Assembly (NCBI GenBank): GCA_040954595.2
Contig: CM082591.2
Location: 1,337,645-1,401,644, forward strand
Reading direction: 5' to 3'
DNA: 64,000 bases
Origin: Balanoglossus misakiensis
Taxonomy: Eukaryota > Animalia > Hemichordata
Part shown: positions 1 through 64,000 of the stretch, piece by piece
How positions within the stretch are numbered: the stretch's first letter is position 1
Layout of the letters: each line of letters opens with the position of its first letter
The notes under the pieces: model-generated
What the model was told of the DNA's origin: nothing
Seen by the model: only the letters and a program-made list of their open reading frames with translations
The model's database searches: none
Position numbers and translations under genes: made by a program

Positions 1-323
1 AGTCCTTGTTGAGTGATTAAGAAATCCCATTTGCCCATGTCAAGCGTCCTCATGTGTTTGAAATACTCCTCGACTAGTCCATGGAAGCGAGTGCATACCA
101 CTTTCAGAAGGCAGATCTCAGGTGGTTCCAATTTTGACATGATGTTATACACGACAAGTTCATCTGGTAGTCTTGAAAAGTGGTCGTATTCTGCAGAGCA
201 TCGCTTGCACGTTTCTATTGTGCATCCCTGATTGGCTAAAACATGTCCATCATCATCATTCTGCCAGGAGACTGGCGAATACTGCCGTCTCGTTTTACCT
301 TTTGAACAACTGGATTGGTTCAT
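1..323 (-). CDS. F-box protein, N-terminal part (continues beyond the window start)
   Basis: Not in the ORF track because it is open at the edge. The reverse strand from ATG 323 reads MNQSSCSKGK...EYDHFSRLPDELVVYNIMSKLEPPEICLLKVVCTRFHGLVEEYFKHMRTLDMGKWDFLITQQG. LPDELV..I.SKL....L..VC.RF is the F-box consensus. A possible upstream exon lies around 610-726. Confidence 0.8.
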   Translation of the reverse strand, partial: MNQSSCSKGKTRRQYSPVSWQNDDDGHVLANQGCTIETCKRCSAEYDHFSRLPDELVVYNIMSKLEPPEICLLKVVCTRFHGLVEEYFKHMRTLDMGKWDFLITQQG

Positions 324-963
324 TTTTGTTAGAAACTTGGGGAATATAGAATCAGAGCTGTCATGATATATCCTATTCACTCAAGGTAATACAATTATCA
401 GGTCCATGACACCATGCTGCAATGAAAAACAGTAGCTTTCAGTTGGGTCATCATATTCATCATCAAAACCACTGATAAATGTACCATTGTACAGCCCATA
501 CACTAAAAACGTCAACATGACGATACACAGTGCATCCTTTACATGAGACAAAGTTTCGACTGAATCCTCGCACCCAAGACGAATTGCACGATAAGAGTGA
601 CACTTGTACCTTGGAGTGGCCCGATCCTGCGTGTTTGATCACTTTGTGGTCATGTACAGTGGTCTTGTTTTGGAGTGATCGTGCTTTACCGCACTCAGCT
701 GTTGTTGTTGTAGTTTCGGAGGTCAATGATTTGCGCCTCCTAGTGGTGACCTTTTTGGGGAAAACCTCAGCAACTTTTAGTATGACGTAATGGTATAAAC
801 TTCGGAGTTCTGTCGTAAGCCACGTAACTGAAACGATTATTAGTTATTATCGTTCATTAAAACGCTTAAATTAATGTCCGAACATGACCGAAGCAATCCA
901 TACTAAGACATTTGCCATGTATGTTTGGTACTTATTCACCCCCCATGCCCACCGCACGGACTT

Positions 964-975
964 GGGGAAATCCCC
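964..975. promoter_or_regulatory. NF-kB-type site GGGGAAATCCCC in the putative promoter region between the F-box gene and plus-strand genes
   Basis: Near-palindromic match to GGGRNWYYCC. TGACGTAA (783-790), a GC box (~1191-1199) and ATTGG (~1285) are nearby. Motif match only. Confidence 0.35.
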
Positions 976-1569
976 GAACATAGGTTCCCCTTACGTCACT
1001 CTTTTGTGCCCTCGTTCTAAAAGCAAATTTCAATATCAGCACATTTTAGATCCTGAATCCCCCAATTTGAAAAATAAAGAATGTTCAAACTTGTCTATTA
1101 TGATGTTTATGTATTCCTGAATTAACTTCACGAGCTTAGGCACAGAGATAACTTGTTATTTTGTGCAGTTCTTTTCGGTGAAATGTTTAAGGGGCGTGGT
1201 TAATGGTTAACTTGTTCATATATATAATAAATATATGCAGGTGGTAATACAGTCTTAAATGGGAGGCCTTCTTTGTTTCAAACGATTGGTGGGAACGACG
1301 TCGGTTTGAGAAGTGTGAAATGTAGAGTTGCGCCAGCTAAGTAAGTAAACCAACATGTCATTTAAGGGCTTGAAATTAAGCCCGTCCATCATATATAGGC
1401 AACATGAACAAACTTTTCCTTCGGGCAACTAAATTAAAAATGGCCATCTCAAAATGGCAGCCGATGCCCACACGGTACTTGGGACTACTGAATCATGTGA
1501 CTCCGGATGTCGGCCGCTTTGAAATCGCACTGAAATGCTTAATACGTACGTTCCCCGGCCGGACACGCA

Positions 1570-1570
<1 letters not shown>

Positions 1571-1629
<59 letters not shown>

Positions 1630-1630
1630 A
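1571..1630. repeat. (ACA)n microsatellite
   Basis: About 19 uninterrupted ACA units; source of the poly-T/L/V ORFs in the track. Confidence 0.95.
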
Positions 1631-1958
1631 CACCTCCACTATCGCTTTGATATGCAAATTTAAAAAAGACAACAGTGCAGTTGAAATTTTGCGACAAGTT
1701 TTTAAACTATATGTTATCTTATGTCTCAATGATGTGATTGAAAGTCGTTGTCACGGCAACTATAATAATTTGCATATAAAATATAACCTCAGAGTGTGAA
1801 ATAAGGTCATCAGTAGGTTAGTCAACTTCTGGGTGCATGTTACTATAGTAAAATACCGGTTTCCTTAGTATAAGGTTTGCAGATATGTATATACAAGATA
1901 TATAAGTGACATTGTACTAGTATATGATATATGTGAACACTACTGGTCACCGTCTGTT

Positions 1959-2097
1959 CATAGACCCTAGAGAAAAAGGACAGGAAACAACGCCTCTTTC
2001 TTTGTAGCCTCTTGGTTGGAATACATTAACTAGTGTTTGCACAGGTGTTGGACTCCGCCCGCTTATCTAATCCCATTTACGGCCTCTAGGGTCTATG
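1959..2097. mobile_element. MITE-like element with 14-bp terminal inverted repeats
   Basis: Starts CATAGACCCTAGAG and ends CTCTAGGGTCTATG; no coding capacity. Confidence 0.6.
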
Positions 2098-2126
2098 GTT
2101 TTCCCCACACCCAGCAGTGTTATCAC

Positions 2127-2274
2127 CATGGACCACTTCGCGGATAGAATAACGCAGGTTTTTATGGGACAGTTTGCATTCTGAGTGTGTGCGTTAGGCA
2201 TGTACTAGACGCTATGTTGAACGCAAATTATACCATCATGCATTGCAGATACCCTATCCGCGAAGTGGTCTATG
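2127..2274. mobile_element. MITE-like element, copy 1 (~148 bp)
   Basis: TIRs CATGGACCACTTCGCGGATAG ... CTATCCGCGAAGTGGTCTATG; near-identical second copy at 3533-3680. Confidence 0.75.
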
Positions 2275-2315
2275 GACATCACTTTAAATCTTCTACATTT
2301 CTGTTTCTTTCAAAG

Positions 2316-3055
2316 GACAAGCATGTTTTGTGTCCAATGAGTAAGAAACCACTGAAAGTGAAAAACCTGCTGAATATTGAGTTTGTGGAGGTCAACGACG
2401 CTGATGATAAACGCCATTTACTGAATAAAGATGCCCGCTACATGTGTGCGGTCACTCGTGATACACTGTCCAATTCTACGCCGGTCGCTGTTTTGAAAAC
2501 AAGGTGAGAAAGAGAAGTTACTTGTTCATTCTTTGGACTAGTGTCGCACCTAATGAGGTGAAACCTATATAAACTGGACCCATATATAGTGAAGAAATTG
2601 ATTGATTTGGCAAGGTGTCGGCTATGCATAGAAATTCCTATCTAAGAACCTTGGTTGCTATACATGTGAATGCCTATCTTCATATGTGAGACTGAGAAAT
2701 ATTTACACCTTGTTCCTCACAGCTGCAAAGTTATCACGGTGGAATGTTACGAAAAACTGATCAAGAAAGACATGGTGGACCCCATCAGTGGTGAGAAGAT
2801 CACCGAGAATGATGTCATCAAGTTACAGAGGGTGGGTAAACATGTACACACGTTTAATCTTGTCTGGCTTGTGTATGCCACATCACATGCATGATCATTG
2901 CATCGGTTCTCCACAGCAAACTAAACTGACGTACTTGTCTATCTCTTTTGACATTTTCCTTTTTATTCTTTTGTTTTCAGGGTGGTACTGGTTTTGCCAG
3001 CACTGGAGTCGACCTGGAGGCCAAGAAACACAGACCAGTCATGATGGCTTCCTAG
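2316..3055 (+). CDS. NOSIP: Nitric oxide synthase-interacting protein homologue, 3' exons only (2316-2503, 2723-2831, 2981-3055)
   Basis: Spliced peptide DKHVLCPMSKKPLKVKNL...RYMCAVTRDTLSNSTPVAVLKTSCKVITVECYEKLIKKDMVDPISGEKITENDVIKLQRGGTGFASTGVDLEAKKHRPVMMAS* matches the NOSIP C-terminal U-box/RING-like region and LQRGGTGF tail. GT-AG junctions are in phase. No 5' coding exons are visible in the window. Confidence 0.9.
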
Positions 3056-3532
3056 TACATCAAAACAATCAATTTTCTTCAGAATGGTAAATTAATCAAT
3101 CAGTTTACTTTAGAATAACAGACTTCTTATTTTAGATATGTATTAAAACCTGTCTTATACGGACACATCCAGATAGTAGTGTGTCCTCAATAGATGGATA
3201 AAACTTTTATCTTGAAAAATATCCTTAATAAAGAGTTGTCCTGATTACAGCGGAGCCTGAGTGTTTTAATTTGAAAGTTTTCAAGTTTCATAAAGTACAG
3301 GCAAAAGTTTGAACATGTGAATTTTGAGGCACCAAAACTTATCCTTTTGATAAGTTCAGTTTCTTTCATACAAATACCATGTTGACAATTAAAAAGCAAA
3401 GACTCCACACAAACTACATTGAAGTTAAATATGTTTTATTTTCTTGGAGTGAGCCTGATGAGAATTTTAAAAACAGGGTGGAACTTTTGTCATGACACTA
3501 GTGGAAGTTGATCTGAATTATTCCAAGAGGTA

Positions 3533-3680
3533 CATGGACCACTTTGCGGATAGAATAACGCAGGGTGTTGTGGGACAGTTTGCGTTCTGAGTGCGTGTGT
3601 TAGCCATGTACTAGACGCTATGTTGAACGCAAATTATACCATCATGCATTGCAGATACCCTATCCGCGAAGTGGTCTATG
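3533..3680. mobile_element. MITE-like element, copy 2
   Basis: Same TIRs and internal sequence as 2127-2274, with a few substitutions. Confidence 0.75.
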
Positions 3681-4184
3681 ATGATGTGGTCCTAATGAGT
3701 TAATTAAAAACAACTAGTTAATCAGTAAAATTGTTTTGTGTTCACATTTCACCTGCAGTGTGCAGTTTGCCCTGATTCTCTGTTGTCTCTAAGAAGGAAC
3801 TGACAAATATATGCCACTATATTTATAATGACAAAATTTAGTGACCAAGTCAGTTTGTAGTGTTGTTTGTGTTGTAAGGCTCCACAAATACAAAGGAAAA
3901 GGAGAAGATTAATGTGTTTTATCAATGAAAAAGGTGAAGTTGCGGTGAAACATTTTCAAAGGTTAAATCAAGTTGAATTTGAATAGGTGACATGTTTTCA
4001 ATGGATGACAGCAGTTAAACTTTGACTGAGTCCAGACTGACGTAATAAGATGTACATCACATGTATTTATTTACAGATCACATGACAAAGGTGCTTGGTA
4101 GCTCGAGGTACGAAAAACCAAACACTTCCTTTTCTTCTTCCCGGCGAGCACCAGTGTTCTTCAATCAGACCTAGCTCCAGTGGT

Positions 4185-4850
4185 GTACCTGGATTGAAGT
4201 TCTACCTTGTGAAGGAATCAACCACTCTGTTAAAACCATTTCAAGCCTCAGGTATGTTGTGTTGAACTTGAAATTGGTAATTTTCTGTCTTTTTCTTTCA
4301 GTCCTCTAACTCAAGCCACGCCTTTTTTATTTTCAACTAACAGAACCCAACACCACAAAAAGAATTCTATTGGAATAACTAAACAATTAAGCCATTTTGT
4401 CAACTTGAAAATAGACCTAAATGAAAAATGTCTAGGATTTGTATTTACATGCGACTAATGTCACTTATTTCAGATGTACCTGGATTGAAGCTCTAACTTT
4501 TGAAGGAATCAACCACTCCGCGACAACCGTTTTGAGAGGTATGTTCTACTGGAGCTGATAATTTATTATCTTGTTTTTAACTGAAAACACTGAATACATA
4601 TACCCCTGGTAGGTGACATGTTGTAAATTGGATGGTGGCCAAGAGATTCCAAACTCTGATATTGCATCTACAACACAGGTATGTGACGTGACAGCAAGTA
4701 CTGAGCAGCTCTGCGGTACTTGGAACCAACTCAGGAATTTCTATAATAGTGGGACCTAGCTACTGTAGCTTTGCTAGTGTACCCTGGATTGAAGTTCTAC
4801 CTTGTGAGGAAATCAACCACTCTGTACAATATTAAGAGGTATGTTGTATT
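4185..4850 (+). repeat. Three dispersed copies of a ~70-bp exon-like unit (probable 5' UTR exons of gene A)
   Basis: GTACCTGGATTGAAG.TCTA.C.TGTGA.GGAATCAACCACTC...AG|GTATGTT at ~4185-4260, ~4476-4546 and ~4779-4846, each ending in a splice donor. Confidence 0.6.
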
Positions 4851-6446
4851 GAAGTTGGTGCATGATTTACCAGTATTGTCTTATAATTTTTTCAGTCCCC
4901 AAACACATGGTTACCCCATGTAACAGAAACACACACCCTCAAAAAGAATTCTATCAGAAATAATTCTCTACATTTTTCTTCATTTGAATTAATTTATGAT
5001 TTCTAAATATCAAAAATTAGCAAAAATCATGAAAGTAACATTTTTATCAAAATTTTGAATGTCATATGCCACCTTCCAGACATGACATGGAATAATTTTT
5101 TTTAAAGAAGCAGATACTTGCAGTCTGTATAGTTTTGAATAACAACAGAAATTATGACCAGCAGAAGTCTCTGTAGAAGAGAAGTTTTGAAACAATTGTA
5201 CTTTCTGCTAATATTTTGCTTATTTTCACCAGTACTGAGTGCCTCTTTAAGAATCATTCCAGACTCAGTAAAATGCTTGATACTTGGTTATAACAATAAT
5301 GCACAGAATTTTACAGCAATCTCTTAATCTATTATTTTTGTAAATATAAAATTCTTGTAAAGAGATTTCTTATAATACCGGAAATGCTTACTTTTGAATA
5401 CAGAGGTCAATTTTGATAAAATTAACAATGTTAACATTTCAACATAATTCTCTCAAGAACCTGTTGAATAGATATAACTTTCAAATTAATGTATATTTTG
5501 ATTCTAATTTTCCATAAACAAATATCATATCAAACTTCGCTTGCATGATGAAAACCCTCTGCACAAACTCTGTAGGTAGACAGTGATTAACATAACAATG
5601 ACAAAGTGTGGCTCATATTTTGCCCTCCAATTAACAATTGACATCTTTCTATACAATTTCATTCAGTGTATCGACCAAGACGTTCACTACTTAGGTTATA
5701 ATCCAACAAACAGTGGTTTTTCATCGCCATTTGGGGGATTACCGGGGGTACTAACTACAACATTTGTGCAGGCCTAGTTTGGCTTATGTATCATTACACT
5801 GAAACATTGGCATTGAATAAGGCTGGAGGCAAATCCCTGAGGATGACACATGGTTAGTGTCAAACAACAGTTTAGCAATACATCTTTCAGCTTTCTTTTT
5901 CAACATTTCTCTCCATCTACCCTCAGTTGGAATTATGAAAGAAGATTATCATTGGTAACTGTGGTCTGCCCACTGCAACTATTTGGTAAGATAACATGGT
6001 ACCATAGAATAGATTGTAATCACACAGCCTTAGGTAATAATTACTGAATTCAAATTAATGGTCAAAATGTCTATTCTGTCACTCATATGGTACTTGGACA
6101 TAGTGTTTATGCAGAGTATGATTAATATTTAAACTATATTTGTTGAAGCCTGTGACCTCATTTGACCTTCCAGAGACTCCTTACTCAGTGTTGCAATGTG
6201 ACTGTATGCATAGATATGCAAACAAACAAACAATCAATCAATTGATGTCATATGCAGAGTATGGTTAATAATTAATCAGACATGTGTAGCCTGGTTTCTA
6301 ACAGACTGTGACCTCACTTGACCTTCCAGAAACCCATTACTCAGTGTTTCACTGTGACTATGTGCATGATCAATCTTAGGGGAAACATTTGTTACATCTG
6401 ACATTCATGTATATCCTTGCTCATACTTTCTCCTGGTAGAAACAAA

Positions 6447-9400
6447 ATGTCAGAACCATCTGCAGCACTGGTTGTATTGAAATCATGGGACTTGGAGGCA
6501 AAGACCTCCCAACCAACTCAAGCTTTAATCAAACATCTCAAAGAAAACACACTCCAGTCTGAGAACATTTCTGAATTCCACTGTACCACCCTTGAAGTTG
6601 AAGTGAGTGAAGAACAAAAGAAAGATGCAGAGAGTGTTCGTGCTACTTTGATCCCAGCTACAAAAAGCGAGTGGTTGGATCTTCATGAAGACCCCCCTGG
6701 AGTACACTGGCTTGTTAACCATGGTACACACTTCCCAGACTTGAAGGGACTGCAAAACATCAAGCATGTAGTCGGATATTCTCCAAACACACACAAAGCA
6801 GCAGCTACAATTCGTAAAAGTCTCTTCCCAGAAGCCAAACTTCACCAACTCAGTCTTCCTGAACCACCACCCGTGGCAGCATTAATGGTCATGCAAACCT
6901 GGCAGACAGAATCAGAAGATCAGACAACAACACCAAGTCACCAGCTTGTCACAAAATTTCGAGAAGAAACCCTGAAGTCTGAGAATGTTTCTGAATTCCT
7001 CTGTACTACCCTTCAAGTTGAAGTGAGTGAAGAACAAAAGAAAGATGCAAAGAGTGTGAATGTCACTTTGATCCCAGCTGTAAGAGACAAGAGGTTGGAA
7101 CCTCATGAAGACCCCCCTGGAGTACACTGGCTTATTAACCATGGTATATACTTCCCTGGACTGAAGGAACTGAAAAACATCCAACATGTAGTCGGATATT
7201 CTCCAAAGACACAGAATGCAGCCAAAGCAATCCACGAAAGGCTCTTCCCTGAAGCCAAACTTCATCAACTCCATCTTCCAGATCCACCTCCTGGAGTATT
7301 ATTTGTGTATGACGACTGGAACAAAGAAGATTGTGGCTTGACTGGGTTTCACAGAACTCTCGTACAAGATTTCTGTGCAAGGAAAGTCAAAGAAGGAAAA
7401 CCTGTTAAAGCCTACTCCACCTTTGATGGTGTCAAAGCCAGTGACGACCAGAAGGCAGATGCTGCCAAGTGTCGGGTTACATTGATTCCAGCACAAGAAG
7501 AAGAAGAAGACAGAACTGCAGAGCCAGAAGAAGATCAGCCACATTTAAAATGGTTGACGAAATATCACGAAATCTACTACGCTCACCTCAGACAGCTACA
7601 AAACATCAAGTATGTTGTTGGTTATGCTCCGAGGACTGGATTCGCTGCTGCAAATATCAGAAAAAAATTGTTTCCTGATGCAGAACTAGTGATGATCAAC
7701 CATGCCTATGAAGAACGCAACTGTCTGTTGAAACAACCAAAAGGGAAGTTTAGTGAAATGATGCTGAAGCTGGCCAGTGAAGCTGACATCATATTCTCAA
7801 TTGGTCCAAGTGTGTATGAGCATTTCCAGAACGAATACCGGGCTACCTTTGATGGCAGGGAACTACACATGATCCCTCATGAAGAGATTTTTCCCAGACC
7901 TGCTGAAGTCTTTTTCAAGAAAGACCCAACGTTCCTAGATGGAGTGACTACTCACAGCATACTGACATACGGGCAGATTGATACACAAGAAGCCTTGGAC
8001 AGATGTGAGACAATAGCAGCTGCTATTGGAAGTGCAGCAAACATGGTGAAAGACTTTCACAACAAACTTCTGAATTGGTCAATACGGGGAGCAGGTGAGG
8101 CTGAACTGAAGCATATTCTACAGCAGATAAACAGCAATTATGTAATGGCATATCCTCACCCAGATTACTCAGAAAAGACCTTAATGATATCAGTGCATCA
8201 ATCTCACTGTTGTCTTCCCGTCTCTGTCTACAAGGACTATCCATATAGCGGTTTAGAATCTATAGCAGTTGGACTACCAACCTATCCTGATGAATATTCC
8301 CAGCTTGGAAAGTTAGTCAAGAAATACTTTCCATACCACGCAGACAAATTTGTAGTGTCACACTCATCTGATAAGATTTCGGAGAAGATAATATGGAGTG
8401 TCAAGAACACCAGGTTAGCTTTTGAAGAAGCTAAGGAGCTGAAGGAGGCTTTCATGGCGTGTGAAGATGTTGATAAGAGTTATGCCACATTTGCCACTTT
8501 GTTGACACCAAAGGGCAGACAAACTGTAACAGGTATGTACAGTGTACACTTTTAGTAAATTATATCCTGTGTCTAGTTAATGATACATACTGGTAATTGT
8601 TGCTTTATTTGTCAATTTCAAGACTAAATTTGGTAAAATAGTGAAACCTGCACAGACATGCATGCATCACTGAGACACCATCTTATTTCTAAAAAGTAAA
8701 CTGAGTTCTGTTGTGCCTACAATTTCTCATTATCTGCAAATCACCACTTAAAAACCTGTTCATTTCTAAAGTAATTAATTTTAAGTGACTACAGATATTA
8801 GTAAAATCGAGTGGAGTGGTTGGGAGTAAGTACTAAAGCAGCCAAAACCTACAAAAAATCTAGTGTTGATTTCACAAGCTAAAGCACGTTCTTTCTCCTA
8901 TCTTCAGCTGACACAAAAATTGCAATCCACGTCCAACTGGATGAAAATGCCTACCAGCAGTATCAACCAGAAAATGAGGGCCAGAATGAGGAAAGGCAAC
9001 AGGCAGCATCTACAGCTTGGAACAACTGCAAACAACAGTTGAAGAGAAGAGCATCTGATGTGGTATCCAACAGTGACGACATCAACAAAGTCAAGGAAGC
9101 CTGCACTGACAAACTGGGTAAAGTGAATATACACATAACAGAACAAAAACAGGGTCTCTGTTAATCACAGCCAACATGCGTAGACTTTATAATCTCTACA
9201 GATTGAGGGGAAGCTGTCTTCATTTAAGAAATTTAGCCAAGGCATTAGAATCAATCTTGATGACAGATGAATTAAAAGACGAAAAGAACACAGCTGAATT
9301 ACCACTACAGTTGATAGCAACATATAACCAAGTTAGTTACATGAGGTTTTTTCTTCAGATTTGTCCTAATTGGTTTAACCATAAAAATACTACAATCTAA

Positions 9401-12400
9401 CGAGATAAATTAAAACCATCTACAGACAATTGGTTGCACATCTTAAGGCACTCTATCAGGTGCAGTTAAAAGGGATTAAGATGATAATATTAATTTACAT
9501 TTCTACAAAATGTAACATACCAGTATATCAGATAATTTAAGTTTCACATCTTTCTAGCATTTCCAACCCCGCCAAAAACATAAAACATTAAAAGAAAAAA
9601 TGTATGCAAATCACACTGAATGTTTTACTAACTTGCAGGAGATGGTTGGGGAAATGCCCTGACTTCTTTACCACAGGGAAGATATAGGAAGGTTTTTGTG
9701 GCCATAGTTATAATAAATTAAGGTTTTCAACTAAAAATAGTAACCTGATTTGTTGTGTATTTTGCAGGCGAGACCTTATCCAAGTTGCTGTTCCTTGAGA
9801 TTGATCCGACACGAGAAATCCAGAAGTCAGTTGATAAATATGCACCTCTGATACTCAACAGTGAGCAGTGTAAAAGACAGAAAGGAAGACAGTGTGACAT
9901 CATACAACTTACAGTGAAAATGACCGAGAAAGTTCAGCATATCCTATCTCACAGACCTCAAGTCTTAGAGTTACTAGGTGTTAGAAGGTTCCTTATGACT
10001 GACACAGAAAGGACTGATATCAGTGACTCAGGTAATATAGAGTGATTTTTAATGGTGCATGTAACTCTTTAGGAGCAAAATGGAATCCTTACTGTGGTAC
10101 TGGTACTTTTACAAAACAGCCAATCAATAATAACACCAAACTTCACTGAAACACATATATTTTGACAACCATAGTTGCAATGTCATCTTGCAGTGTGAAT
10201 AAGAAATTCAATGTGATGCTGTTATTGTTCTAAAGCTGATTTTGAAGTGAAAAATGAAAAATACACATGGTTTTTGTCTGTAAAAAGTCAAATTCATCTC
10301 CATCAAGAGGTCCATCCTTTTTGTCAAAATCTATGTGCAGCTAGTGCTCAGCTGTTATGTACCAGTATTCTTTGAAATAGTTACTAACAAAAAGCATGCA
10401 ACGTTTATACAGTATTCTGCAATTATGAAATGCAGGTGTAAATACAGGAAATATTTTTCTCATTCTCAAAAGTTTTTACTCACGGTGAACAATTATCGCC
10501 TTATACCTGTCAGTAATATTTTCTATATCAATGCTGTAAAACGGGTTATTTTCACGACAGGAAATTTTCACAAGTAAATATTACCAGGTTTAATGCTTTG
10601 GTCAAATTTACTTCACGGATTTAAATAATAAGGTGAAAGTAAAATTTCTACTCACATCTGCAGATTGTTAAATGTCAACCAGACATTTAAGGTGTTACGC
10701 ACCTCGAAATAAAAGGTCGTCTGATCATGTTGAAATTAATACTGATGATACTATGACTTCATAAATAAGTATTTTGGGAGGGTCATCATATTTTTTTCAT
10801 CATTATAGAATCTAAACTTACTGAATATTTTGTTTTTAGCAATTTTATCTTATTTAGTATGATAATCGCACATCAATACAATTGTTAAATTAAACACAGA
10901 ATTGCCGCAAAATCCACTTTCATATATATATATTTTTTTTAACTTCTAGACTTAAACTTTTTTTAAAACTTGATAGATACCTTGTTTGATATATATCAAA
11001 CCAATTTAAGGCAAAAAATACATTGTGTGTACAAAAATAACTTCACAGCACTACGCTAAAACTTTGTTTGGAAAACACTGGAAATACAATTTAACTTTTT
11101 ACACTCTGCACAGAAACCTGCGCTAACAACTAACATGATTGAGGCGTGATATTCCTTAAGGAGACAAAGTCTCTCTTTTTTAGCCTTTTTTCGTGAATTT
11201 GTTTGATATGAAAAGCTGTTCCTGTTGTTTGACTGCTTGAAATAGAGTGGATTCCAATAGCTGCAATGTTTATTTGTCAAAGGAAACAGACTATGTTAGA
11301 AGTACAAATGTACTGTGTAGTTCATTTCAGCTAGATATCACACACAAAATCACCACTTTCATCAGCAAAGGGGTAATTTGTGATTCTTTTTTAGGTTATA
11401 CACTGACATTATATTGCACAGTGTGTGACTTTATGCAAGTATTCCCTGTATTCTTGATATCACAAAAAGGTAAAAAAACTGTCCCTTTAAATAATTATTA
11501 AATCTACTTCATTTCAGATTTGGAGGCTTTTATCATACAGCATGGCACGCCAGTTTTTTCCATACCAGCTGCATCTATCAGCTTACAAGCACAGAGCTTG
11601 CTCCTCTTTGAAGCTAGTTCAAAGTTACCCAAAGAACAGTCCTTGCAAGCAGAAAATATGAGTCTAAAACAACAGTTGGATGGGGCCCTGATAGAGAAGT
11701 CCAAAATTCAGACTGAGTCAGTTGAGAATAAGAGAAAGCTAGTTGGAGAAATAACTAAACTGCAGTTTGAGTCAGTTGAGAATAAAAGAAAGCTAGTTGG
11801 AGAAATAACTAAACTGCAGACAGAGAAAATGATTCTAGAGAATCAGTTGAAAGAAGCAATTCAGGAAAAGTCACTCTTAGAAGAGCAGTACAAACAGGAA
11901 CTTGCAAGTGTTGAGAAAGTAGCTGCCATACAACTTATGGATGTCATTTCCCTGAAGCAAAGATTGGAAGAATCAGACCCTAGAAACATCGAAGAGTTGG
12001 AATCTAAACTCGAACAACAAGAACAAACCATAACTGAACTCCAGGCAAAATTATCCAAAATCCAGGATGATCAATCTGACTCTGAGCTGCAACTGAAAAC
12101 TGCTAAAAATCTTCAACTGGGAGAAGATGCAACATTGGAAACTGAACAAGGTGAGATTGAGATTTAGTAGTTTCATAATTTTATTGGTATTTTAAAAATG
12201 TTTTTTTTTTACTTATTTTTTTTTTTACTATTTGTTGATTGTAATGTTAAAATTAAGCCTTGTAAATAGTAAATCTAAATGATATCGATGTACCTTAATT
12301 GATAAACCTTGAAAACACAAGAAGGATAAATTATCAGGTAAAGGCATGAGCATGCACAATGGCTCAGTTTTATAAAGATGAAGGTAGACAAGTTGCAATT

Positions 12401-15400
12401 CCAAGAATGTTGCATTTTTATTAGTGAAGTAATTTATTTATATTTTAGGACATTCAGTTCTATTTGTCCGCAGTATGTGGCCATCACGAGTTGGAGTGAT
12501 TAGTCAACTTGTGAGTCTACCAGTAGGCTTTGCCAACAAGACAAAACAACAATTTTGCAAAGCTCAATCAGGATATTTCAACATGCTAGCAAAAGAACAG
12601 GAAACTGTAGATGACACAGAAAACAAAAACTCAACTAAAAGTTGCTTGTATATAAGTTGCTCTTTATCCTAATTTTTGTAGCAGACAGTGTTAGAGCATC
12701 AGTGCCTGGGGAAGTGGGACCTACACAGCATGATGTGAAACGTCGAAGATGCCTGAGTGAAGGTGATATACCGGTAGAGTCAACCAAAAGTGGTGCACGT
12801 GTGGGCCTTGATCTTTACAGCTATGGCCGAAGAAGCTCCTTGCGATCAGTTGGTGAAAGTGAAACTAAAATGGAGGTACGTGATACTATGTACTATATCT
12901 CATAACAGTCCTGATTTACCACATGCAGATCCTATACCAAGCAGTGATCAACATGGGCCATCTGAAACACCCAAAAGGGAACTTTTTGACTTGCCCATAT
13001 TATGCCCATCCCATTGAAACCTCACACACCAGCATGTATTTATTCATGCATGCATATATCGACCTTTGTATCAGTTTTATTTAGAGGTTTTAAACGGCTA
13101 GCGAGAGTATTTGGTTGAGGATAGACAGACAGACAGACACACACACACACATACATACATTCATACATACACATAGATACATACATACATACATACTTAC
13201 CTACTTACTTACTTACATGCGTGTACGGTCTCAGACATAACATGTATATGTAAATAAACTTAAATTAATGAGTTCCAATCTGTATTTCTTGTACTCATAT
13301 TGATCCATACAATATGAATTATGATCAGTAAACAATTTATTGGGTGATAAAATACTTAGTTGTATAAAATGTGTCCAGTAAACTTGTCTGAGCGGAAGCA
13401 TGTATTAAAGGAATGTAATGAAATTCCTTACTACATGTACCATCATTTTATCTTTTTACAGAGAGAGGAATTGTTTGAAAACATGCAATTCATAAATGAG
13501 AGTCTTCATTTGAGAATGAGAAGGAGGCTACCATTAACTCCAGAAGATATTTCTGAAAGTGTGTGTGCCGTTCCAAATCGTTATCCAATACCAATCTTTG
13601 ATGGTTCCTGTCTGAAGAGTGTATCATTCACTGACGAACTACCGGTCAATTACAGTTATAGAAACTACACAACAGGGATCTTTGATTCTAGAGGTGGCTA
13701 CCTGTCAATCAAAGGAAGCAGCGTAGAACTCTTTATACCACCAGGAGCAATTGAAGAAGGAAGGCAACAGGAGATCAGTATTCAGCTAGACCACAAGACA
13801 GAGAGTGCTCCTCAACTCGCAGAAGGGGAAAGTCTTGTCTGTCCAGTTGTTGTGTGTCGTCCTAATGGTCTGTCATTCAAACAGAGAGTGGTGCTCAGTT
13901 TCCCTCACTCTGCACGTGGCGCAGATTATACACTGAAGCCTTTGATTTCAAAGCAGACACAGGAAGATCAACCAACTGACTATACTGACCTATCAGAAAG
14001 CCAAGATGGTTTGTGTCTTACTACTGATGACCGCTGCATCATGTTGCTGGACCACTTTTCAAACTACACTGCAAAAGGAGAAAAGGTCTTTGAAAAGGAA
14101 ATACTAGTTATGATTTTTGCAGACCTGCGAGATGAAGATGAAGTAAAATTACGAATTTGGTTTCTAGATGAAGACAACAAAGATGTAAGATAATTCTATT
14201 TTTATTGTCATTGCTTTCCACAGCCATTGCCCAACCCATAAGCAACCATGATTTCATCCACAGGGATTAAAAAATTCGCATTATGAGGGTATGATGAAAA
14301 TACCGCAAAGTATCATCACAAGGACATTAGTGACACGTATCGCCTGATGCATAGCAGAGGGCGATGCGCGGAACTATATGTCTGTTAGATTTTTGCTTTG
14401 CATATTACTTGGCTATCAAAACACTGGTACAATCGCCTTACACAGTGAGCAGACATCTTTCCTTATTTGTTAACAATGGAGTGAGGGAAGAGGGTCTTGA
14501 AACCGTCTGCAGTGAAAGTGCATACCTATACACGGTGAGATTGGGTGCCTTGAAACTGATGACGAATGGAACGGGGCTTCCATACGGCATGTTTAATGCA
14601 CGCAAAATTCTATTGTTCTTCATGGTGCCAGATGTATAATAATTCGTATTATTTCCATCTGCAGGAAGTATTGGAAGAGGAAAGAAGATTAGGTGGAACT
14701 GAAATTGATGCACCAAGCCCATTTACTGCCCATACATCTGGTGGAGATGTACAAGTGAGATTAGAGTGTAATGAGGATTGGAAAGCATCGAAATCATTGC
14801 TGGTATTAATTCTTTAAAACTTTGATAACTTTGCTCAAAACTGCATAAACGGTACCTTTGATAGTATTAACTAACATGCATAATTTGTCACCCATTATTT
14901 CAAGAAAATGCATCCATCCATTCAGTATATAAATACAGTATACAATATAATATAGACAATACAATACTGTAATAGTACAGTTTGATACAGTACAATACAG
15001 ACATATCGAGGTGCCACTTTTGTCAAACTTGTCAATGCTTTAATTACAGATCACATATGAAACAAGTTGAATTCAACAAAGCTCTTTCATTTTTATTTTT
15101 CTCAGAACATTCCAATGCGAGGAATTATGTCCAGACGAATGATGCCCCACAGGTTTATCATAACAAGGCAATCATTAACCACCAGATTACGTTTAGATGT
15201 TGGTGTAGCTCAACCAGGTTGTGTTAATTCTGATGAAATAGAATTTCCAATTTCTGAAAGAGTACCCCAAGTAAGCAGTCTATCAAGTGATTCATATTGT
15301 CATTACTTTCTATTACACTTGAAGAGACAAATATTTGAAATCTCATTTCAAAAGTACAAGTACATAAAATATGATGGGAATTGCATTTTTATTGTTATTG

Positions 15401-18196
15401 TTAACAGCTTCATTGAAACCAGAGTGAAATTAATTTACAACAGTAAGGCCACAGTAAGTAGATTCTTTGTTTTCCATTGGTGCACTGGTAGGTTTTCGAA
15501 AAACACACAAAGTTTTCTTGCAGAAATTTTCCACATCGATATTGTGTCACAAAAATAAGCCATGTCTTTTATTTTGCAGCAATCTTTGTTCAGTCATATA
15601 ACTATAAATTATGTGGTGATGTAAAGTAGTGTCAAATAATTTCAGGTATATGCATATAGCATGAGGAACTAAAATGTTGGTAGATTGTTTTTGTGTGTGT
15701 GTGTTTTATAACCGCTCAACCTACCTTTCAGGATTTTTAGTGGACAATGACAAAGAATTTACTTACGGTGCTTTGGACTAAGTATATATGTTACTTTTCA
15801 AAAACAAGTCTGAAATGCAAGTTAAATTATTTAAGTTTAGTGAGGTATGCAAATGTAAATACAGGTATATACATATAAGGTATACCATAATTGCATTGTC
15901 TTAAGTACTAATGACTGATTAGGTAACACATCATCTGCTAAGGATCAGTTAGCCACCATTACAAAACAAATGTATAGGACAGAAAACCATGTACAGTACC
16001 TGGTTGGATTTCTATTGCTGCACAAGCCTACTGAGTTGCAAGATTTATCTTTAGAGAGCAATTATATTGCCAAGAGAATTTAAAACTTATAATTCTAACA
16101 ATTTTGCTAATTTTATTGATAAATTTTAATTTTGCAAAGTATTCCTTTTTCCACAGAGTATGGCTGCAAATCATATGCATCAGGCTCATACTGAGAGAAG
16201 AAACTCTCCCCGCGTCCTACCTGCCCTACCACATGGTCTTTGTGTTGCAATAAGTCAACTTATGGATCTGCAAGATCCATGTGACTGTGACTGGCGACTT
16301 TTAGCTGACAAGGTGACGTTGAACGGCAAAACACTAAAACACTGTGACCGAACACTTCTGGAACAGTTATCACATGCCCGCAGTCCAACGTATCAGTTAT
16401 TGAGTATCTGGCAGTTATCCAGGAGAGGGTTTTCTCTGCAGCTTATAGAAGAGCTTAGAGATTTGTTCCAGAGTATTGGTAGAACTGATGTAGTTGAATT
16501 ACTGCAGACTTTTATCAAGCTGTGTAGAGAAGTTGGTGTGGCAGAAGCAGAGGCTGCTGTTGAACCTGAAATCCATGCACAAATGTGCAATCCAGGGTAC
16601 TACTCAACTGGTGACCAACAGCTCATACCTCAGCCCCAACAACTTTGCAGCCATCTCAGAATGGAAGAACAAGAAAATAGGAGAGGACCAGCAATGCCGT
16701 CATCTGTGCCAATTGTTCCACAAAGTCCACATCAAGGAACCCGAATATCAGTCACAGCAGAGGTACACAATTATCCAGTTAATGCAGGTCCACCGGTGGA
16801 ACATTCATCTGGACAAACTCCCCTCTCAGAACAGATACCCGCTTCAAATCCTACCCCACTACCCATTCCCAATGCCATGGAGTTTCCTCCAGACCGAGTG
16901 GAAGCTCCGGGAGCTCAGTCACAACTTCCCCAACAGATGCACGGAACAGAGGCAACAGTGGAACCATCAAATGCCTCACCATTTTGTTCACAGGGTCCAA
17001 ATAATCCTTACATGCAGTTTAGTGATACTAGTATGCAGAATCATTCATCTGTAAGAAAACGACTGCTCACAAGGCCATCAGAACTGACACCTGATGATGG
17101 TGAACTTGAAGATGATTATGTTGTCCCCCAAAAAAGACAAAACTTGGCAAATGACATTAATAATGGTGAAAGTGTACCTATGACTGTGAATCATCAGCCA
17201 GATCGACAGAATGCATACCGTCGTAGTATGACATTTTCAGAAGAAATACAAGAAGGGAATCTAGCAGCACGCCAATGGTTGTTTTCAGAAGGAGAACACC
17301 CTCCACATCACACAGAAGCACTATCATCTGATCGGAGAGGTGATCAGTATGTCTTTGAGGGAAATGGAGAATGTGGTCACATCATGGGTGAAGCATCAGA
17401 GCAGTCCTCAGTTGGTCCAGAGATTTCGAATTCTGAATATATTGAAGAAGGTGATGGCAGTCAAACTGAGACCAATAATGATTCTAACACAGCAAAGCAC
17501 GATAACGTGTCAAGGGGACGAAAATGTGCAAATAATATGCCTATGCTAAATCATATGATTGATGAATTACAGATATGCAAGGAGATGGGAGATTCTGACC
17601 CTCGCAATGAGTCAGGATATTATTCACTTGCTGGAGATCCAACAGATGCTCTCACAAGAAATCATAATCCTGGTAGCATTGAACACAATCCATCAAATAA
17701 TATGCCTATGCTAAAGGGAAATTCTGACCCTCGCAATGAGTCAGGATATTATTCACTTGCTGGAGATCCAACAGATGCTCTCACAAGAAATCATAATCCT
17801 GGTAGCATTGAACACAATCCATCAAATAATATGCCTATGCTAAAGGGAGATTCTGACCCTCGCAATGAGTCAGGATATTATTCACTTGCTGGAGATCCAA
17901 CAGATGCTCTCACAAGAAATCATAATCCTGGTAGCATTGAACACAATCCATCACAAACAGGTGGTCATGCCAACAGTCCAAGAAAGCAGTATAGTGGCAA
18001 TGTGTCTGACTTCAACACAGGAGAACAAGCAGTTCAAAGCGTAGAAGATGGTGACGAGAGGAAAAGTTGGAGTGCATCTGAAAAATCTACGGATGAATGT
18101 ATCAACTCAACAAATGATTCTGACGTGGAAAATAATTCAGAGTTAGAAAGTAATAATACAACTTCAATGGATTCAGAAGACGCACCATTACCTTGA
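6447..18196 (+). CDS. Gene A: multidomain immune-type protein with GT-B/GT4-like region (3 N-lobe repeats + C-lobe), coiled coil, ZU5-UPA, Death domain and disordered tail (~2150 aa)
   Basis: Exons 6447-8532, 8908-9117, 9768-10031, 11518-12150, 12682-12875, 13462-14184, 14665-14802, 15106-15270 and 16157-18196 join in phase at GT-AG. GT4-like motifs: VLFVYDDW, MINH, ADIIFSIGP, GLESIAVGLP. ZU5: FDSRGGYLSI..SSVELFIPPGAI...CPVVVCRPNGLSFKQRVVLSFPHSA...DHFS. Death fold: DWRLLADKV...SPTYQLLSIW...LRDLFQSIGRTDVVELL. Confidence 0.8.
6460..7295 (+). repeat. Coding tandem duplication, 420-bp (140-aa) period, GT-B N-lobe-like unit
   Basis: TCTGAGAA..TTTCTGAATTC...GAAGTGAGTGAAGAACAAAAGAAAGATGCA at 6558 and 6978. 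A third, more diverged unit follows at 7295-7700. Confidence 0.9.
12449..12545 (+). pseudogene. Degenerate remnant of the start of gene B's GT4-like exon inside a gene A intron
   Basis: ag|GACATTCAGTTCTATTTGTCCGCAGTA... versus gene B 23063 ag|GACGTTCAGTTCTATTCGTCTGCAGTA...; truncated after ~100 bp. Confidence 0.6.
15445..15772. mobile_element. Degenerate TIR-bounded non-autonomous element in a gene A intron
   Basis: Left AAGGCCACAGTAAGTAGATTCTTTGT and right ACAAAGAATTTACTTACGGTGCTTT form an imperfect inverted repeat. Confidence 0.4.
17588..17953 (+). repeat. Coding tandem repeat, 129 bp (43 aa) x ~3
   Basis: G(D/N)SDPRNESGYYSLAGDPTDALTRNHNPGSIEHNPSNNMPMLK repeated, nearly identical at the DNA level. 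Confidence 0.95.
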
Positions 18197-18265
18197 GAAC
18201 AAACAGGCCTTAACAAACTTTGTGCCCAGAAGGTGTCTGGAATGCACCTTTTTGCTAACTTCACT

Positions 18266-18620
18266 GCCGGAAAGTGTCTGTTTAACCTTGGGAATATCCA
18301 TACCATTGCTCAACATCTCATTAAGTGGTTGCTTATGGTGAAACGTGAAGACTGACCTTCAATTCATGTGTTCAGGTAAGATTGGTATGTCTAAGGTGTG
18401 TATGAGCATGTGTGTGTTTGTCATACTCCTATGTTAATGCATGAACTACAACTCAGTATGAGCATGAACATTTGCAGCAACATATATTCTCTGTAATGGT
18501 GCTAAATGTTTTTTTTCCAGACATCCATATTTCTGGGATATACAGAAGTGTCTAGATTTCCTTGGTGCTGTATGAAGACAACTGGACTGCCATTGACTGT
18601 ATGAAACCATACTTCTAAAT
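18266..18620 (+). pseudogene. Decayed kinase C-lobe and KEN exon remnants, paralogous to gene B, directly after the gene A stop
   Basis: 18266-18376 matches 27214-27321 (FNLGNIHTIAQHLIKW...KRED*, CGA>TGA stop, indels). 18521-18575 matches the HPYFWD exon at 27480. From ~18577 it matches the end of the last KEN exon (28657-28699). Confidence 0.85.
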
Positions 18621-19680
18621 GGTCAACCATTTCAGTCATAGACAATAGCGTCCTATTGTTTGTAACTGCAAAAACAAATTGTAACCATTTTCACAAGGAA
18701 AGGTCTTTCCAATACAACGTGAGTATTTTCAAACAATTTTCAGGTGAAATACCTGAAAGAGACAATTTATTATTCCTGGTGACAACTATCATATTCCTGA
18801 TTTTTAGTTCTATACACCACTTTTGAGACTCTTTTATTTGTGTTGTTTTGTTTCTTTCTTTCTTATATTCCATGTATTCTTGATATCTTGTCCCTTTATG
18901 TCCCATGAACTGCCATGTTAAGCATATCTTTCCTTTTATACTGTGATATTAGTTATCAGTACTTTGAATCTGTGAAGATCTGAATATAATGTTTTGTGTC
19001 CTCTTGCAATAGTTTGTAGTAAATGAGTACAGTACCTGTTTATTATTCAACTTTCTCATATTTTAATATTAACCACAATCAGAGGTTGAGAGTATGTTTG
19101 TGTATACCAATCAGTCAGCTTACTTAAATGGACCAATCTAAGTTTGAATTGAAATTTTAAATGGCAGCTCATGGGCTTTGATGGTTTAGATAATTGTTTA
19201 ATAATGAACACAACAAGAGTGTTATGTACCACATCAGAATTTTTGTTTTAGACTTTTCTTTTGTCATTTTTTTTTCTAACAATGTTTATCATGTAAGACA
19301 GTTTATTTGCTTATGTTCTAGTCCTTATTATTATTTTATATTTTTTATTCATTTAGAAATCAAGAAGTGTCTAAGTTTTGTCAACTTTTGCCAATTGTAA
19401 GTTCTATGGATGCACTCTAATGCATGATTAGATGGTACAATTCATGTCCATACATATTGGTGTTTTCAACCTTTCATGTTGCAGACACACTGATTTATTT
19501 CGATGAACATGTGTTTACCATGAACACAATGTAACACCTAGGTATAAACTGTGAATGCTTTCTTCCTTTGCTGCTGTAGGAAATAAAATGTGTTGAACAA
19601 AGATGTCAAAGTCTTTCATTATCATCAAACAAGTTGTCACAGACACAGAGTATGCAGGTAAGGCCCCAACCAGATTACAG
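18577..19680 (+). repeat. Segmental duplicate of gene B 3' end/3' UTR (28657-29792)
   Basis: Long colinear near-identity; the ORF track shows the twin spurious ORFs MFNNEHNKSV... at 19194 and 29297. Confidence 0.92.
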
Positions 19681-21554
19681 TGCGTCATGACCTGAATTGA
19701 ACCTGTAAACTTTGAACCCTGAAGCGCCACAATGAACACTGAAATGAATACATGAACTCAACATGTACTGTCTATTAACCATGTGCACTTTTATTGAATT
19801 TGAAGACCGCTTTTACTCTTCTTATATTATTAAGGAACAGTACATGGTGGAATTTAGCAGTGTGATCTAACAGGAGAGTGTAGGGGTAAACAATTGGATC
19901 GATACACAAAATTTGGATTGTGAAAATCAATTTTGGAGTTTGTCTGAAGACTTCCAAAATATAAGCTTTCAATGTTAAAAGTTTCTCTCTCTTTTATCCT
20001 TTACTAAGCAATAACATTACTGTAATGACTTGCATCAGTATACAAGAAAAGAAACACTGGGCATATCATTGGGGAGACTTTGCAATGCAATACGACCTAT
20101 TTTCTTGGTAGGATAAGGGGCCTAATTAGGAGGCGGGGCTTTGTTCATATACAATTCTGCAGGAGCTAGACGTGCGCACACAGAATTTGGCCTATTAACT
20201 TCATCAAGACTGGCTTATTCGTGTCTGATTGGTCGTCATTATGTCGTCGCTATCTGCCCATTAGGTAAGCAGGATCACACTTATCACAGAAAAAGTTGGT
20301 GTAAATTTCAACAAGCAAGTGACGTGCCTCTGAAATTGCCAGCCTGAGTGATATTGGGTCGCATGTAACTTGTAAGTTATAAAAGTGGTATATCGACTAG
20401 ACTCCTAGTGCACAGGGCCAGGCACTATAGAGTTATCTGTAATTTTATGGCTATTTTTCAGCGTGTTAATGAACACGGTAAATGATTTATGGATGTCCCT
20501 AGTATTGGTTACCTATTTATAGAAATGCATTGTTATATCAAGGGAAATCCCCTTCCCTCCCCCGTAGAATGATTGGGTCCAGAGAGGAATACATTGTCGG
20601 GTGCCCCCTCCCCCCCCCCCCCACCCAGGGGGAGGCATGAAACCATGATTGATACACAGAACAAACAGAATGAAAAGTTGTCAAAAGTTATACATAGCGG
20701 AGCTTTAAATTTGAACAACAACCAAATTAAATTTTTGCCCCAGGTGTGGTCTTAGAAATCCAGGACCAAATTGTTGTCTACCATTTTGTGACAACTTCAT
20801 ATATAACTCGGTATGAGTGCGGGACGAAACTTGGCATGGCACAGTGATTATAACCTAACTCTGCTATGCACTGGACTCCTTGTAATATAACCCCTTCCTG
20901 AAAAATAAAGTGATTGCACAACAATAAAATGCACCTGTGAAATATGAGCAGTTATACAGAACAGGTCTTGGAGCTGTAATCTATTTTCAAAGTTCTACAT
21001 GTATTTGTTTATCTCAAGCCCTAATTGAAACCAATGCAGATTACCCGCCATTGCCTTATTTGGGCACAAAAGTACCATGGAATATTATCTGAAATCCAGG
21101 GCAGGTGGCTTGTTGTGTGAGGTCATGTTAAGGTGACATCACATTTGCAGCTGATTGTTTAATCTGCTTGCAATTTTAATCGACCTAGTTCACAATTCAA
21201 ACAGCTATAATCTGCATTTTATGTTAAAAGCTGATTTCATTGTTTTTCTGTCACGTGAAACTCAACATTGTGAACTTTGCAAGACTTAAGTTAAAATTTA
21301 GTGGTTTTGTGCAAACATATCATTAACAACTAAAGCCAGCTATCATTGTTGAGAGGACGAAGTCTGTATCTTGACTCATTTTTGGTCCACTTGAGTTTTT
21401 GCTTTTGTGGTCGCGACAACACAGTGAGACACCATGACATCAGAGAGCCGCGTGCGTGTAAACACATGGTCAAAATTCACCTTTGACATCTGAGTCAGCC
21501 GCTGTACAGTCAGGTTTATTATTAGTCCCTGCAGCACTGGTTCTGTGGGTGTGT

Positions 21555-21565
21555 GAAACCGAAAG
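21555..21565 (+). promoter_or_regulatory. ISRE/IRF-like motif GAAACCGAAAG upstream of gene B; kB-like GGGAAATCCC at 20542-20551
   Basis: Matches GAAANNGAAA about 550 bp upstream of the gene B ATG. Motif match only. Confidence 0.3.
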
Positions 21566-22109
21566 AAACTATACAGTTTTATATCAAAGGAACAGGTGTG
21601 CAGCCTACTACTTCCTGGAAGAGTCTTTCTCAGTATTCAAGAAAAAAAGTGAATCATTCTACAAACAATTCACCTGGTTTATTTTGTTTTTCTTATCTCT
21701 ACCATATAGAGCTGAACACACCAATATATCACAGAAGGTGTGTTTTAATCCTGAGCCTGCAGAAGAGTTCAAATTGGGTGTTCGTCGATAAGTTTCAAGC
21801 ATAAACAGGCAAGCCATTACTGGTTATACCATGTGAGTGTGACTTTACTCTTTGCACCATTTTATTTTGACAAAATGAACCCAGAAGTTTTCTTGTCCAG
21901 CTAAGTTCAGAGGAGATATGTGAATCAGTAATTTTTATAATTTAATATCCAGAATAACTACAGTTGCTTGAGACAAGTCGGAATTGTCAAAAGGATCTGT
22001 ACTTATGTGTGTGTGATGTGTGCAGCATACAATGTATTCTAGCTGTCAATGACAAGCCGTCTGTCATTTATTTTTTTGTCTGTTTCAGATTGTGTAGTTT
22101 TAGGCACAC

Positions 22110-25100
22110 ATGATGGAAACCAAAATTGATATATTTAAAGGTTATATCTTCTCTCTATCACAAAAAATTTCTAACGGTAAGTCAAATATGATTTTGATCA
22201 CACGAGCAATTTACTACAACTCTGCTTTAATGACTGTCTATGACTCTATACATTTTTAGTGGTTAGCGAATTGTTTTAGCTCCCATTTAGTGTGTAAAGC
22301 AGTGGAATCAGCTATGATCATGCTCATTATTAATGCTGGTTCACAAATTCTGTTTACAGAACAACTAAAATCACTGGTTAAGTTGTCCAAAGAATTGAAT
22401 TCAAAGCCTATCACTCAGAGAGAAAGCGAGTCAATCACAGATCCATATGATTTGTTTGAAAAACTCACCAGTCACGGTCATCTCAGTAAAACTAAATGCC
22501 AGGTCTTGGTACATCTTCTTGAGAAAGCCAATTGCCAGGATATCGCTGATGAGGTTGCGGCAAGGTTTGACCTTGGGTTCAGTCAAGAAATAACAGACCA
22601 AGAGCTAAAGAAGAAGATAGAAGAGATGGATAGAAGTACAGCAGATATTCATATAGTTCAAGCAACTGCTGCCTCTGACTTTGCATCAGTTTCACCTCAC
22701 CAAGTTACCAAGCAGCCGTCTCGCGTTCCACTGCAACCGACAGATCAAAACCAGTCTGCACCAGGTCCACTACAGCAGTCTGCAGGCCAACAGTTTTCTG
22801 TACCAAACCCATCACATCCCATTGTCCACCAACAGTCTGTGCCAGGTCCATCACAACAAGTATCCATGGAGACAGAAAGTAGAGCACAGGATGAGATAGA
22901 CACATTCCCTGGAATAGACCATAAAAGTAATCCCATTTGCTACATTGTATTATAAGTTTTTTCATTTTTGTTTGATATTGTGTATTATCTATCTGTTGGT
23001 CTGTCAGTCTGTCTGCCTATATAGTGTCCATTTATGTATTTATTTGTTTATTTATTTATTAGGACGTTCAGTTCTATTCGTCTGCAGTAAATGGAATGAG
23101 GAGTTGGACAGAGTGTCTCTTGTCAATAAAAGTCTCGCTGCATCACTAGTCAAACAAGATGTGCCAACATACTCAACAACTCTGGGCGTTCGTGATTGTA
23201 CAATTACTCTAGATGATGTGACTGGAGTGAATGTTGTCAGTCCTGACAAGCAAACACTGAATCGACTTACTGTTCCTCCAAAGATTCCTGCTATGGATTG
23301 GTTGGGCGCTAGTCATGCCAGTTTTTACCCACACCTGAAGACTGGAATTCCTCATCTTGATCTTGTGGTTGGACACTTTGCAATGGGTAGTGACAGCCAG
23401 CTGCTGAATGCAGGCTTAGCTATAAAACAGGACATTGCCAATGATTCCAAGTTCTTCTTCATGAATCACGAAATTCCGGAAGAATCTGGTGACAATGCCT
23501 TGGAAAACAGTGCATATGAGGTTGCAAAGAAGGCTGATGTCATCTTCTCTGTGGGTCCTTATGTATATGCACATTACAGTAACAAGTATAAGCCTTTGGA
23601 ATCAGTACAACACATCTGTTACTATCCTGCTCTGAATGAGGAATTTACAAGAATGATGTTGCAACCATACCACGAAGGCAAACAACAAATCCTGACAATA
23701 TGCAGCGTGGACTCAGAGGATGACTTCTCTCGATACGACGTGGTTGCCCTGGCAATGGGGAAGGTTGGCAATAGTTTCAAAAATGTCCACACAACTGTTC
23801 CAGTATGGAAGCTTTATGGTGTGAGTGAAACTGTCAGTGCAAAGTTTCGGGACTATCTCATCCAGAAATCAAAGTGTAAGGACCTGCACATTCCGCAACC
23901 TTGTTCCTCTGTTACTCTGCGCCATCTGAAACTTGCCATGCAGCAGAGTGTCTTACTTCTGGCGCCGGAGAAAAAAGATCCATTCAACTTTGCAGCCTAT
24001 CTTGCTATGCAGGCAGGTTTGCCAGCTTTAGTTCCAAGTTGTTCTGGAATTTACCTTTTTCTGGAAAAGCTTTATGCAAGGGACGACTACAGCAGCTATT
24101 GGTGTGTTGACACTGGTCTCTATGACAACACAGCTGACGAAGACAGCAGCAAATGGTCAGAGAAGATCATCCGTAGTATTAATGCCAAGACCTGTGGGGT
24201 TTCCTTCCAGAGAGCCAAAGAACTTCAAGAGAAACTGAGAGCTAATCCTGAAATAAAGAAATCCCAACAACAGTTTCTGGAGAAGTGTCAAGAAGTGCTG
24301 AACTTTGTGAATGGTAAGTTGGCTGTAGATAAAAATTGATTCCATCTCAGTTGAAGTTGGAATTAGTGCGTGTCAGCACTTTCCCTGAGGCAAGTCTGCT
24401 CAATTGAGCCATGAAACTTGGAACAGAGCTGTATATGACACAGGCAATACGGTAGTTACAATAAGCGCATTGCTCTTTGTCTTAATTTTTGTAGCAGACA
24501 GTGTTGGAGCATCAGTGCCTATGGGACCTACAGAGCATGGTGTGAAACGTCGAAGATTCCAGAGTGAAGGTGATCTAGAGTCAACTAAAAGTGGTGCACG
24601 CAGCAATGATCGGCGAACCTCCTTGCGACCAGTTAGTGAAAGTGAAACTTCAACAGAGGCGTTACCACCATCTCGCAGCAGTCCTGCTTTGTCACAGAAT
24701 ACAGCAGATCCTTCACCAAGCAGTGATCAATATGGGCCTGCCAAAACCATCAAACAGGTATTGTTAGACATCATTATACCGTATGCTCACTCATTGTAAA
24801 CTCACACCAACATGTTGGATACACGCATGCATACATCCACAACCTTGTTGTTTTCTGTGTGTTAAGGCTTTAAATTTATGTATATTCATTTTCAAAGGAA
24901 TATCTATAAAGTTTACAAAGTTTGCAATACAAACATACTCAGTACAATACATAACTTACATGTATACCATACATGTATAGTACATTTCACATATCATAGA
25001 CAATAATTTCGTTTGTGGAAACTCCCTTGCACATGTGATTTTTTAAATCAATTTAATGTAATTTGAATTCACTTTTCAGATACCCCAAATCAAGAAAGAA

Positions 25101-28100
25101 ATTCAGAAGGCAGTAAGTGAAATGTGGGGAGACAAAATAAGAAGCCTACGTGATCTTCCAGCAGAGCAGTGTGAAGTGATTGAAAGTACTCAACTTGGAC
25201 AAATTAAATTCCGTCGAAAATCAAAAGAATTACGGATTGCCTCAGGGTAAGGCTGCATGTTGAAGTTTTAGATCATCTGGGATCAAACAGATCTTTATGG
25301 TTATCATGATTTGTATGTAGCCTGTTGTCATAAATTAGTTTGGGGATGTTTTCTATCCATCCTCTATTTCGCTATTGACATGTCACTATTCGAATTACAC
25401 ATGACTGCATGGACTGAAATTTGTAGAAAGATTGTAAGATATTCATGTATATCACAACATAACATTAACTTAGTATGTGCAGTACAACTCGCCAGTAGAT
25501 TACTGCAAGGTGACTAACAATAGACCATTTCATGTCGAGTATGTAAACAAAATCTTGCATGAAGCAAAAACTTATTTAATTATTCACATTTGCTCCAGCT
25601 AGGTTATGAATCCAGGAGTAATTTGATTCATGTCTGAAATTGTAGATGTCACGGGACTGTTGTATACCTTGGGTATTGTGCCAAGAACGACTGTGGAGTA
25701 GCAGTGAAGTGTATCCCTCATATTGATGATGAAGTGGCCAAATGCATACAGAGCGAATGTGATGTCTTCAATAAACTTGATACAGAGGTTGAGAACATCG
25801 TCAGATGCTATGTAAGTAATATATTTTAGAATATAGAACATTATATATACCAGGTATGTTGAAATAACTTGAATGCATACTGTCAATGCATGCCATCTTT
25901 TAATATCGTCATAAACATCAATACACACAATTGCCAGTAGTTTAAGTCACTAGAATCCTGGTACACATAGACAAATACAACACATTACTAGGCCATGAAA
26001 ACAATAGCTGGAAGTAACTGACATTAATTGGAAACCGAATTTTGATCCGTAGCTCAATATCAAATTGGTTGTATTTTTTTGTAGGACACGATTGAGAAAG
26101 ACAGCTATACATACTTAGTACAAGAACTTTGTGAAAAGACCTTAAAACAGCATGTGGAATTGTTGACCAGTGACGGTAGACTACAGAAGGAAGCAAAAAG
26201 AATGATTATTGGAATGTTGAGTGGTTTGAAAGTGCTGCATTCATGCAATCCACAGATTGTTCACAGAGATCTCAAAGTAAGAAAAAATTTATTGTTTTGG
26301 AAATAGTTACTAGTGTCAAGCTTATAAGCATTGTGTGAGTTGAGTCAGCATAGTTATTAGACAGAACATTATTACCATAAATACAAATGATAAAAACAAC
26401 ATACTAGAACTCAACTATTAATACATGTGCATACATACATGCAGTTTTGTGTATGTACTCTTACAAATGTACCGGTTTATGCATTTCCAATGAGTATGTC
26501 TTTTGCCAGTCACAAGAAACTTCACCGTCTGTGGTCATGCCTTCATCCAAGTGTATTTCATTTTTCAACAGCCTGAGAATGTTCTGATTGATTGTGATGG
26601 CAATGTGAAGATTGCAGATTTTGGTATCTGCCGTCCTGTTGATGTTGATGCAACTGCAAGCACATTTTTGACAAGTGGTGCAGGTAAACTCGGTTATTAT
26701 AAAACCTCTGCAATTGAGAATCCTGCAACTATCAACCCAAAGAAGTCAAGGTTCAAAAAGTCAAAATGACTCAAGAAATGAAGACCCATATAAGGTTGAA
26801 ACATTTGTCAATATAAAAAAAAATATTAATATATTCTTCATTGTCTTTCTTTGTACATGAAGGTAGTATGTGTTGGCAAGCAACAGAAGTACTTGAGGGA
26901 TCAATTAATGATGATGGTGGTCCAGATGAAGTGAAACAAGTACACTACAGTCACAGAAGTGATATTCAGGTATAAGCCATTATCATAATTGTCTTGCGAA
27001 CATTTTAAAACTTAATTGTGTGAGCAATTAACACTTAACATCTGTTATGGGTCTCTGTGCAATTTGAATTATATAATATGGGCTGATAGGTGATCTGTAT
27101 GTGTTCTGATTGTTATTCTTGTAACAGGTTGCAGGGATGTTGATGGCCTACATATTATTAGGTGGTGTGCATGCATTTGGGAAAAACCTACGCATGGTGC
27201 TAGATAACATACCGGCAGGAAAGTTTAACCTGGGGAATATCCATACCATTGCTCAACATCTGATTAAGTGGATGCTTAAGGTGAAACGTGAAGACCGACC
27301 TTCAATTGATGAAGTGTTCAGGTAAGAGTGTAGACCTGTCCATATAAGTCTAAGACGTGTGTGTGTGTCATAGTTGCCAAATACTCCTATGTTAATGCAT
27401 AAACTACAACTCAAAATGAGCATCACAATTTACAGCAACATATATTTTCTGTAATTGTGCTAAATGTGTTTTTTTCCAGCCATCCATATTTCTGGGATTC
27501 ACAGAAGTGTCTACATTTCCTTGTTACTGTAGCAACTGAAGTGGAATGCCACAGCAGGTATTAATCCTTAACCCAAATTTTGCACCATTTTATCACAGAA
27601 AATTGGGTGTTTAAAGTGCTTAACTTTCCAACATACTGTGTGTGACATGGACACACATCTACCATCTACCATTTTTGACATCATCATCATCATCACAACT
27701 ATAATTTTAATATAGACCCATCACAATTGAACATACAATATCTGCGTAGAAATGATGTGAATGGAAAAATAACAAACTTATAAAAATACAAATAATGTTT
27801 ACGATTGTTAAGTATTTTACAACTGTATTTACAGTTTATATAAGTTTGTGTGAGGGTTGATCTATTTATATCTTCTTTTTCTAGTGGAGGCCTTCAAAGT
27901 TTCCACACTGAAGTAAATAAAGATTGGGTGAGTTTTAAAACTAATTTTTACTTTCTATTTTATTGTTGAATTGTGGAACTGAAAGTCAATCAGCTGTGGT
28001 TCATACATGACTTTATTTTGTGTCCAACCCTGTCTCATAAATGGTTCTTTTATGTTGTGGGAAAAAGTTTGTGAGGAATGATTAGCTCTTAACAAAATCA

Positions 28101-28699
28101 AAGTGGACAAGAACTTGATAACATTGATGTCTTAATTTTTGTACATAAATGTAGCATGAAAAAGCAACCAGTGGACCATATCAGAGTTTGCTTCAAGCTG
28201 AATGCACCGGTACAATTGTGGATTTTCTGAAGTTTACAAAGAACTGCACTGACCACCAGGATAGGTGAGCAGAATCTTGATTCTTTAAAGTTAACATTAA
28301 GCAAGATGTCGGCAAGTGCAAAGTTGATGGAAATAAGGTAGATGGTGTAGATGGTTTGGGAAGGAATGGTCTTCTGTATACTAGTACTTTGTGTTCACCT
28401 CCATGGATTCAATTTTACTGAAAATTGTACAAGGATAGCACTAATATTTCACTTAAAAATATCTCTTTCAGTGTAGATTCAAAGTCTAGTTTCCATGCTA
28501 ATAAGCTGTCATTAAATATTAACTTGTGATTTCTTTTATATGTTTTTATTTCAGCAATGAAGCAAAAAGTGTTAGTGATTATATCCTGGCTGAATTCTCT
28601 GACATGTTTGTCCATGTTTATGACGCAGTGCATCAAACCAGGAAATTACCAGACCAAGACAACTGGACTGCCATTGACTGTATGAAACCATACTTCTAA
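22110..28699 (+). CDS. Gene B: DED + GT4-like + IRE1/RNase L-family Ser/Thr kinase + KEN ribonuclease-like domain (~1153 aa)
   Basis: 14 exons join in phase without stops: 22110-22176, 22360-22926, 23063-24313, 24495-24757, 25080-25246, 25646-25811, 26085-26276, 26572-26683, 26863-26969, 27128-27321, 27480-27557, 27885-27927, 28155-28264, 28555-28699. DED-like: FKGYIFSLSQKISNEQLKSLVKL...DPYDLFEKLTSHGHLS...LVHLLEKANCQDIADEV. Kinase: IASGCHGTVVYLG, VAVK, ELCEKTL, HRDLKPENVL, IADFG, GSMCWQATE, SDIQVAG. KEN: HPYFWDSQKCLHFL, DFLKFTKNCTDH, YILAEFSDMFVHVYDA...PYF*. Confidence 0.88.
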
Positions 28700-30506
28700 A
28701 TGGTCAACCATCTCAGTCATAGACAATAGTGTGTATCCACGAGGTCCTATTGTTTATAACAGCAAAAACAGATGGTAACCATTTTCACAAGGAAAGGTTT
28801 TTCCAATATTTTTCAAACGTGAGTATTTTCATACAATGTTCAGGTGAAATACCTGAAAGAGACAATTTATTATTCCTGGTTGCAACTATCATATTCCTGA
28901 TTTTAAGTTCTAGACACCATCTTTGAATCTCTTTTATTTGCGTTGTTTTGTTTCTTTCTTTCGTACAATCTATGTATTCTTGTCCATTTTATGTCCATGT
29001 GCTGCCATGTTAAGCATATCTTTCCATTTATACTTTGATAATAGTCATCAGTACTTTGAATCTGTGAAGATCTGAATATAATGTTTTGTGTTCTCTTGCA
29101 GTAGTTTGTAGTAAATGATTACAGTACCTGTTTATTATTCAACTTTCTCATATTTAAACATCTACCACAATCAAAGGTTGAAAGTATGTTTGTGTATACC
29201 AATCAGTCAGCTTTCTTATATGGACCAATCTAAGTTTGAATTGAAATTTTAATCAAGAAAAAAATGGCAGCTCATGGGCTTTGATGGTTTAGATAATTGT
29301 TTAATAATGAACACAACAAGAGTGTAATGTACCACATCAGAATTTTTGTTTTAGACTTTTCTTTTAATTGTTATTTTTTTTTCTATAATGTTTATCATGT
29401 AAGACAGTTTATTTGCTTATGTTCTAGTCCTTATTTATATTATTTTATATTTTTTATTCATTTAGAAATCAAGAAGTGTCTAAGTTTTATCATCTTTTGC
29501 CAATTGTAAGTTCTATGGATGCATTGTATTGCATGATTAGATGGTACAATTCATGTACCATACATATTGGTGTTTTCAACCTTTCATGTTGGAGACACAC
29601 TGATATATTTCGATGAACACAATGTAACACCTAGGCATAAACTGTGAATGCTTTCTTCCTTTGCTGCTGTAGGAAATAAAATGTGTTGAACAAAGATGTC
29701 AAAGTCTTTCATTATCATCAAACAAGTTGTCACAGATACTACTGGTACAGAATTTCCACAAGTATGCAGGTAAGGCCCCAACCAGATTACAGATTCTCTG
29801 TTATGTAGTCCCTGCTCTGTCCTGTCCGTCCCTGCATCCATCATAAAAGATGTGCACCTGGATTTTTTTTTAAATGTAGCACTTATCGTAAGGTTTAATG
29901 ATATAGCTACATTTACCTGATGTGACACAATACCTTATGTCATTAAGTAAAAGTATTGAAAAATGTGAGAGAGTTGTATGAATGTAGTACCCAAAATAGC
30001 ATATATTCTGTAACATTGGACATCATACCCAACAGTGGAAAGGTTGCAATTTTATTTTGATAACAGATTTAGTCGTTGATATGATAATATTTACAGAAAT
30101 TTTTAAAGACAAAATACAATATATTGTGAAGACTCGTTGGCATGTTATCAAGTTGTCGCTGGTAAAAAGCTTTGATCATGAAAATGCTAAAAAAAGCTAA
30201 GAATCGCAAAAGTGCACAAAAAGACAACATTTCAAATTTATATATTTCCTATCAAAATATAGTTCATTTCTGGTAGAAAAATAGTATCCATCTCTGTAAA
30301 CGTAGTTATGAACATTCACTTAATCAATATAATCTGTAAAAAAAAATTAGTACCGGTATATGTATAAAAATATGCAAACAGTGTTCAGTGTGAAATTCAA
30401 CTGGAACTGTGATCTGTAATAAGTTTTTATTAGTCTTTATTATAATTATCAATGTACCGGTATATCACTGTTCAAATTACATCGCTGTTTAAGGAACCCA
30501 ACTTCT

Positions 30507-33195
30507 TTATATGATCAAGTTGTCATTAACAAGATACATTCCCATGTATGTCGACTCCTGACTACAGTCTAACTCCACTTCACTGCTTGGTAGGTACACC
30601 TTCATGAAGATCTTATCCCCTTCTCGAAGTTTAAACAAACCTGAATGGAAACTGCTATAGTAATTGCTGATGCCATCTTCGATGCGTACACTTTTCATAA
30701 GATCGATGGTATCTGCTGAATATGATGGGCTGTCTGTTAAAAGGAGGTTTAAATTAGCATAATGTGTGGTGTTTTATCCATTCATTGGATGTTGGATGCA
30801 ATTGGACGTTTTTGGTTTCCTTTCAAGTTCTGGTTCAAAGTATACCGGTAGTTGGATCAAACTGTGACATTAGGAAACTCTCCAATTACATGTTAACACA
30901 CATACAGGCATGTATCATATCCGGAACTGTGGGTTACTTGTGTCATGTAATATATTTACCTAACACTGTGTAATGAACATATTCTGTGTCTTCTTGGTCA
31001 TCCTCTCTGTAGTCTTGAAAGTAGGCCTGAAAATTAAACATGGAATTGGAATAATTTGTACTACATGTAGTTTAAAACTTTGTCTACCATGTCTGGCAAG
31101 TTAACCAATCAAGAAATCAATCAATCAGTCCATCAATTGATCGAGCATTCAAAACTGAATCAATTGCAATGCAATGGACAGTTCAAAATTTCCTGGCTAA
31201 AATCTCTTTTTGTGTCAAAGGGATTTAGACTTTTAGTGTCTCTGTACTCACTTGTGAATAGACATGATAGAGTCCAGACTTTGGAACAATCAAGTGATGG
31301 CCATCGCTTAAAACATTTTCGTTGAATGCTGTCCCATAAGTGGCTTCCCAGCGACCAACTTTGACTGTACTTCCGGTTTGAAAAGTTTCAAGGACTTTGT
31401 CTGCGAGGATTGTGAAAGAAACGTGGTGATATCACTTGGAAGGAAAGTTGTTTTCCGAACTTGAATACACATTTTAATGCTGATTATATTTCTCTGTCTC
31501 TTTAATTTCAAAACAAGGCGAGCTCTGCTGTAGTGTTGGACTTTCACTTTTGCTTCAATTTCATAGAATCAGGCTATTTCGGTTGAAGATCTTTTGCTTC
31601 GTACAAACGACAAAACGAAAGCTATGCAATTCTCATGAATTGAAGCAGTGTTTGTACGATTGTATTGAGTGAAAAGTTTCCAGAAGCATTATATCATTCT
31701 ACTCTGAAAAAGAAAGTGAAAGAATTGAACTGTTGGTGTTGGTTGCACAACTTTACAATTAAGCCTGTCTCTTCTTTTTTTGGAAAGTTACGTTTCCGAT
31801 TGTCCAGTCATGTTGGTTTTTGTCTACAACGCCTTTGACTTCAGGGTGTTGCTGGTTTACTTGCTTGACTTTCCAGTCACTCCTTTTGTCCCAAGTCCGT
31901 TTTAAATTTCAAATAAGTCCTTTGACGTCAATTTCCGTGTAAGCTATTTTCCCTCGACTTTGTTTCTATCCGAATATTTGCTTTTGCATTACTCCGACTT
32001 ATCGTGAACTCAACGAAAATCAACTTTATTTGAAAACATATCAACAGCCGCTGTAAGTTCATTCTGATCAAGACTGGCGGCCATTTTGTACAATAACAAT
32101 GATCGTTACCAACTATCGTATCCTTTTATTCGGCTATTCCCTTGTAATTGTCCTAACAAGATATTGCCATACTTACTCCCTCCGAAGCAACCACTAGTCC
32201 CTGTCACGTGGGTAGCAACGGGAACACTGTTCCCACTCCCTGAAGATGGCTGTGAGCTTGTTCTATTTCGATTAAGCAGATATTCAACATATCTTCCAAT
32301 AGCTCCAAGAGTTAATTGATTTCCATCTAGAAATAATTAACAAGATAACCCGGAACGCACGGAGAATAATTATAGTTTCGTGATTTTGTTTAATTTTTAT
32401 GGTTATTTTTCGTTCTTGACTTCCTCAAAGATCAGGATAATTTATGAACACACGGAAACGCGTAAAAGCCAAAACTCTCTGTGAAACAAGTCCAAACGTA
32501 TCTAAACTGTATTTTATTGGCGGTTTTGAGCACTTCAGTGAAAATAGCACGACAGTGAAGGAGGTAGCGTAAATATATTTTACCTGATGCATATTCTCTA
32601 TTCCATCTTCGTTTCTCCTCTTCCAAGATTGTTGATATCATCTAATATGACACGGAATGCAGACGTTTCATTAGGGCCTGGGCAGAATTAACGGGGGGGG
32701 GGGATACCAATCACAAGTTGCATGAGTCAATCGAACACAAATTCATTTTGTGTCACCCTGTTTTGGCATTGGGTGATGGGGGGGGGGGTCACCCACTTTT
32801 CCATGTTCAATGGGGGTCAGTCACTTTTTGATATCCACAAAATACAATCCACCCCCACCGGCCAAAGAAACTGACCAGCTAAGAATTTGCCACTAATAAA
32901 AACATATTACCATTAATAGGGTTTCCTGGTTTGCAGAACAACACTGTAGTAAATTCTGATTGTCGTTCGCATCGTTTGTGTTCTTGTGTTGAGCGCTGTT
33001 ACAGATACACTCGGTTGACGCTGCATAGCTTTTCAAATGCTCGAGTTCTTGATGCAGTTTAGATACGTTGCCTCGAATGTAGACGCACAGTATTACGATG
33101 ACAAGTCCATAGATAAGAATTGGGACAATTATTTGCAAAACAGCAAAAAGTGAGGTCCTCGTTATAAAGTTAGTGTCCTTCTTTTCGTTCGGCAT
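30507..33195 (-). CDS. TNF-superfamily ligand 1 (TRAIL/TNFSF10-like type II membrane protein)
   Basis: Six exons (~33195-32915, ~32641-32583, ~32327-32173, 31400-31252, ~31027-30961, ~30734-30507). N-terminal TM helix, VATHVTG, RWEATYGTAF, LIVPKSGLYHVYSQAYF, DLMKS, YSSFHSGLFKLREGDKIFM, TYMGMYLV. Confidence 0.9.
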
Positions 33196-33476
33196 ATTTG
33201 TGCTCGATGACCACACTCTGCAGACGCCTCGACGGGGTTTCCTCTATGTGGGGAAACAAGACTACCAGAATTCTAACGGCATGGACGGTGTAAACGTAAA
33301 GTCTGTCATCAAAGAAGCAATGATCAATGTCTATTTTTAACTGTAGCACAGTAACGACTGTGTCAGCTGAACCGCTGAAACTTACTGGGTATTTGTGTAC
33401 AGTGGCATCTGCATTTTATTTCATGACAACGCGAACGTTTCCAAAAATCGCCCTACTTGGAAAGGATGGGTTATCA

Positions 33477-33525
33477 GTTTCGGTTCACGCGACACAGGCC
33501 TGATAGTTTCGGTTAAAACGAAAGT
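33477..33525. promoter_or_regulatory. Cluster of IRF-like half-site pairs upstream of TNF ligand 1
   Basis: AGTTTCGGTTC, AGTTTCGGTTA and AAACGAAAGT within 50 bp, ~300 bp upstream of the ATG. A kB-like GGGGTTTCC lies at 33234-33242. Confidence 0.4.
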
Positions 33526-34844
33526 TCATCTACAATACAGTAATTCGGTGATTTGACGAAACGACCCTTATAAATCAATCTGCAGGTCTCTTGTGACAAA
33601 CTTAGTGTTTTTGGTTTCGCATCCTACCACTTACCGGTCACTATAATCGCTATTTCTCGCTATTTCTGTCATGGTGACAACCGACCTATATTCGATATCA
33701 GCAAATTCCATAGTGCACTTGTTATAGTACCAATATAGAACCAACAAACATTCTTGTCTAATCTATGAACCCCATATCATTCTCTTCCCCTAATTTACTT
33801 TAAGGTAGTTCGTCTAGATTACGTCGACCGTACCAGTTTGGAAGGGCTGCACCCTTCCTGACTAAACACACCTGACCTGGACGAGTCAGCCTATTACCAC
33901 CCCAACCGATTTAGTGCGCCATCTTCAGTTCAAATTGTGTATTTGTACAAGCGGACGTAACCGATGTTCTGGCTTGTCTACCTCAATGCTCGGTCTACAA
34001 AGTTCTGGAAAAGAGTCGCATATCAACGACTTTACCTGTAATTTACATATAACCATATGCGGTGGCGCTATTTCAGGCGGCCACTCACAGAAAATCTGTA
34101 ATTGACTAGATCTCCACTTGCCATTGTTACTGTGGCTGATTCAACAAAACGATAACCAAAGTTCCAATAGGTCTAGAGAAACAACTCCTGGTAGTGACAC
34201 GTGTACAAGCAGAGCCAGCTTAGAAATGTACCATTAACAAATCAAAATAATCACAGCTAAATCCAATATTACTATTTTCTTTCTTTTATATCAAATACGT
34301 GTAGAATGATTTACACATACAACTGGGGTAACAAAGTTACGAGATTATAAAGTATAAAAATAAAATTACGAAGTTTGATTTCTATAATAGGCAAAGTCAT
34401 GCGTGTATAAAGTAAATTTCAACTTCTGTGTGCGAAATGTTCGCGTTAAATGTTTTAAAGTCGCTCAAAACGAAATGTTATGTACAATTGCAATGTTTAC
34501 ACGGTAAAGAGTTCAATTTGTCCACTAATTAAAATGGCAGCACCAGTGTTCAAGAGCCGATGTGTAGAAATTGAAAATCAGGAACATCACCATCATTTCA
34601 GGGAAAATCACTTCAAAAAAGTTTGCGTTTGTACAGGCAATTGTAGCAATATGTACAGCATTGAATGAATAATGGCAAAATACAAGCGAACACGAAAAAC
34701 TGAAAACAACGATTCCGTTACTTGTAAAAAACCGTCGTATTTTTCTGTATATACAATTTTTAGACAGTAGTAATAATAGTTTTGTAAAAAAATATGTAAT
34801 TTATATACATGTTGGATCAATTTGAAAGGTGCGCATGCGTCAAA

Positions 34845-35493
34845 CTATTCTGGATAATAATCACTGACGAGATACATTCCCATAAATGTTGAATCTTGGG
34901 AACTGTCGATTTTTATGTCCTCGTGTTGTAAGAATACTTTCATGTAGATTTTGTCACCCCGTCTCAGTTTGAACAAACCTGAGTGATAACTGCTGAAATA
35001 ATATCCGTTTTCTGCTCCCCCGTCGAGTTCCTTTGTGCGACCGCTTTTCATCAGGTCTGTGTGTTGAGGTGTGTACGCTGTGCTATCTGTAATGAAGTGA
35101 AATCATAAATACAATGACTGAACTGAACATCAATGAAGTTTCTCAAGAGCAGAATATGGGGGAGGGGCAGTGTTTTCGACATTTCTGACCTGGTTACAGT
35201 CACGCGTTTATGAGATAAGGCTTGATAGAAGCATGGCAAAGTCTCAAAGAACAATCACAAATGGGGTAGATTAGACTGGTGATAGACAAGTCTCATTGTA
35301 TGTTAATTCAAGTACCGATAGTTAGTCCATCTGTATCTTGAAGGACTTGTTTTGAATGTCACTTTACTGTAATTAGCTGCTTACATACCCTGTACTGTAT
35401 AGTGCAAAAACTCGTCGACTGAGAGATCTCGTCTGTCTTGCTCTTGTCTCTCGTCACGGAAGTAAACCTGGAGATAAAACGAGATAATATCAA

Positions 35494-35570
<77 letters not shown>

Positions 35571-35611
35571 ATATTTGTTCAAGTTGCATATTTTTGTTCG
35601 TTTTGTTTGTA

Positions 35612-35663
<52 letters not shown>

Positions 35664-37689
35664 TATTTGTTCAAGTTGCATAAAAAGTCACCCACTCTTT
35701 TTATTGTAAGGACAAATTTAAATACGTAGTTGGAAATGATTGGTAGCCCAAGTAGACCTACCTGTGAGTAGATATAATAAATCCCGTTTTCTGGCACGAC
35801 CATGTGATGAGAATCTATACCAACATCAACACTGAACGACTGGCCACGCTCATATTCCCAGGGTCCAACTTTAAACATTCCACGTTTAAATCGTATTTGC
35901 TTGTCTGTTGAGAACAGAAAAGGCAAACTTAGCGTGTTGTAGTATTAATCGAAGTTAAACGTCATATCAAATTTATTGCATTCTGCATAACCCACTTACT
36001 TTTAACAAAACCATCCTCATGCCCAATGACGTGAGCGCCAATATATTGCACTGATGGGCGAACAGACATCTGCGGCAGTCCCCGGCTGGTCCTGTTGTTT
36101 CTTCTGATGACATCTTGGACAATTCTTTCAATTGTTCTTACTGACACATGGCCTAGATTTCAACCAATAGAAATCAGTGGATATTACATATTTTTGCCCC
36201 AGTTTTGTCTGACTGTATGGTGTCAAGGTTGATGGTCAAATCGGCGGTCTGTATACCCGGATCATGGAAACTTGATTGACATGGAAAAATGACAGGTGCC
36301 AGTTGAGATATTTTAACCCTTTCACCACCATGCATTGTTTGGTCCAAATCAGTTGTTTTCCATGGTGAATGGGTGAACACTGATACTTGTGTGTACATTT
36401 AAATTACCTGGTCGTTGTTTGTTTCTGTTTGATGCGAGGTCTTCCTGGACGACATCGCTGATCAACTAGAGTATAAGAAACAAAAGTGATTATAATGTTT
36501 TGAATTCAAATGTATATGTTTTATTATCAAAAGTAATATTTACATCACATTCTGGAATATTAACTTTATGTTTAATATCTGCCTTTCATTTTACTTTGTC
36601 AGTCGTGCGCATGCGTTCAATAGCCGTCTAGTAGTTAACAATTCTACGAAAACACGAGTGACCTACATCGTCAGGCCTATTTTAAGCTCAGTTCCGGGGT
36701 CGTAATCCGGACACAGTGACCACAATGGTCAATCTGTGCTGTGTCCTTGTTTTTTTTCAATGCGGACTTAAGTGGTCCTTGGCTTAGTTGTCGTTAAAGT
36801 TGCCGAGGGACAACCGACCGCCATGTTTGGTTGCCACTGCATTTAGGAACACAAAGGTTAGGGCAAAATGAAACGAGAAATTTTCGAATTTGTTCGAAAC
36901 AAACTTAAAGGCGGACTGGCCGAAATGCAAATGGCAACCGCATTGGTTGTTTGAAATTCAACACTGAGTCAATAAGAATCGTTGATAAACAACACTGGAG
37001 AATGAGACACATCAGCTTATTTTGTTCGAAAATGGCACCTTCATGGTTCCATCACAGCATCTCCAGACAATTTATGCATTTATAAATTCGGCAAAACTTG
37101 GCTACCACACTCTCCCTACCCTCAGTGACCAACCACGGACCGTGGACCAACTAGACTAGGCTAGGATAGCTATCCAGAACAGCCACACAGCTACCTATCC
37201 AAGTTTAGCCTTCCTTAGCCTTCAATCTGACACTCTGCAGTTCATGTTCAACATTCTCACCTTTCTGACTGTTTCGGAATCTGCCACACAGCAGCTGAGT
37301 AGCCCTGTTGGGTCCTGGGTGCTTTCCCGAGGGTTGCCAAGCTCCTGTCCAGGGCAGTTACAGCCGTTAGGTAGCCAATCCGAAACCTTCTCGTCCACGG
37401 GGTCCGAAGCGGGCTGCTGCAGAGACTGGCGATCTTTCATGTGCTGAATCGACATCTCAAGCCTGGAGATTTCACTTTGAAAGTTCAACACAACTATGCC
37501 GATTACGATCGGGTAAATAAAAAGGATGACGACGATTTGAACGGCGAGGACGACAACAACGGTTGAGGAAAACCTACAAGTGTTGTTTCTATTGTTTATG
37601 GTTTTGTGGTAGCCTAATTCATGATTTGTGCCATCGAGACCGAAGCTATCAGTGCTTCGGTCCCGCTGAATTACTGTATCGCCCTCCAT
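34845..37689 (-). CDS. TNF-superfamily ligand 2 (TRAIL-like)
   Basis: Exons 37689-37261, ~36466-36408, ~36152-35999, ~35904-35762, 35467-35389, ~35086-34845. TM helix, IGAHVIG, GPWEYERGQSF, MVVPENGIYYIYSQVYF, SSYHSGLFKLRRGDKIYM, STFMGMYLV. Confidence 0.92.
35496..35662. repeat. Two (GAT)n microsatellite blocks in a TNF2 intron
   Basis: Pure GAT runs at ~35496-35570 and ~35615-35662, each followed by TATTTGTTCAAGTTGCATA (local duplication). Confidence 0.95.
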
Positions 37690-39712
37690 GTTATGTCAAT
37701 GATTGGTGTAACTTTCAAATTCTGAGGCATATAGCGTTGTTACTATTGCAGCAAAGGCGCTTCCATCCCCTGTTGTGGTCGTGCAACTTAACCGGAACCA
37801 CAGTCGCACCAAGTAAAACGAACAATTGGTTAGGCTGCGGTTTTTGTATGACTCGTTGGAAACTCCCATCGGCGATGATTGATTTATAGATGGGTTGGCC
37901 CATATCACCACTGAGGGAAGGTAGGCCAACAGGGTGGTACATAGTGCGATGGTTCCCGTTTGACGAAATTCGCAAACCAGTTGACAAAAGTTGGTCAACA
38001 ATCGTTAAGAAAGATACTTTTTTTCTTTCAACGCGAACTGTCATCACAAAACAAAGCATCACGACAAAACGTGGCCACCCCCTCTTGTCGAATTGGAATG
38101 TCCAAACACTCTACAATCGACCGAGCAACTAAAAGGGGAACTGTGAATGTTTGTAATTTTTAAATATAACTCCCCGAGGGTCGGAGTCACGACGGTTACT
38201 TTGGTGAATGATGTCATTCTCCCCCAAAATTTTCAGCTACTATTTATGAACAAATTAGTCAGGATATAATGAGAATCAGACACAGACGCCATCATTGGAC
38301 ATACCCATGTCCACAATTGGCCAAAATCACCTGGCCAATACACGTGGTGTCCCAGGTCGGCCATGGCCAATGTCATGACCACAGCCAATGTCATGACAAC
38401 GGCCGGACAATTTGGTATGGTGACTTGGACATGTCTCAAATAAGCTCCTGGGGGTAGATACATTAATCTGTATGTGCCTGTATCCACATGTAGTATACCT
38501 TTGAGTCCGTACCCGACCGAGAGTCGGTCTGGAAAGAATTGTATGTCTAAAATAAACAACATGTGTCTTTCCTGCCAGCTTTCTGTCAAGAAGAGCAGGA
38601 TATACATTGTTCTTGACTGTAAAGCAACCTTGTTGGATGTCTGTTGTTGTTCCGCTCCTGTCTGCACACTACGACAGTTACGGGTTATTACATCATGTTG
38701 CATATCGAATTGTATTGTGTCTGCACTGTCGTGTCGAGTCAACACGCTGAGCATGAGACAAGATTAACAAGATGGCTTTGACTGAGACTGGACTACGTAT
38801 TTGGCATGAAAACATGTTTTCGCGCAACTCAACTCGTAGGGATATTGATTACTGCCCATTTAGATTAAAAATCGTACATTTTCGTAGCAACCCACTAATG
38901 GTCCATTGTGTTGTTTTGATAACGGTGATCAAAGTTCTACTAAGAGTTTTAGTGTGCAGTTTTGTATACACAGGATGCGAAAACATCTTGAGGGGATTAC
39001 AGTTTGCGCATGCGTAACTTGATATAGCAACTGTGTCGTGTGGGACCCATATGCGCAACCGCATTCCAATAAAACACCCAACTACACACAAAACTTTAAC
39101 ACGCGTGTTATAGTGCAAGTTTTATTCATTTTCTATCAAATATAAGGAACTCGTTTTTTAAAGTACACTGACCTTTAAAAACTTTTAAAACTATTTGTTA
39201 AATCGATGACTTAAGGTTTTCAGCATAAAACACAAACTTGTAAATCTCCACTGAGCATTTCATAAACTCTTTTGTATAAAAATACAAGTATATCAAACAA
39301 AAACATATAAGCACATGGTTATTGTAATGATAGTAATCATGCGTTTGCTTTTATAAAAATAGACATTTAAACAACATGGGTTAAAGTAATTTCTAGAGTT
39401 TCTGAGAACTCAGTAGCTTGGACTCAAAATGAAACGTAAACAATATGCTGTTATTTGCAAAATTGACAAATAAAAAGAATTCAAAATCATCGTATGCAGA
39501 CGACAATCTGATCGTCTGTACGGAAGTTTAAAACATGATTATAAATGTCACCCTAAAACATGTCTTTGTGGTCGACATATTGCTGTGATTTGCACGTTGG
39601 TTAAAATTCGGACGGATTTACATGTCTGTATAAAAAGGAAAAAAGCATAACGATTTGGATTTTGGAGATGCGAAATAAATGTTCCGGTGAATATAAAGCA
39701 CATTTGATTCTC

Positions 39713-42700
39713 CTAATCACCGACTCGGTACATTCCCATGAACGTCGAATGTTCGTTGCTCTCAATTCTTATTTTGTCGTGCGCCAGGAAAACCTTCATG
39801 TAGATTTTATCGCCGCTCCTCAGCCTAAATAATCCTGAATGATAATTGCTGTAGTAGCTATCGGTACCAACTGTATTCACCCCACTTCGTCCACTCTTTA
39901 ATAGGTCAGTGTGTTTTCCTGCGTATCCGTTAGTGTCTGTTGGCAAGAAGATGGTTCAACGTTATTTTGTAATTGGAAGGGGATTAAAAGAAAAGGGGTT
40001 GGCGGTTTTTATTAGGTTATCTAGTATCGGTTGTTTCGCTAGGTGTTACTGTGAAAACCAATTTATTATTAATAAATACAAACTCTGTTGGGCTCACCAA
40101 CCCGTGAAGTACTCAGTCATACTTACCACGAACTGTAAAGTGTAAATATTCACCAGGTATTGACTCATTTCTTTCATTTTCACTTCTCTGATCGCGTAAG
40201 TAAATCTGAAGATGAACAAATGTATACAGACGCAATTTACACTAATTGTTTAGCCTATACGGGTCTTGAATTACACCATAAGCCAGGCACTAAATATCTG
40301 CCAATAAAATTACTACACATTCTTCTTGGTTCATTCTGTTTCATGACGTACCTGCGAGTAGATATGATAGACGCCACTCTGAACAACAACCAGATGGTGA
40401 TTGTCTATCGTCACGTGACGACTAAATGATTGTCCACTCTGATATTCCCAGGGCCCAACTTTGAACATGTTAGTGTTTCCAATCTTCTTGTCTGGATGAA
40501 GAAAACAACTTAAAAAAAATTAGTAAAACGAAAGAAAGACACAAGAGATGCGGCTTTTCACCGTGAGATGAGGTTTTCATTTTGTGAATGTCCGGTTTAT
40601 TTTTTTGCTTATTTCTGGTCTGTAATTTTACATCGTTTTCTTGCTTTTCAGTCAAACATAACTTTCGCTTTGATATGAATATGTTTTATTTGTCATTTTT
40701 AACGGACTAATTTCTCAGAAACAATAATGGCTCGATATCCAAATATGGTATGCGTTTGATAACGAAATTTTAAGTACATGTGCTATTTTTAAGTTCTTTC
40801 GGACAATCGAAAGTGGGTGGATCAAAATTCTCACGAAAAGTGCGACTGCTGCAAAGTGAAAATGAAACGAAGATTTTTATCCTTAATAGTGTCTGGTATA
40901 TCTCTTACCTCTTGTAAATCCTTGTTTTCGGCCAGTGACGTGTGCTGCTACAACTCTGCTCCAAGGTGACACTGCAGGTGACCTTGATGCTCCAAGACTT
41001 GTCTGGTTTCTGTTTATAATGTTCTGTATCATTCGTTCAATCGTCCCTTCTGTTACTACTTGACCTGTTAAATCATGTCAACATTGACATTTACTCAAAA
41101 CGCCCCATAAAATGTCAAGTTTTGATTTGTATCCGTCTTTCTTAAGAACAATCACGTTCTTCAAGAAATTCGAACTTACAAGCAACTCATATACAGTCAA
41201 ACCTGTATATAATTGCCATGCAAGGGACTTTCCTAAAGTGGCCTTTATAGACAGGTGGCCTTTATAGACAGTTCAATTAATGCACACGTTAACTGCACAA
41301 TCTTACCTGGTCTCCAGTTGCGGTTCCCTGTCGGACGATATTCCCTTTCAACAGCACGGCTGACAACCTGTGTAAAACAAAGCATATAGGTGTCAGAAAA
41401 AGAATCGCCACAATTTTTGGACGAATTGTAGGGTTTTCAGATATGATTAAACTTTGACTAATGCTTGTCTTTGCGGCATGCACTTGTTTTGTATATTATC
41501 GAGAATAACTAATTTTCACTTCGGGCACATTGATTAGACACCTCTCTCGTGCTTTTGTTTAAACGTGTTGTTAAATTTGCATTTTCATTTTGTCAAGTAA
41601 CTTGGAGCTGGTCGTCTGGTCTCCGAATGTTTGACTTTTCTGTTTACAAAAGTTACACACTATCGACATTCGCTGTTCAAGTAAATATTAATACGCACGG
41701 TGATAAAAGAGTTTGCTAGTTTCGTTTTATATGCAAACATTTGCAAAGACTTTGCATCATTTTCTACTCCTTCCTAACTATTTGCCTCTTTCATTGAAAT
41801 TTCAGATTTTGGGGAAAAAAAGGGTTACCACCCAGCCTATATCGAAGAAATGTAAGGTATGATTTCCGTTTTAAAGTCACCTAAGTGTTTTTTTTTTCTG
41901 GGCAACAAAAAATTGTGTTTATTTACAAAGATTAGTATCATTCGCCTACAAAGACAATATGCTCGCGGTAAATTGAATGGGTTGTATCTTTACATAAGTA
42001 GGTTGTTAGGCTACCTTGTGTTATGTTGTTATGGGGCTGCTGGTATCAACTATAGAATACATGTATTATGATGGACTATAGACTATAGACTTGGCGTGAA
42101 TTCAATATTGCGCCATACTAGGGCACATAAACACTCGTAGCTGATACTTGACGGGCGAACAATGGGCAATGGAGTGCGGGAAAACCCAACAATAATTTCT
42201 TTATATATCAGAAACGAGGGTATGACCCCTTTATCTGCGGATACCACATTGTCCGGCACCGTACTGCACAAAGTCCAACTAGACATGCAGGCAAGGCTTT
42301 GCACGTCGCGCAACAAACCAGTTTGATTATCACCCCTGGTATTTTTTTTTACTAAAGGTGAAAGTTCGGCTACGACAATTGACTTGGTTCGCGAAGCATG
42401 GCCAAGTCACACTGATGGCGCGCGTAGAATTAGTGTTCTTTGACTTCGTTTTTTTTCTTCGTTTGCAATACAATTGTATGTTATTTTTTAACATTTCAGA
42501 ATGGTAGTTCGTTCAGTTTGATTTTAGTTTTCATTGACTATTTTGACTTTAGCTTTGAACTTTCGTTCCTTGTGAGAAGGAAGTAAATTGCGGCAAAATC
42601 TCAATTATCACATCAGAGAGAGAGAGCGGTTGTCGGTGAAAAGAACGTAGAAAATCCAACCTCTTGGAGAGTTTCAGAATCCGCGGCACAGCACTTCAAC

Positions 42701-43065
42701 AGGCCTGTCGTATCTTGGACACTTTGACCAGGACAGATGCAATTGTTCTGTTGCGGGTTAGCTAATTTTGATTGTGCAGTAGGTCCGGCAAAAGTTTCCT
42801 GCGTGTCGTGCTGTTTGTCCCTAAGGTGCTGGATAGACATCTCCAGTCGGGAGACTTCATTCTGGAAACTGAGCACGACTATTCCAATAACTAGTGGGTA
42901 GATAAGCAGTATAACGACGGCTTGAACGGAAAGTACCACAACGACAGTGATGGAGAAACTGCATCCCTGCTTAGTGCTTTTCGTTCGGCATTGTTCGCAG
43001 TCGTTCCGAGTCAAGCCGAAGCTTTCCGTGCTGGAGTCCCTGGGCACCTGGGGTGATTCTTCCAT
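39713..43065 (-). CDS. TNF-superfamily ligand 3 (TRAIL-like), closest paralogue of ligand 2
   Basis: Exons 43065-42661, ~41366-41308, ~41064-40909, ~40491-40352, ~40216-40126, ~39936-39713. AAHVTG, VGPWEYQSGQSF, YSNYHSGLFRLRSGDKIYM, STFMGMYRV. Exon 1 shares RDxSTxSFGL and VVVVLxVQ...FQxExSRLEMSIQH with ligand 2. Confidence 0.9.
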
Positions 43066-43518
43066 GGTCGAAGCGTGTTTTCAGCACAACGGGTGTGAAG
43101 GCAGCAAAACAGGCAGTCGTTTAGACATACTTGCGCGCAGAGGAACCGCAACGGGACCGGGTATACAATCTACAGGAACAGTCATATGCTATTGTTGCTT
43201 CCTTCTCAGGAGTACCCCAAAACTTCACAAGTAAATTTAAATAATGAATATTCATGATTGCGCGGAACGGCGACCAGTTACCAAGAAAGCTCGTTGGTGT
43301 GTAGTTCGTTGTTACAATTAATGTCATATGGAATTGGCCGTGAATTAATGAAGTTTATAGTTTCATGGACCCGAGATATGTTTTTTTTTTGTTCAGTTTG
43401 TTTTGGATGGATTTCTATACCGAAAAAATGCAATCGCACGAGAAAGCTTCCTTATTGTTTAACCTGCAAACCCCTAATTTCATATGGAATGGTCCAACCA
43501 TAAAATACGGTGTTAGCC

Positions 43519-43598
43519 GGGGTCTTTCCGTGAAGTAAGAAGTGTACGGTGAATTCGTATTCACTAAAGTTACCCCGGCCAATATAGGGAGAAACCCC
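43519..43598. promoter_or_regulatory. Two kB-like sites upstream of TNF ligand 3
   Basis: GGGGTCTTTCC (43519-43529) and GGGAGAAACCCC (43587-43598). TNF2 has GGAAACTCCC at 37858-37867. Motif matches only. Confidence 0.35.
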
Positions 43599-44889
43599 AG
43601 TACTCCGAATTATATTTTTATCCCAGACTGTGGTGATATCTGGTAATCGTTGAGACAGAGCTACATTAGGAGTTTTGACTAAACAGATCCATGCAAGGCC
43701 CTCGGTCGTGTTTTATGGATCACGTTCCTACGATTTATAAAGTGTTTGTGTGGGTATGATTTATCGCATAGTGGAATTCAAGTAGAACCCTAGATCACTT
43801 CATAGTAACGATCGCATCAACACAACCTATATTATATAGTCAGCATTGTTATTGTGCAATTTTTAATTCAAGTCCGGACTGCAATTTATTTGTCAACAAT
43901 AACAACGGTCGTTACACACACGCATGCTATATATTGACAAGTGGACGCCACATCCTCGGACCGCGGTCACTTTGTAGAGGGAGTGACCGTGCCCTTTCAC
44001 GACCGCAAACAATGTTTGTGTCGCGGAAAAAATATGCCTGACTTGTCGGCGAAGGTGCCTTGATAGTGATTCTGCAAGGGACACATGTGAAGTCATTCCT
44101 GGTGTGAATTGGCTGACATACTTTGTGACTGGAATCTGCCACAGGGCCATTACGGCTTGACAAACTATCACTGCCTATACAATGGCGGCCGCCGCGGCGC
44201 GTGTGTATAAATGAACGAGACAATGAAGACAACACTTTACACGTTGATCAAACACCTGTAAATTGTTTACAGGGTGGACATCACATGGTCGTATGACAAT
44301 GCAGGGCGCAACACGTGTCGATGTTTTGTCTTCCTTTGTTTCGCGTTGTTCTTTTCCATCGCTTTGTGGCAAAAAATGGTGTTGCTGTCAACAGATACAG
44401 ATCTGAGATCGACAAGTCGTCGGAGACTGAAATCACAAAAGACAAAAGTGCCGCTAGCACTGTTCCACTTGCCCATGTGCACAGTCTCAAGTCAATAATA
44501 TTTACTAAATGAAAAATACACGAGATTGCGATCGTGTTTTTTTTCGCGATTTATGCAACGCAATACAGTGACCGTGTTATATAGGGTTTTACTTTCAGTA
44601 ATGTTTGACCCGGATTGACTGTTTTTTCGGAGAGAATATGAAAGAAGAAACCGTGTCCAGTGCAAGTGTCCTTGGGATTTTGTTTTGTCTCATAGACACA
44701 GGACTATGTCACCGAGATGGTTCTGAGGGTCATCAAATCTTGATAGTGTATTTTTCAATCGAAGCACGCATGCTAGCGAATCTTCCATCCAAATCAGTGA
44801 TACATTTATTGTTCTATTGTCACGTAAATGACGCGGTTTTGTGATCTTTCAACACGTCGGCGGCGCACGTATTGTGATTGGCCACCTGT

Positions 44890-44945
44890 TGTCCAATCAG
44901 CTCCATCCGAAAAGGAATGACGTAACAATTAGCAAATATAAGGCA
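44890..44945 (+). promoter_or_regulatory. Core promoter of gene C: CCAATCAG - ATGACGTAAC (ATF/CRE-like) - TATAAG
   Basis: The same three motifs recur in the same order and with similar spacing at 48918-48970 upstream of paralogue gene D. Confidence 0.6.
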
Positions 44946-45005
44946 TTCGCGTTACACGTTATGACACAGAATTTTTTTGGCAACTTCTTAAAGCAAGATT
45001 TCAAG

Positions 45006-47087
45006 ATGTTTACATCCTTCGACATTGATACAGTGATCCGCGGACCCAGGCGACGCCTTCGGGTGCGGAGGAGAGGCAAACGCGGTGAGTACACATTAGT
45101 TTTCTAAGATCCTTCAACTTATCGATCGCTCAGAACTTTCTATCGTTGAATTCTGTCTCCGTGAAACTGTTGGGCAGAGATCTGTTATTGTATGTTGACG
45201 CTGGCACGTCCTGTGAGAGAAAATGCGCATGTGTTTTCACCAAAACGTATATTTTACTTCCATCGAGAATTATCACAACTTTTTTGTGAATCTACAAACT
45301 GTCCAAAGACTAATTTTTTCTGTGTTTATTCTTGCAGTGGGATCAATCAAAAAGACGCTGAATTTTCTCAGCGGCAGTGAGGCTGAGATAGAAGATGTGA
45401 GCACGAGCGATCAGTCTGTTCACGGCGACAACGGCAGAAGTCCGCTCTGCAGCGGCGGCAAGCCGACCGTGAACGCTGTGTCCACAGCACCGAGACGGAA
45501 GCGGCCACTGCGACCATGGGCGGTCATGTTGCGGCGAAGAGTGGTGAGTTGTATTTCTCATGTTGACATTTTCTGCTGAGGGAGGACTTTGTTGGATGTC
45601 TCGTATACCTAAAAGAGCATGTATTAAACTCAAGGACGGGGGATATTAGTTCTACGTGAATCACATTCATTTTATCAAAGTTGCTAAAAAGTGACTGCTT
45701 GCTGATGATGTCGAATCCCAGGATTTGGATTTTCTCCTGGTCTAAGTCTAAGTCAGAAACCTGCAGTGTCTAGTTTGCTCATTCTTCCATTTTTATTGAA
45801 GACTCTGTTCTTATTATTATTACAGGAGAAACGAAAGAGATTGCTGACGGACAGCGATGAAGAGGAACTACCGGTCCCCGTCAGGCGACGTAGGCATCGC
45901 CGGGCAGTTTCCCCGGACGAACCGAGCACCCCCGAAGCGCAAGTCTCGCCAGCAGGGGCAATGGCGCCCCCAAACTGCCCTTACCAACAGGAGCAGGTGT
46001 ATGCGCACTTAGAAAGCATGTCCTCTGACGTCGAAAAGATACAGAGAGACGGGGGACAACTCTTAGAGTACATAGCCTTCGCTAGACAAGCGATGTTGTC
46101 AAACGACGAGTCCGATCAACAGAGAGACTTCTACAGGCAAGCGTACGCCAAGTTGCAGGAATATGAAGATGTCATTCATAGATTTATGATCAGTCCATTT
46201 AACATCTGGCACGGTCAGCTTGAATGGAAACAGGTAAACCATGTTTGCTTTTTTGTTGTTTTTTTCTCCTCTCTTCTGTGCAGTCTTCTGATTCAAGGTA
46301 TCATAGCAGAGTCCTGAACCAATTCATTAACCACCCTCTCCTATTTATCTGAATGTTTACAGGCTTGGGACAATTCGCCACACACATCCTTATTATCCAT
46401 ATATTGCCGTATGGACGGAACCATGGAAGATCTGCCCAAGTTCGTCCATTTACGCCGATTTTCCAGACACAGGCTATATCTCTTCCCACTAGAGATTATG
46501 GTAAGTTTGATCTCTCTCTTCCTCCCCGCTCGCCATTTCTCTCTCTCTCTCTCTCTCTCTGCACCCGTACTTATCAGTTTAACTTCATTTTCTCTGTAGG
46601 CCAAGTTAGAAGACTGTTTCCAAGGCGACAGACCTGTACACTGTTGGTTCTCTTCAAGTGATATGCTTGCACACCATTACTTATCAAGGGCGCTTACAAC
46701 AGACTACGTGAGTATAATCGAACTTTCATCCTGTATTTTGACAATCACGAATTCTAACTAAAGATATGAAGGTTAATCTCTGTGTTGACAAACTCATTGA
46801 TCAATTTCCCGATACATTCAGTTAGTACAATCCAATGGCGTTGATATTTCGTAGTAATGACATCTCCCGGTCTGTGACGATCAATTAACAAATTTGTCTT
46901 TTGATCCTTCCAGGCTGGTCTCATACGTGTCGAAACTGCCAGTGAACCCAACGAGTCGAAAATAGTGGTTTTACAGTACGAACGAAACTCTCAGCGATTG
47001 GACGCGCTGGTTCCCCGGAGCGACGAAGAGTTCGACCGACGGTTCACACGCCTGGCCGTAGAGTACTTGGACTTCGATGAGTTGTAA
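45006..47087 (+). CDS. Gene C: divergent stand-alone MED25/PTOV (ACID) domain protein with basic, NLS-rich N-terminus
   Basis: Exons 45006-45084, 45338-45543, 45826-46233, 46363-46500, 46600-46707 and 46914-47087 are in phase. The C-terminus IWHGQLEWKQ...RLYLFPLEIMAKLEDCFQGDRPVHCWF...LSRALTTDYAGLIRV...SKIVVLQYERNSQRLDALVPRSDEEFDRRF parallels MED25 ACID (WSGVLEWQE...LIMQLIPQQLL..L..LF.NSRMVQFHF...FAGCVHF...VLMLLYSS....FMGLIP.DQ..F), recalled from memory. Confidence 0.72.
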
Positions 47088-47771
47088 CTCTGATATCAAA
47101 TCGAAGTTTGACCAACCGTATTGACCACAAATTCCATTTCCATAAGTTTAATGATTCCCAGTCGCCATCTTGTATTTTGCTAAAGTCAATAATTTTCTGT
47201 CTCAACATTCGATTACTTATTTAATGTCCTTATCTTTTTGAGTTATGTTATTTATTGTTATATTTTTTTAATAAAATTATACACTAAAAATTACATTCAA
47301 TTTGTCGGTGCTGTCGTTCTTGAAAGACGTTGACCCGTCTTTTAAACTTTGATATACTAAATCAATGCAAGTAAAAGTTTCTACAATCTTGGATTATCTT
47401 CCATGGCAGATACGTGGAGATAGACGGATTGGGCGGAAACTGAAAGGTCCAGTCGTTGGAGGGCGCGCTCTGTGACCTCTAACCTCTGGGAGGCTATGTA
47501 ATGCTTCCGGTGTCAGCGTTCTGTATTGCATTCACTGGTACACGTGCATGTAATTGTAATACACTCACACCACTGTCCTCACACGAGGAAAAAGCGGCTA
47601 ACTTACTGCCAACAACAAAAATACGCAGGTCAACTATAACAATGTCAGTGCGCCCACAGGGGCACGCGACATGACATGACAGAATCACTCATAGTGACGC
47701 AAAAGTAAATTTTATTGGGGTTAATCTCATTTAACAGACCTGTGGAAGTTATAGAGACATTACTCATGATC

Positions 47772-47867
47772 TAGCTGCAATGATTGTAGCGGGTGCTACA
47801 AGGTTGACTGGTGTGTTCGCAGGGCTGCGAACACACCATCAGTCAACCGCTACAATCATTGCAGCTA
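47772..47867. repeat. ~96-bp imperfect palindrome/hairpin
   Basis: TAGCTGCAATGATTGTAGCGG...TTGACTG.GTGTGTTCGCAG-gg-CTGCGAACACACC..CAGTCAACCGCTACAATCATTGCAGCTA. Confidence 0.8.
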
Positions 47868-48917
47868 CTCATGATCCAGCTATGAGTAGAGACAGGAAAG
47901 ACCCTAACTGTCGAGGCGAAAATCGAATGTTCATCGAACAGGATGTTGACCACCTGTTGATTGTCGAAGTGTGTAGCTGCCCAGTACATCAGAAAGGCGT
48001 GAAACGGGAAGTACTCCAAACGTTTGTCAAGTCACACGTGTGGCGGCTTGCTATTGATCACCTCACAGTCACGTGTCCACGATCTCCTGTACACCATGCG
48101 CATGCCCGAAGTGTTAACGTTTTCCATTGTCACCCAGGAAACGCTCCACATGTTCGCCAGTGCAGGCTTGTCATCTCTCCTACCTCAAGGGTCTGCCGCG
48201 TTCCGACGGACTTGTCAGACCATTCACACAAGAACGAGATCTCCCCAGGCTTCACGCTTATCACCCCCCCCATGCAAAGACATGCGACAATCATAAAGAA
48301 CTTGGACATGCATGTACACCTGTGTCGACTTGTACAAGTTAATCGAAACACAGGTGGCTTTCTTCCTCTCGTAAACGGTGATTTTCGTTTCTTATGCAAA
48401 TGCATATCCACGACGCCGAGTTTGAGTTTTGAGGAGTCTATGTAACTATTCGAGTTTGGTCACCGACCATCTACACACCATGGTTTCGTGTACTGAAAAC
48501 TCATATGCCAGTTGTACAAACCCCAGTGTATGTGAAATTCACAAATACAAGCATAGCGAGATTTATATTAAAATACATGTATAAAATGTATTGCAAACAA
48601 AGGGACGTGCGAAATTGCAAGACGTGTGTGACATATGATAACACAAGTTGGCCGACAGCTTGGTTTACTGAGAACGATATGTTTTTCTAAACCTCCGTGT
48701 CTCCCCCAGGAAAGTGCTCAAAACAAGTTGATGTTTTTCCAAACGAGCAAAAATCAAGTACATTTTCATTCCGATGCGACTGAGAATCTGTCACACATAT
48801 TTACCCAAGTGAGGCGGTAAACCAAGATGATCAAAGCGACCATGACAAGTGCGTGGTGATCGCTGCATTGTTATGCATATAGGGTAGTCTACAGATATCA
48901 TGATTGGGCCGTCATTT

Positions 48918-48970
48918 GACCAATCAGAGCTTTTTACAACGACATGACGTAACCGTCTGCTAATATAAGA
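48918..48970 (+). promoter_or_regulatory. Core promoter of gene D: CCAATCAG - ATGACGTAAC - TATAAG
   Basis: Conserved with the gene C promoter; ~65 bp upstream of ATG 49034. Confidence 0.6.
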
Positions 48971-49033
48971 GCCCGAAGGAAAGAGTGAATAACACAACTT
49001 TCGAAGCGAATTACTGAACACAAGTTTTCCGAG

Positions 49034-50521
49034 ATGTCTACACCCGTCGACGCAGATACCCTTGATGTTACGCAGAAGTCTTTCGAAAGACGAAGACGAC
49101 AGAGGAAATCGCGTCACACACGAAGTAAGTTGCCAAGTAACAATCAATGTTACTTTTACCCTCAGTGGTGCCTACACGTTTTTGATTAATGTCACTTCTT
49201 TCGCAGCTTTTGCCTGGGCATTTTTGATGTTGAACGCCATTTTTATTCGGGGTTTAATGTTCAACTGACATCATTTTTTTCATTTCATGTAGGAATATGC
49301 ATTAAAAGAGAACTTAATGTTCTGGACGAAGAAGAATTGGTACAGAGTTTAGTTACCACTGAAAGAACGCATGATGATCATGATGACGTCCGTGTCAAGA
49401 CAGAAGAAATGCAAAACTCTCCCGGTAGAGGGAGTCACGCCACCTTGCAACACGACTCTCCCCCATCATCCACAGCGTCTTACTCGGATTGCCATGGCGA
49501 CAACAGCTTCTGGGAAACGACCGACGACTGGAAGGCCGACACCGATGACTTCATCAGGTCGAGAATTTCGAAGACGCCATTTTGTATGTGGCAAGGTGAA
49601 CTTGTGTGGAAGCAGGTAAATCTTCATTCCAATAAAACCTAACTAAAATATTTTGCATAACATATGAATGTTCAATGGTGTTTCTTGTTGTTTTGTTGTT
49701 TAGCCATTCAATACTTCAATTTGTTGCACAGACTTTTGCTTAAGCGTTAAGCCCCACATTGACCAAATGCTTCCATTTGTATTTTGCCAATTTCAGCCCT
49801 GGGACGCGTCGATCAAGAACATAGAGTGTCGCCTTGACGGAATTCTCGAAGATTTGCCGCACTTCATCCATTTGAATTGGTTTTCAACTTTGAGACTCTA
49901 TCTTTTCCCAGTAGAAATTATGGTAAGTACTTTAAGAGAGAATAATATTACGTTGTCATTTTCGAGGCGTATTCTACCTTAAGGGACTGTCGAGATATTG
50001 CCTTTTTCATAATTATGGTTGGACACACCTTATGATGAGTGCAATGCATTCACCATTCTAATATCCTGTATTCGTACTTTTCCATTGCAGGCAAAATTAG
50101 AAGATTGTCTCCATGACGACGTAGCTGCACACTGCCTTCTGTCCACAGAGAACATGAATGCATATCAAAGTCTTTCAGAAACACTGACAACGCATTACGT
50201 AAGCAGAATATGATTTTTTTCTTTTTTAAATGTGTGAGAGTATTTCCAAAATGATTTCGATGAGAGCCTCACGTTTACCTGTCTAATCATTGCTCTCTGT
50301 TGACTCATTCATTACAGGCTGGGATTATAAGAGTTACAACAGACGACAACGCATCGAAGACATTAGTTGTACGGTATGATCCCGTCAGCAATTCTTTGAT
50401 TGTCTTAGTTCCCCGCCACAACGAAGAGTTCAACCATCGATTCAGAAATGTTGCCGTGGTACACCTGGCGATCTATGATTCTTGGTGTAGTGCTGGTTAC
50501 AAGAGACAGCTTGAAGTTTGA
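49034..50521 (+). CDS. Gene D: second stand-alone MED25/PTOV (ACID)-like domain protein, paralogue of gene C
   Basis: Exons 49034-49124, 49293-49615, 49797-49922, 50091-50198 and 50318-50521 are in phase. PFCMWQGELVWKQ|PWD...LRLYLFPVEIM|AKLEDCL...LTTHY|AGIIRV...LVVRYD...LIVLVPRHNEEFNHRF; intron positions within the domain match gene C. Confidence 0.72.
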
Positions 50522-50913
50522 CAGTTGAGTATTTTCGAAACTAAGCGATGCAATCGGAGATTATTTTCTATAGAATGTTAATTTATTTGACCGACTCGTG
50601 CATAGTAGCTGCACTGATTGTAACAGGTACTACTTGGTTGACGATGTTTCCTTTACTACACACATGTATTAGAATCATGTTTCAGTAATTGACGTCCACA
50701 ATTTTGTGTACAAAGAAAATGTTATCAAGGGCACATGGAACAATGCTTAGCCCGTCTGTTATTTACTGTCAATAAAATTAAAATTAAGAAACGATGATAA
50801 AGATTCGCGTGTGTTTCATTCGAGTCGAGTCTTATGTATCAAGCAATTATTGTAGTGACGTAGTCAATATGCAGATTTGCTCTCATAGAGAGCGTATACA
50901 CCCACAATGAACT

Positions 50914-53218
50914 TCAGGGCATCAGGGGTTTCCTTGACGACACCAGAAATAAAGGGATGTCTCTTTTAATCACAGTCTCCTCCGGTGGCGTTTCTACACC
51001 CAGAATTTCCATCATGCTACAAAATAAACAAATTCTTGTCAATGAAATATAACTACTTCGGCTGTTAATGGTTAAAGTCCCAGTAACACTTTCCAGGTTG
51101 AAGAAAATAATTTCAGTGTCAATAAATTTGTTGACGTTGCCATGTGTTGAAAAATAATAGTTATGGTAAACTAGTAATACACTGACCTGTTTTGTAATTC
51201 CCAGAGAATGTTCTCCGCATTTGGATGTTCCTGCTGGTATTTCTCGAAGAAGGACAAGCTACTAGTATATCCCATAAGGTCAGTTACAGTGATCTCATCT
51301 GACATAACCATGCTGTCATCTCTAAGATGTGACAAAAGCAACATGTTAACATAGATTCATCTACAACGGACGGGCGGATGGATACATTTTGAAAACAAGT
51401 AAAACACCCTTCTCTGCACTATATATAACATCTGTCACGTATTAATCTGCAGAAGTACAAACCTTTCATTATCGTCGTACGGAAGAGGCAGATCTCGATA
51501 ATAATTCCACTGATAGGTATTGCGATATGTCCAGTACTGGCCATATCTTTCGAATAAAGTCTGAAAAAGGTAAAAAAGGAGCCTGTTTATCATGTACACG
51601 ATTAGAACTGCATTGTGGTACATGTGACTAAATTTAGTATTCCACTATATGACTCAAAGTCATACTTACTTTATTATAGAGCTGGGAAAGGGCCTCTGTC
51701 TTGTCTTTAAAGTGTAACGTGTTATTTCTGGACGTGTTGCCATACACCACAAGACAGCCCCCGGGTTTTAACACACGGTCCACCTCAATGTAGAACTTCT
51801 CGATGTCTAACCACTGTATTCCAGTTGCCACGGTGATAAGATCCGCGCTATTCGCTTCCGCAGGAAGGGATTCTGCCGTGCCAACTCTGAAAGAAAGTCC
51901 AAAATGTCTTTAATTATTAATTACACGGGTAATTCGCATTTTTTTAAAACATAGGCCTAACTGTCAATATCAATGATGTGTTAAGAAATGATATGAACTA
52001 AAAAATATACACTCACTGATAAGTAACATTTTGTAACGTTTCTGCAGCTGTAGCCTCTGCGATTTGAGTAGAACTGATGTCTACACCGATCACTTGTTGG
52101 AAATATTTGGCTATAATCCGGGTTCCTAGTCCTGTTCCACATGCCACGTCCAGTGCTAGTGTATATGGGGGTTCTCTCTACGGCAGAAATGATAAAATAA
52201 ATTAAATGCCTTAGGCTGCATTCACAAACACCTCTGGAGGGGGGGGGGCGGGAGAATTCAAATTTTTTTACCGCTAATTTTCACATGCCCCCCTTCCGAA
52301 CTGCCAATATTTTCAAATCCCCCCCTTCCGAACTGCCAAAATTTTGAAATCCCCCCCCCCATTGTCTTTCACAGAGCAAAACACATCACCTATCTATCTT
52401 GTAAAAAGAAAAACAGCGCTCCCATGAAAAGAATTTGAAACTGATGTTTCCCCTCATCAGTGGGTATTAAAACTGAACATTGTTTGTATTCTGTGTATGG
52501 AGACTTTGTAAACCGAGAATTGAAGGGGGTGGGTTTGGGAGGGGGTGTCCCCCTCCCACGTAAGAAAATTTTCTAAAATACAGAGCTCAAAGCTGCATTT
52601 TAATGAACCCGGCAAAAGCAAATTAACTCAACTACAGGTATGTTGGGGAGGACAAATTTAACCGTCGGCGCTCAAAGTTATCATGGGGTGGGGCAAGTCC
52701 CCTGACCTGGGACACTAGATAAACCAGTCAATGATTGAAAGGTGTTGATGAATGGAGGGGGTGGGTGTGGGAGGGGGTGTCCCCCTCCCACATGAGAAAA
52801 TTTTGTAAAATAAAGGGCGCGAAACTGCATTTTTGTGGACTCAAAATAAATATTTAGTCGTTAAAGTTTTCAAGTCCCCCCTTTCAGTCCCTAAATTATT
52901 TCAAATCCCCCCCCTCACATACCCTCAATTTTTTCAAATCCCCCCCTCAATTCTCCTGCCCCCCCCTCCAGAGGTGTTTGTGAATGCAGCCTTAATACGT
53001 GATAAAGTACAGTATTTAACCAGAGAATCAAAGTTTTGTGTCTTAATTGTATTTGTAAAGTACTGAAGTAGAAATTACGACTAATGAATTACCTTCTTTG
53101 CAACACAGGAAAAAATCTTCCCAGGAAGTGATTCTGGATATGGTATACGGTACTGTCTATATTTATGGGATGACAATTTTGACTGGAAAAGATCTGTTTG
53201 CTTATTGCTTGAAGACAT
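50914..53218 (-). CDS. Class I SAM-dependent methyltransferase (Methyltransf_11 type)
   Basis: Exons ~53218-53093, ~52178-52017, ~51887-51670, ~51561-51458, ~51322-51188, ~51017-50914. Motifs YRQYRIPYP, ALDVACGTGLGTR, VIGVDISSTQI, DLITVATGIQWLD, RVLKPGGCL. Confidence 0.88.
52214..52991. mobile_element. MITE / non-autonomous DNA transposon (PIF/Harbinger-like) in the methyltransferase intron
   Basis: TIR GGCTGCATTCACAAACACCTCTGGAGGGGGGG ... CCCCCCCTCCAGAGGTGTTTGTGAATGCAGCC, flanked by TTA on both sides; internal sub-terminal repeats. Confidence 0.8.
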
Positions 53219-53922
53219 GTTGCGTCTCTCTATCAGCTGAGTGCTAAAAAAATAAATAGATATACAGTATTGCATTTTAGTGTCTCGTAGACGAAGCTTT
53301 AAAACTGCATTAGCTGGCAATAAGTGTCTGTAGTACCTTTCCCATAATTTTATTATTCTTTCTTGTGCAGTGTTCTGTGTATTGAAAGATGCTCATTACA
53401 TTTCACACCCATGGTCATGATCATGTGACCCACACAAAGACATACATAGGCACCGTTGACCGGATAATAATAGCTGGAATAAGCAGAGTGTCTATGAGCC
53501 TCGACAATGTGTACAAATAGTGTAATGACCTTACGACTTTTTTCAGGTGTCCCGTGAGCTCGAGTAGCAATGGTGTATACGCGAGAAAACTTCTCGTCGA
53601 TTTGCGCCTGAGCAGTGTCTTCCAGGGTGCTAAACACGTCATCTGATCGTGCTGTTCTGAGTTTGTCAGTCTGTAAATGTCAAAGATTAATTTTTAACCA
53701 GCTATTTAAAGTTATGAATCGTGTAAGATCATGTTTGCAATTTCTGACGAACTTCGATCTTTGACCTGAGCTTATTATCAATAGCTTGGGTGGTCTTTTC
53801 TTGTGATCACATTGAAAACGAGGCTCAGCGGGCATTTTCAAAGTGTTGTTTCGTTCAGATTATTCTACGAGTCTAATGATGATTCTAGGAAAAGGGACAT
53901 AATTTCACTGTCCATAATCGTC

Positions 53923-56900
53923 ATGGAAAGTCCGACTGTTCTTAAAAACGACATAATACCCGAAGATGTGTTATTTTTTGATGATTATGGCTTTGCAGCG
54001 TTCAAACCTGGGTGTGTCATGGACCTCAGCGAAAGCCAGAGATGTCACGAATACAGGTAATGTAAATAAAGTAAACTAGATCTCAAAATGACCGACTCGA
54101 CTTAGTATATCTCTAGACACAGTGCCTCTTTTTTGAGGGACTGTACTATAGACTATGGTATACCAGCGAGAATTGTACGTGTAGTATCTGTACCGTGTGT
54201 ACCGAAGTTGTGTGCTTGTTTATATATAAATAACAGAATGTACTGCTATCGTTTGACGAAAGCACAGTTTACAAATTACGTGATTGCATAATGGTATCTC
54301 TGGGATTATGAGATGAGAAATGATGTTTGAATAAAAATTAGAATGGTGTTCAATAAATATAAATGTCGGCAGAATTAGCGCTGTGTGGTCGGGCTGTGCT
54401 ATGTTGCCTCCAAGGTCCTTCACACATCCCTGCCAGACAAAACTATGTCAGCAAGTGGTCACTCCCCACGAGACAAGAATTGCATAAAAGGTTCAGGTCA
54501 TGATTCAGGTACAATGAACGTTTGTTTTTGTTTGTGTCATGTAGATTTCCCGAACTTTCCCAGTACCAGCTGAATACATGGAGGGATATGCTAAGTGAAT
54601 GGGAAACAACATGGGTACACTCATCAAACAAACTTCGTAATTACATCAAACAAGGAATCCCAAATGGTCTCAGAGGAGCTTTGTGGAAAAATCTCTTGGA
54701 ATGTGATAAAATCAAAAGTACATCAGGCTTTCAATTCAAGGTTTGTATACCCAAAAGCCTTTCCATTTTTTTCAACTTAAATTTGCATTCTGTGATATTA
54801 TTGGTCTCATAACTCACAATTGGGGAGGGGTGTCTTTTTCATGATTCTCACAATGAGCAAGTTATTAGTGAGTAGTTTGGGATCATTTGATCCATACTGT
54901 CTGAAAATCAAGGTCTGATTTTGAAATCAGTATGAATCCACATACACTTTTCAGCCACATGGCTTTATTTCTTAGTAACACAGTCTGTTTCATTGCATGG
55001 CTTTTTCAGGAAAATTTGCTGTTAGTGCGATCACAGTTGGTTGATCTGGGGATAAGCGAGTACGGAGACAGCAAGAGCGCGATGGAACTTCACACGGACG
55101 AGTTCTTGGTGGAGCACAAGGATCAAGTCTACGACATGAAAACGAACAACAAAATTCCGATAACGGTGCTGAGACAGATCTTCTTAGATCTAGGTGAGTC
55201 TTGCATCAGACGTAGATCAACAAGTTTTGTTGCTGATGTCTGTCAAAATTGGTAAATGTTTTTACAATCCCTGTAACACTTCTGGAACAAGTATTGGTAT
55301 AGACAGGTTTCCAGATTAGAAAGGGTTCGGTAAAGATAGGTTTCACTGTATCAAAATGTTGACATACATTTCCTTCTTTTCTGACAGAGAGGACATTTCC
55401 AACACATCAAATGTTCATGGGAAGACTGACAGAGGCCAAAGAAGGCAGAGCAAGTCTTTTCAGAGTGTTGTCAGTCTATGCCAGATATAACCCAAATGTT
55501 GGATACTGCCAAGGTAACATACAAAGCCTATTTCTGAAACTCATAATAGTTTACCAGGGCTCGAAATTAGCAGTAGTTATATGCCATTTGACTACCAATT
55601 GCTCTTTACTAACTACTAACTTCGCAAAATGGTAGTCACCACTGTTTTCATATTTTGGGCCTTCAGAATTTTTCTTGTTAGCTGCATACAATGGGTTAAA
55701 GACACTTTCATGATTCTGTGTCTTCCATGTGTATATCTAGGGATGGGTTACATAGCAGCCATGTTTCTGATGCACATGAATGAAGAGAATGCCTTCTGGT
55801 GTGTGGTGTCACTTTTCGAGAGACCCAAATACTTGTACGGCTATTTTGAAGACAACATGCACAGGTAAGAAAATGTCAACAGTATATCACTCTGTGACGT
55901 GGTCAAGTGTCATTAAACTTTGATCTTCTATTCCTGTACTTGGTTGTACCTCTCGCTTCAGGAACTGTATATCGATTTTATTTACTTCACTTCACTTCTA
56001 TCATGCTTTCTTTTTTCCTCTCAGAATTCGGAAACACGCCGCAGTCTTCCACAAACTGATGCATCAGAGATTTCCTAAACTTTCGTACAGACTGGTAAGT
56101 TTTCTATGTAACACTGATGTTTTTGAATAATTCAGCATTGATTGATGAGTTGTGATATCTAAAGAGGTCAACAACACTTGCCAAGATTGAGCAAATCAAC
56201 AAGCTGAGAATAACAGTACATGTAATACGTTTTCATGATTCCACATTGCATTAACTCTACATGAATAAAGTTTTGACTGAACCATTATTGCAGATATTTT
56301 AAATATATTCCCAAACTATGTATTTCTACCCCACAATATTTATTTTTATTTATCTGATCATTTCCTAGGACTGCCAGGGTTTGGACCCTCTTATGTATGT
56401 AACTCAATGGTTTCTCTGTCTGTATACATCACTGCCATGTTGGGATACAGTATTAGCGATTTGGGATCTCATCCTTCTTGATGGTAAGTGATGGTCATTT
56501 GAGTTTTGTTCAGAGTCAGTCAATTTCCATCTGTGTGGTTGAACCACAGTCTCCCATCACTGGAGAGAATTTGGTTGAATCAATTACATCTGCAACTTAC
56601 AGTTACTGACAATTCTGTCTACTTTCCATTATCTGATTGTTTTCCAGGTTTCCCGGTGATATTCCGGGTGGGATTAGCCATCTTACAAGTCTACCAGGAT
56701 GACTTGTTGCAGACCATGGACATGAACTTTGCACTTCCAAAACTCCTCAGACCAAAAGTAGAATTGTAAGTACTTCAGAGGTGCATACTGTCACCTTCAT
56801 GTATAATTTACATATGTCTGTTTATGATTAAAATTTATTTTGGTTATAGCTGTGTATAGTTTTAGTCCCATTGGTGTTTGTTTTGGACAAGTTCTAATGC

Positions 56901-58944
56901 ACTTTTTGGGTGTAATTGAATCTTTTTCAATATTTTAGAATCAAGTACCACGTGTTTACTCCAGTTCTTTGGAACACGGAAGTTCACAAATGGGAAATAG
57001 ATACACTTCTTGCAGTTTTGGAAGAAGAGGAAAGAAACAAAGTCAAACCAGGTATGTACAGTACAGATCATTTTTTATTTTCCGATTTGCTTAATTATTG
57101 CTTGGCTAATATTGTCAGTTTTTTTTCCTCTTGCATCCTCAACTGGAATCTTCAAGTAATTATTTTTTTTTTATCCTCAGGCAGCAAGAGGCAGCTTCGA
57201 AGTTCGCGTGGGGAGTTTGCAGGAAAGTCGCCTCAAGCCAATAAAAAGAGGAAATTATCCGATGATGAAAATGGTAAGTTGAAGAAATATGCTTGTGTGG
57301 TACACAATTCAAAATCCGTGGGTGTGTAGTATATTTTGGAGCAAGTGTTTATGGAGGTCATTCCTATAATCATGATTTGTGGAAGAATGAAAACAATCTG
57401 AACTTGTTTGTTTATGTTTTGCTTTTCCAGATGGTCGGTCTCTTTTCTCGAAGTTTGTTAATATCTTCACACCTACAAGTCAACGTCAACAGTCCCAAAT
57501 GAATGAATCATCAGGAGCCAAGATTAAGAAAGGTCCCGGGAAAGCCTTACCAACTGCTTCAAGAACTAGCCAATCAGAATCAAGAACACATCAGTATTAT
57601 CTCAGACACAGACTCAGCCAATCAGGACACAGAACTCATTTCCAGTACGAGTCAGTCAGCCTCAAGAAAGACAGACACGAGAAGGAAAACAAAGTTTCTA
57701 AAGGTCTGAGGTCAACAGGTGAAGATGACCATCTCTCTCCTTGCCAGATTGCCACAGAAGAAAGGTTTGTCAGCATTTATGTGCATGTACAACAGTTTTA
57801 AAATAAGTATAGAATTTATTGTGACCGGATTTAAAAACCTAATAGCTGCCGTAGATTTTCCATAAATTGAAAATGATTATTGTTTGTCGACTAATGAGTA
57901 GGAGAAGACTGAAGTGTTTCATTGATTAAAAATATGCTAGAAGATGGAGCTATTGGGGCTTTGATCTGTACTGTGCTTTCACTGAAAGGTGTCATGTCCT
58001 GTCATTTCATCCAGCTTTTTATCACCAATGTCAAGTCCATCAATACATAGCAGACATCTTCGGAAACCTCACCGACGCCTATCAGCAAGCCCAGGTTTTC
58101 GTTGCAGTCCCCGACTGGCAGCCACTGCACATCAGCAAACGCCAAGCACAAATCAGTGTGTGAAACATAACACCATGAATGTACCATCATCAAGGAAGAT
58201 TGTTAGTAGGTTAGTGTCATGATGAGCCAGCTGGTCATCTATGTGTTTGCCCCTCTATGCTGCATGAGTGGTCAAGTTGTCTCCTATTCCACTTTCACAA
58301 GATCACATCATGTTGTCACCTACTCATTCAGCCAATCAAAACACAATCTTGAAATATCATTGAGATAAAAATAAGAGCAGAAATCATTTCCTGTTTGCCA
58401 TCCAAGGTTTCAAAAAAGCAAATCAATATTTTCAAGAAGATATTTGTGAACCAAGAATTAACTTTTTGTTTCCATATTTGCATTTTTTTTTTAATTTCAG
58501 CAAGGCCAAAACTCAATATTCTTTTAAGGTGTTCAACTCACAGACACCACTGAGGGCTTCACAGGTAAGAACAATTTTAGACTTTGACTTTCGCCCTCAG
58601 TTCCCCTCTACAGAAGACTAACTTTACCACAATCTGCTGAAGGAGATTGTGGTCGCAAATTTTGTTCAGCCATTTGCATAGTCTTACAAAATGTCAGTAG
58701 TACAATTCAAATACATGCTGAACTTGATCAACTCAATCTATTGCTCTGGATTTAAATACCATTGTCATTCTTGTGAAGTTTTCATTTTTTTTTCTTCTTC
58801 GGTTTTCTGAAGATGATGGAGCAGAATGCAGATTGCTGCTATTCTAGTCCTGATGTGGAATTACAACCCATGAATCTTGAAGCAGTGTATAAGAGCCGTC
58901 GAGGAAGCTCTCAGTCCACACCGCCAATACCAGATGTCTTGTAG
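53923..58944 (+). CDS. TBC-domain Rab GTPase-activating protein with low-complexity basic C-terminal tail
   Basis: Multi-exon. FDDYGF, KLRNYIKQGIPNGLRGALWKNLL, QIFLDL|ERTFP (Arg finger IxxDxxRT), ARYNPNVGYCQ|GMGYIAAMFL (Gln finger), EENAFW, QWFLCLY, AIWDLILLDGFPVIFRVGLAIL. The 3' exon boundaries and the stop at 58944 are less certain. Confidence 0.85.
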
Positions 58945-59599
58945 TCATTATGTCCAATAAACCGTCTTCAACCATCATGTAAACTCAGCTCAACAATTCT
59001 AACAATTGTCACATTTTTACAGGACTTTTGAAATCTAGCATTTTGTAGCGACGACTATCCCATTCAGATCAAGCTTAAAAAATGGAAAATTTTCTGAAAA
59101 CAATGATTTGTAATTGCCAATCATATTGGAACTTGTATTTCTGATATTGTAATATTTTGAAGAAAAGTCCTAATCAGGTAGCTATGCTGCAATATTTTGA
59201 ACAGACATTTTTCATGTCGTAATATGTCAAACTTTTGCCAGTATTGACAAAGATTTCTTGAACGGCTGGATGCGGCTGCACAGTCTTCAGTCTTTACTTG
59301 TGAGGGAAAAACTCGACTCCTTATTCCAACTCATTTCTGAATATAGCAGATGCTGACTATGCAAATTTGACTTGAGCTTAATTATATCACAAACTGAACG
59401 ATATCTAGAAATGACATCTTTTGGATCAATCTTGGAGGGGTTGGTGGGAGAGATGGTTTGGGTGGAAGGGTGAAGTTATTTTTATTCTTAGTTCCAACTG
59501 ATGAGATAACATGTAGTATAATCTTTGTGAATAAAGTGGTATTTAATAAAGCTATGATGTTGCAAGTAAGTTTGACTTGTTTCTAAAAAATGAAGAAAT

Positions 59600-62500
59600 T
59601 TCAACATTTTCCTGAGCTATAACCCATGGTTTTTTCAAAAAATGACCAAATTTCGAAAATTCGCAAAGTCGAAAAATCGTCGATTTTTCAACATTTTCCT
59701 GAGCTCTAACCCATGGTTTTTTCAAAAAATGACCAAATTTCGAAAATTCGCAAAGTCGAAAAATCGTCGATTTTTCAACATTTTCCTGAGCTATAACCCA
59801 TGGTTTTTTCAAAAAATGACCAAATTTCGAAAATTCGCAAAGTCGAAAAATCGTCGATTTTTCAACATTTTCCTGAGCTATAACCCATGGTTTTTTCAAA
59901 AAATGACCAAATTTCGAAAATTCGCAAAGTCGAAAAATCGTCGATTTTTCAACATTTTCCTGAGCTATAACCCATGGTTTTTTCAAAAAATGACCAAATT
60001 TCGAAAATTCGCAAAGTCGAAAAATCGTCGATTTTTCAACATTTTCCTGAGCTATAACCCATGGTTTTTTCAAAAAATGACCAAATTTCGAAAATTCGCA
60101 AAGTCGAAAAATCGTCGATTTTTCAACATTTTCCTGAGCTATAACCCATGGTTTTTTCAAAAAATGACCAAATTTCGAAAATTCGCAAAGTCGAAAAATC
60201 GTCGATTTTTCAACATTTTCCTGAGCTATAACCCATGGTTTTTTCAAAAAATGACCAAATTTCGAAAATTCGCAAAGTCGAAAAATCGTCGATTTTTCAA
60301 CATTTTCCTGAGCTATAACCCATGGTTTTTTCAAAAAATGACCAAATTTCGAAAATTCGCAAAGTCGAAAAATCGTCGATTTTTCAACATTTTCCTGAGC
60401 TATAACCCATGGTTTTTTCAAAAAATGACCAAATTTCGAAAATTCGCAAAGTCGAAAAATCGTCGATTTTTCAACATTTTCCTGAGCTATAACCCATGGT
60501 TTTTTCAAAAAATGACCAAATTTCGAAAATTCGCAAAGTCGAAAAATCGTCGATTTTTCAACATTTTCCTGAGCTATAACCCATGGTTTTTTCAAAAAAT
60601 GACCAAATTTCGAAAATTCGCAAAGTCGAAAAATCGTCAATTTTTCAACATTTTCCTGAGCTATAACCCATGGTTTTTTCAAAAAATGACCAAATTTCGA
60701 AAATTCGCAAAGTCGAAAAATCGTCGATTTTTCAACATTTTCCTGAGCTATAACCCATGTTTTTTTCAAAAAATGACCAAATTTCGAAAATTCGCAAAGT
60801 CGAAAAATCGTCGATTTTTCAACATTTTCCTGAGCTATAACCCATGTTTTTTTCAAAAAATGACCAAATTTCGAAAATTCGCAAAGTCGAAAAATCGTCG
60901 ATTTTTCAACATTTTCCTGAGCTATAACCCATGGTTTTTTCAAAAAATGACCAAATTTCGAAAATTCGCAAAGTCGAAAAATCGTCGATTTTTCAACATT
61001 TTCCTGAGCTATAACCCATGGTTTTTTCAAAAAATGACCAAATTTCGAAAATTCGCAAAGTCGAAAAATCGTCGATTTTTCAACATTTTCCTGAGCTATA
61101 ACCCATGGTTTTTTCAAAAAATGACCAAATTTCGAAAATTCGCAAAGTCGAAAAATCGTCGATTTTTCAACATTTTCCTGAGCTATAACCCATGGTTTTT
61201 TCAAAAAATGACCAAATTTCGAAAATTCGCAAAGTCGAAAAATCGTCGATTTTTCAACATTTTCCTGAGCTATAACCCATGGTTTTTTCAAAAAATGACC
61301 AAATTTCGAAAATTCGCAAAGTCGAAAAATCGTCGATTTTTCAACATTTTCCTGAGCTATAACCCATGGTTTTTTCAAAAAATGACCAAATTTCGAAAAT
61401 TCGCAAAGTCGAAAAATCGTCGATTTTTCAACATTTTCCTGAGCTATAACCCATGGTTTTTTCAAAAAATGACCAAATTTCGAAAATTCGCAAAGTCGAA
61501 AAATCGTCGATTTTTCAACATTTTCCTGAGCTATAACCCATGGTTTTTTCAAAAAATGACCAAATTTCGAAAATTCGCAAAGTCGAAAAATCGTCGATTT
61601 TTCAACATTTTCCTGAGCTATAACCCATGGTTTTTTCAAAAAATGACCAAATTTCGAAAATTCGCAAAGTCGAAAAATCGTCGATTTTTCAACATTTTCC
61701 TGAGCTATAACCCATGGTTTTTTCAAAAAATGACCAAATTTCGAAAATTCGCAAAGTCGAAAAATCGTCGATTTTTCAACATTTTCCTGAGCTATAACCC
61801 ATGGTTTTTTCAAAAAATGACCAAATTTCGAAAATTCGCAAAGTCGAAAAATCGTCGATTTTTCAACATTTTCCTGAGCTATAACCCATGGTTTTTCAAA
61901 AAATGACCAAATTTCGAAAATTCGCAAAGTCGAAAAATCGTCGATTTTTCAACATTTTCCTGAGCTATAACCCATGGTTTTTTCAAAAAATGACCAAATT
62001 TCGAAAATTCGCAAAGTCGAAAAATCGTCGATTTTTCAACATTTTCCTGAGCTATAACCCATGGTTTTTTTCAAAAAATGACCAAATTTCGAAAATTCGC
62101 AAAGTCGAAAAATCGTCGATTTTTCAACATTTTCCTGAGCTATAACCCATGGTTTTTTCAAAAAATGACCAAATTTCGAAAATTCGCAAAGTCGAAAAAT
62201 CGTCGATTTTTCAACATTTTCCTGAGCTATAACCCATGGTTTTTTCAAAAAATGACCAAATTTCGAAAATTCGCAAAGTCGAAAAATCGTCGATTTTTCA
62301 ACATTTTCCTGAGCTATAACCCATGGTTTTTTCAAAAAATGACCAAATTTCGAAAATTCGCAAAGTCGAAAAATCGTCGATTTTTCAACATTTTCCTGAG
62401 CTATAAACCATGGTTTTTTCAAAAAATGACCAAATTTCGAAAATTCGCAAAGTCGAAAAATCGTCGATTTTTCAACATTTTCCTGAGCTATAACCCATGG

Positions 62501-63990
62501 TTTTTTCAAAAAATGACCAAATTTCGAAAATTCGCAAAGTCGAAAAATCGTCGATTTTTCAACATTTTCCTGAGCTATAACCCATGGTTTTTTCAAAAAA
62601 TGACCAAATTTCGAAAATTCGCAAAGTCGAAAATCGTCGATTTTTCAACATTTTCCTGAGCTATAACCCATGGTTTTTTTCAAAAAATGACCAAATTTCG
62701 AAAATTCGCAAAGTCGAAAAATCGTCGATTTTTCAACATTTCCTGAGCTATAACCCATGGTTTTTTCAAAAATGACCAAATTTCGAAAATTCGCAAAGTC
62801 GAAAAATCGTCGATTTTTCAACATTTTCCTGAGCTATAACCCATGGTTTTTTTCAAAAAATGACCAAATTTCGAAAATTCGCAAAGTCGACAAAATCGTC
62901 GATTTTTCAACATTTTCCTGAGCTATAACCCATGGTTTTTTCAAAAAATGACCAAATTTCGAAAATTCGCAAAGTCGAAAAATCGTCGATTTTTCAACAT
63001 TTTCCTGAGCTATAACCCATGGTTTTTTCAAAAAATGACCAAATTTCGAAAATTCGCAAAGTCGAAAAATCGTCAATTTTTCAACATTTTCCTGAGCTAT
63101 AACCCATGGTTTTTTTCAAAAAATGACCAAATTTCGAAAATTCGCAAAGTCGAAAAATCGTCGATTTTTCAACATTTTCCTGAGCTATAACCCATGGTTT
63201 TTTTCAAAAAATGACCAAATTTCGAAAATTCGCAAAGTCGAAAAATCGTCGATTTTTCAACATTTTCCTGAGCTATAACCCATGTTTTTTTCAAAAAATG
63301 ACCAAATTTCGAAAATTCGCAAAGTCGAAAAATCGTCGATTTTTCAACATTTTCCTGAGCTATAACCCATGGTTTTTTCAAAAAATGACCAAATTTCGAA
63401 AATTCGCAAAGTCGAAAAATCGTCGATTTTTCAACATTTTCCTGAGCTATAACCCATGGTTTTTTCAAAAAATGACCAAATTTCGAAAATTCGCAAAGTC
63501 GAAAAATCGTCGATTTTTCAACATTTTCCTGAGCTATAACCCATGGACTTCACGAGTGTTTCAAAAAATGACAAATTTCGAAAATTCGCAAAGTCGAAAA
63601 ATCGTCAATTTTCAACATTTTCCTGAGCTATAACCCATGGTTTTATCAAAAAATGACCAAATTTCGAAAATTCGCAAAAGTCGAAAATCGTCGATTTTTC
63701 AACATTTTCCTGAGCTATAACCCATGTTTTTTTCCAAAAATGACCAAATTCCGAAAATTCGCAAAGTCGAAAAATCGTCGATTTTTCACATTTTCTGAGC
63801 TATAACCCATGTTTTTTTTCAAAAAATGACCCAAATTTCGAAATTTCGCAAAGTCGAAAAATCGTCGATTTTTTCAACATTTTCCTGAGCCTATAACCCA
63901 TGGTTTTTTCAAAAAATGACCAAATTTCGAAAATTCGCAAAGTCGAAAAATCGGTCGATTTTTCAACATTTTTCCTGGAGCTATAACCCG
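59600..63990. repeat. 87-bp tandem satellite, ~50 copies, running to the window end
   Basis: Unit AACATTTTCCTGAGCTATAACCCATGGTTTTTTCAAAAAATGACCAAATTTCGAAAATTCGCAAAGTCGAAAAATCGTCGATTTTTC; produces the 29-aa periodic ORFs. Confidence 0.98.
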
Positions 63991-64000
63991 GGGGTCAATG

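Follow-up and report, generated by a model that had tools for sequence, protein, structure and literature searches.

The window analyzed here, a stretch of 64 kb of Balanoglossus misakiensis DNA, holds two neighboring genes, referred to as gene A and gene B; all genes, exons, and homology blocks given below lie on its forward (+) strand. Gene B (22113 to 28699, with a 3' untranslated region [UTR] to ~29792) is an intact 14-exon gene encoding a DED-GT4-linker-kinase-KEN protein of 1,152 amino acids, whose model has GT-AG introns, zero internal stops, and Pfam matches to DED, GT4, and Pkinase. As judged by sequence similarity, gene B has relatives in Ptychodera and Glandiceps: it is 46% identical to P. 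flava P0001, and over the kinase-KEN part it shares 41% identity with Glandiceps P0003, a protein with Ribonuc_2-5A for which IRE1 gives the best PDB sequence matches. Ribonuc_2-5A was found in two of the three B-type relatives scanned. The kinase motifs VAVK, HRDLKPEN, and DFG are present in gene B, as is K-N-C-T-D-H in the KEN part, R/K-N-x3-H being what we take to be the KEN motif pattern; the KEN His is not kept in five aligned relatives. Searched singly, the gene B KEN exons gave no Pfam match and no relevant PDB match, and a match of a KEN exon to zinc-alpha-2-glycoprotein was rejected as chance.

Self-blastn of the window placed four blocks shared by genes A and B in colinear order: 12433 to 12495 with 23047 to 23108 (83% identity, the start of the gene B GT exon), 12657 to 13063 with 24470 to 24840 (72%, with gaps), 18280 to 18592 with 27223 to 27551 (83%), and 18575 to 19680 with 28656 to 29792 (88%). 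This dot-plot-type comparison, which an earlier reading of the letters (here, the sequence-only reading) had proposed, also places the start of B homology on the 3' side of the block at 18280. The first block is the weakest of the four; its score of 69 exceeds anything seen in 200 dinucleotide shuffles (highest, 36), and its exonic part alone, at 47, exceeds the best of 500 shuffles (33). The region 13230 to 18250 had zero tblastx matches to 20300 to 29900 at an E value of ≤0.01, and blastn returned just three matches of 22 to 34 nucleotides (E value, 0.49). Self-blastn, shuffles, tblastx, and Pfam thus confirm what the sequence-only reading had described, namely, blocks of A/B similarity with a ZU5-UPA-DD stretch unrelated to gene B between them, and the colinear order of the blocks bears out its view that in a copy of gene B this unrelated block took the place of the kinase exons, the linker exon and the 3' end being retained. 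Divergence between A and B is uneven (95% identity in the 3' UTR, 86.5% in the linker exon, and 80% in the linker intron), and on this sequence evidence the two B-derived pieces may differ in age or may have undergone gene conversion.

The coding front of gene A (6447 to 12150) has a different origin: the similarities described below assign it to a separate many-copy GT4-TRADD-N-like-coiled-coil family, referred to as family 1, and not to gene B. Exon 1 (6447 to 8532) encodes duplicated N-terminal half-repeats and a GT4-conflict domain (Pfam PF20706; E value, 4e-37), the profile score being 128.5 bits for gene A and 76.3 bits for gene B against a curated cutoff of 26. All 35 matches of a protein search with this exon were P. 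flava proteins, and amino acids 5 to 1059 of gene A are 44% identical to P. flava P0008, which then runs into NHL repeats. Contigs of sequencing run X1 over exon 1 are many and divergent, with a summed depth of 1,400 to 5,000 versus ~40 elsewhere, where the contigs of all three runs used (X1, X2, and X3) come from one sample and contig depth does not equal copy number. Gene A and 35 of 35 family-1 relatives keep an acidic residue in the C-terminal "LEA" motif, which we take to be the second Glu of an EX7E-type motif with a role in donor binding; this residue is missing from all six B-type GT4s (gene B and five relatives).

The sequence-only reading had regarded gene A as a paralogue of gene B. 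In its full form, a whole gene B paralogue with an exchanged output domain as the sole change, this idea draws on the B-derived linker and 3' end and on the presence of GT4 in both genes, but we consider it hardly credible given that blastn found zero matches between 3400 to 12150, including exon 1, and gene B at an E value of ≤0.01, and that the two GT4 domains share 25% amino acid identity and fall into separate clades (gene A with P0008, P0009, P0010, and P0019, support of 0.997; gene B with P0001, support of 0.996). With such an identity, the two GT4 exons cannot be recent alleles either. Moreover, gene A has no DED exon, gene B has no TRADD-N-like or coiled-coil exons, and the B-type GT exon persists in gene A only as a scar (12433 to 12495) made of the acceptor and the first codons (B 23047 to 23108), the remainder of the exon being deleted. 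The shared GT-exon start noticed earlier at 12449 and 23063 is therefore genuine as a scar, whereas the real GT exon of gene A at 6447 to 8532, which has no match to B, had been overlooked. The notion of a shared chassis is not supported: the contribution of gene B is limited to a 65-codon linker plus the 3' UTR, and its GT exon is reduced to ~50 to 60 intronic nucleotides.

The remaining exons of the front also belong to family 1. Exon 2 (8908 to 9360) encodes a TRADD-N-like domain; tblastn revealed a frame change in it, a frameshift between 9118 and 9151, with a stop at 9162 to 9164, and reading through from exon 1 would give a product of 780 amino acids. The exon contains an in-frame cryptic donor at 9117, the use of which would halve the TRADD-N-like domain, and its segment 9152 to 9355 is kept in 33 of the 35 family-1 proteins. 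The predicted structure of the equivalent segment of P0008 (pLDDT, 94) has TRADD-N 1f3v as its best match (Z, 7.5; rmsd, 3.4; 111 aligned), TRADD-N also ranking top by Foldseek (E value, 0.026), with a VIA Z of 7.5 versus 6.1 for the best unrelated entry. Pfam gave no TRADD match at an E value of <0.01, and an ESM Atlas search with the frameshifted domain gave no usable match. An A5 run marks the site of the frameshift, which may reflect an error of the assembly or be confined to one allele; the contig matches listed show no indel near 9148. Given the frameshift, this allele of gene A may be decaying. An exon of unknown fold (9768 to 10031; found in 9 of the 35 family proteins) and a coiled-coil exon with a phase-1 donor (11518 to 12150; found in 23 of 35) complete the front. 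Contigs of run X3 from paralogues touch both of these exons, one sitting on 9776 to 10031 and one whose match ends at 12151 and then continues into other sequence, a different exon and not the linker.

Self-blastn and alignment to gene B identify 12657 to 13095 as the B-derived linker exon and the start of its intron. The predicted linker exon (12682 to 12875) ends in a new donor (GAG/GT), the ancestral donor position (~12977) now reading GG, and a new ATG at 12870 stands in frame, in an AAAATGG context, directly before the new donor. Three indels upstream of this donor (+6, +6, and +18) are all multiples of 3 and may be older than the fusion. The linker exon showed no convincing match to the relatives compared. 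Homology to B fades by ~13095, and a compound microsatellite predicted by TRF at 13115 to 13227 has the 5' breakpoint of the ZU5-UPA-DD block inside or beside it; exact contigs end on either side.

The block itself measures 5.1 kb and comprises four exons, three internal introns, and an upstream intron, all modeled introns being GT-AG and in phase, with zero stops across 1,022 codons. ZU5, UPA, and Death domains follow each other in this order, as indicated by Pfam and by alignment to P. flava proteins: a phase-0 ZU5 exon (13462 to 14184; Pfam E value, 1e-22), two phase-0 UPA exons (14665 to 14802 and 15106 to 15270; a weak Pfam UPA match of 0.03 and 53% identity to P0043), and an exon with a Death domain and a long tail (16157 to 18196; Pfam Death, 2e-7) that includes a 129-nucleotide repeat (×2.8) and the stop at 18194 to 18196. 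P. flava P0043, a gene model in which ZU5-UPA-DD stands alone, can be aligned with all four exons (60% over 343 amino acids; 67% in the ZU5 exon), and the alignment of P. flava P0044 (DBB-ZU5) starts at the first residues of the ZU5 exon. Near the end of ZU5 lies an HF/S motif (LDHFSNY, predicted amino acids 1325 to 1331, with HFS at 1327 to 1329); among 149 ZU5 matches, HFS occurs in 17 and HFT or HFC in 74. None of 150 ZU5-hit proteins tested had a GT4 match at an E value of <0.01, and a word-indexed, weak search for ZU5 among longer proteins returned just two amphioxus TIR-ZU5 proteins. Because the first exon of the block is an internal one of phase 0, an upstream promoter is likely required.

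The 3' breakpoint of the block lies at 18278 to 18280, B homology starting at 18280 by self-blastn. An X1 contig with only window letters begins at 18248, apparently reflecting a branch at ~18278 if k is 31, the value we assume for X1 contigs, in coincidence with the start of B homology. An exact X2 contig (17894 to 18604) spans this junction. Run X1 also contains a second, diverged contig set along the block, with differences in both introns and exons; since depth is not copy number, this set may represent the other allele. Of the 25 codons that differ (29 listed coding positions classified), 18 are nonsynonymous, so purifying selection is not shown. At 80% likeness this second copy has no cover on 12238 to 13114 or 18248 to 18604, which is only a hint that it has no B flanks.

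Downstream of the break, 18280 to 19680 is the B-derived 3' end of gene A, containing the end of kinase exon 10, intron 10, part of exon 11, a 1.1-kb deletion, the last KEN codons, and the 3' UTR with an AATAAA at 19582. The kinase/KEN pieces and UTR had been correctly recognized before, but not the internal deletion, which corresponds to B 27535 to 28656 and is joined at a short similar stretch. Exact X3 contigs cover the last exon of gene A (17455 to 17671) and the B-derived UTR (18869 to 19582), the latter being expected to differ from B at 12, 12, and 3 aligned sites. Although not recorded as RNA, run X3 appears to behave like RNA: its contigs end at the exon ends 10031 and 12151, one joint skips the gene B 5' intron, and depth peaks at the 3' end, its contigs being short and of low depth. 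Neither the joint from 12150 to 12682 nor that from 12875 to 13462 occurs among the contigs listed, the only RNA-like run being shallow. X3 likewise has zero cover on the ZU5 exon, to which we attach no weight.

A misassembly, a possible refutation raised by the sequence-only reading, would have fused separate loci at the poly-T of 12198 to 12237 or at the microsatellite. Among the contigs listed, none crosses either repeat (such repeats are passed over by the contig comparison), and the 5' module is many copy; the 3' junction, on the other hand, is bridged exactly by the X2 contig, the B pieces are colinear on both sides of the block, unlike a random misjoin, and exact X1 contigs flank the microsatellite at similar depths (36.5 and 44.5). 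An X2 joint of 9176 to 9806 with 12946 to 13114 reads GATC/GATC, as a Hi-C ligation would; we rejected it as a deletion allele, and as a presumed ligation of neighbors it argues, weakly, against an artifact. An artifact thus appears improbable.

We therefore favor, with a probability of roughly 0.6, the interpretation that three parents from unrelated families are combined in gene A, a chimera likely formed by recombination at the DNA level and likely transcribed as one unit ending in the 3' UTR of gene B. The DNA history alone (a B copy, a ZU5-UPA-DD block, and a family-1 front) is very probable, and a single transcription unit is probable. Gene B would have been duplicated in tandem; the kinase exons of the copy (B 24870 to 27222) would have been swapped for the block from another gene, with one break at the microsatellite; and a family-1 gene would have replaced its DED and GT exons. 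The phase-1 donor of the coiled-coil exon would join the phase-1 linker acceptor, and the new phase-0 linker donor the phase-0 ZU5 acceptor, intron phase constraining the outcome through a phase-1 donor, a borrowed linker, and a new phase-0 donor. Intron loss, the mark of retro-copying, was not seen: the B pieces keep the start of intron 4 and intron 10, and the second copy of the block also runs along introns. Given that all pieces keep introns, DNA recombination is likelier than retro-copying.

Splicing from 9117 to 9768 and from 12875 to 13462 would give a protein of 2,150 amino acids, in which a GT4 enzyme and coiled coil would be tethered to a PIDD/CARD8-like module that self-cleaves at HF/S, freeing UPA-Death for death-domain signaling. 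That such a full-length fusion is made and functional is doubtful. On a small matrix trained on 19 donors that score 6.7 to 13.1 in-sample, the donors required for it reach 4.6 (9117) and 4.1 (12875), and an out-of-phase site at 12762 reaches 8.2. With the same DNA history, the locus could instead hold a decaying family-1 gene (780-amino-acid product), a dead B copy, and a block that is a transcribed pseudogene or a stand-alone adaptor starting at ATG 12870 with the linker as its 5' UTR. The frameshift and stop in exon 2, the weak donors, the new ATG in its AAAATGG context, the stand-alone model P0043, and the nonsynonymous differences all agree with this alternative, but the 1,022 codons of the block form an unbroken open reading frame whose splice sites are in phase, neither the coiled-coil donor nor the linker acceptor (both of phase 1) is damaged, and the A5 frameshift could be an assembly error or affect one allele; we consider it rather unlikely. 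Extending the three-parent reading, we tentatively suggest that gene A may be young and expressed, linking a GT4 enzyme to a ZU5-UPA-Death output that cleaves itself, next to the previously undescribed RNase L/IRE1-like gene B, that enteropneust GT4/TRADD-N immune genes may be rebuilt by intron-to-intron DNA recombination, with dead tandem copies as landing pads giving a 3' UTR and a linker exon that converts intron phase, and that the GT4 of gene B, lacking the motif Glu, might be a small-molecule sensor for its kinase-KEN.

The ZU5-UPA-Death order of gene A is that of PIDD1, the FIIND of CARD8 and NLRP1, and the UNC5 ZU5-UPA-DD module, and its HFS motif, close to the end of ZU5, is of the kind described for the autocleavage of PIDD and Nup98 (PMC3210808). 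Gene A differs from these proteins in its single ZU5, the lack of an LRR, CARD, or transmembrane part, the N-terminal GT4 and coiled coil, and a tail of ~550 amino acids, and its cleavage is predicted. Gene B shares with IRE1 and RNase L a kinase followed by a KEN-like domain, its DED and GT4 occupying the position of the luminal domain in IRE1 and of the ankyrin repeats in RNase L. The closest counterpart of the gene A front is the P. flava GT4-(TRADD-N-like)-CC-NHL family (e.g., XP_070561900.1; 44% identity over amino acids 5 to 1059), of whose 35 listed members 15 carry NHL repeats and others TPR or NB-ARC/TPR, and none lists ZU5 or Death.

Kaur et al. (2021; PMC8195603), working from protein architectures, describe lineage-specific expansions of metazoan GT4/TRADD-N (DEDD2 clade) proteins, including hemichordate GT4 followed by TRADD-N-like, with highly variable fused domains such as UPA-ZU5; GT4+ZU5 occurs in one Acropora protein and ZU5+ZU5+GT4 in many. 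At 60 of the 66 ZU5 places of their GT4 table (file 6), GT4-coiled coil-ZU5-UPA-Death is absent, and their TRADD-N list (file 4), represented here by 2 of its 96 ZU5 places, could hold such a protein; in file 6, "UPA" and "NHL" have 0 occurrences, and the eukaryotic GT4 table has no "kinase" or "STYK" row. Two architectures, GT4-coiled coil-ZU5-UPA-Death and DED-GT4-kinase-KEN, are thus without a match in the literature searched. Chimeric genes are expected in expanded invertebrate immune families, and this allele of gene A may be a pseudogene. Compared with the families of that survey, which proposes retro-copying as a contributing factor, the breakpoints are visible here, the three parents can be named, and introns are kept in every part. 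As the locus preserves the breakpoints, scars, and introns of three parents, it tests the retro-copying idea and, in this case, favors DNA recombination.

Self-blastn of gene B (22113-28699, plus strand) against 12.4-19.7 kb gave four colinear matches, the weakest of which, at the start of the GT exon, scored 69 against a maximum of 36 in 200 shuffles. The 5 kb between these pieces, which code for ZU5, UPA, and Death domains, showed no similarity to gene B by tblastx, confirming the sequence-only reading that B-like pieces flank an unrelated stretch. Counted by substitutions, identity to B falls from 95% (UTR) to 86.5% (linker exon) and 80% (linker intron). In the 3' remnant, B 27535-28656 is missing and the reading frame is lost.

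The closest relatives of this ZU5-UPA-Death block (13.2-18.28 kb) are the Ptychodera flava proteins P0043 (ZU5-UPA-DD alone, 60% over 343 amino acids) and P0044 (DBB-ZU5), and P0044 aligns from the very first residues of that exon encoding ZU5. A match to the GT4 of gene A or B was found in none of the 150 ZU5-hit proteins. We compared the window with contigs from three sequencing runs (X1, X2, and X3), all from one sample. In X1, a second, diverged contig set runs along the block, introns as well, and a contig with the window's letters only starts at 18248, which places the branch at ∼18278 (assuming 31-letter words), two bases before B homology. The 3' junction is spanned by an exact X2 contig (17894-18604), and the 5' break falls within or next to a microsatellite (13115-13227) bridged by no contig among the matches listed. 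Because colinear B pieces stand on both sides of the block, a chance misjoin is unlikely. An X2 joint from 9806 to 12946 was rejected as a deletion, as it reads GATC/GATC and was taken as Hi-C ligation. In the gene A tail (17587-17953), a 129-nt unit is repeated in frame (2.8 copies, 99% identity), and a diverged contig skips 261 nt there; the expansion is therefore recent. In Glandiceps, P0055 (XP_077998854.1) has ZU5-UPA-Death fused to a Rel homology domain, another partner of the same mobile module in hemichordates.

Gene A had been read as a paralogue of gene B, which its front does not bear out: 3400-12150 has no blastn match to gene B, and the two GT4s are 25% identical and fall into separate clades (FastTree, 42 sequences, midpoint root). 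The coding front (6447-12150) instead resembles P0008, a P. flava protein of the GT4-TRADD-N-like-coiled-coil family (here family-1), which matches amino acids 5 to 1059 of gene A at 44%. Of the 35 P. flava hits of this front, 15 have NHL repeats; ZU5 and Death are listed for none. Since X1 shows many divergent contigs over the front, at a summed depth (not a copy number) of 1400-5000 versus ∼40 over gene B, the front is a member of a many-copy family in this genome too. The domain following GT4 occurs in 33 of 35 relatives. When the P0008 segment was modelled (pLDDT 94), TRADD-N ranked first with both Foldseek (E 0.026) and VIA-align (Z 7.5 and rmsd 3.4 over 111 aligned residues, against Z 6.1 for the best unrelated entry), giving moderate support for a TRADD-N-like fold, in agreement with the hemichordate GT4-TRADD-N arrangement described in PMC8195603. 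The window's own TRADD-N-like exon has a frame change between 9118 and 9151, and the read-through product ends at 780 amino acids.

Several repeats lie in or near gene A. Three ∼80-nt copies upstream of its ATG (4183-4857; 79-82% alike, each between AG and GT) are likely repeated 5' UTR exons of the family-1 gene. In-frame duplications lie in exon 1 (6542-6871/6962-7291; 330 nt, 83%) and the coiled-coil exon (11714-11819; 54 nt, twice), and gene A introns hold short high-copy interspersed repeats (10534-10685, 14300-14640, and 15500-15560) with many loose contig ends.

The closest relatives of all parts come from P. flava and Glandiceps talaboti, which makes an enteropneust hemichordate the likely source of the window. 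P. flava members of the three parent families are all listed on a contig of one and the same length (62,999,500), but with accession numbers far apart. Gene A was most likely built by three steps of DNA-level rearrangement, and we put the probability of this three-part DNA history at roughly 0.88. In these steps, whatever their order, B would have been duplicated in tandem, a genomic ZU5-UPA-DD segment would have taken the place of the copy's kinase exons, and a family-1 gene that of its DED and GT exons. The original interpretation is partly supported, for the B copy with swapped kinase exons but not for a B-paralogue front, which is family-1 instead.

A nine-exon model of gene A (GT-AG, in frame) gives 2150 amino acids, the coiled-coil donor and linker acceptor sharing phase 1. 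The linker's ancestral donor is now GG, with a new phase-0 donor and in-frame ATG ∼100 nt upstream, and the retained linker part has three indels (+6, +6, and +18). Against this fusion model count the low scores of the two donors that it needs (4.6 and 4.1, on a matrix whose 19 training sites reach 6.7-13.1 in-sample) and the score of 8.2 for a site at 12762 that is out of phase. The codons differing from the second copy also count against it, 18 of 25 being non-synonymous (for the 29 listed coding positions only). X3, though not recorded as RNA, behaves like RNA: its contigs terminate at two exon ends (10031 and 12151), the 5' intron of B is skipped in one joint, and the greatest depth falls at 18.6-19.9 kb. 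Exact X3 contigs fall on the last exon of gene A (17455-17671) and on 18869-19582, where 12, 12, and 3 aligned sites would tell them apart from B's UTR; the block is thus likely transcribed into the B-derived UTR. The sole paralogue contig leaving the coiled-coil exon runs into other sequence. We lean modestly toward gene A being one transcription unit and consider a functional full-length protein rather doubtful. Were the fusion made, PIDD/CARD8-like self-cleavage at HF/S (predicted residues 1327-1329; mechanism from PMC3210808) would release a UPA-Death fragment, with GT4 and coiled coil upstream.

Gene B itself (14 exons, GT-AG, 1152 amino acids, zero internal stops) encodes DED, GT4-conflict, linker, and kinase, with a KEN-like stretch at the end. 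P. flava P0001 shares 46% identity with it; for the kinase-KEN part, identity is 41% to Glandiceps P0003, a protein that carries Ribonuc_2-5A and has IRE1 as best PDB matches. The DED-GT4-kinase-KEN order is conserved in five relatives from Ptychodera and Glandiceps, and among the B-type members aligned only B keeps the KEN K-N-x3-H. The LEA-motif Glu, kept in A and all 35 family-1 proteins, is missing from six of six B-type GT4s, which suggests that gene B's GT4 may act as a sensor like the ankyrin domain of RNase L.

Elsewhere in the window, three TNF-family ligand genes stand in tandem on the minus strand (30507-43080; TNF domain exons 30510-30773, 34848-35102, and 39716-39955) with transmembrane-like first exons (37222-37695 and 42613-43080). 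A 148-nt element is duplicated at 95% (2127-2274 and 3533-3680), one copy being intronic to a gene that looks conserved, ends at ∼3055, and presumably resembles NOSIP, with no Pfam match. Two similar unannotated genes or fragments (45709-46676 and 49190-49982; 71% between 46398-46506 and 49820-49928), likewise with no Pfam match, precede a methyltransferase gene (minus) and a RabGAP-TBC gene (plus) at 51637-57800 and an 87-bp satellite (59599-63989; 50 copies, 98% matches).

The kind of system is already known: PMC8195603 reports that GT4 and TRADD-N families have expanded with shuffled partners, and suggests retro-copying as a partial cause. Its GT4 table (supplement file 6) has ZU5+ZU5+GT4 often and GT4+ZU5 once (in the 60 of 66 ZU5 places covered), no UPA or NHL by term, and no kinase row in its eukaryotic part. 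No closer system was found in the literature searched, which comprised mainly journals open without subscription and, from the PMC8195603 supplement, file 6 and a small part of file 4. New here are the visible breakpoints of three parents, the retained introns, and two architectures, GT4-coiled coil-ZU5-UPA-Death and DED-GT4-kinase-KEN.

Follow-up and report, generated by a model that had tools for sequence, protein, structure and literature searches.

A predicted acorn-worm gene that joins a DED and a GT4-conflict domain to a canonical kinase and an eroded KEN domain

Introduction

IRE1 and RNase L place a KEN domain behind a kinase or kinase-like domain, and a predicted gene of the acorn worm Balanoglossus misakiensis places a DED and a GT4-conflict domain ahead of the same pair. 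It lies in a stretch of 64,000 nucleotides (contig CM082591.2, positions 1,337,645 to 1,401,644; hereafter the window) and raises the question of what such a protein senses and what it does in response. A sequence-only reading had proposed an analogue of RNase L, in which a GT4 ligand or DED polymerisation dimerises the kinase-KEN part and the KEN domain cuts RNA. We examined the gene model, the kinship of the kinase-KEN region and the active-site residues of its domains.

Gene structure and domain architecture

The predicted gene (22110-28699, + strand) has 14 exons, and 13/13 introns are GT-AG. The spliced CDS of 3462 nt encodes 1153 aa, with the sole stop codon at the end, and at this level one gene with 14 in-phase exons, as previously proposed, appears to be confirmed.

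22110..22176, + strand: exon 1 (aa 1-22), with the start codon and helix 1 of the DED
22360..22926, + strand: exon 2, remaining DED, ending near aa 100 (~22592), then a linker rich in Q, S and P at aa 105-212 (PF01335, composition)
23063..24313, + strand: exon 3, entire GT4-conflict/GT-B domain in one exon, aa 213-628 (PF20706, structure model)
C425-S426, R435, D517-x2-N520-x4-L525 (23977-24003), + strand: remodelled donor site in exon 3 (motif table)
24495..24757, + strand: exon 4, S/P/R-rich linker, aa 629-716, matching no Pfam family
25080..25246, + strand: exon 5 (aa 717-771), a helix preceding the kinase and the beginning of the kinase N-lobe, aligning with every kinase-bearing acorn-worm relative
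25646..25811, + strand: exon 6, end of Gly loop, VAVK (K793), helix C (E809)
26085..26276, + strand: exon 7, from the kinase hinge through the catalytic loop HRDLK (D889) (PF00069, E 4e-8)
26572..26683, + strand: exon 8, PEN and DFG (D907) (PF00069, E 1.2e-5)
26863..26969, + strand: exon 9, end of activation segment (W-x-A-T-E) to SDIQ
27128..27321, + strand: exon 10, kinase C-lobe
27480..27557, + strand: exon 11, last part of the kinase (HPYFW), followed by KEN helix 1
27885..27927, + strand: exon 12, a short exon within KEN whose borders are less certain
28155..28264, + strand: exon 13, KEN catalytic helix with C1086 (Tyr site, 28203), K1098 (Arg site, 28239), N1099 (28242) and H1103 (28254)
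28555..28699, + strand: exon 14, final KEN helices and stop codon

The junctions of kinase introns 5-10 (6/6) were without gaps in 5/5 homologues, and the alignment of exon 1 to relatives P0274 and P0004 begins at residue 1-5, with intron 1 gap-free. At introns 2, 3, 11 and 12, in linkers and KEN loops, junctions were gap-free in only 0-1/5 homologues, and the borders there are therefore less sure. A pseudogene was rejected on the open frame and intact splice sites.

No signal peptide, luminal sensor or TM helix was found in the 1153-aa product by 19-residue hydropathy, the top value (1.66) falling within the kinase C-lobe and the N-terminus being the DED, and no ankyrin repeat was matched by Pfam among the scanned window exons or acorn-worm relatives. 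These results bear out the proposal of a cytosolic protein free of signal peptide, TM helix and ankyrin repeats.

The four-part architecture was likewise recovered, by Pfam, a KEN HMM and a GT-B fold match, and the expected GT-B and Pkinase domains were both found, Pfam matching the kinase in 4 exons when each was scanned singly (E values from 4e-8 up to 0.09). The DED matched PF01335 on exon 2 alone with E 1e-6 and 29.3 bits, under the cut-off of 35.9 (relatives, 32.1 and 36.5 bits); it is identical at 46/100 positions with P0274 and 36/95 with P0004, and gave no match to PDB sequences at E 10. Among the relatives seen, a DED occurs in these two only, so either it is dispensable for some members or gene models are incomplete. 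The KEN domain was found by the custom HMM and not by Pfam, which gave no match in the three KEN exon pieces scanned: the HMM, built from 51 non-hemichordate KEN domains, matched aa 1030-1153 with 33.6 bits (E 5.6e-8, positions 1-137 of 143), against 6.4 bits for the best of 200 shuffles.

Kinship of the kinase-KEN region

In our trees, which took in no RNase L sequence, the kinase-KEN region fell in a non-IRE1 animal clade (93 SH-aLRT with 61 rows; 100/100 with 27 rows) together with kinase-KEN proteins of fish, lungfish, amphioxus, the brachiopod Lingula and cnidarians. Union with animal IRE1 was rejected in the 27-row tree (p-AU 0.00034), and the same split appeared in the 61-row tree. The kinase-KEN regions of all GT4 fusions formed one clade (98 SH-aLRT; 100/100), and the closest sequence to that of the window was the Ptychodera flava model P0122/P0267. 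Two plant and oomycete multi-repeat kinases (P0121, P0127) were disregarded, as their scores come from repeats. A KEN profile of the clade (A3; 12 rows, 5 of them acorn-worm, including two window exons) scored RNase L at 82.3/77.0 bits and IRE1 at 57.8-66.6, a result that holds for the clade and not for the window copy alone; profile A2 ranks IRE1 over RNase L but includes IRE1 sequences, and its ranking was set aside. The likeness of the pre-kinase segment to RNase L that the sequence-only reading claimed may exist: the matches of a fish relative and of a clade profile to RNase L begin at residue 317-318, ahead of the kinase, but the IRE1 crystal constructs may simply begin later. The tree split, the AU test and, at clade level, the A3 profile place the kinship on the RNase L side rather than with IRE1.

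Two identities were ruled out: an IRE1 orthologue with its TM lost, by the tree and AU test, and a true RNase L, by the absence of ankyrins and the intact kinase. Other members of the wider clade carry ankyrins, TPRs, ubiquitin-like, TIR or HEPN domains at the N-terminal position, as expected for a swappable input module.

The GT4-conflict domain

Exon 3 matched GT4-conflict (PF20706) with E 1.8e-21 and 77 bits (cut-off 26) over profile positions 1-374 of 385. The structure predicted from a 12-row alignment reached pLDDT 88 and pTM 0.87 (this alignment was used instead of the single sequence, which gave pLDDT 35 only) and matched BshA/SPS with TM 0.67-0.69 and Z 29 (6KIH, Z 29.2, rmsd 3.7 over 363; BshA, Z 28.8, rmsd 3.9 over 358). 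As modelled, the domain is two Rossmann lobes in a full GT-B fold. Its best ESM Atlas clusters were cnidarian GT4-conflict (0.98). No prokaryotic GT4 locus was confirmed in a search of genome contigs, metagenomes giving 5 weak motif-only loci that were left aside. A homodimer prediction run on the GT4 domain from sequence without alignment scored 0.00 against a mark of 0.32, which counts neither for nor against a dimer.

In GT4 enzymes the two Glu contact sugar and ribose and basic residues contact the diphosphate, the importance of each Glu differing between enzymes (excerpt of PMC8760489). Where active GT4 glycosyltransferases have E-x7-E and Gly-Arg...Lys, the window domain has D-x7-L, C-S and R. 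Among the 10 acorn-worm rows, the first Glu is D (9) or N (1), the second is L (7) or F (3), and the Gly-Arg ahead of the motif has become C-[S/N/D/Q], with Arg in 0/10. The N-terminal Gly-Gly-type loop is likewise substituted in acorn-worm rows and kept in a related amphioxus domain; amphioxus P0265 has a canonical E-x7-E and can be aligned to solved GT4 enzymes. N520 and C425 are invariant in the acorn-worm rows, the N-lobe His (H347) is invariant in 8/8 covering rows, and the basic residue R435 is kept in 8/10. Further, the GT4 domain is 47-61% identical to the Ptychodera and Glandiceps copies and the KEN domain 28-42%, which indicates that the GT4 domain is under constraint. This conserved loss of the donor motif fits a putative non-catalytic ligand-binding module, and it lends support to the idea that the GT-B domain binds a signal, since a domain that seems to have lost catalysis may serve as a sensor. 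Given H347, R435 and the variable weight of each Glu, it could also be an enzyme with a different donor.

Kinase and KEN active sites

The catalytic motifs VAVK/AVK, HRDLKPxN and DFG were intact in the window copy and in 10/10 acorn-worm rows (9 genes), and K793, E809, D889 and D907-F-G were all present in the window copy. The kinase domain of RNase L is a pseudokinase; judged by its motifs the kinase described here, unlike that of RNase L, is canonical.

At the KEN sites for Tyr, Arg, Asn and His the window copy has Cys, Lys, Asn and His (C1086, K1098, N1099, H1103), so that 2/4 are lost; N1099 and H1103 stand at the exact spacing and Lys occupies the Arg site. The catalytic Arg was present in 0/10 acorn-worm KENs, the His in 1/10 (the window copy alone) and the full set in 0/10, the catalytic helix being deleted in 4/10 rows. 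The full set was found in 19/26 aligned non-IRE1 relatives and 13/13 aligned IRE1s, with the Tyr column read at -12/-13 and unalignable rows dropped (2/28 non-IRE1, 3/16 IRE1); the KEN of P0126 is short and possibly mis-predicted. Since 9/10 acorn-worm rows lack the His, and P0122, the sister sequence of the window copy, lacks both Asn and His, the family does not conserve nuclease activity.

Arg and His were both reported as required in KEN (excerpt of PMC3710099). According to PMC3149027, IRE1 loses activity by a factor of at least 3x10^5 when the His is removed and of ~10 without the Tyr hydroxyl, Lys fills in RNase A the role of the KEN Arg, and nuclease-dead IRE1 H1061N activates the wild type in trans. 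As the window copy keeps its His and Tyr-hydroxyl loss costs ~10-fold only, RNA cleavage may persist. The claim of an RNase as the output was not supported: the KEN Arg is gone in 10/10 rows and the His in 9/10, and the kinase is canonical.

Relatives and locus

Two NCBI models carry the same four parts, namely XP_070559085.1 of Ptychodera flava, a single protein aligning to aa 1-1132 of the predicted product with 43% identity, and XP_077994471.1 of Glandiceps talaboti, with 36% identity over almost the entire length, but in their KENs either the His or the complete catalytic helix is missing. Both are automatic annotations labelled 'uncharacterized'. GT4-kinase relatives were also present in Saccoglossus, and GT4 and kinase are joined in 8 NCBI models of 3 species; the models in Ptychodera, Glandiceps and Saccoglossus indicate an acorn-worm-wide family. 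Of the claim that no characterised protein has this architecture, one part stands, as no paper describing it was found in the literature searched; the architecture is not unique, given uncharacterized NCBI models of the family in three genera.

Ptychodera and Glandiceps each have tandem paralogues, with neighbouring accessions on a single contig per species, and the window itself contains remains of a duplicate.

18280..19680, + strand: relic of a duplicate of the gene, running from the last part of exon 10 into the middle of exon 11 (83%)
12433..13063, + strand: further remains of the same duplicate, comprising the intron 2/exon 3 start (83%) and the exon 4 region (72%)

The first relic has stops and a frameshift, has its KEN core deleted, and is joined directly to the final codons of exon 14 plus the 3' flank, at 88% over 1163 nt; the other pieces sit within the upstream GT4-ZU5-Death gene.

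The neighbours of the DED-GT4-kinase-KEN gene are this GT4-ZU5-Death gene and TNF-like genes. Together, the tandem paralogues, the relic duplicate and these neighbours fit a fast-turning immune locus. A link to death-receptor signalling may exist, as suggested by the DED and the neighbouring TNF-like genes.

Discussion

The kinase motifs are kept and the KEN and GT4 active sites are eroded, so the protein is likely a signalling kinase and not an RNA-cutting enzyme; on its residues, the logic of RNase L is likely inverted, with an active kinase and a dead RNase. We tentatively prefer, at slightly under even chances, a cytosolic immune signalling kinase that is activated by clustering, through a putative ligand bound by the GT4 domain, DED recruitment to a death-fold platform, or both. 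The GT4 domain would no longer transfer sugar and would serve as a clamshell ligand module or scaffold. Through clustering, the kinase-KEN units would take up the back-to-back arrangement of IRE1 and RNase L, with phosphorylation as the main output; the KEN domain would persist as a surface for dimerisation or a remnant that binds RNA, this copy being at most weakly nucleolytic. The parts list, tandem expansion and neighbours suggest the immune role.

The RNase L analogue proposed earlier, with RNA cleavage as its output, now appears unlikely. It draws on H1103 and N1099, on the precedents of RNase A, the Tyr loss and trans-activation by H1061N, and on the clade profile that puts RNase L first (82 and 77 bits vs 58-67 for IRE1), but Arg and Tyr are both gone, the Arg being reported as required (PMC3710099, in part), and P0122 and the other His-less rows speak against it. 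In a variant, the GT domains would be small-molecule or glycan receptors on an RNase L-lineage kinase-KEN, most paralogues giving kinase and dimer surface to heterodimers in which the His-bearing copy is the nuclease; we consider this improbable as well, and if true it would mean that a pathway like that of RNase L was invented independently for a new class of ligand, and that a GT-B pseudoenzyme serves as an immune sensor, the first of its kind. It is also doubtful that the GT4 domain acts as an effector that modifies invader or host molecules by glycosyl transfer from an unusual donor, the DED and kinase-KEN regulating or placing it: the predicted complete two-lobed fold, 48 invariant positions in the fusion-clade rows and the effector role proposed for GT4-conflict by Kaur et al. 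(PMC8195603) agree with this, but the ribose-binding Glu and Gly-Arg are gone in 10/10 rows and the Gly-Gly-type loop is replaced, an amphioxus relative keeping all of them.

Exon shuffling could have made a product that was kept for a non-immune role, or as decoy or scaffold, with no ligand-gated switch. The GT4 domain is indeed easily shuffled, being a single phase-1/phase-1 exon between disordered linkers, and a degraded duplicate adjoins the gene; the GT4-kinase join is nevertheless maintained in three genera and all GT4 fusions share one kinase-KEN clade, and we regard this explanation as very unlikely. That annotation merged two genes, DED-GT4 and kinase-KEN, is the least credible and highly improbable: P. 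flava does have a GT4-only model (P0264) beside the kinase-KEN model P0122/P0267, but P0267 starts with a GT4 domain tail, introns 3 and 4 are short (181 and 322 nt), GT-AG and in phase, and the join recurs in the 8 models.

RNase L is thought to have been born from an existing kinase-RNase that acquired ankyrin repeats (PMC10400998). In the acorn-worm family, which belongs to a sister deuterostome lineage, the same kinase-RNase chassis carries a different input module and took the opposite course, the nuclease eroded and the kinase kept. It also offers a tractable test for the function of hundreds of GT4-conflict domains in corals, amphioxus and acorn worms, as GT4 here sits on a kinase usable as read-out and its donor site is altered in a conserved manner. 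A ligand of this GT4 domain would reveal a new signal, of microbes or of danger, to which marine invertebrates respond.

Comparison with known systems

RNase L (4OAU, 4O1O; ANK - kinase-like - KEN) shares a cytosolic input module ahead of the kinase-KEN, but in the acorn-worm protein GT4 and DED replace the ankyrins, the kinase motifs are canonical and the KEN lacks Tyr and Arg; RNase L proper is restricted to jawed vertebrates (PMC10400998). IRE1 (ERN1/Ire1p), the best PDB sequence match of the whole kinase-KEN, likewise has a KEN domain behind a kinase whose catalytic motifs are complete, whereas the acorn-worm gene has no signal peptide, luminal domain or TM, belongs to a separate clade and has an incomplete catalytic set. 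Non-IRE1 PK-RNase proteins of animals form clades outside RNase L in Chu et al. 2023 (PMC10400998); the kinase-KEN proteins of fish, lungfish, amphioxus, Lingula and cnidarians fall in the same clade as the acorn-worm gene in our trees and have swapped N-termini, but most (19/26) keep Tyr-Arg-Asn-His and none was seen with GT4. Known metazoan GT4-conflict fusions include DED, Death, NACHT, caspase, TIR and ZU5, and in Saccoglossus PIN+HEPN (Kaur et al. 2021, PMC8195603), and no kinase-labelled metazoan GT4 row occurs in the Figure 6 source data of that paper. Kaur et al. proposed these domains as enzyme effectors, not sensors (PMC8195603); the acorn-worm fusion subfamily belongs to the same PF20706 family but is without the donor motif. 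The DED-GT4-kinase-KEN combination did not turn up in the literature searched, but the parts, and such domain shuffling, are already published.

Exon model and domains of the focal gene

The sequence-only reading had described 14 exons encoding a DED, a GT4-like domain, a kinase and a KEN domain, and this description proved accurate. With exon borders set by hand (21000-30000 inspected), the gene runs on the + strand from an ATG at 22110 to a TAA at 28697-28699. Each of the 13 introns (136-399 nt) is of GT-AG type, and splicing gives a frame of 1153 aa without internal stop. Exon pieces scanned against Pfam matched DED (E 1e-6), GT4-conflict PF20706 (E 1.8e-21, 374 of 385 profile positions) and, piecewise, Pkinase; the KEN pieces had no Pfam match. 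The last 124 residues scored 33.6 bits against a KEN HMM built from 51 non-hemichordate KEN domains (200 shuffles, 6.4 or less), and the KEN region of the closest relative was Ribonuclease 2-5A (0.91) in ESM Atlas. A hydropathy scan of the protein found no hydrophobic stretch above 1.66.

Acorn-worm family and phylogeny

Among longer proteins (7993 candidates), the GT4 exon had 5 matches at 47-60% identity, each a GT4 + kinase protein from Ptychodera flava or Glandiceps talaboti. Searching the full library with the kinase-KEN of a relative, and looking up 30 of the resulting proteins and earlier matches, brought in further members from these two species and a single one from Saccoglossus kowalevskii (all relatives are automatic gene models). 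The focal product is identical to no database protein, and its relatives make an acorn worm the likely source of the window. Two contain all four parts: P. flava XP_070559085.1, aligned with the focal model over aa 1-1132 (43% identity), and G. talaboti XP_077994471.1. In P. flava and G. talaboti the accession and locus numbers of the relatives adjoin on one contig per species and point to tandem clusters.

In a 61-row tree the 10 acorn-worm rows formed one clade (SH-aLRT 98), nested in an animal non-IRE1 kinase-KEN group (93) apart from IRE1 (97), with three long rows (sea squirt, two ankyrin proteins) outside both. A 27-row tree leaving out the long rows and outgroup kinases supported the non-IRE1 group at 100/100; union of the acorn-worm sequences with animal IRE1 was rejected (p-AU 0.00034, 27 rows). 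RNase L was compared by profile instead of in the trees: the KEN profile of the non-IRE1 group scored RNase L chains (human 82.3, pig 77.0 bits) above all 16 IRE1 (57.8-66.6). The sister of the focal kinase-KEN was the P. flava model P0122 (53%), at whose start the end of a GT4 domain is still present. N-termini within the group are ankyrin, TPR, ubiquitin-like, TIR or HEPN.

KEN and kinase residues

In the available parts of the sources, IRE1 catalysis uses Tyr, Arg, Asn and His, where losing the His costs 3x10^5-fold or more and changing Tyr to Phe about 10-fold (PMC3149027), and both Arg and His are reported necessary in RNase L (PMC3710099). The full set was present in 13/13 aligned IRE1 (16 chosen), 19/26 aligned non-IRE1 relatives (28 chosen) and 0/10 acorn-worm rows, where Arg was kept in none and His in one, the focal gene, and the helix was deleted in four. 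The focal residues (C1086, K1098, N1099, H1103) all lie in exon 13, so their states are independent of the splice model. The kinase motifs, in the focal protein K793, E809, HRDLKPEN (D889) and DFG (D907), were kept in 10/10 acorn-worm rows. Judged from these residues, RNase activity is not conserved in the acorn-worm family, and the evidence runs against the RNase output proposed earlier, although the focal copy, with its His, may keep a little activity.

An intact set, with varied N-termini (ankyrin, ubiquitin-like, TPR, tandem kinase-KEN repeats), was seen in a widespread non-IRE1 clade that includes ray-finned fishes, which are without true RNase L. Database proteins with the intact set were as follows.

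P0008, P0009, P0131, P0137: fish, lungfish
P0148: Lingula; P0144, P0204: amphioxus; P0006, P0007: Xenia

These offer better candidates for an active RNase L analogue than the acorn-worm family does.

GT4 domain

The AlphaFold2 model of the focal GT4, made from a 12-row alignment, had pLDDT 88 and matched the GT4 enzymes BshA, MshA and sucrose-phosphate synthase full-length (TM about 0.67-0.69; best fit Z 29.2, rmsd 3.7 over 363 residues), the GT-B match that had been anticipated. In GT4 enzymes the donor is contacted by E-x7-E together with neighbouring Arg and Lys (PMC8760489, available part), and an amphioxus GT4-conflict protein has these residues, which align it with solved enzymes. In the 10 rows of the acorn-worm GT4 + kinase-KEN clade, Asp or Asn stands in place of the first Glu and Leu or Phe in place of the second, Cys and a small polar residue replace Gly-Arg, and N520 does not vary. 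GT4 is the best-conserved part of the protein (47-61% identity vs 28-42% for KEN). The fold is conserved and its donor site rewritten in the same way throughout, which agrees with a non-catalytic binding module, for which the domain looks to have been repurposed, and supports the earlier idea of a GT-B sensor. In ESM Atlas, a phage (Uroviricota) hypothetical-protein cluster scored 0.98 by features against 23065-24312, beside cnidarian GT4-conflict clusters.

Neighbouring genes

Features of the window are listed below.

2148-2507 and 3554-3679, +: exon-like ORF piece and its copy (88% amino-acid identity)
6402-18196, +: GT4-ZU5-Death gene upstream of the focal gene (GT4-conflict, coiled-coil, ZU5 and Death exons), its GT4 being one 717-aa exon of two partial and one full GT4-conflict repeats
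11502-12167, +: its coiled-coil exon
13360-14193, +: its ZU5 exon
16130-18196, +: its Death-domain exon, containing a 129-bp x2.8 repeat
12433-13063 and 18280-19680, +: degraded duplicate of the focal gene, interspersed with the GT4-ZU5-Death gene
30507-43080, -: three tandem TNF-ligand-like genes (type II membrane), downstream
32893-33243, 37222-37695, 42613-43080, -: their TM exons
near 30507-30773, 31228-31422, 34860-35096, 35579-35944, 39716-39949, 40349-40513, -: their TNF exons
59599-63989: 87-bp satellite, 50 copies, 98% identity

In the upstream GT4 the donor motif still has its second Glu. The duplicate has lost its KEN core; its exon-4-like piece (about 12683-12876) is open, carries splice signals and may now be an exon taken over by the upstream gene, whose 3' UTR may be the duplicated 3' flank. 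The proximity of these genes suggests a fast-changing immune locus but does not demonstrate that they are functionally connected. The satellite produces long spurious ORFs on both strands. The exon-like ORF piece, copied about 1.4 kb downstream, had no Pfam match at E 0.001.

Proposed mechanism and alternatives

The most likely reading, at a little under an even chance, is a cytosolic immune kinase clustered via GT4 and/or DED: a putative GT4 ligand and/or DED recruitment would cluster the kinase, which would signal through phosphorylation, while KEN would persist as a dimer surface or as a remnant that binds RNA. We infer its dimerisation, ligand, activity and immune role alike. A residual His-dependent RNase, perhaps within paralogue heterodimers, is unlikely, H1103 speaking for it and the loss of Arg and of a complete set throughout the 10 rows against. 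We consider it similarly doubtful that GT4 is an active effector, as Kaur et al. proposed: the weight of each Glu varies among GT4 enzymes (PMC8760489, available part) and most rows retain H347 and, at 435, a basic residue, as an enzyme with an unusual donor might have, yet the donor site is rewritten in every row of the clade.

A non-immune or decoy role is less probable still, and least probable by far is that the focal model joins two genes; intron junctions in the kinase are gap-free in 5/5 homologues, those of the linker and two in KEN are not.

Comparison with known systems

For metazoans, Kaur et al. listed GT4 fused to DED, Death, NACHT, caspase, TIR and PIN+HEPN; in rows 1668-2771 of their Figure 6 source data, bracketing the metazoan rows seen, "kinase" is absent, and family members could have gone unrecognised among some long Saccoglossus rows whose label is GT4 only (PMC8195603). 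Chu et al. described PK-RNase clades outside RNase L and traced RNase L to one of them through ankyrin gain; the available text mentions neither hemichordates nor glycosyltransferases, and Figure 2 or the supplement may show such a protein (PMC10400998). The earlier reading knew of no characterised protein of this architecture, and likewise our full-text literature search, with most subscription papers outside its reach, turned up no account of a GT4-kinase-KEN protein. The architecture is real and apparently undescribed, and consists of known parts joined through a known kind of shuffling. The upstream gene has a PIDD/UNC5-like tail and a GT4 head. The kinase of RNase L is inactive, and the mechanism proposed for the focal protein would thus be RNase L reversed.
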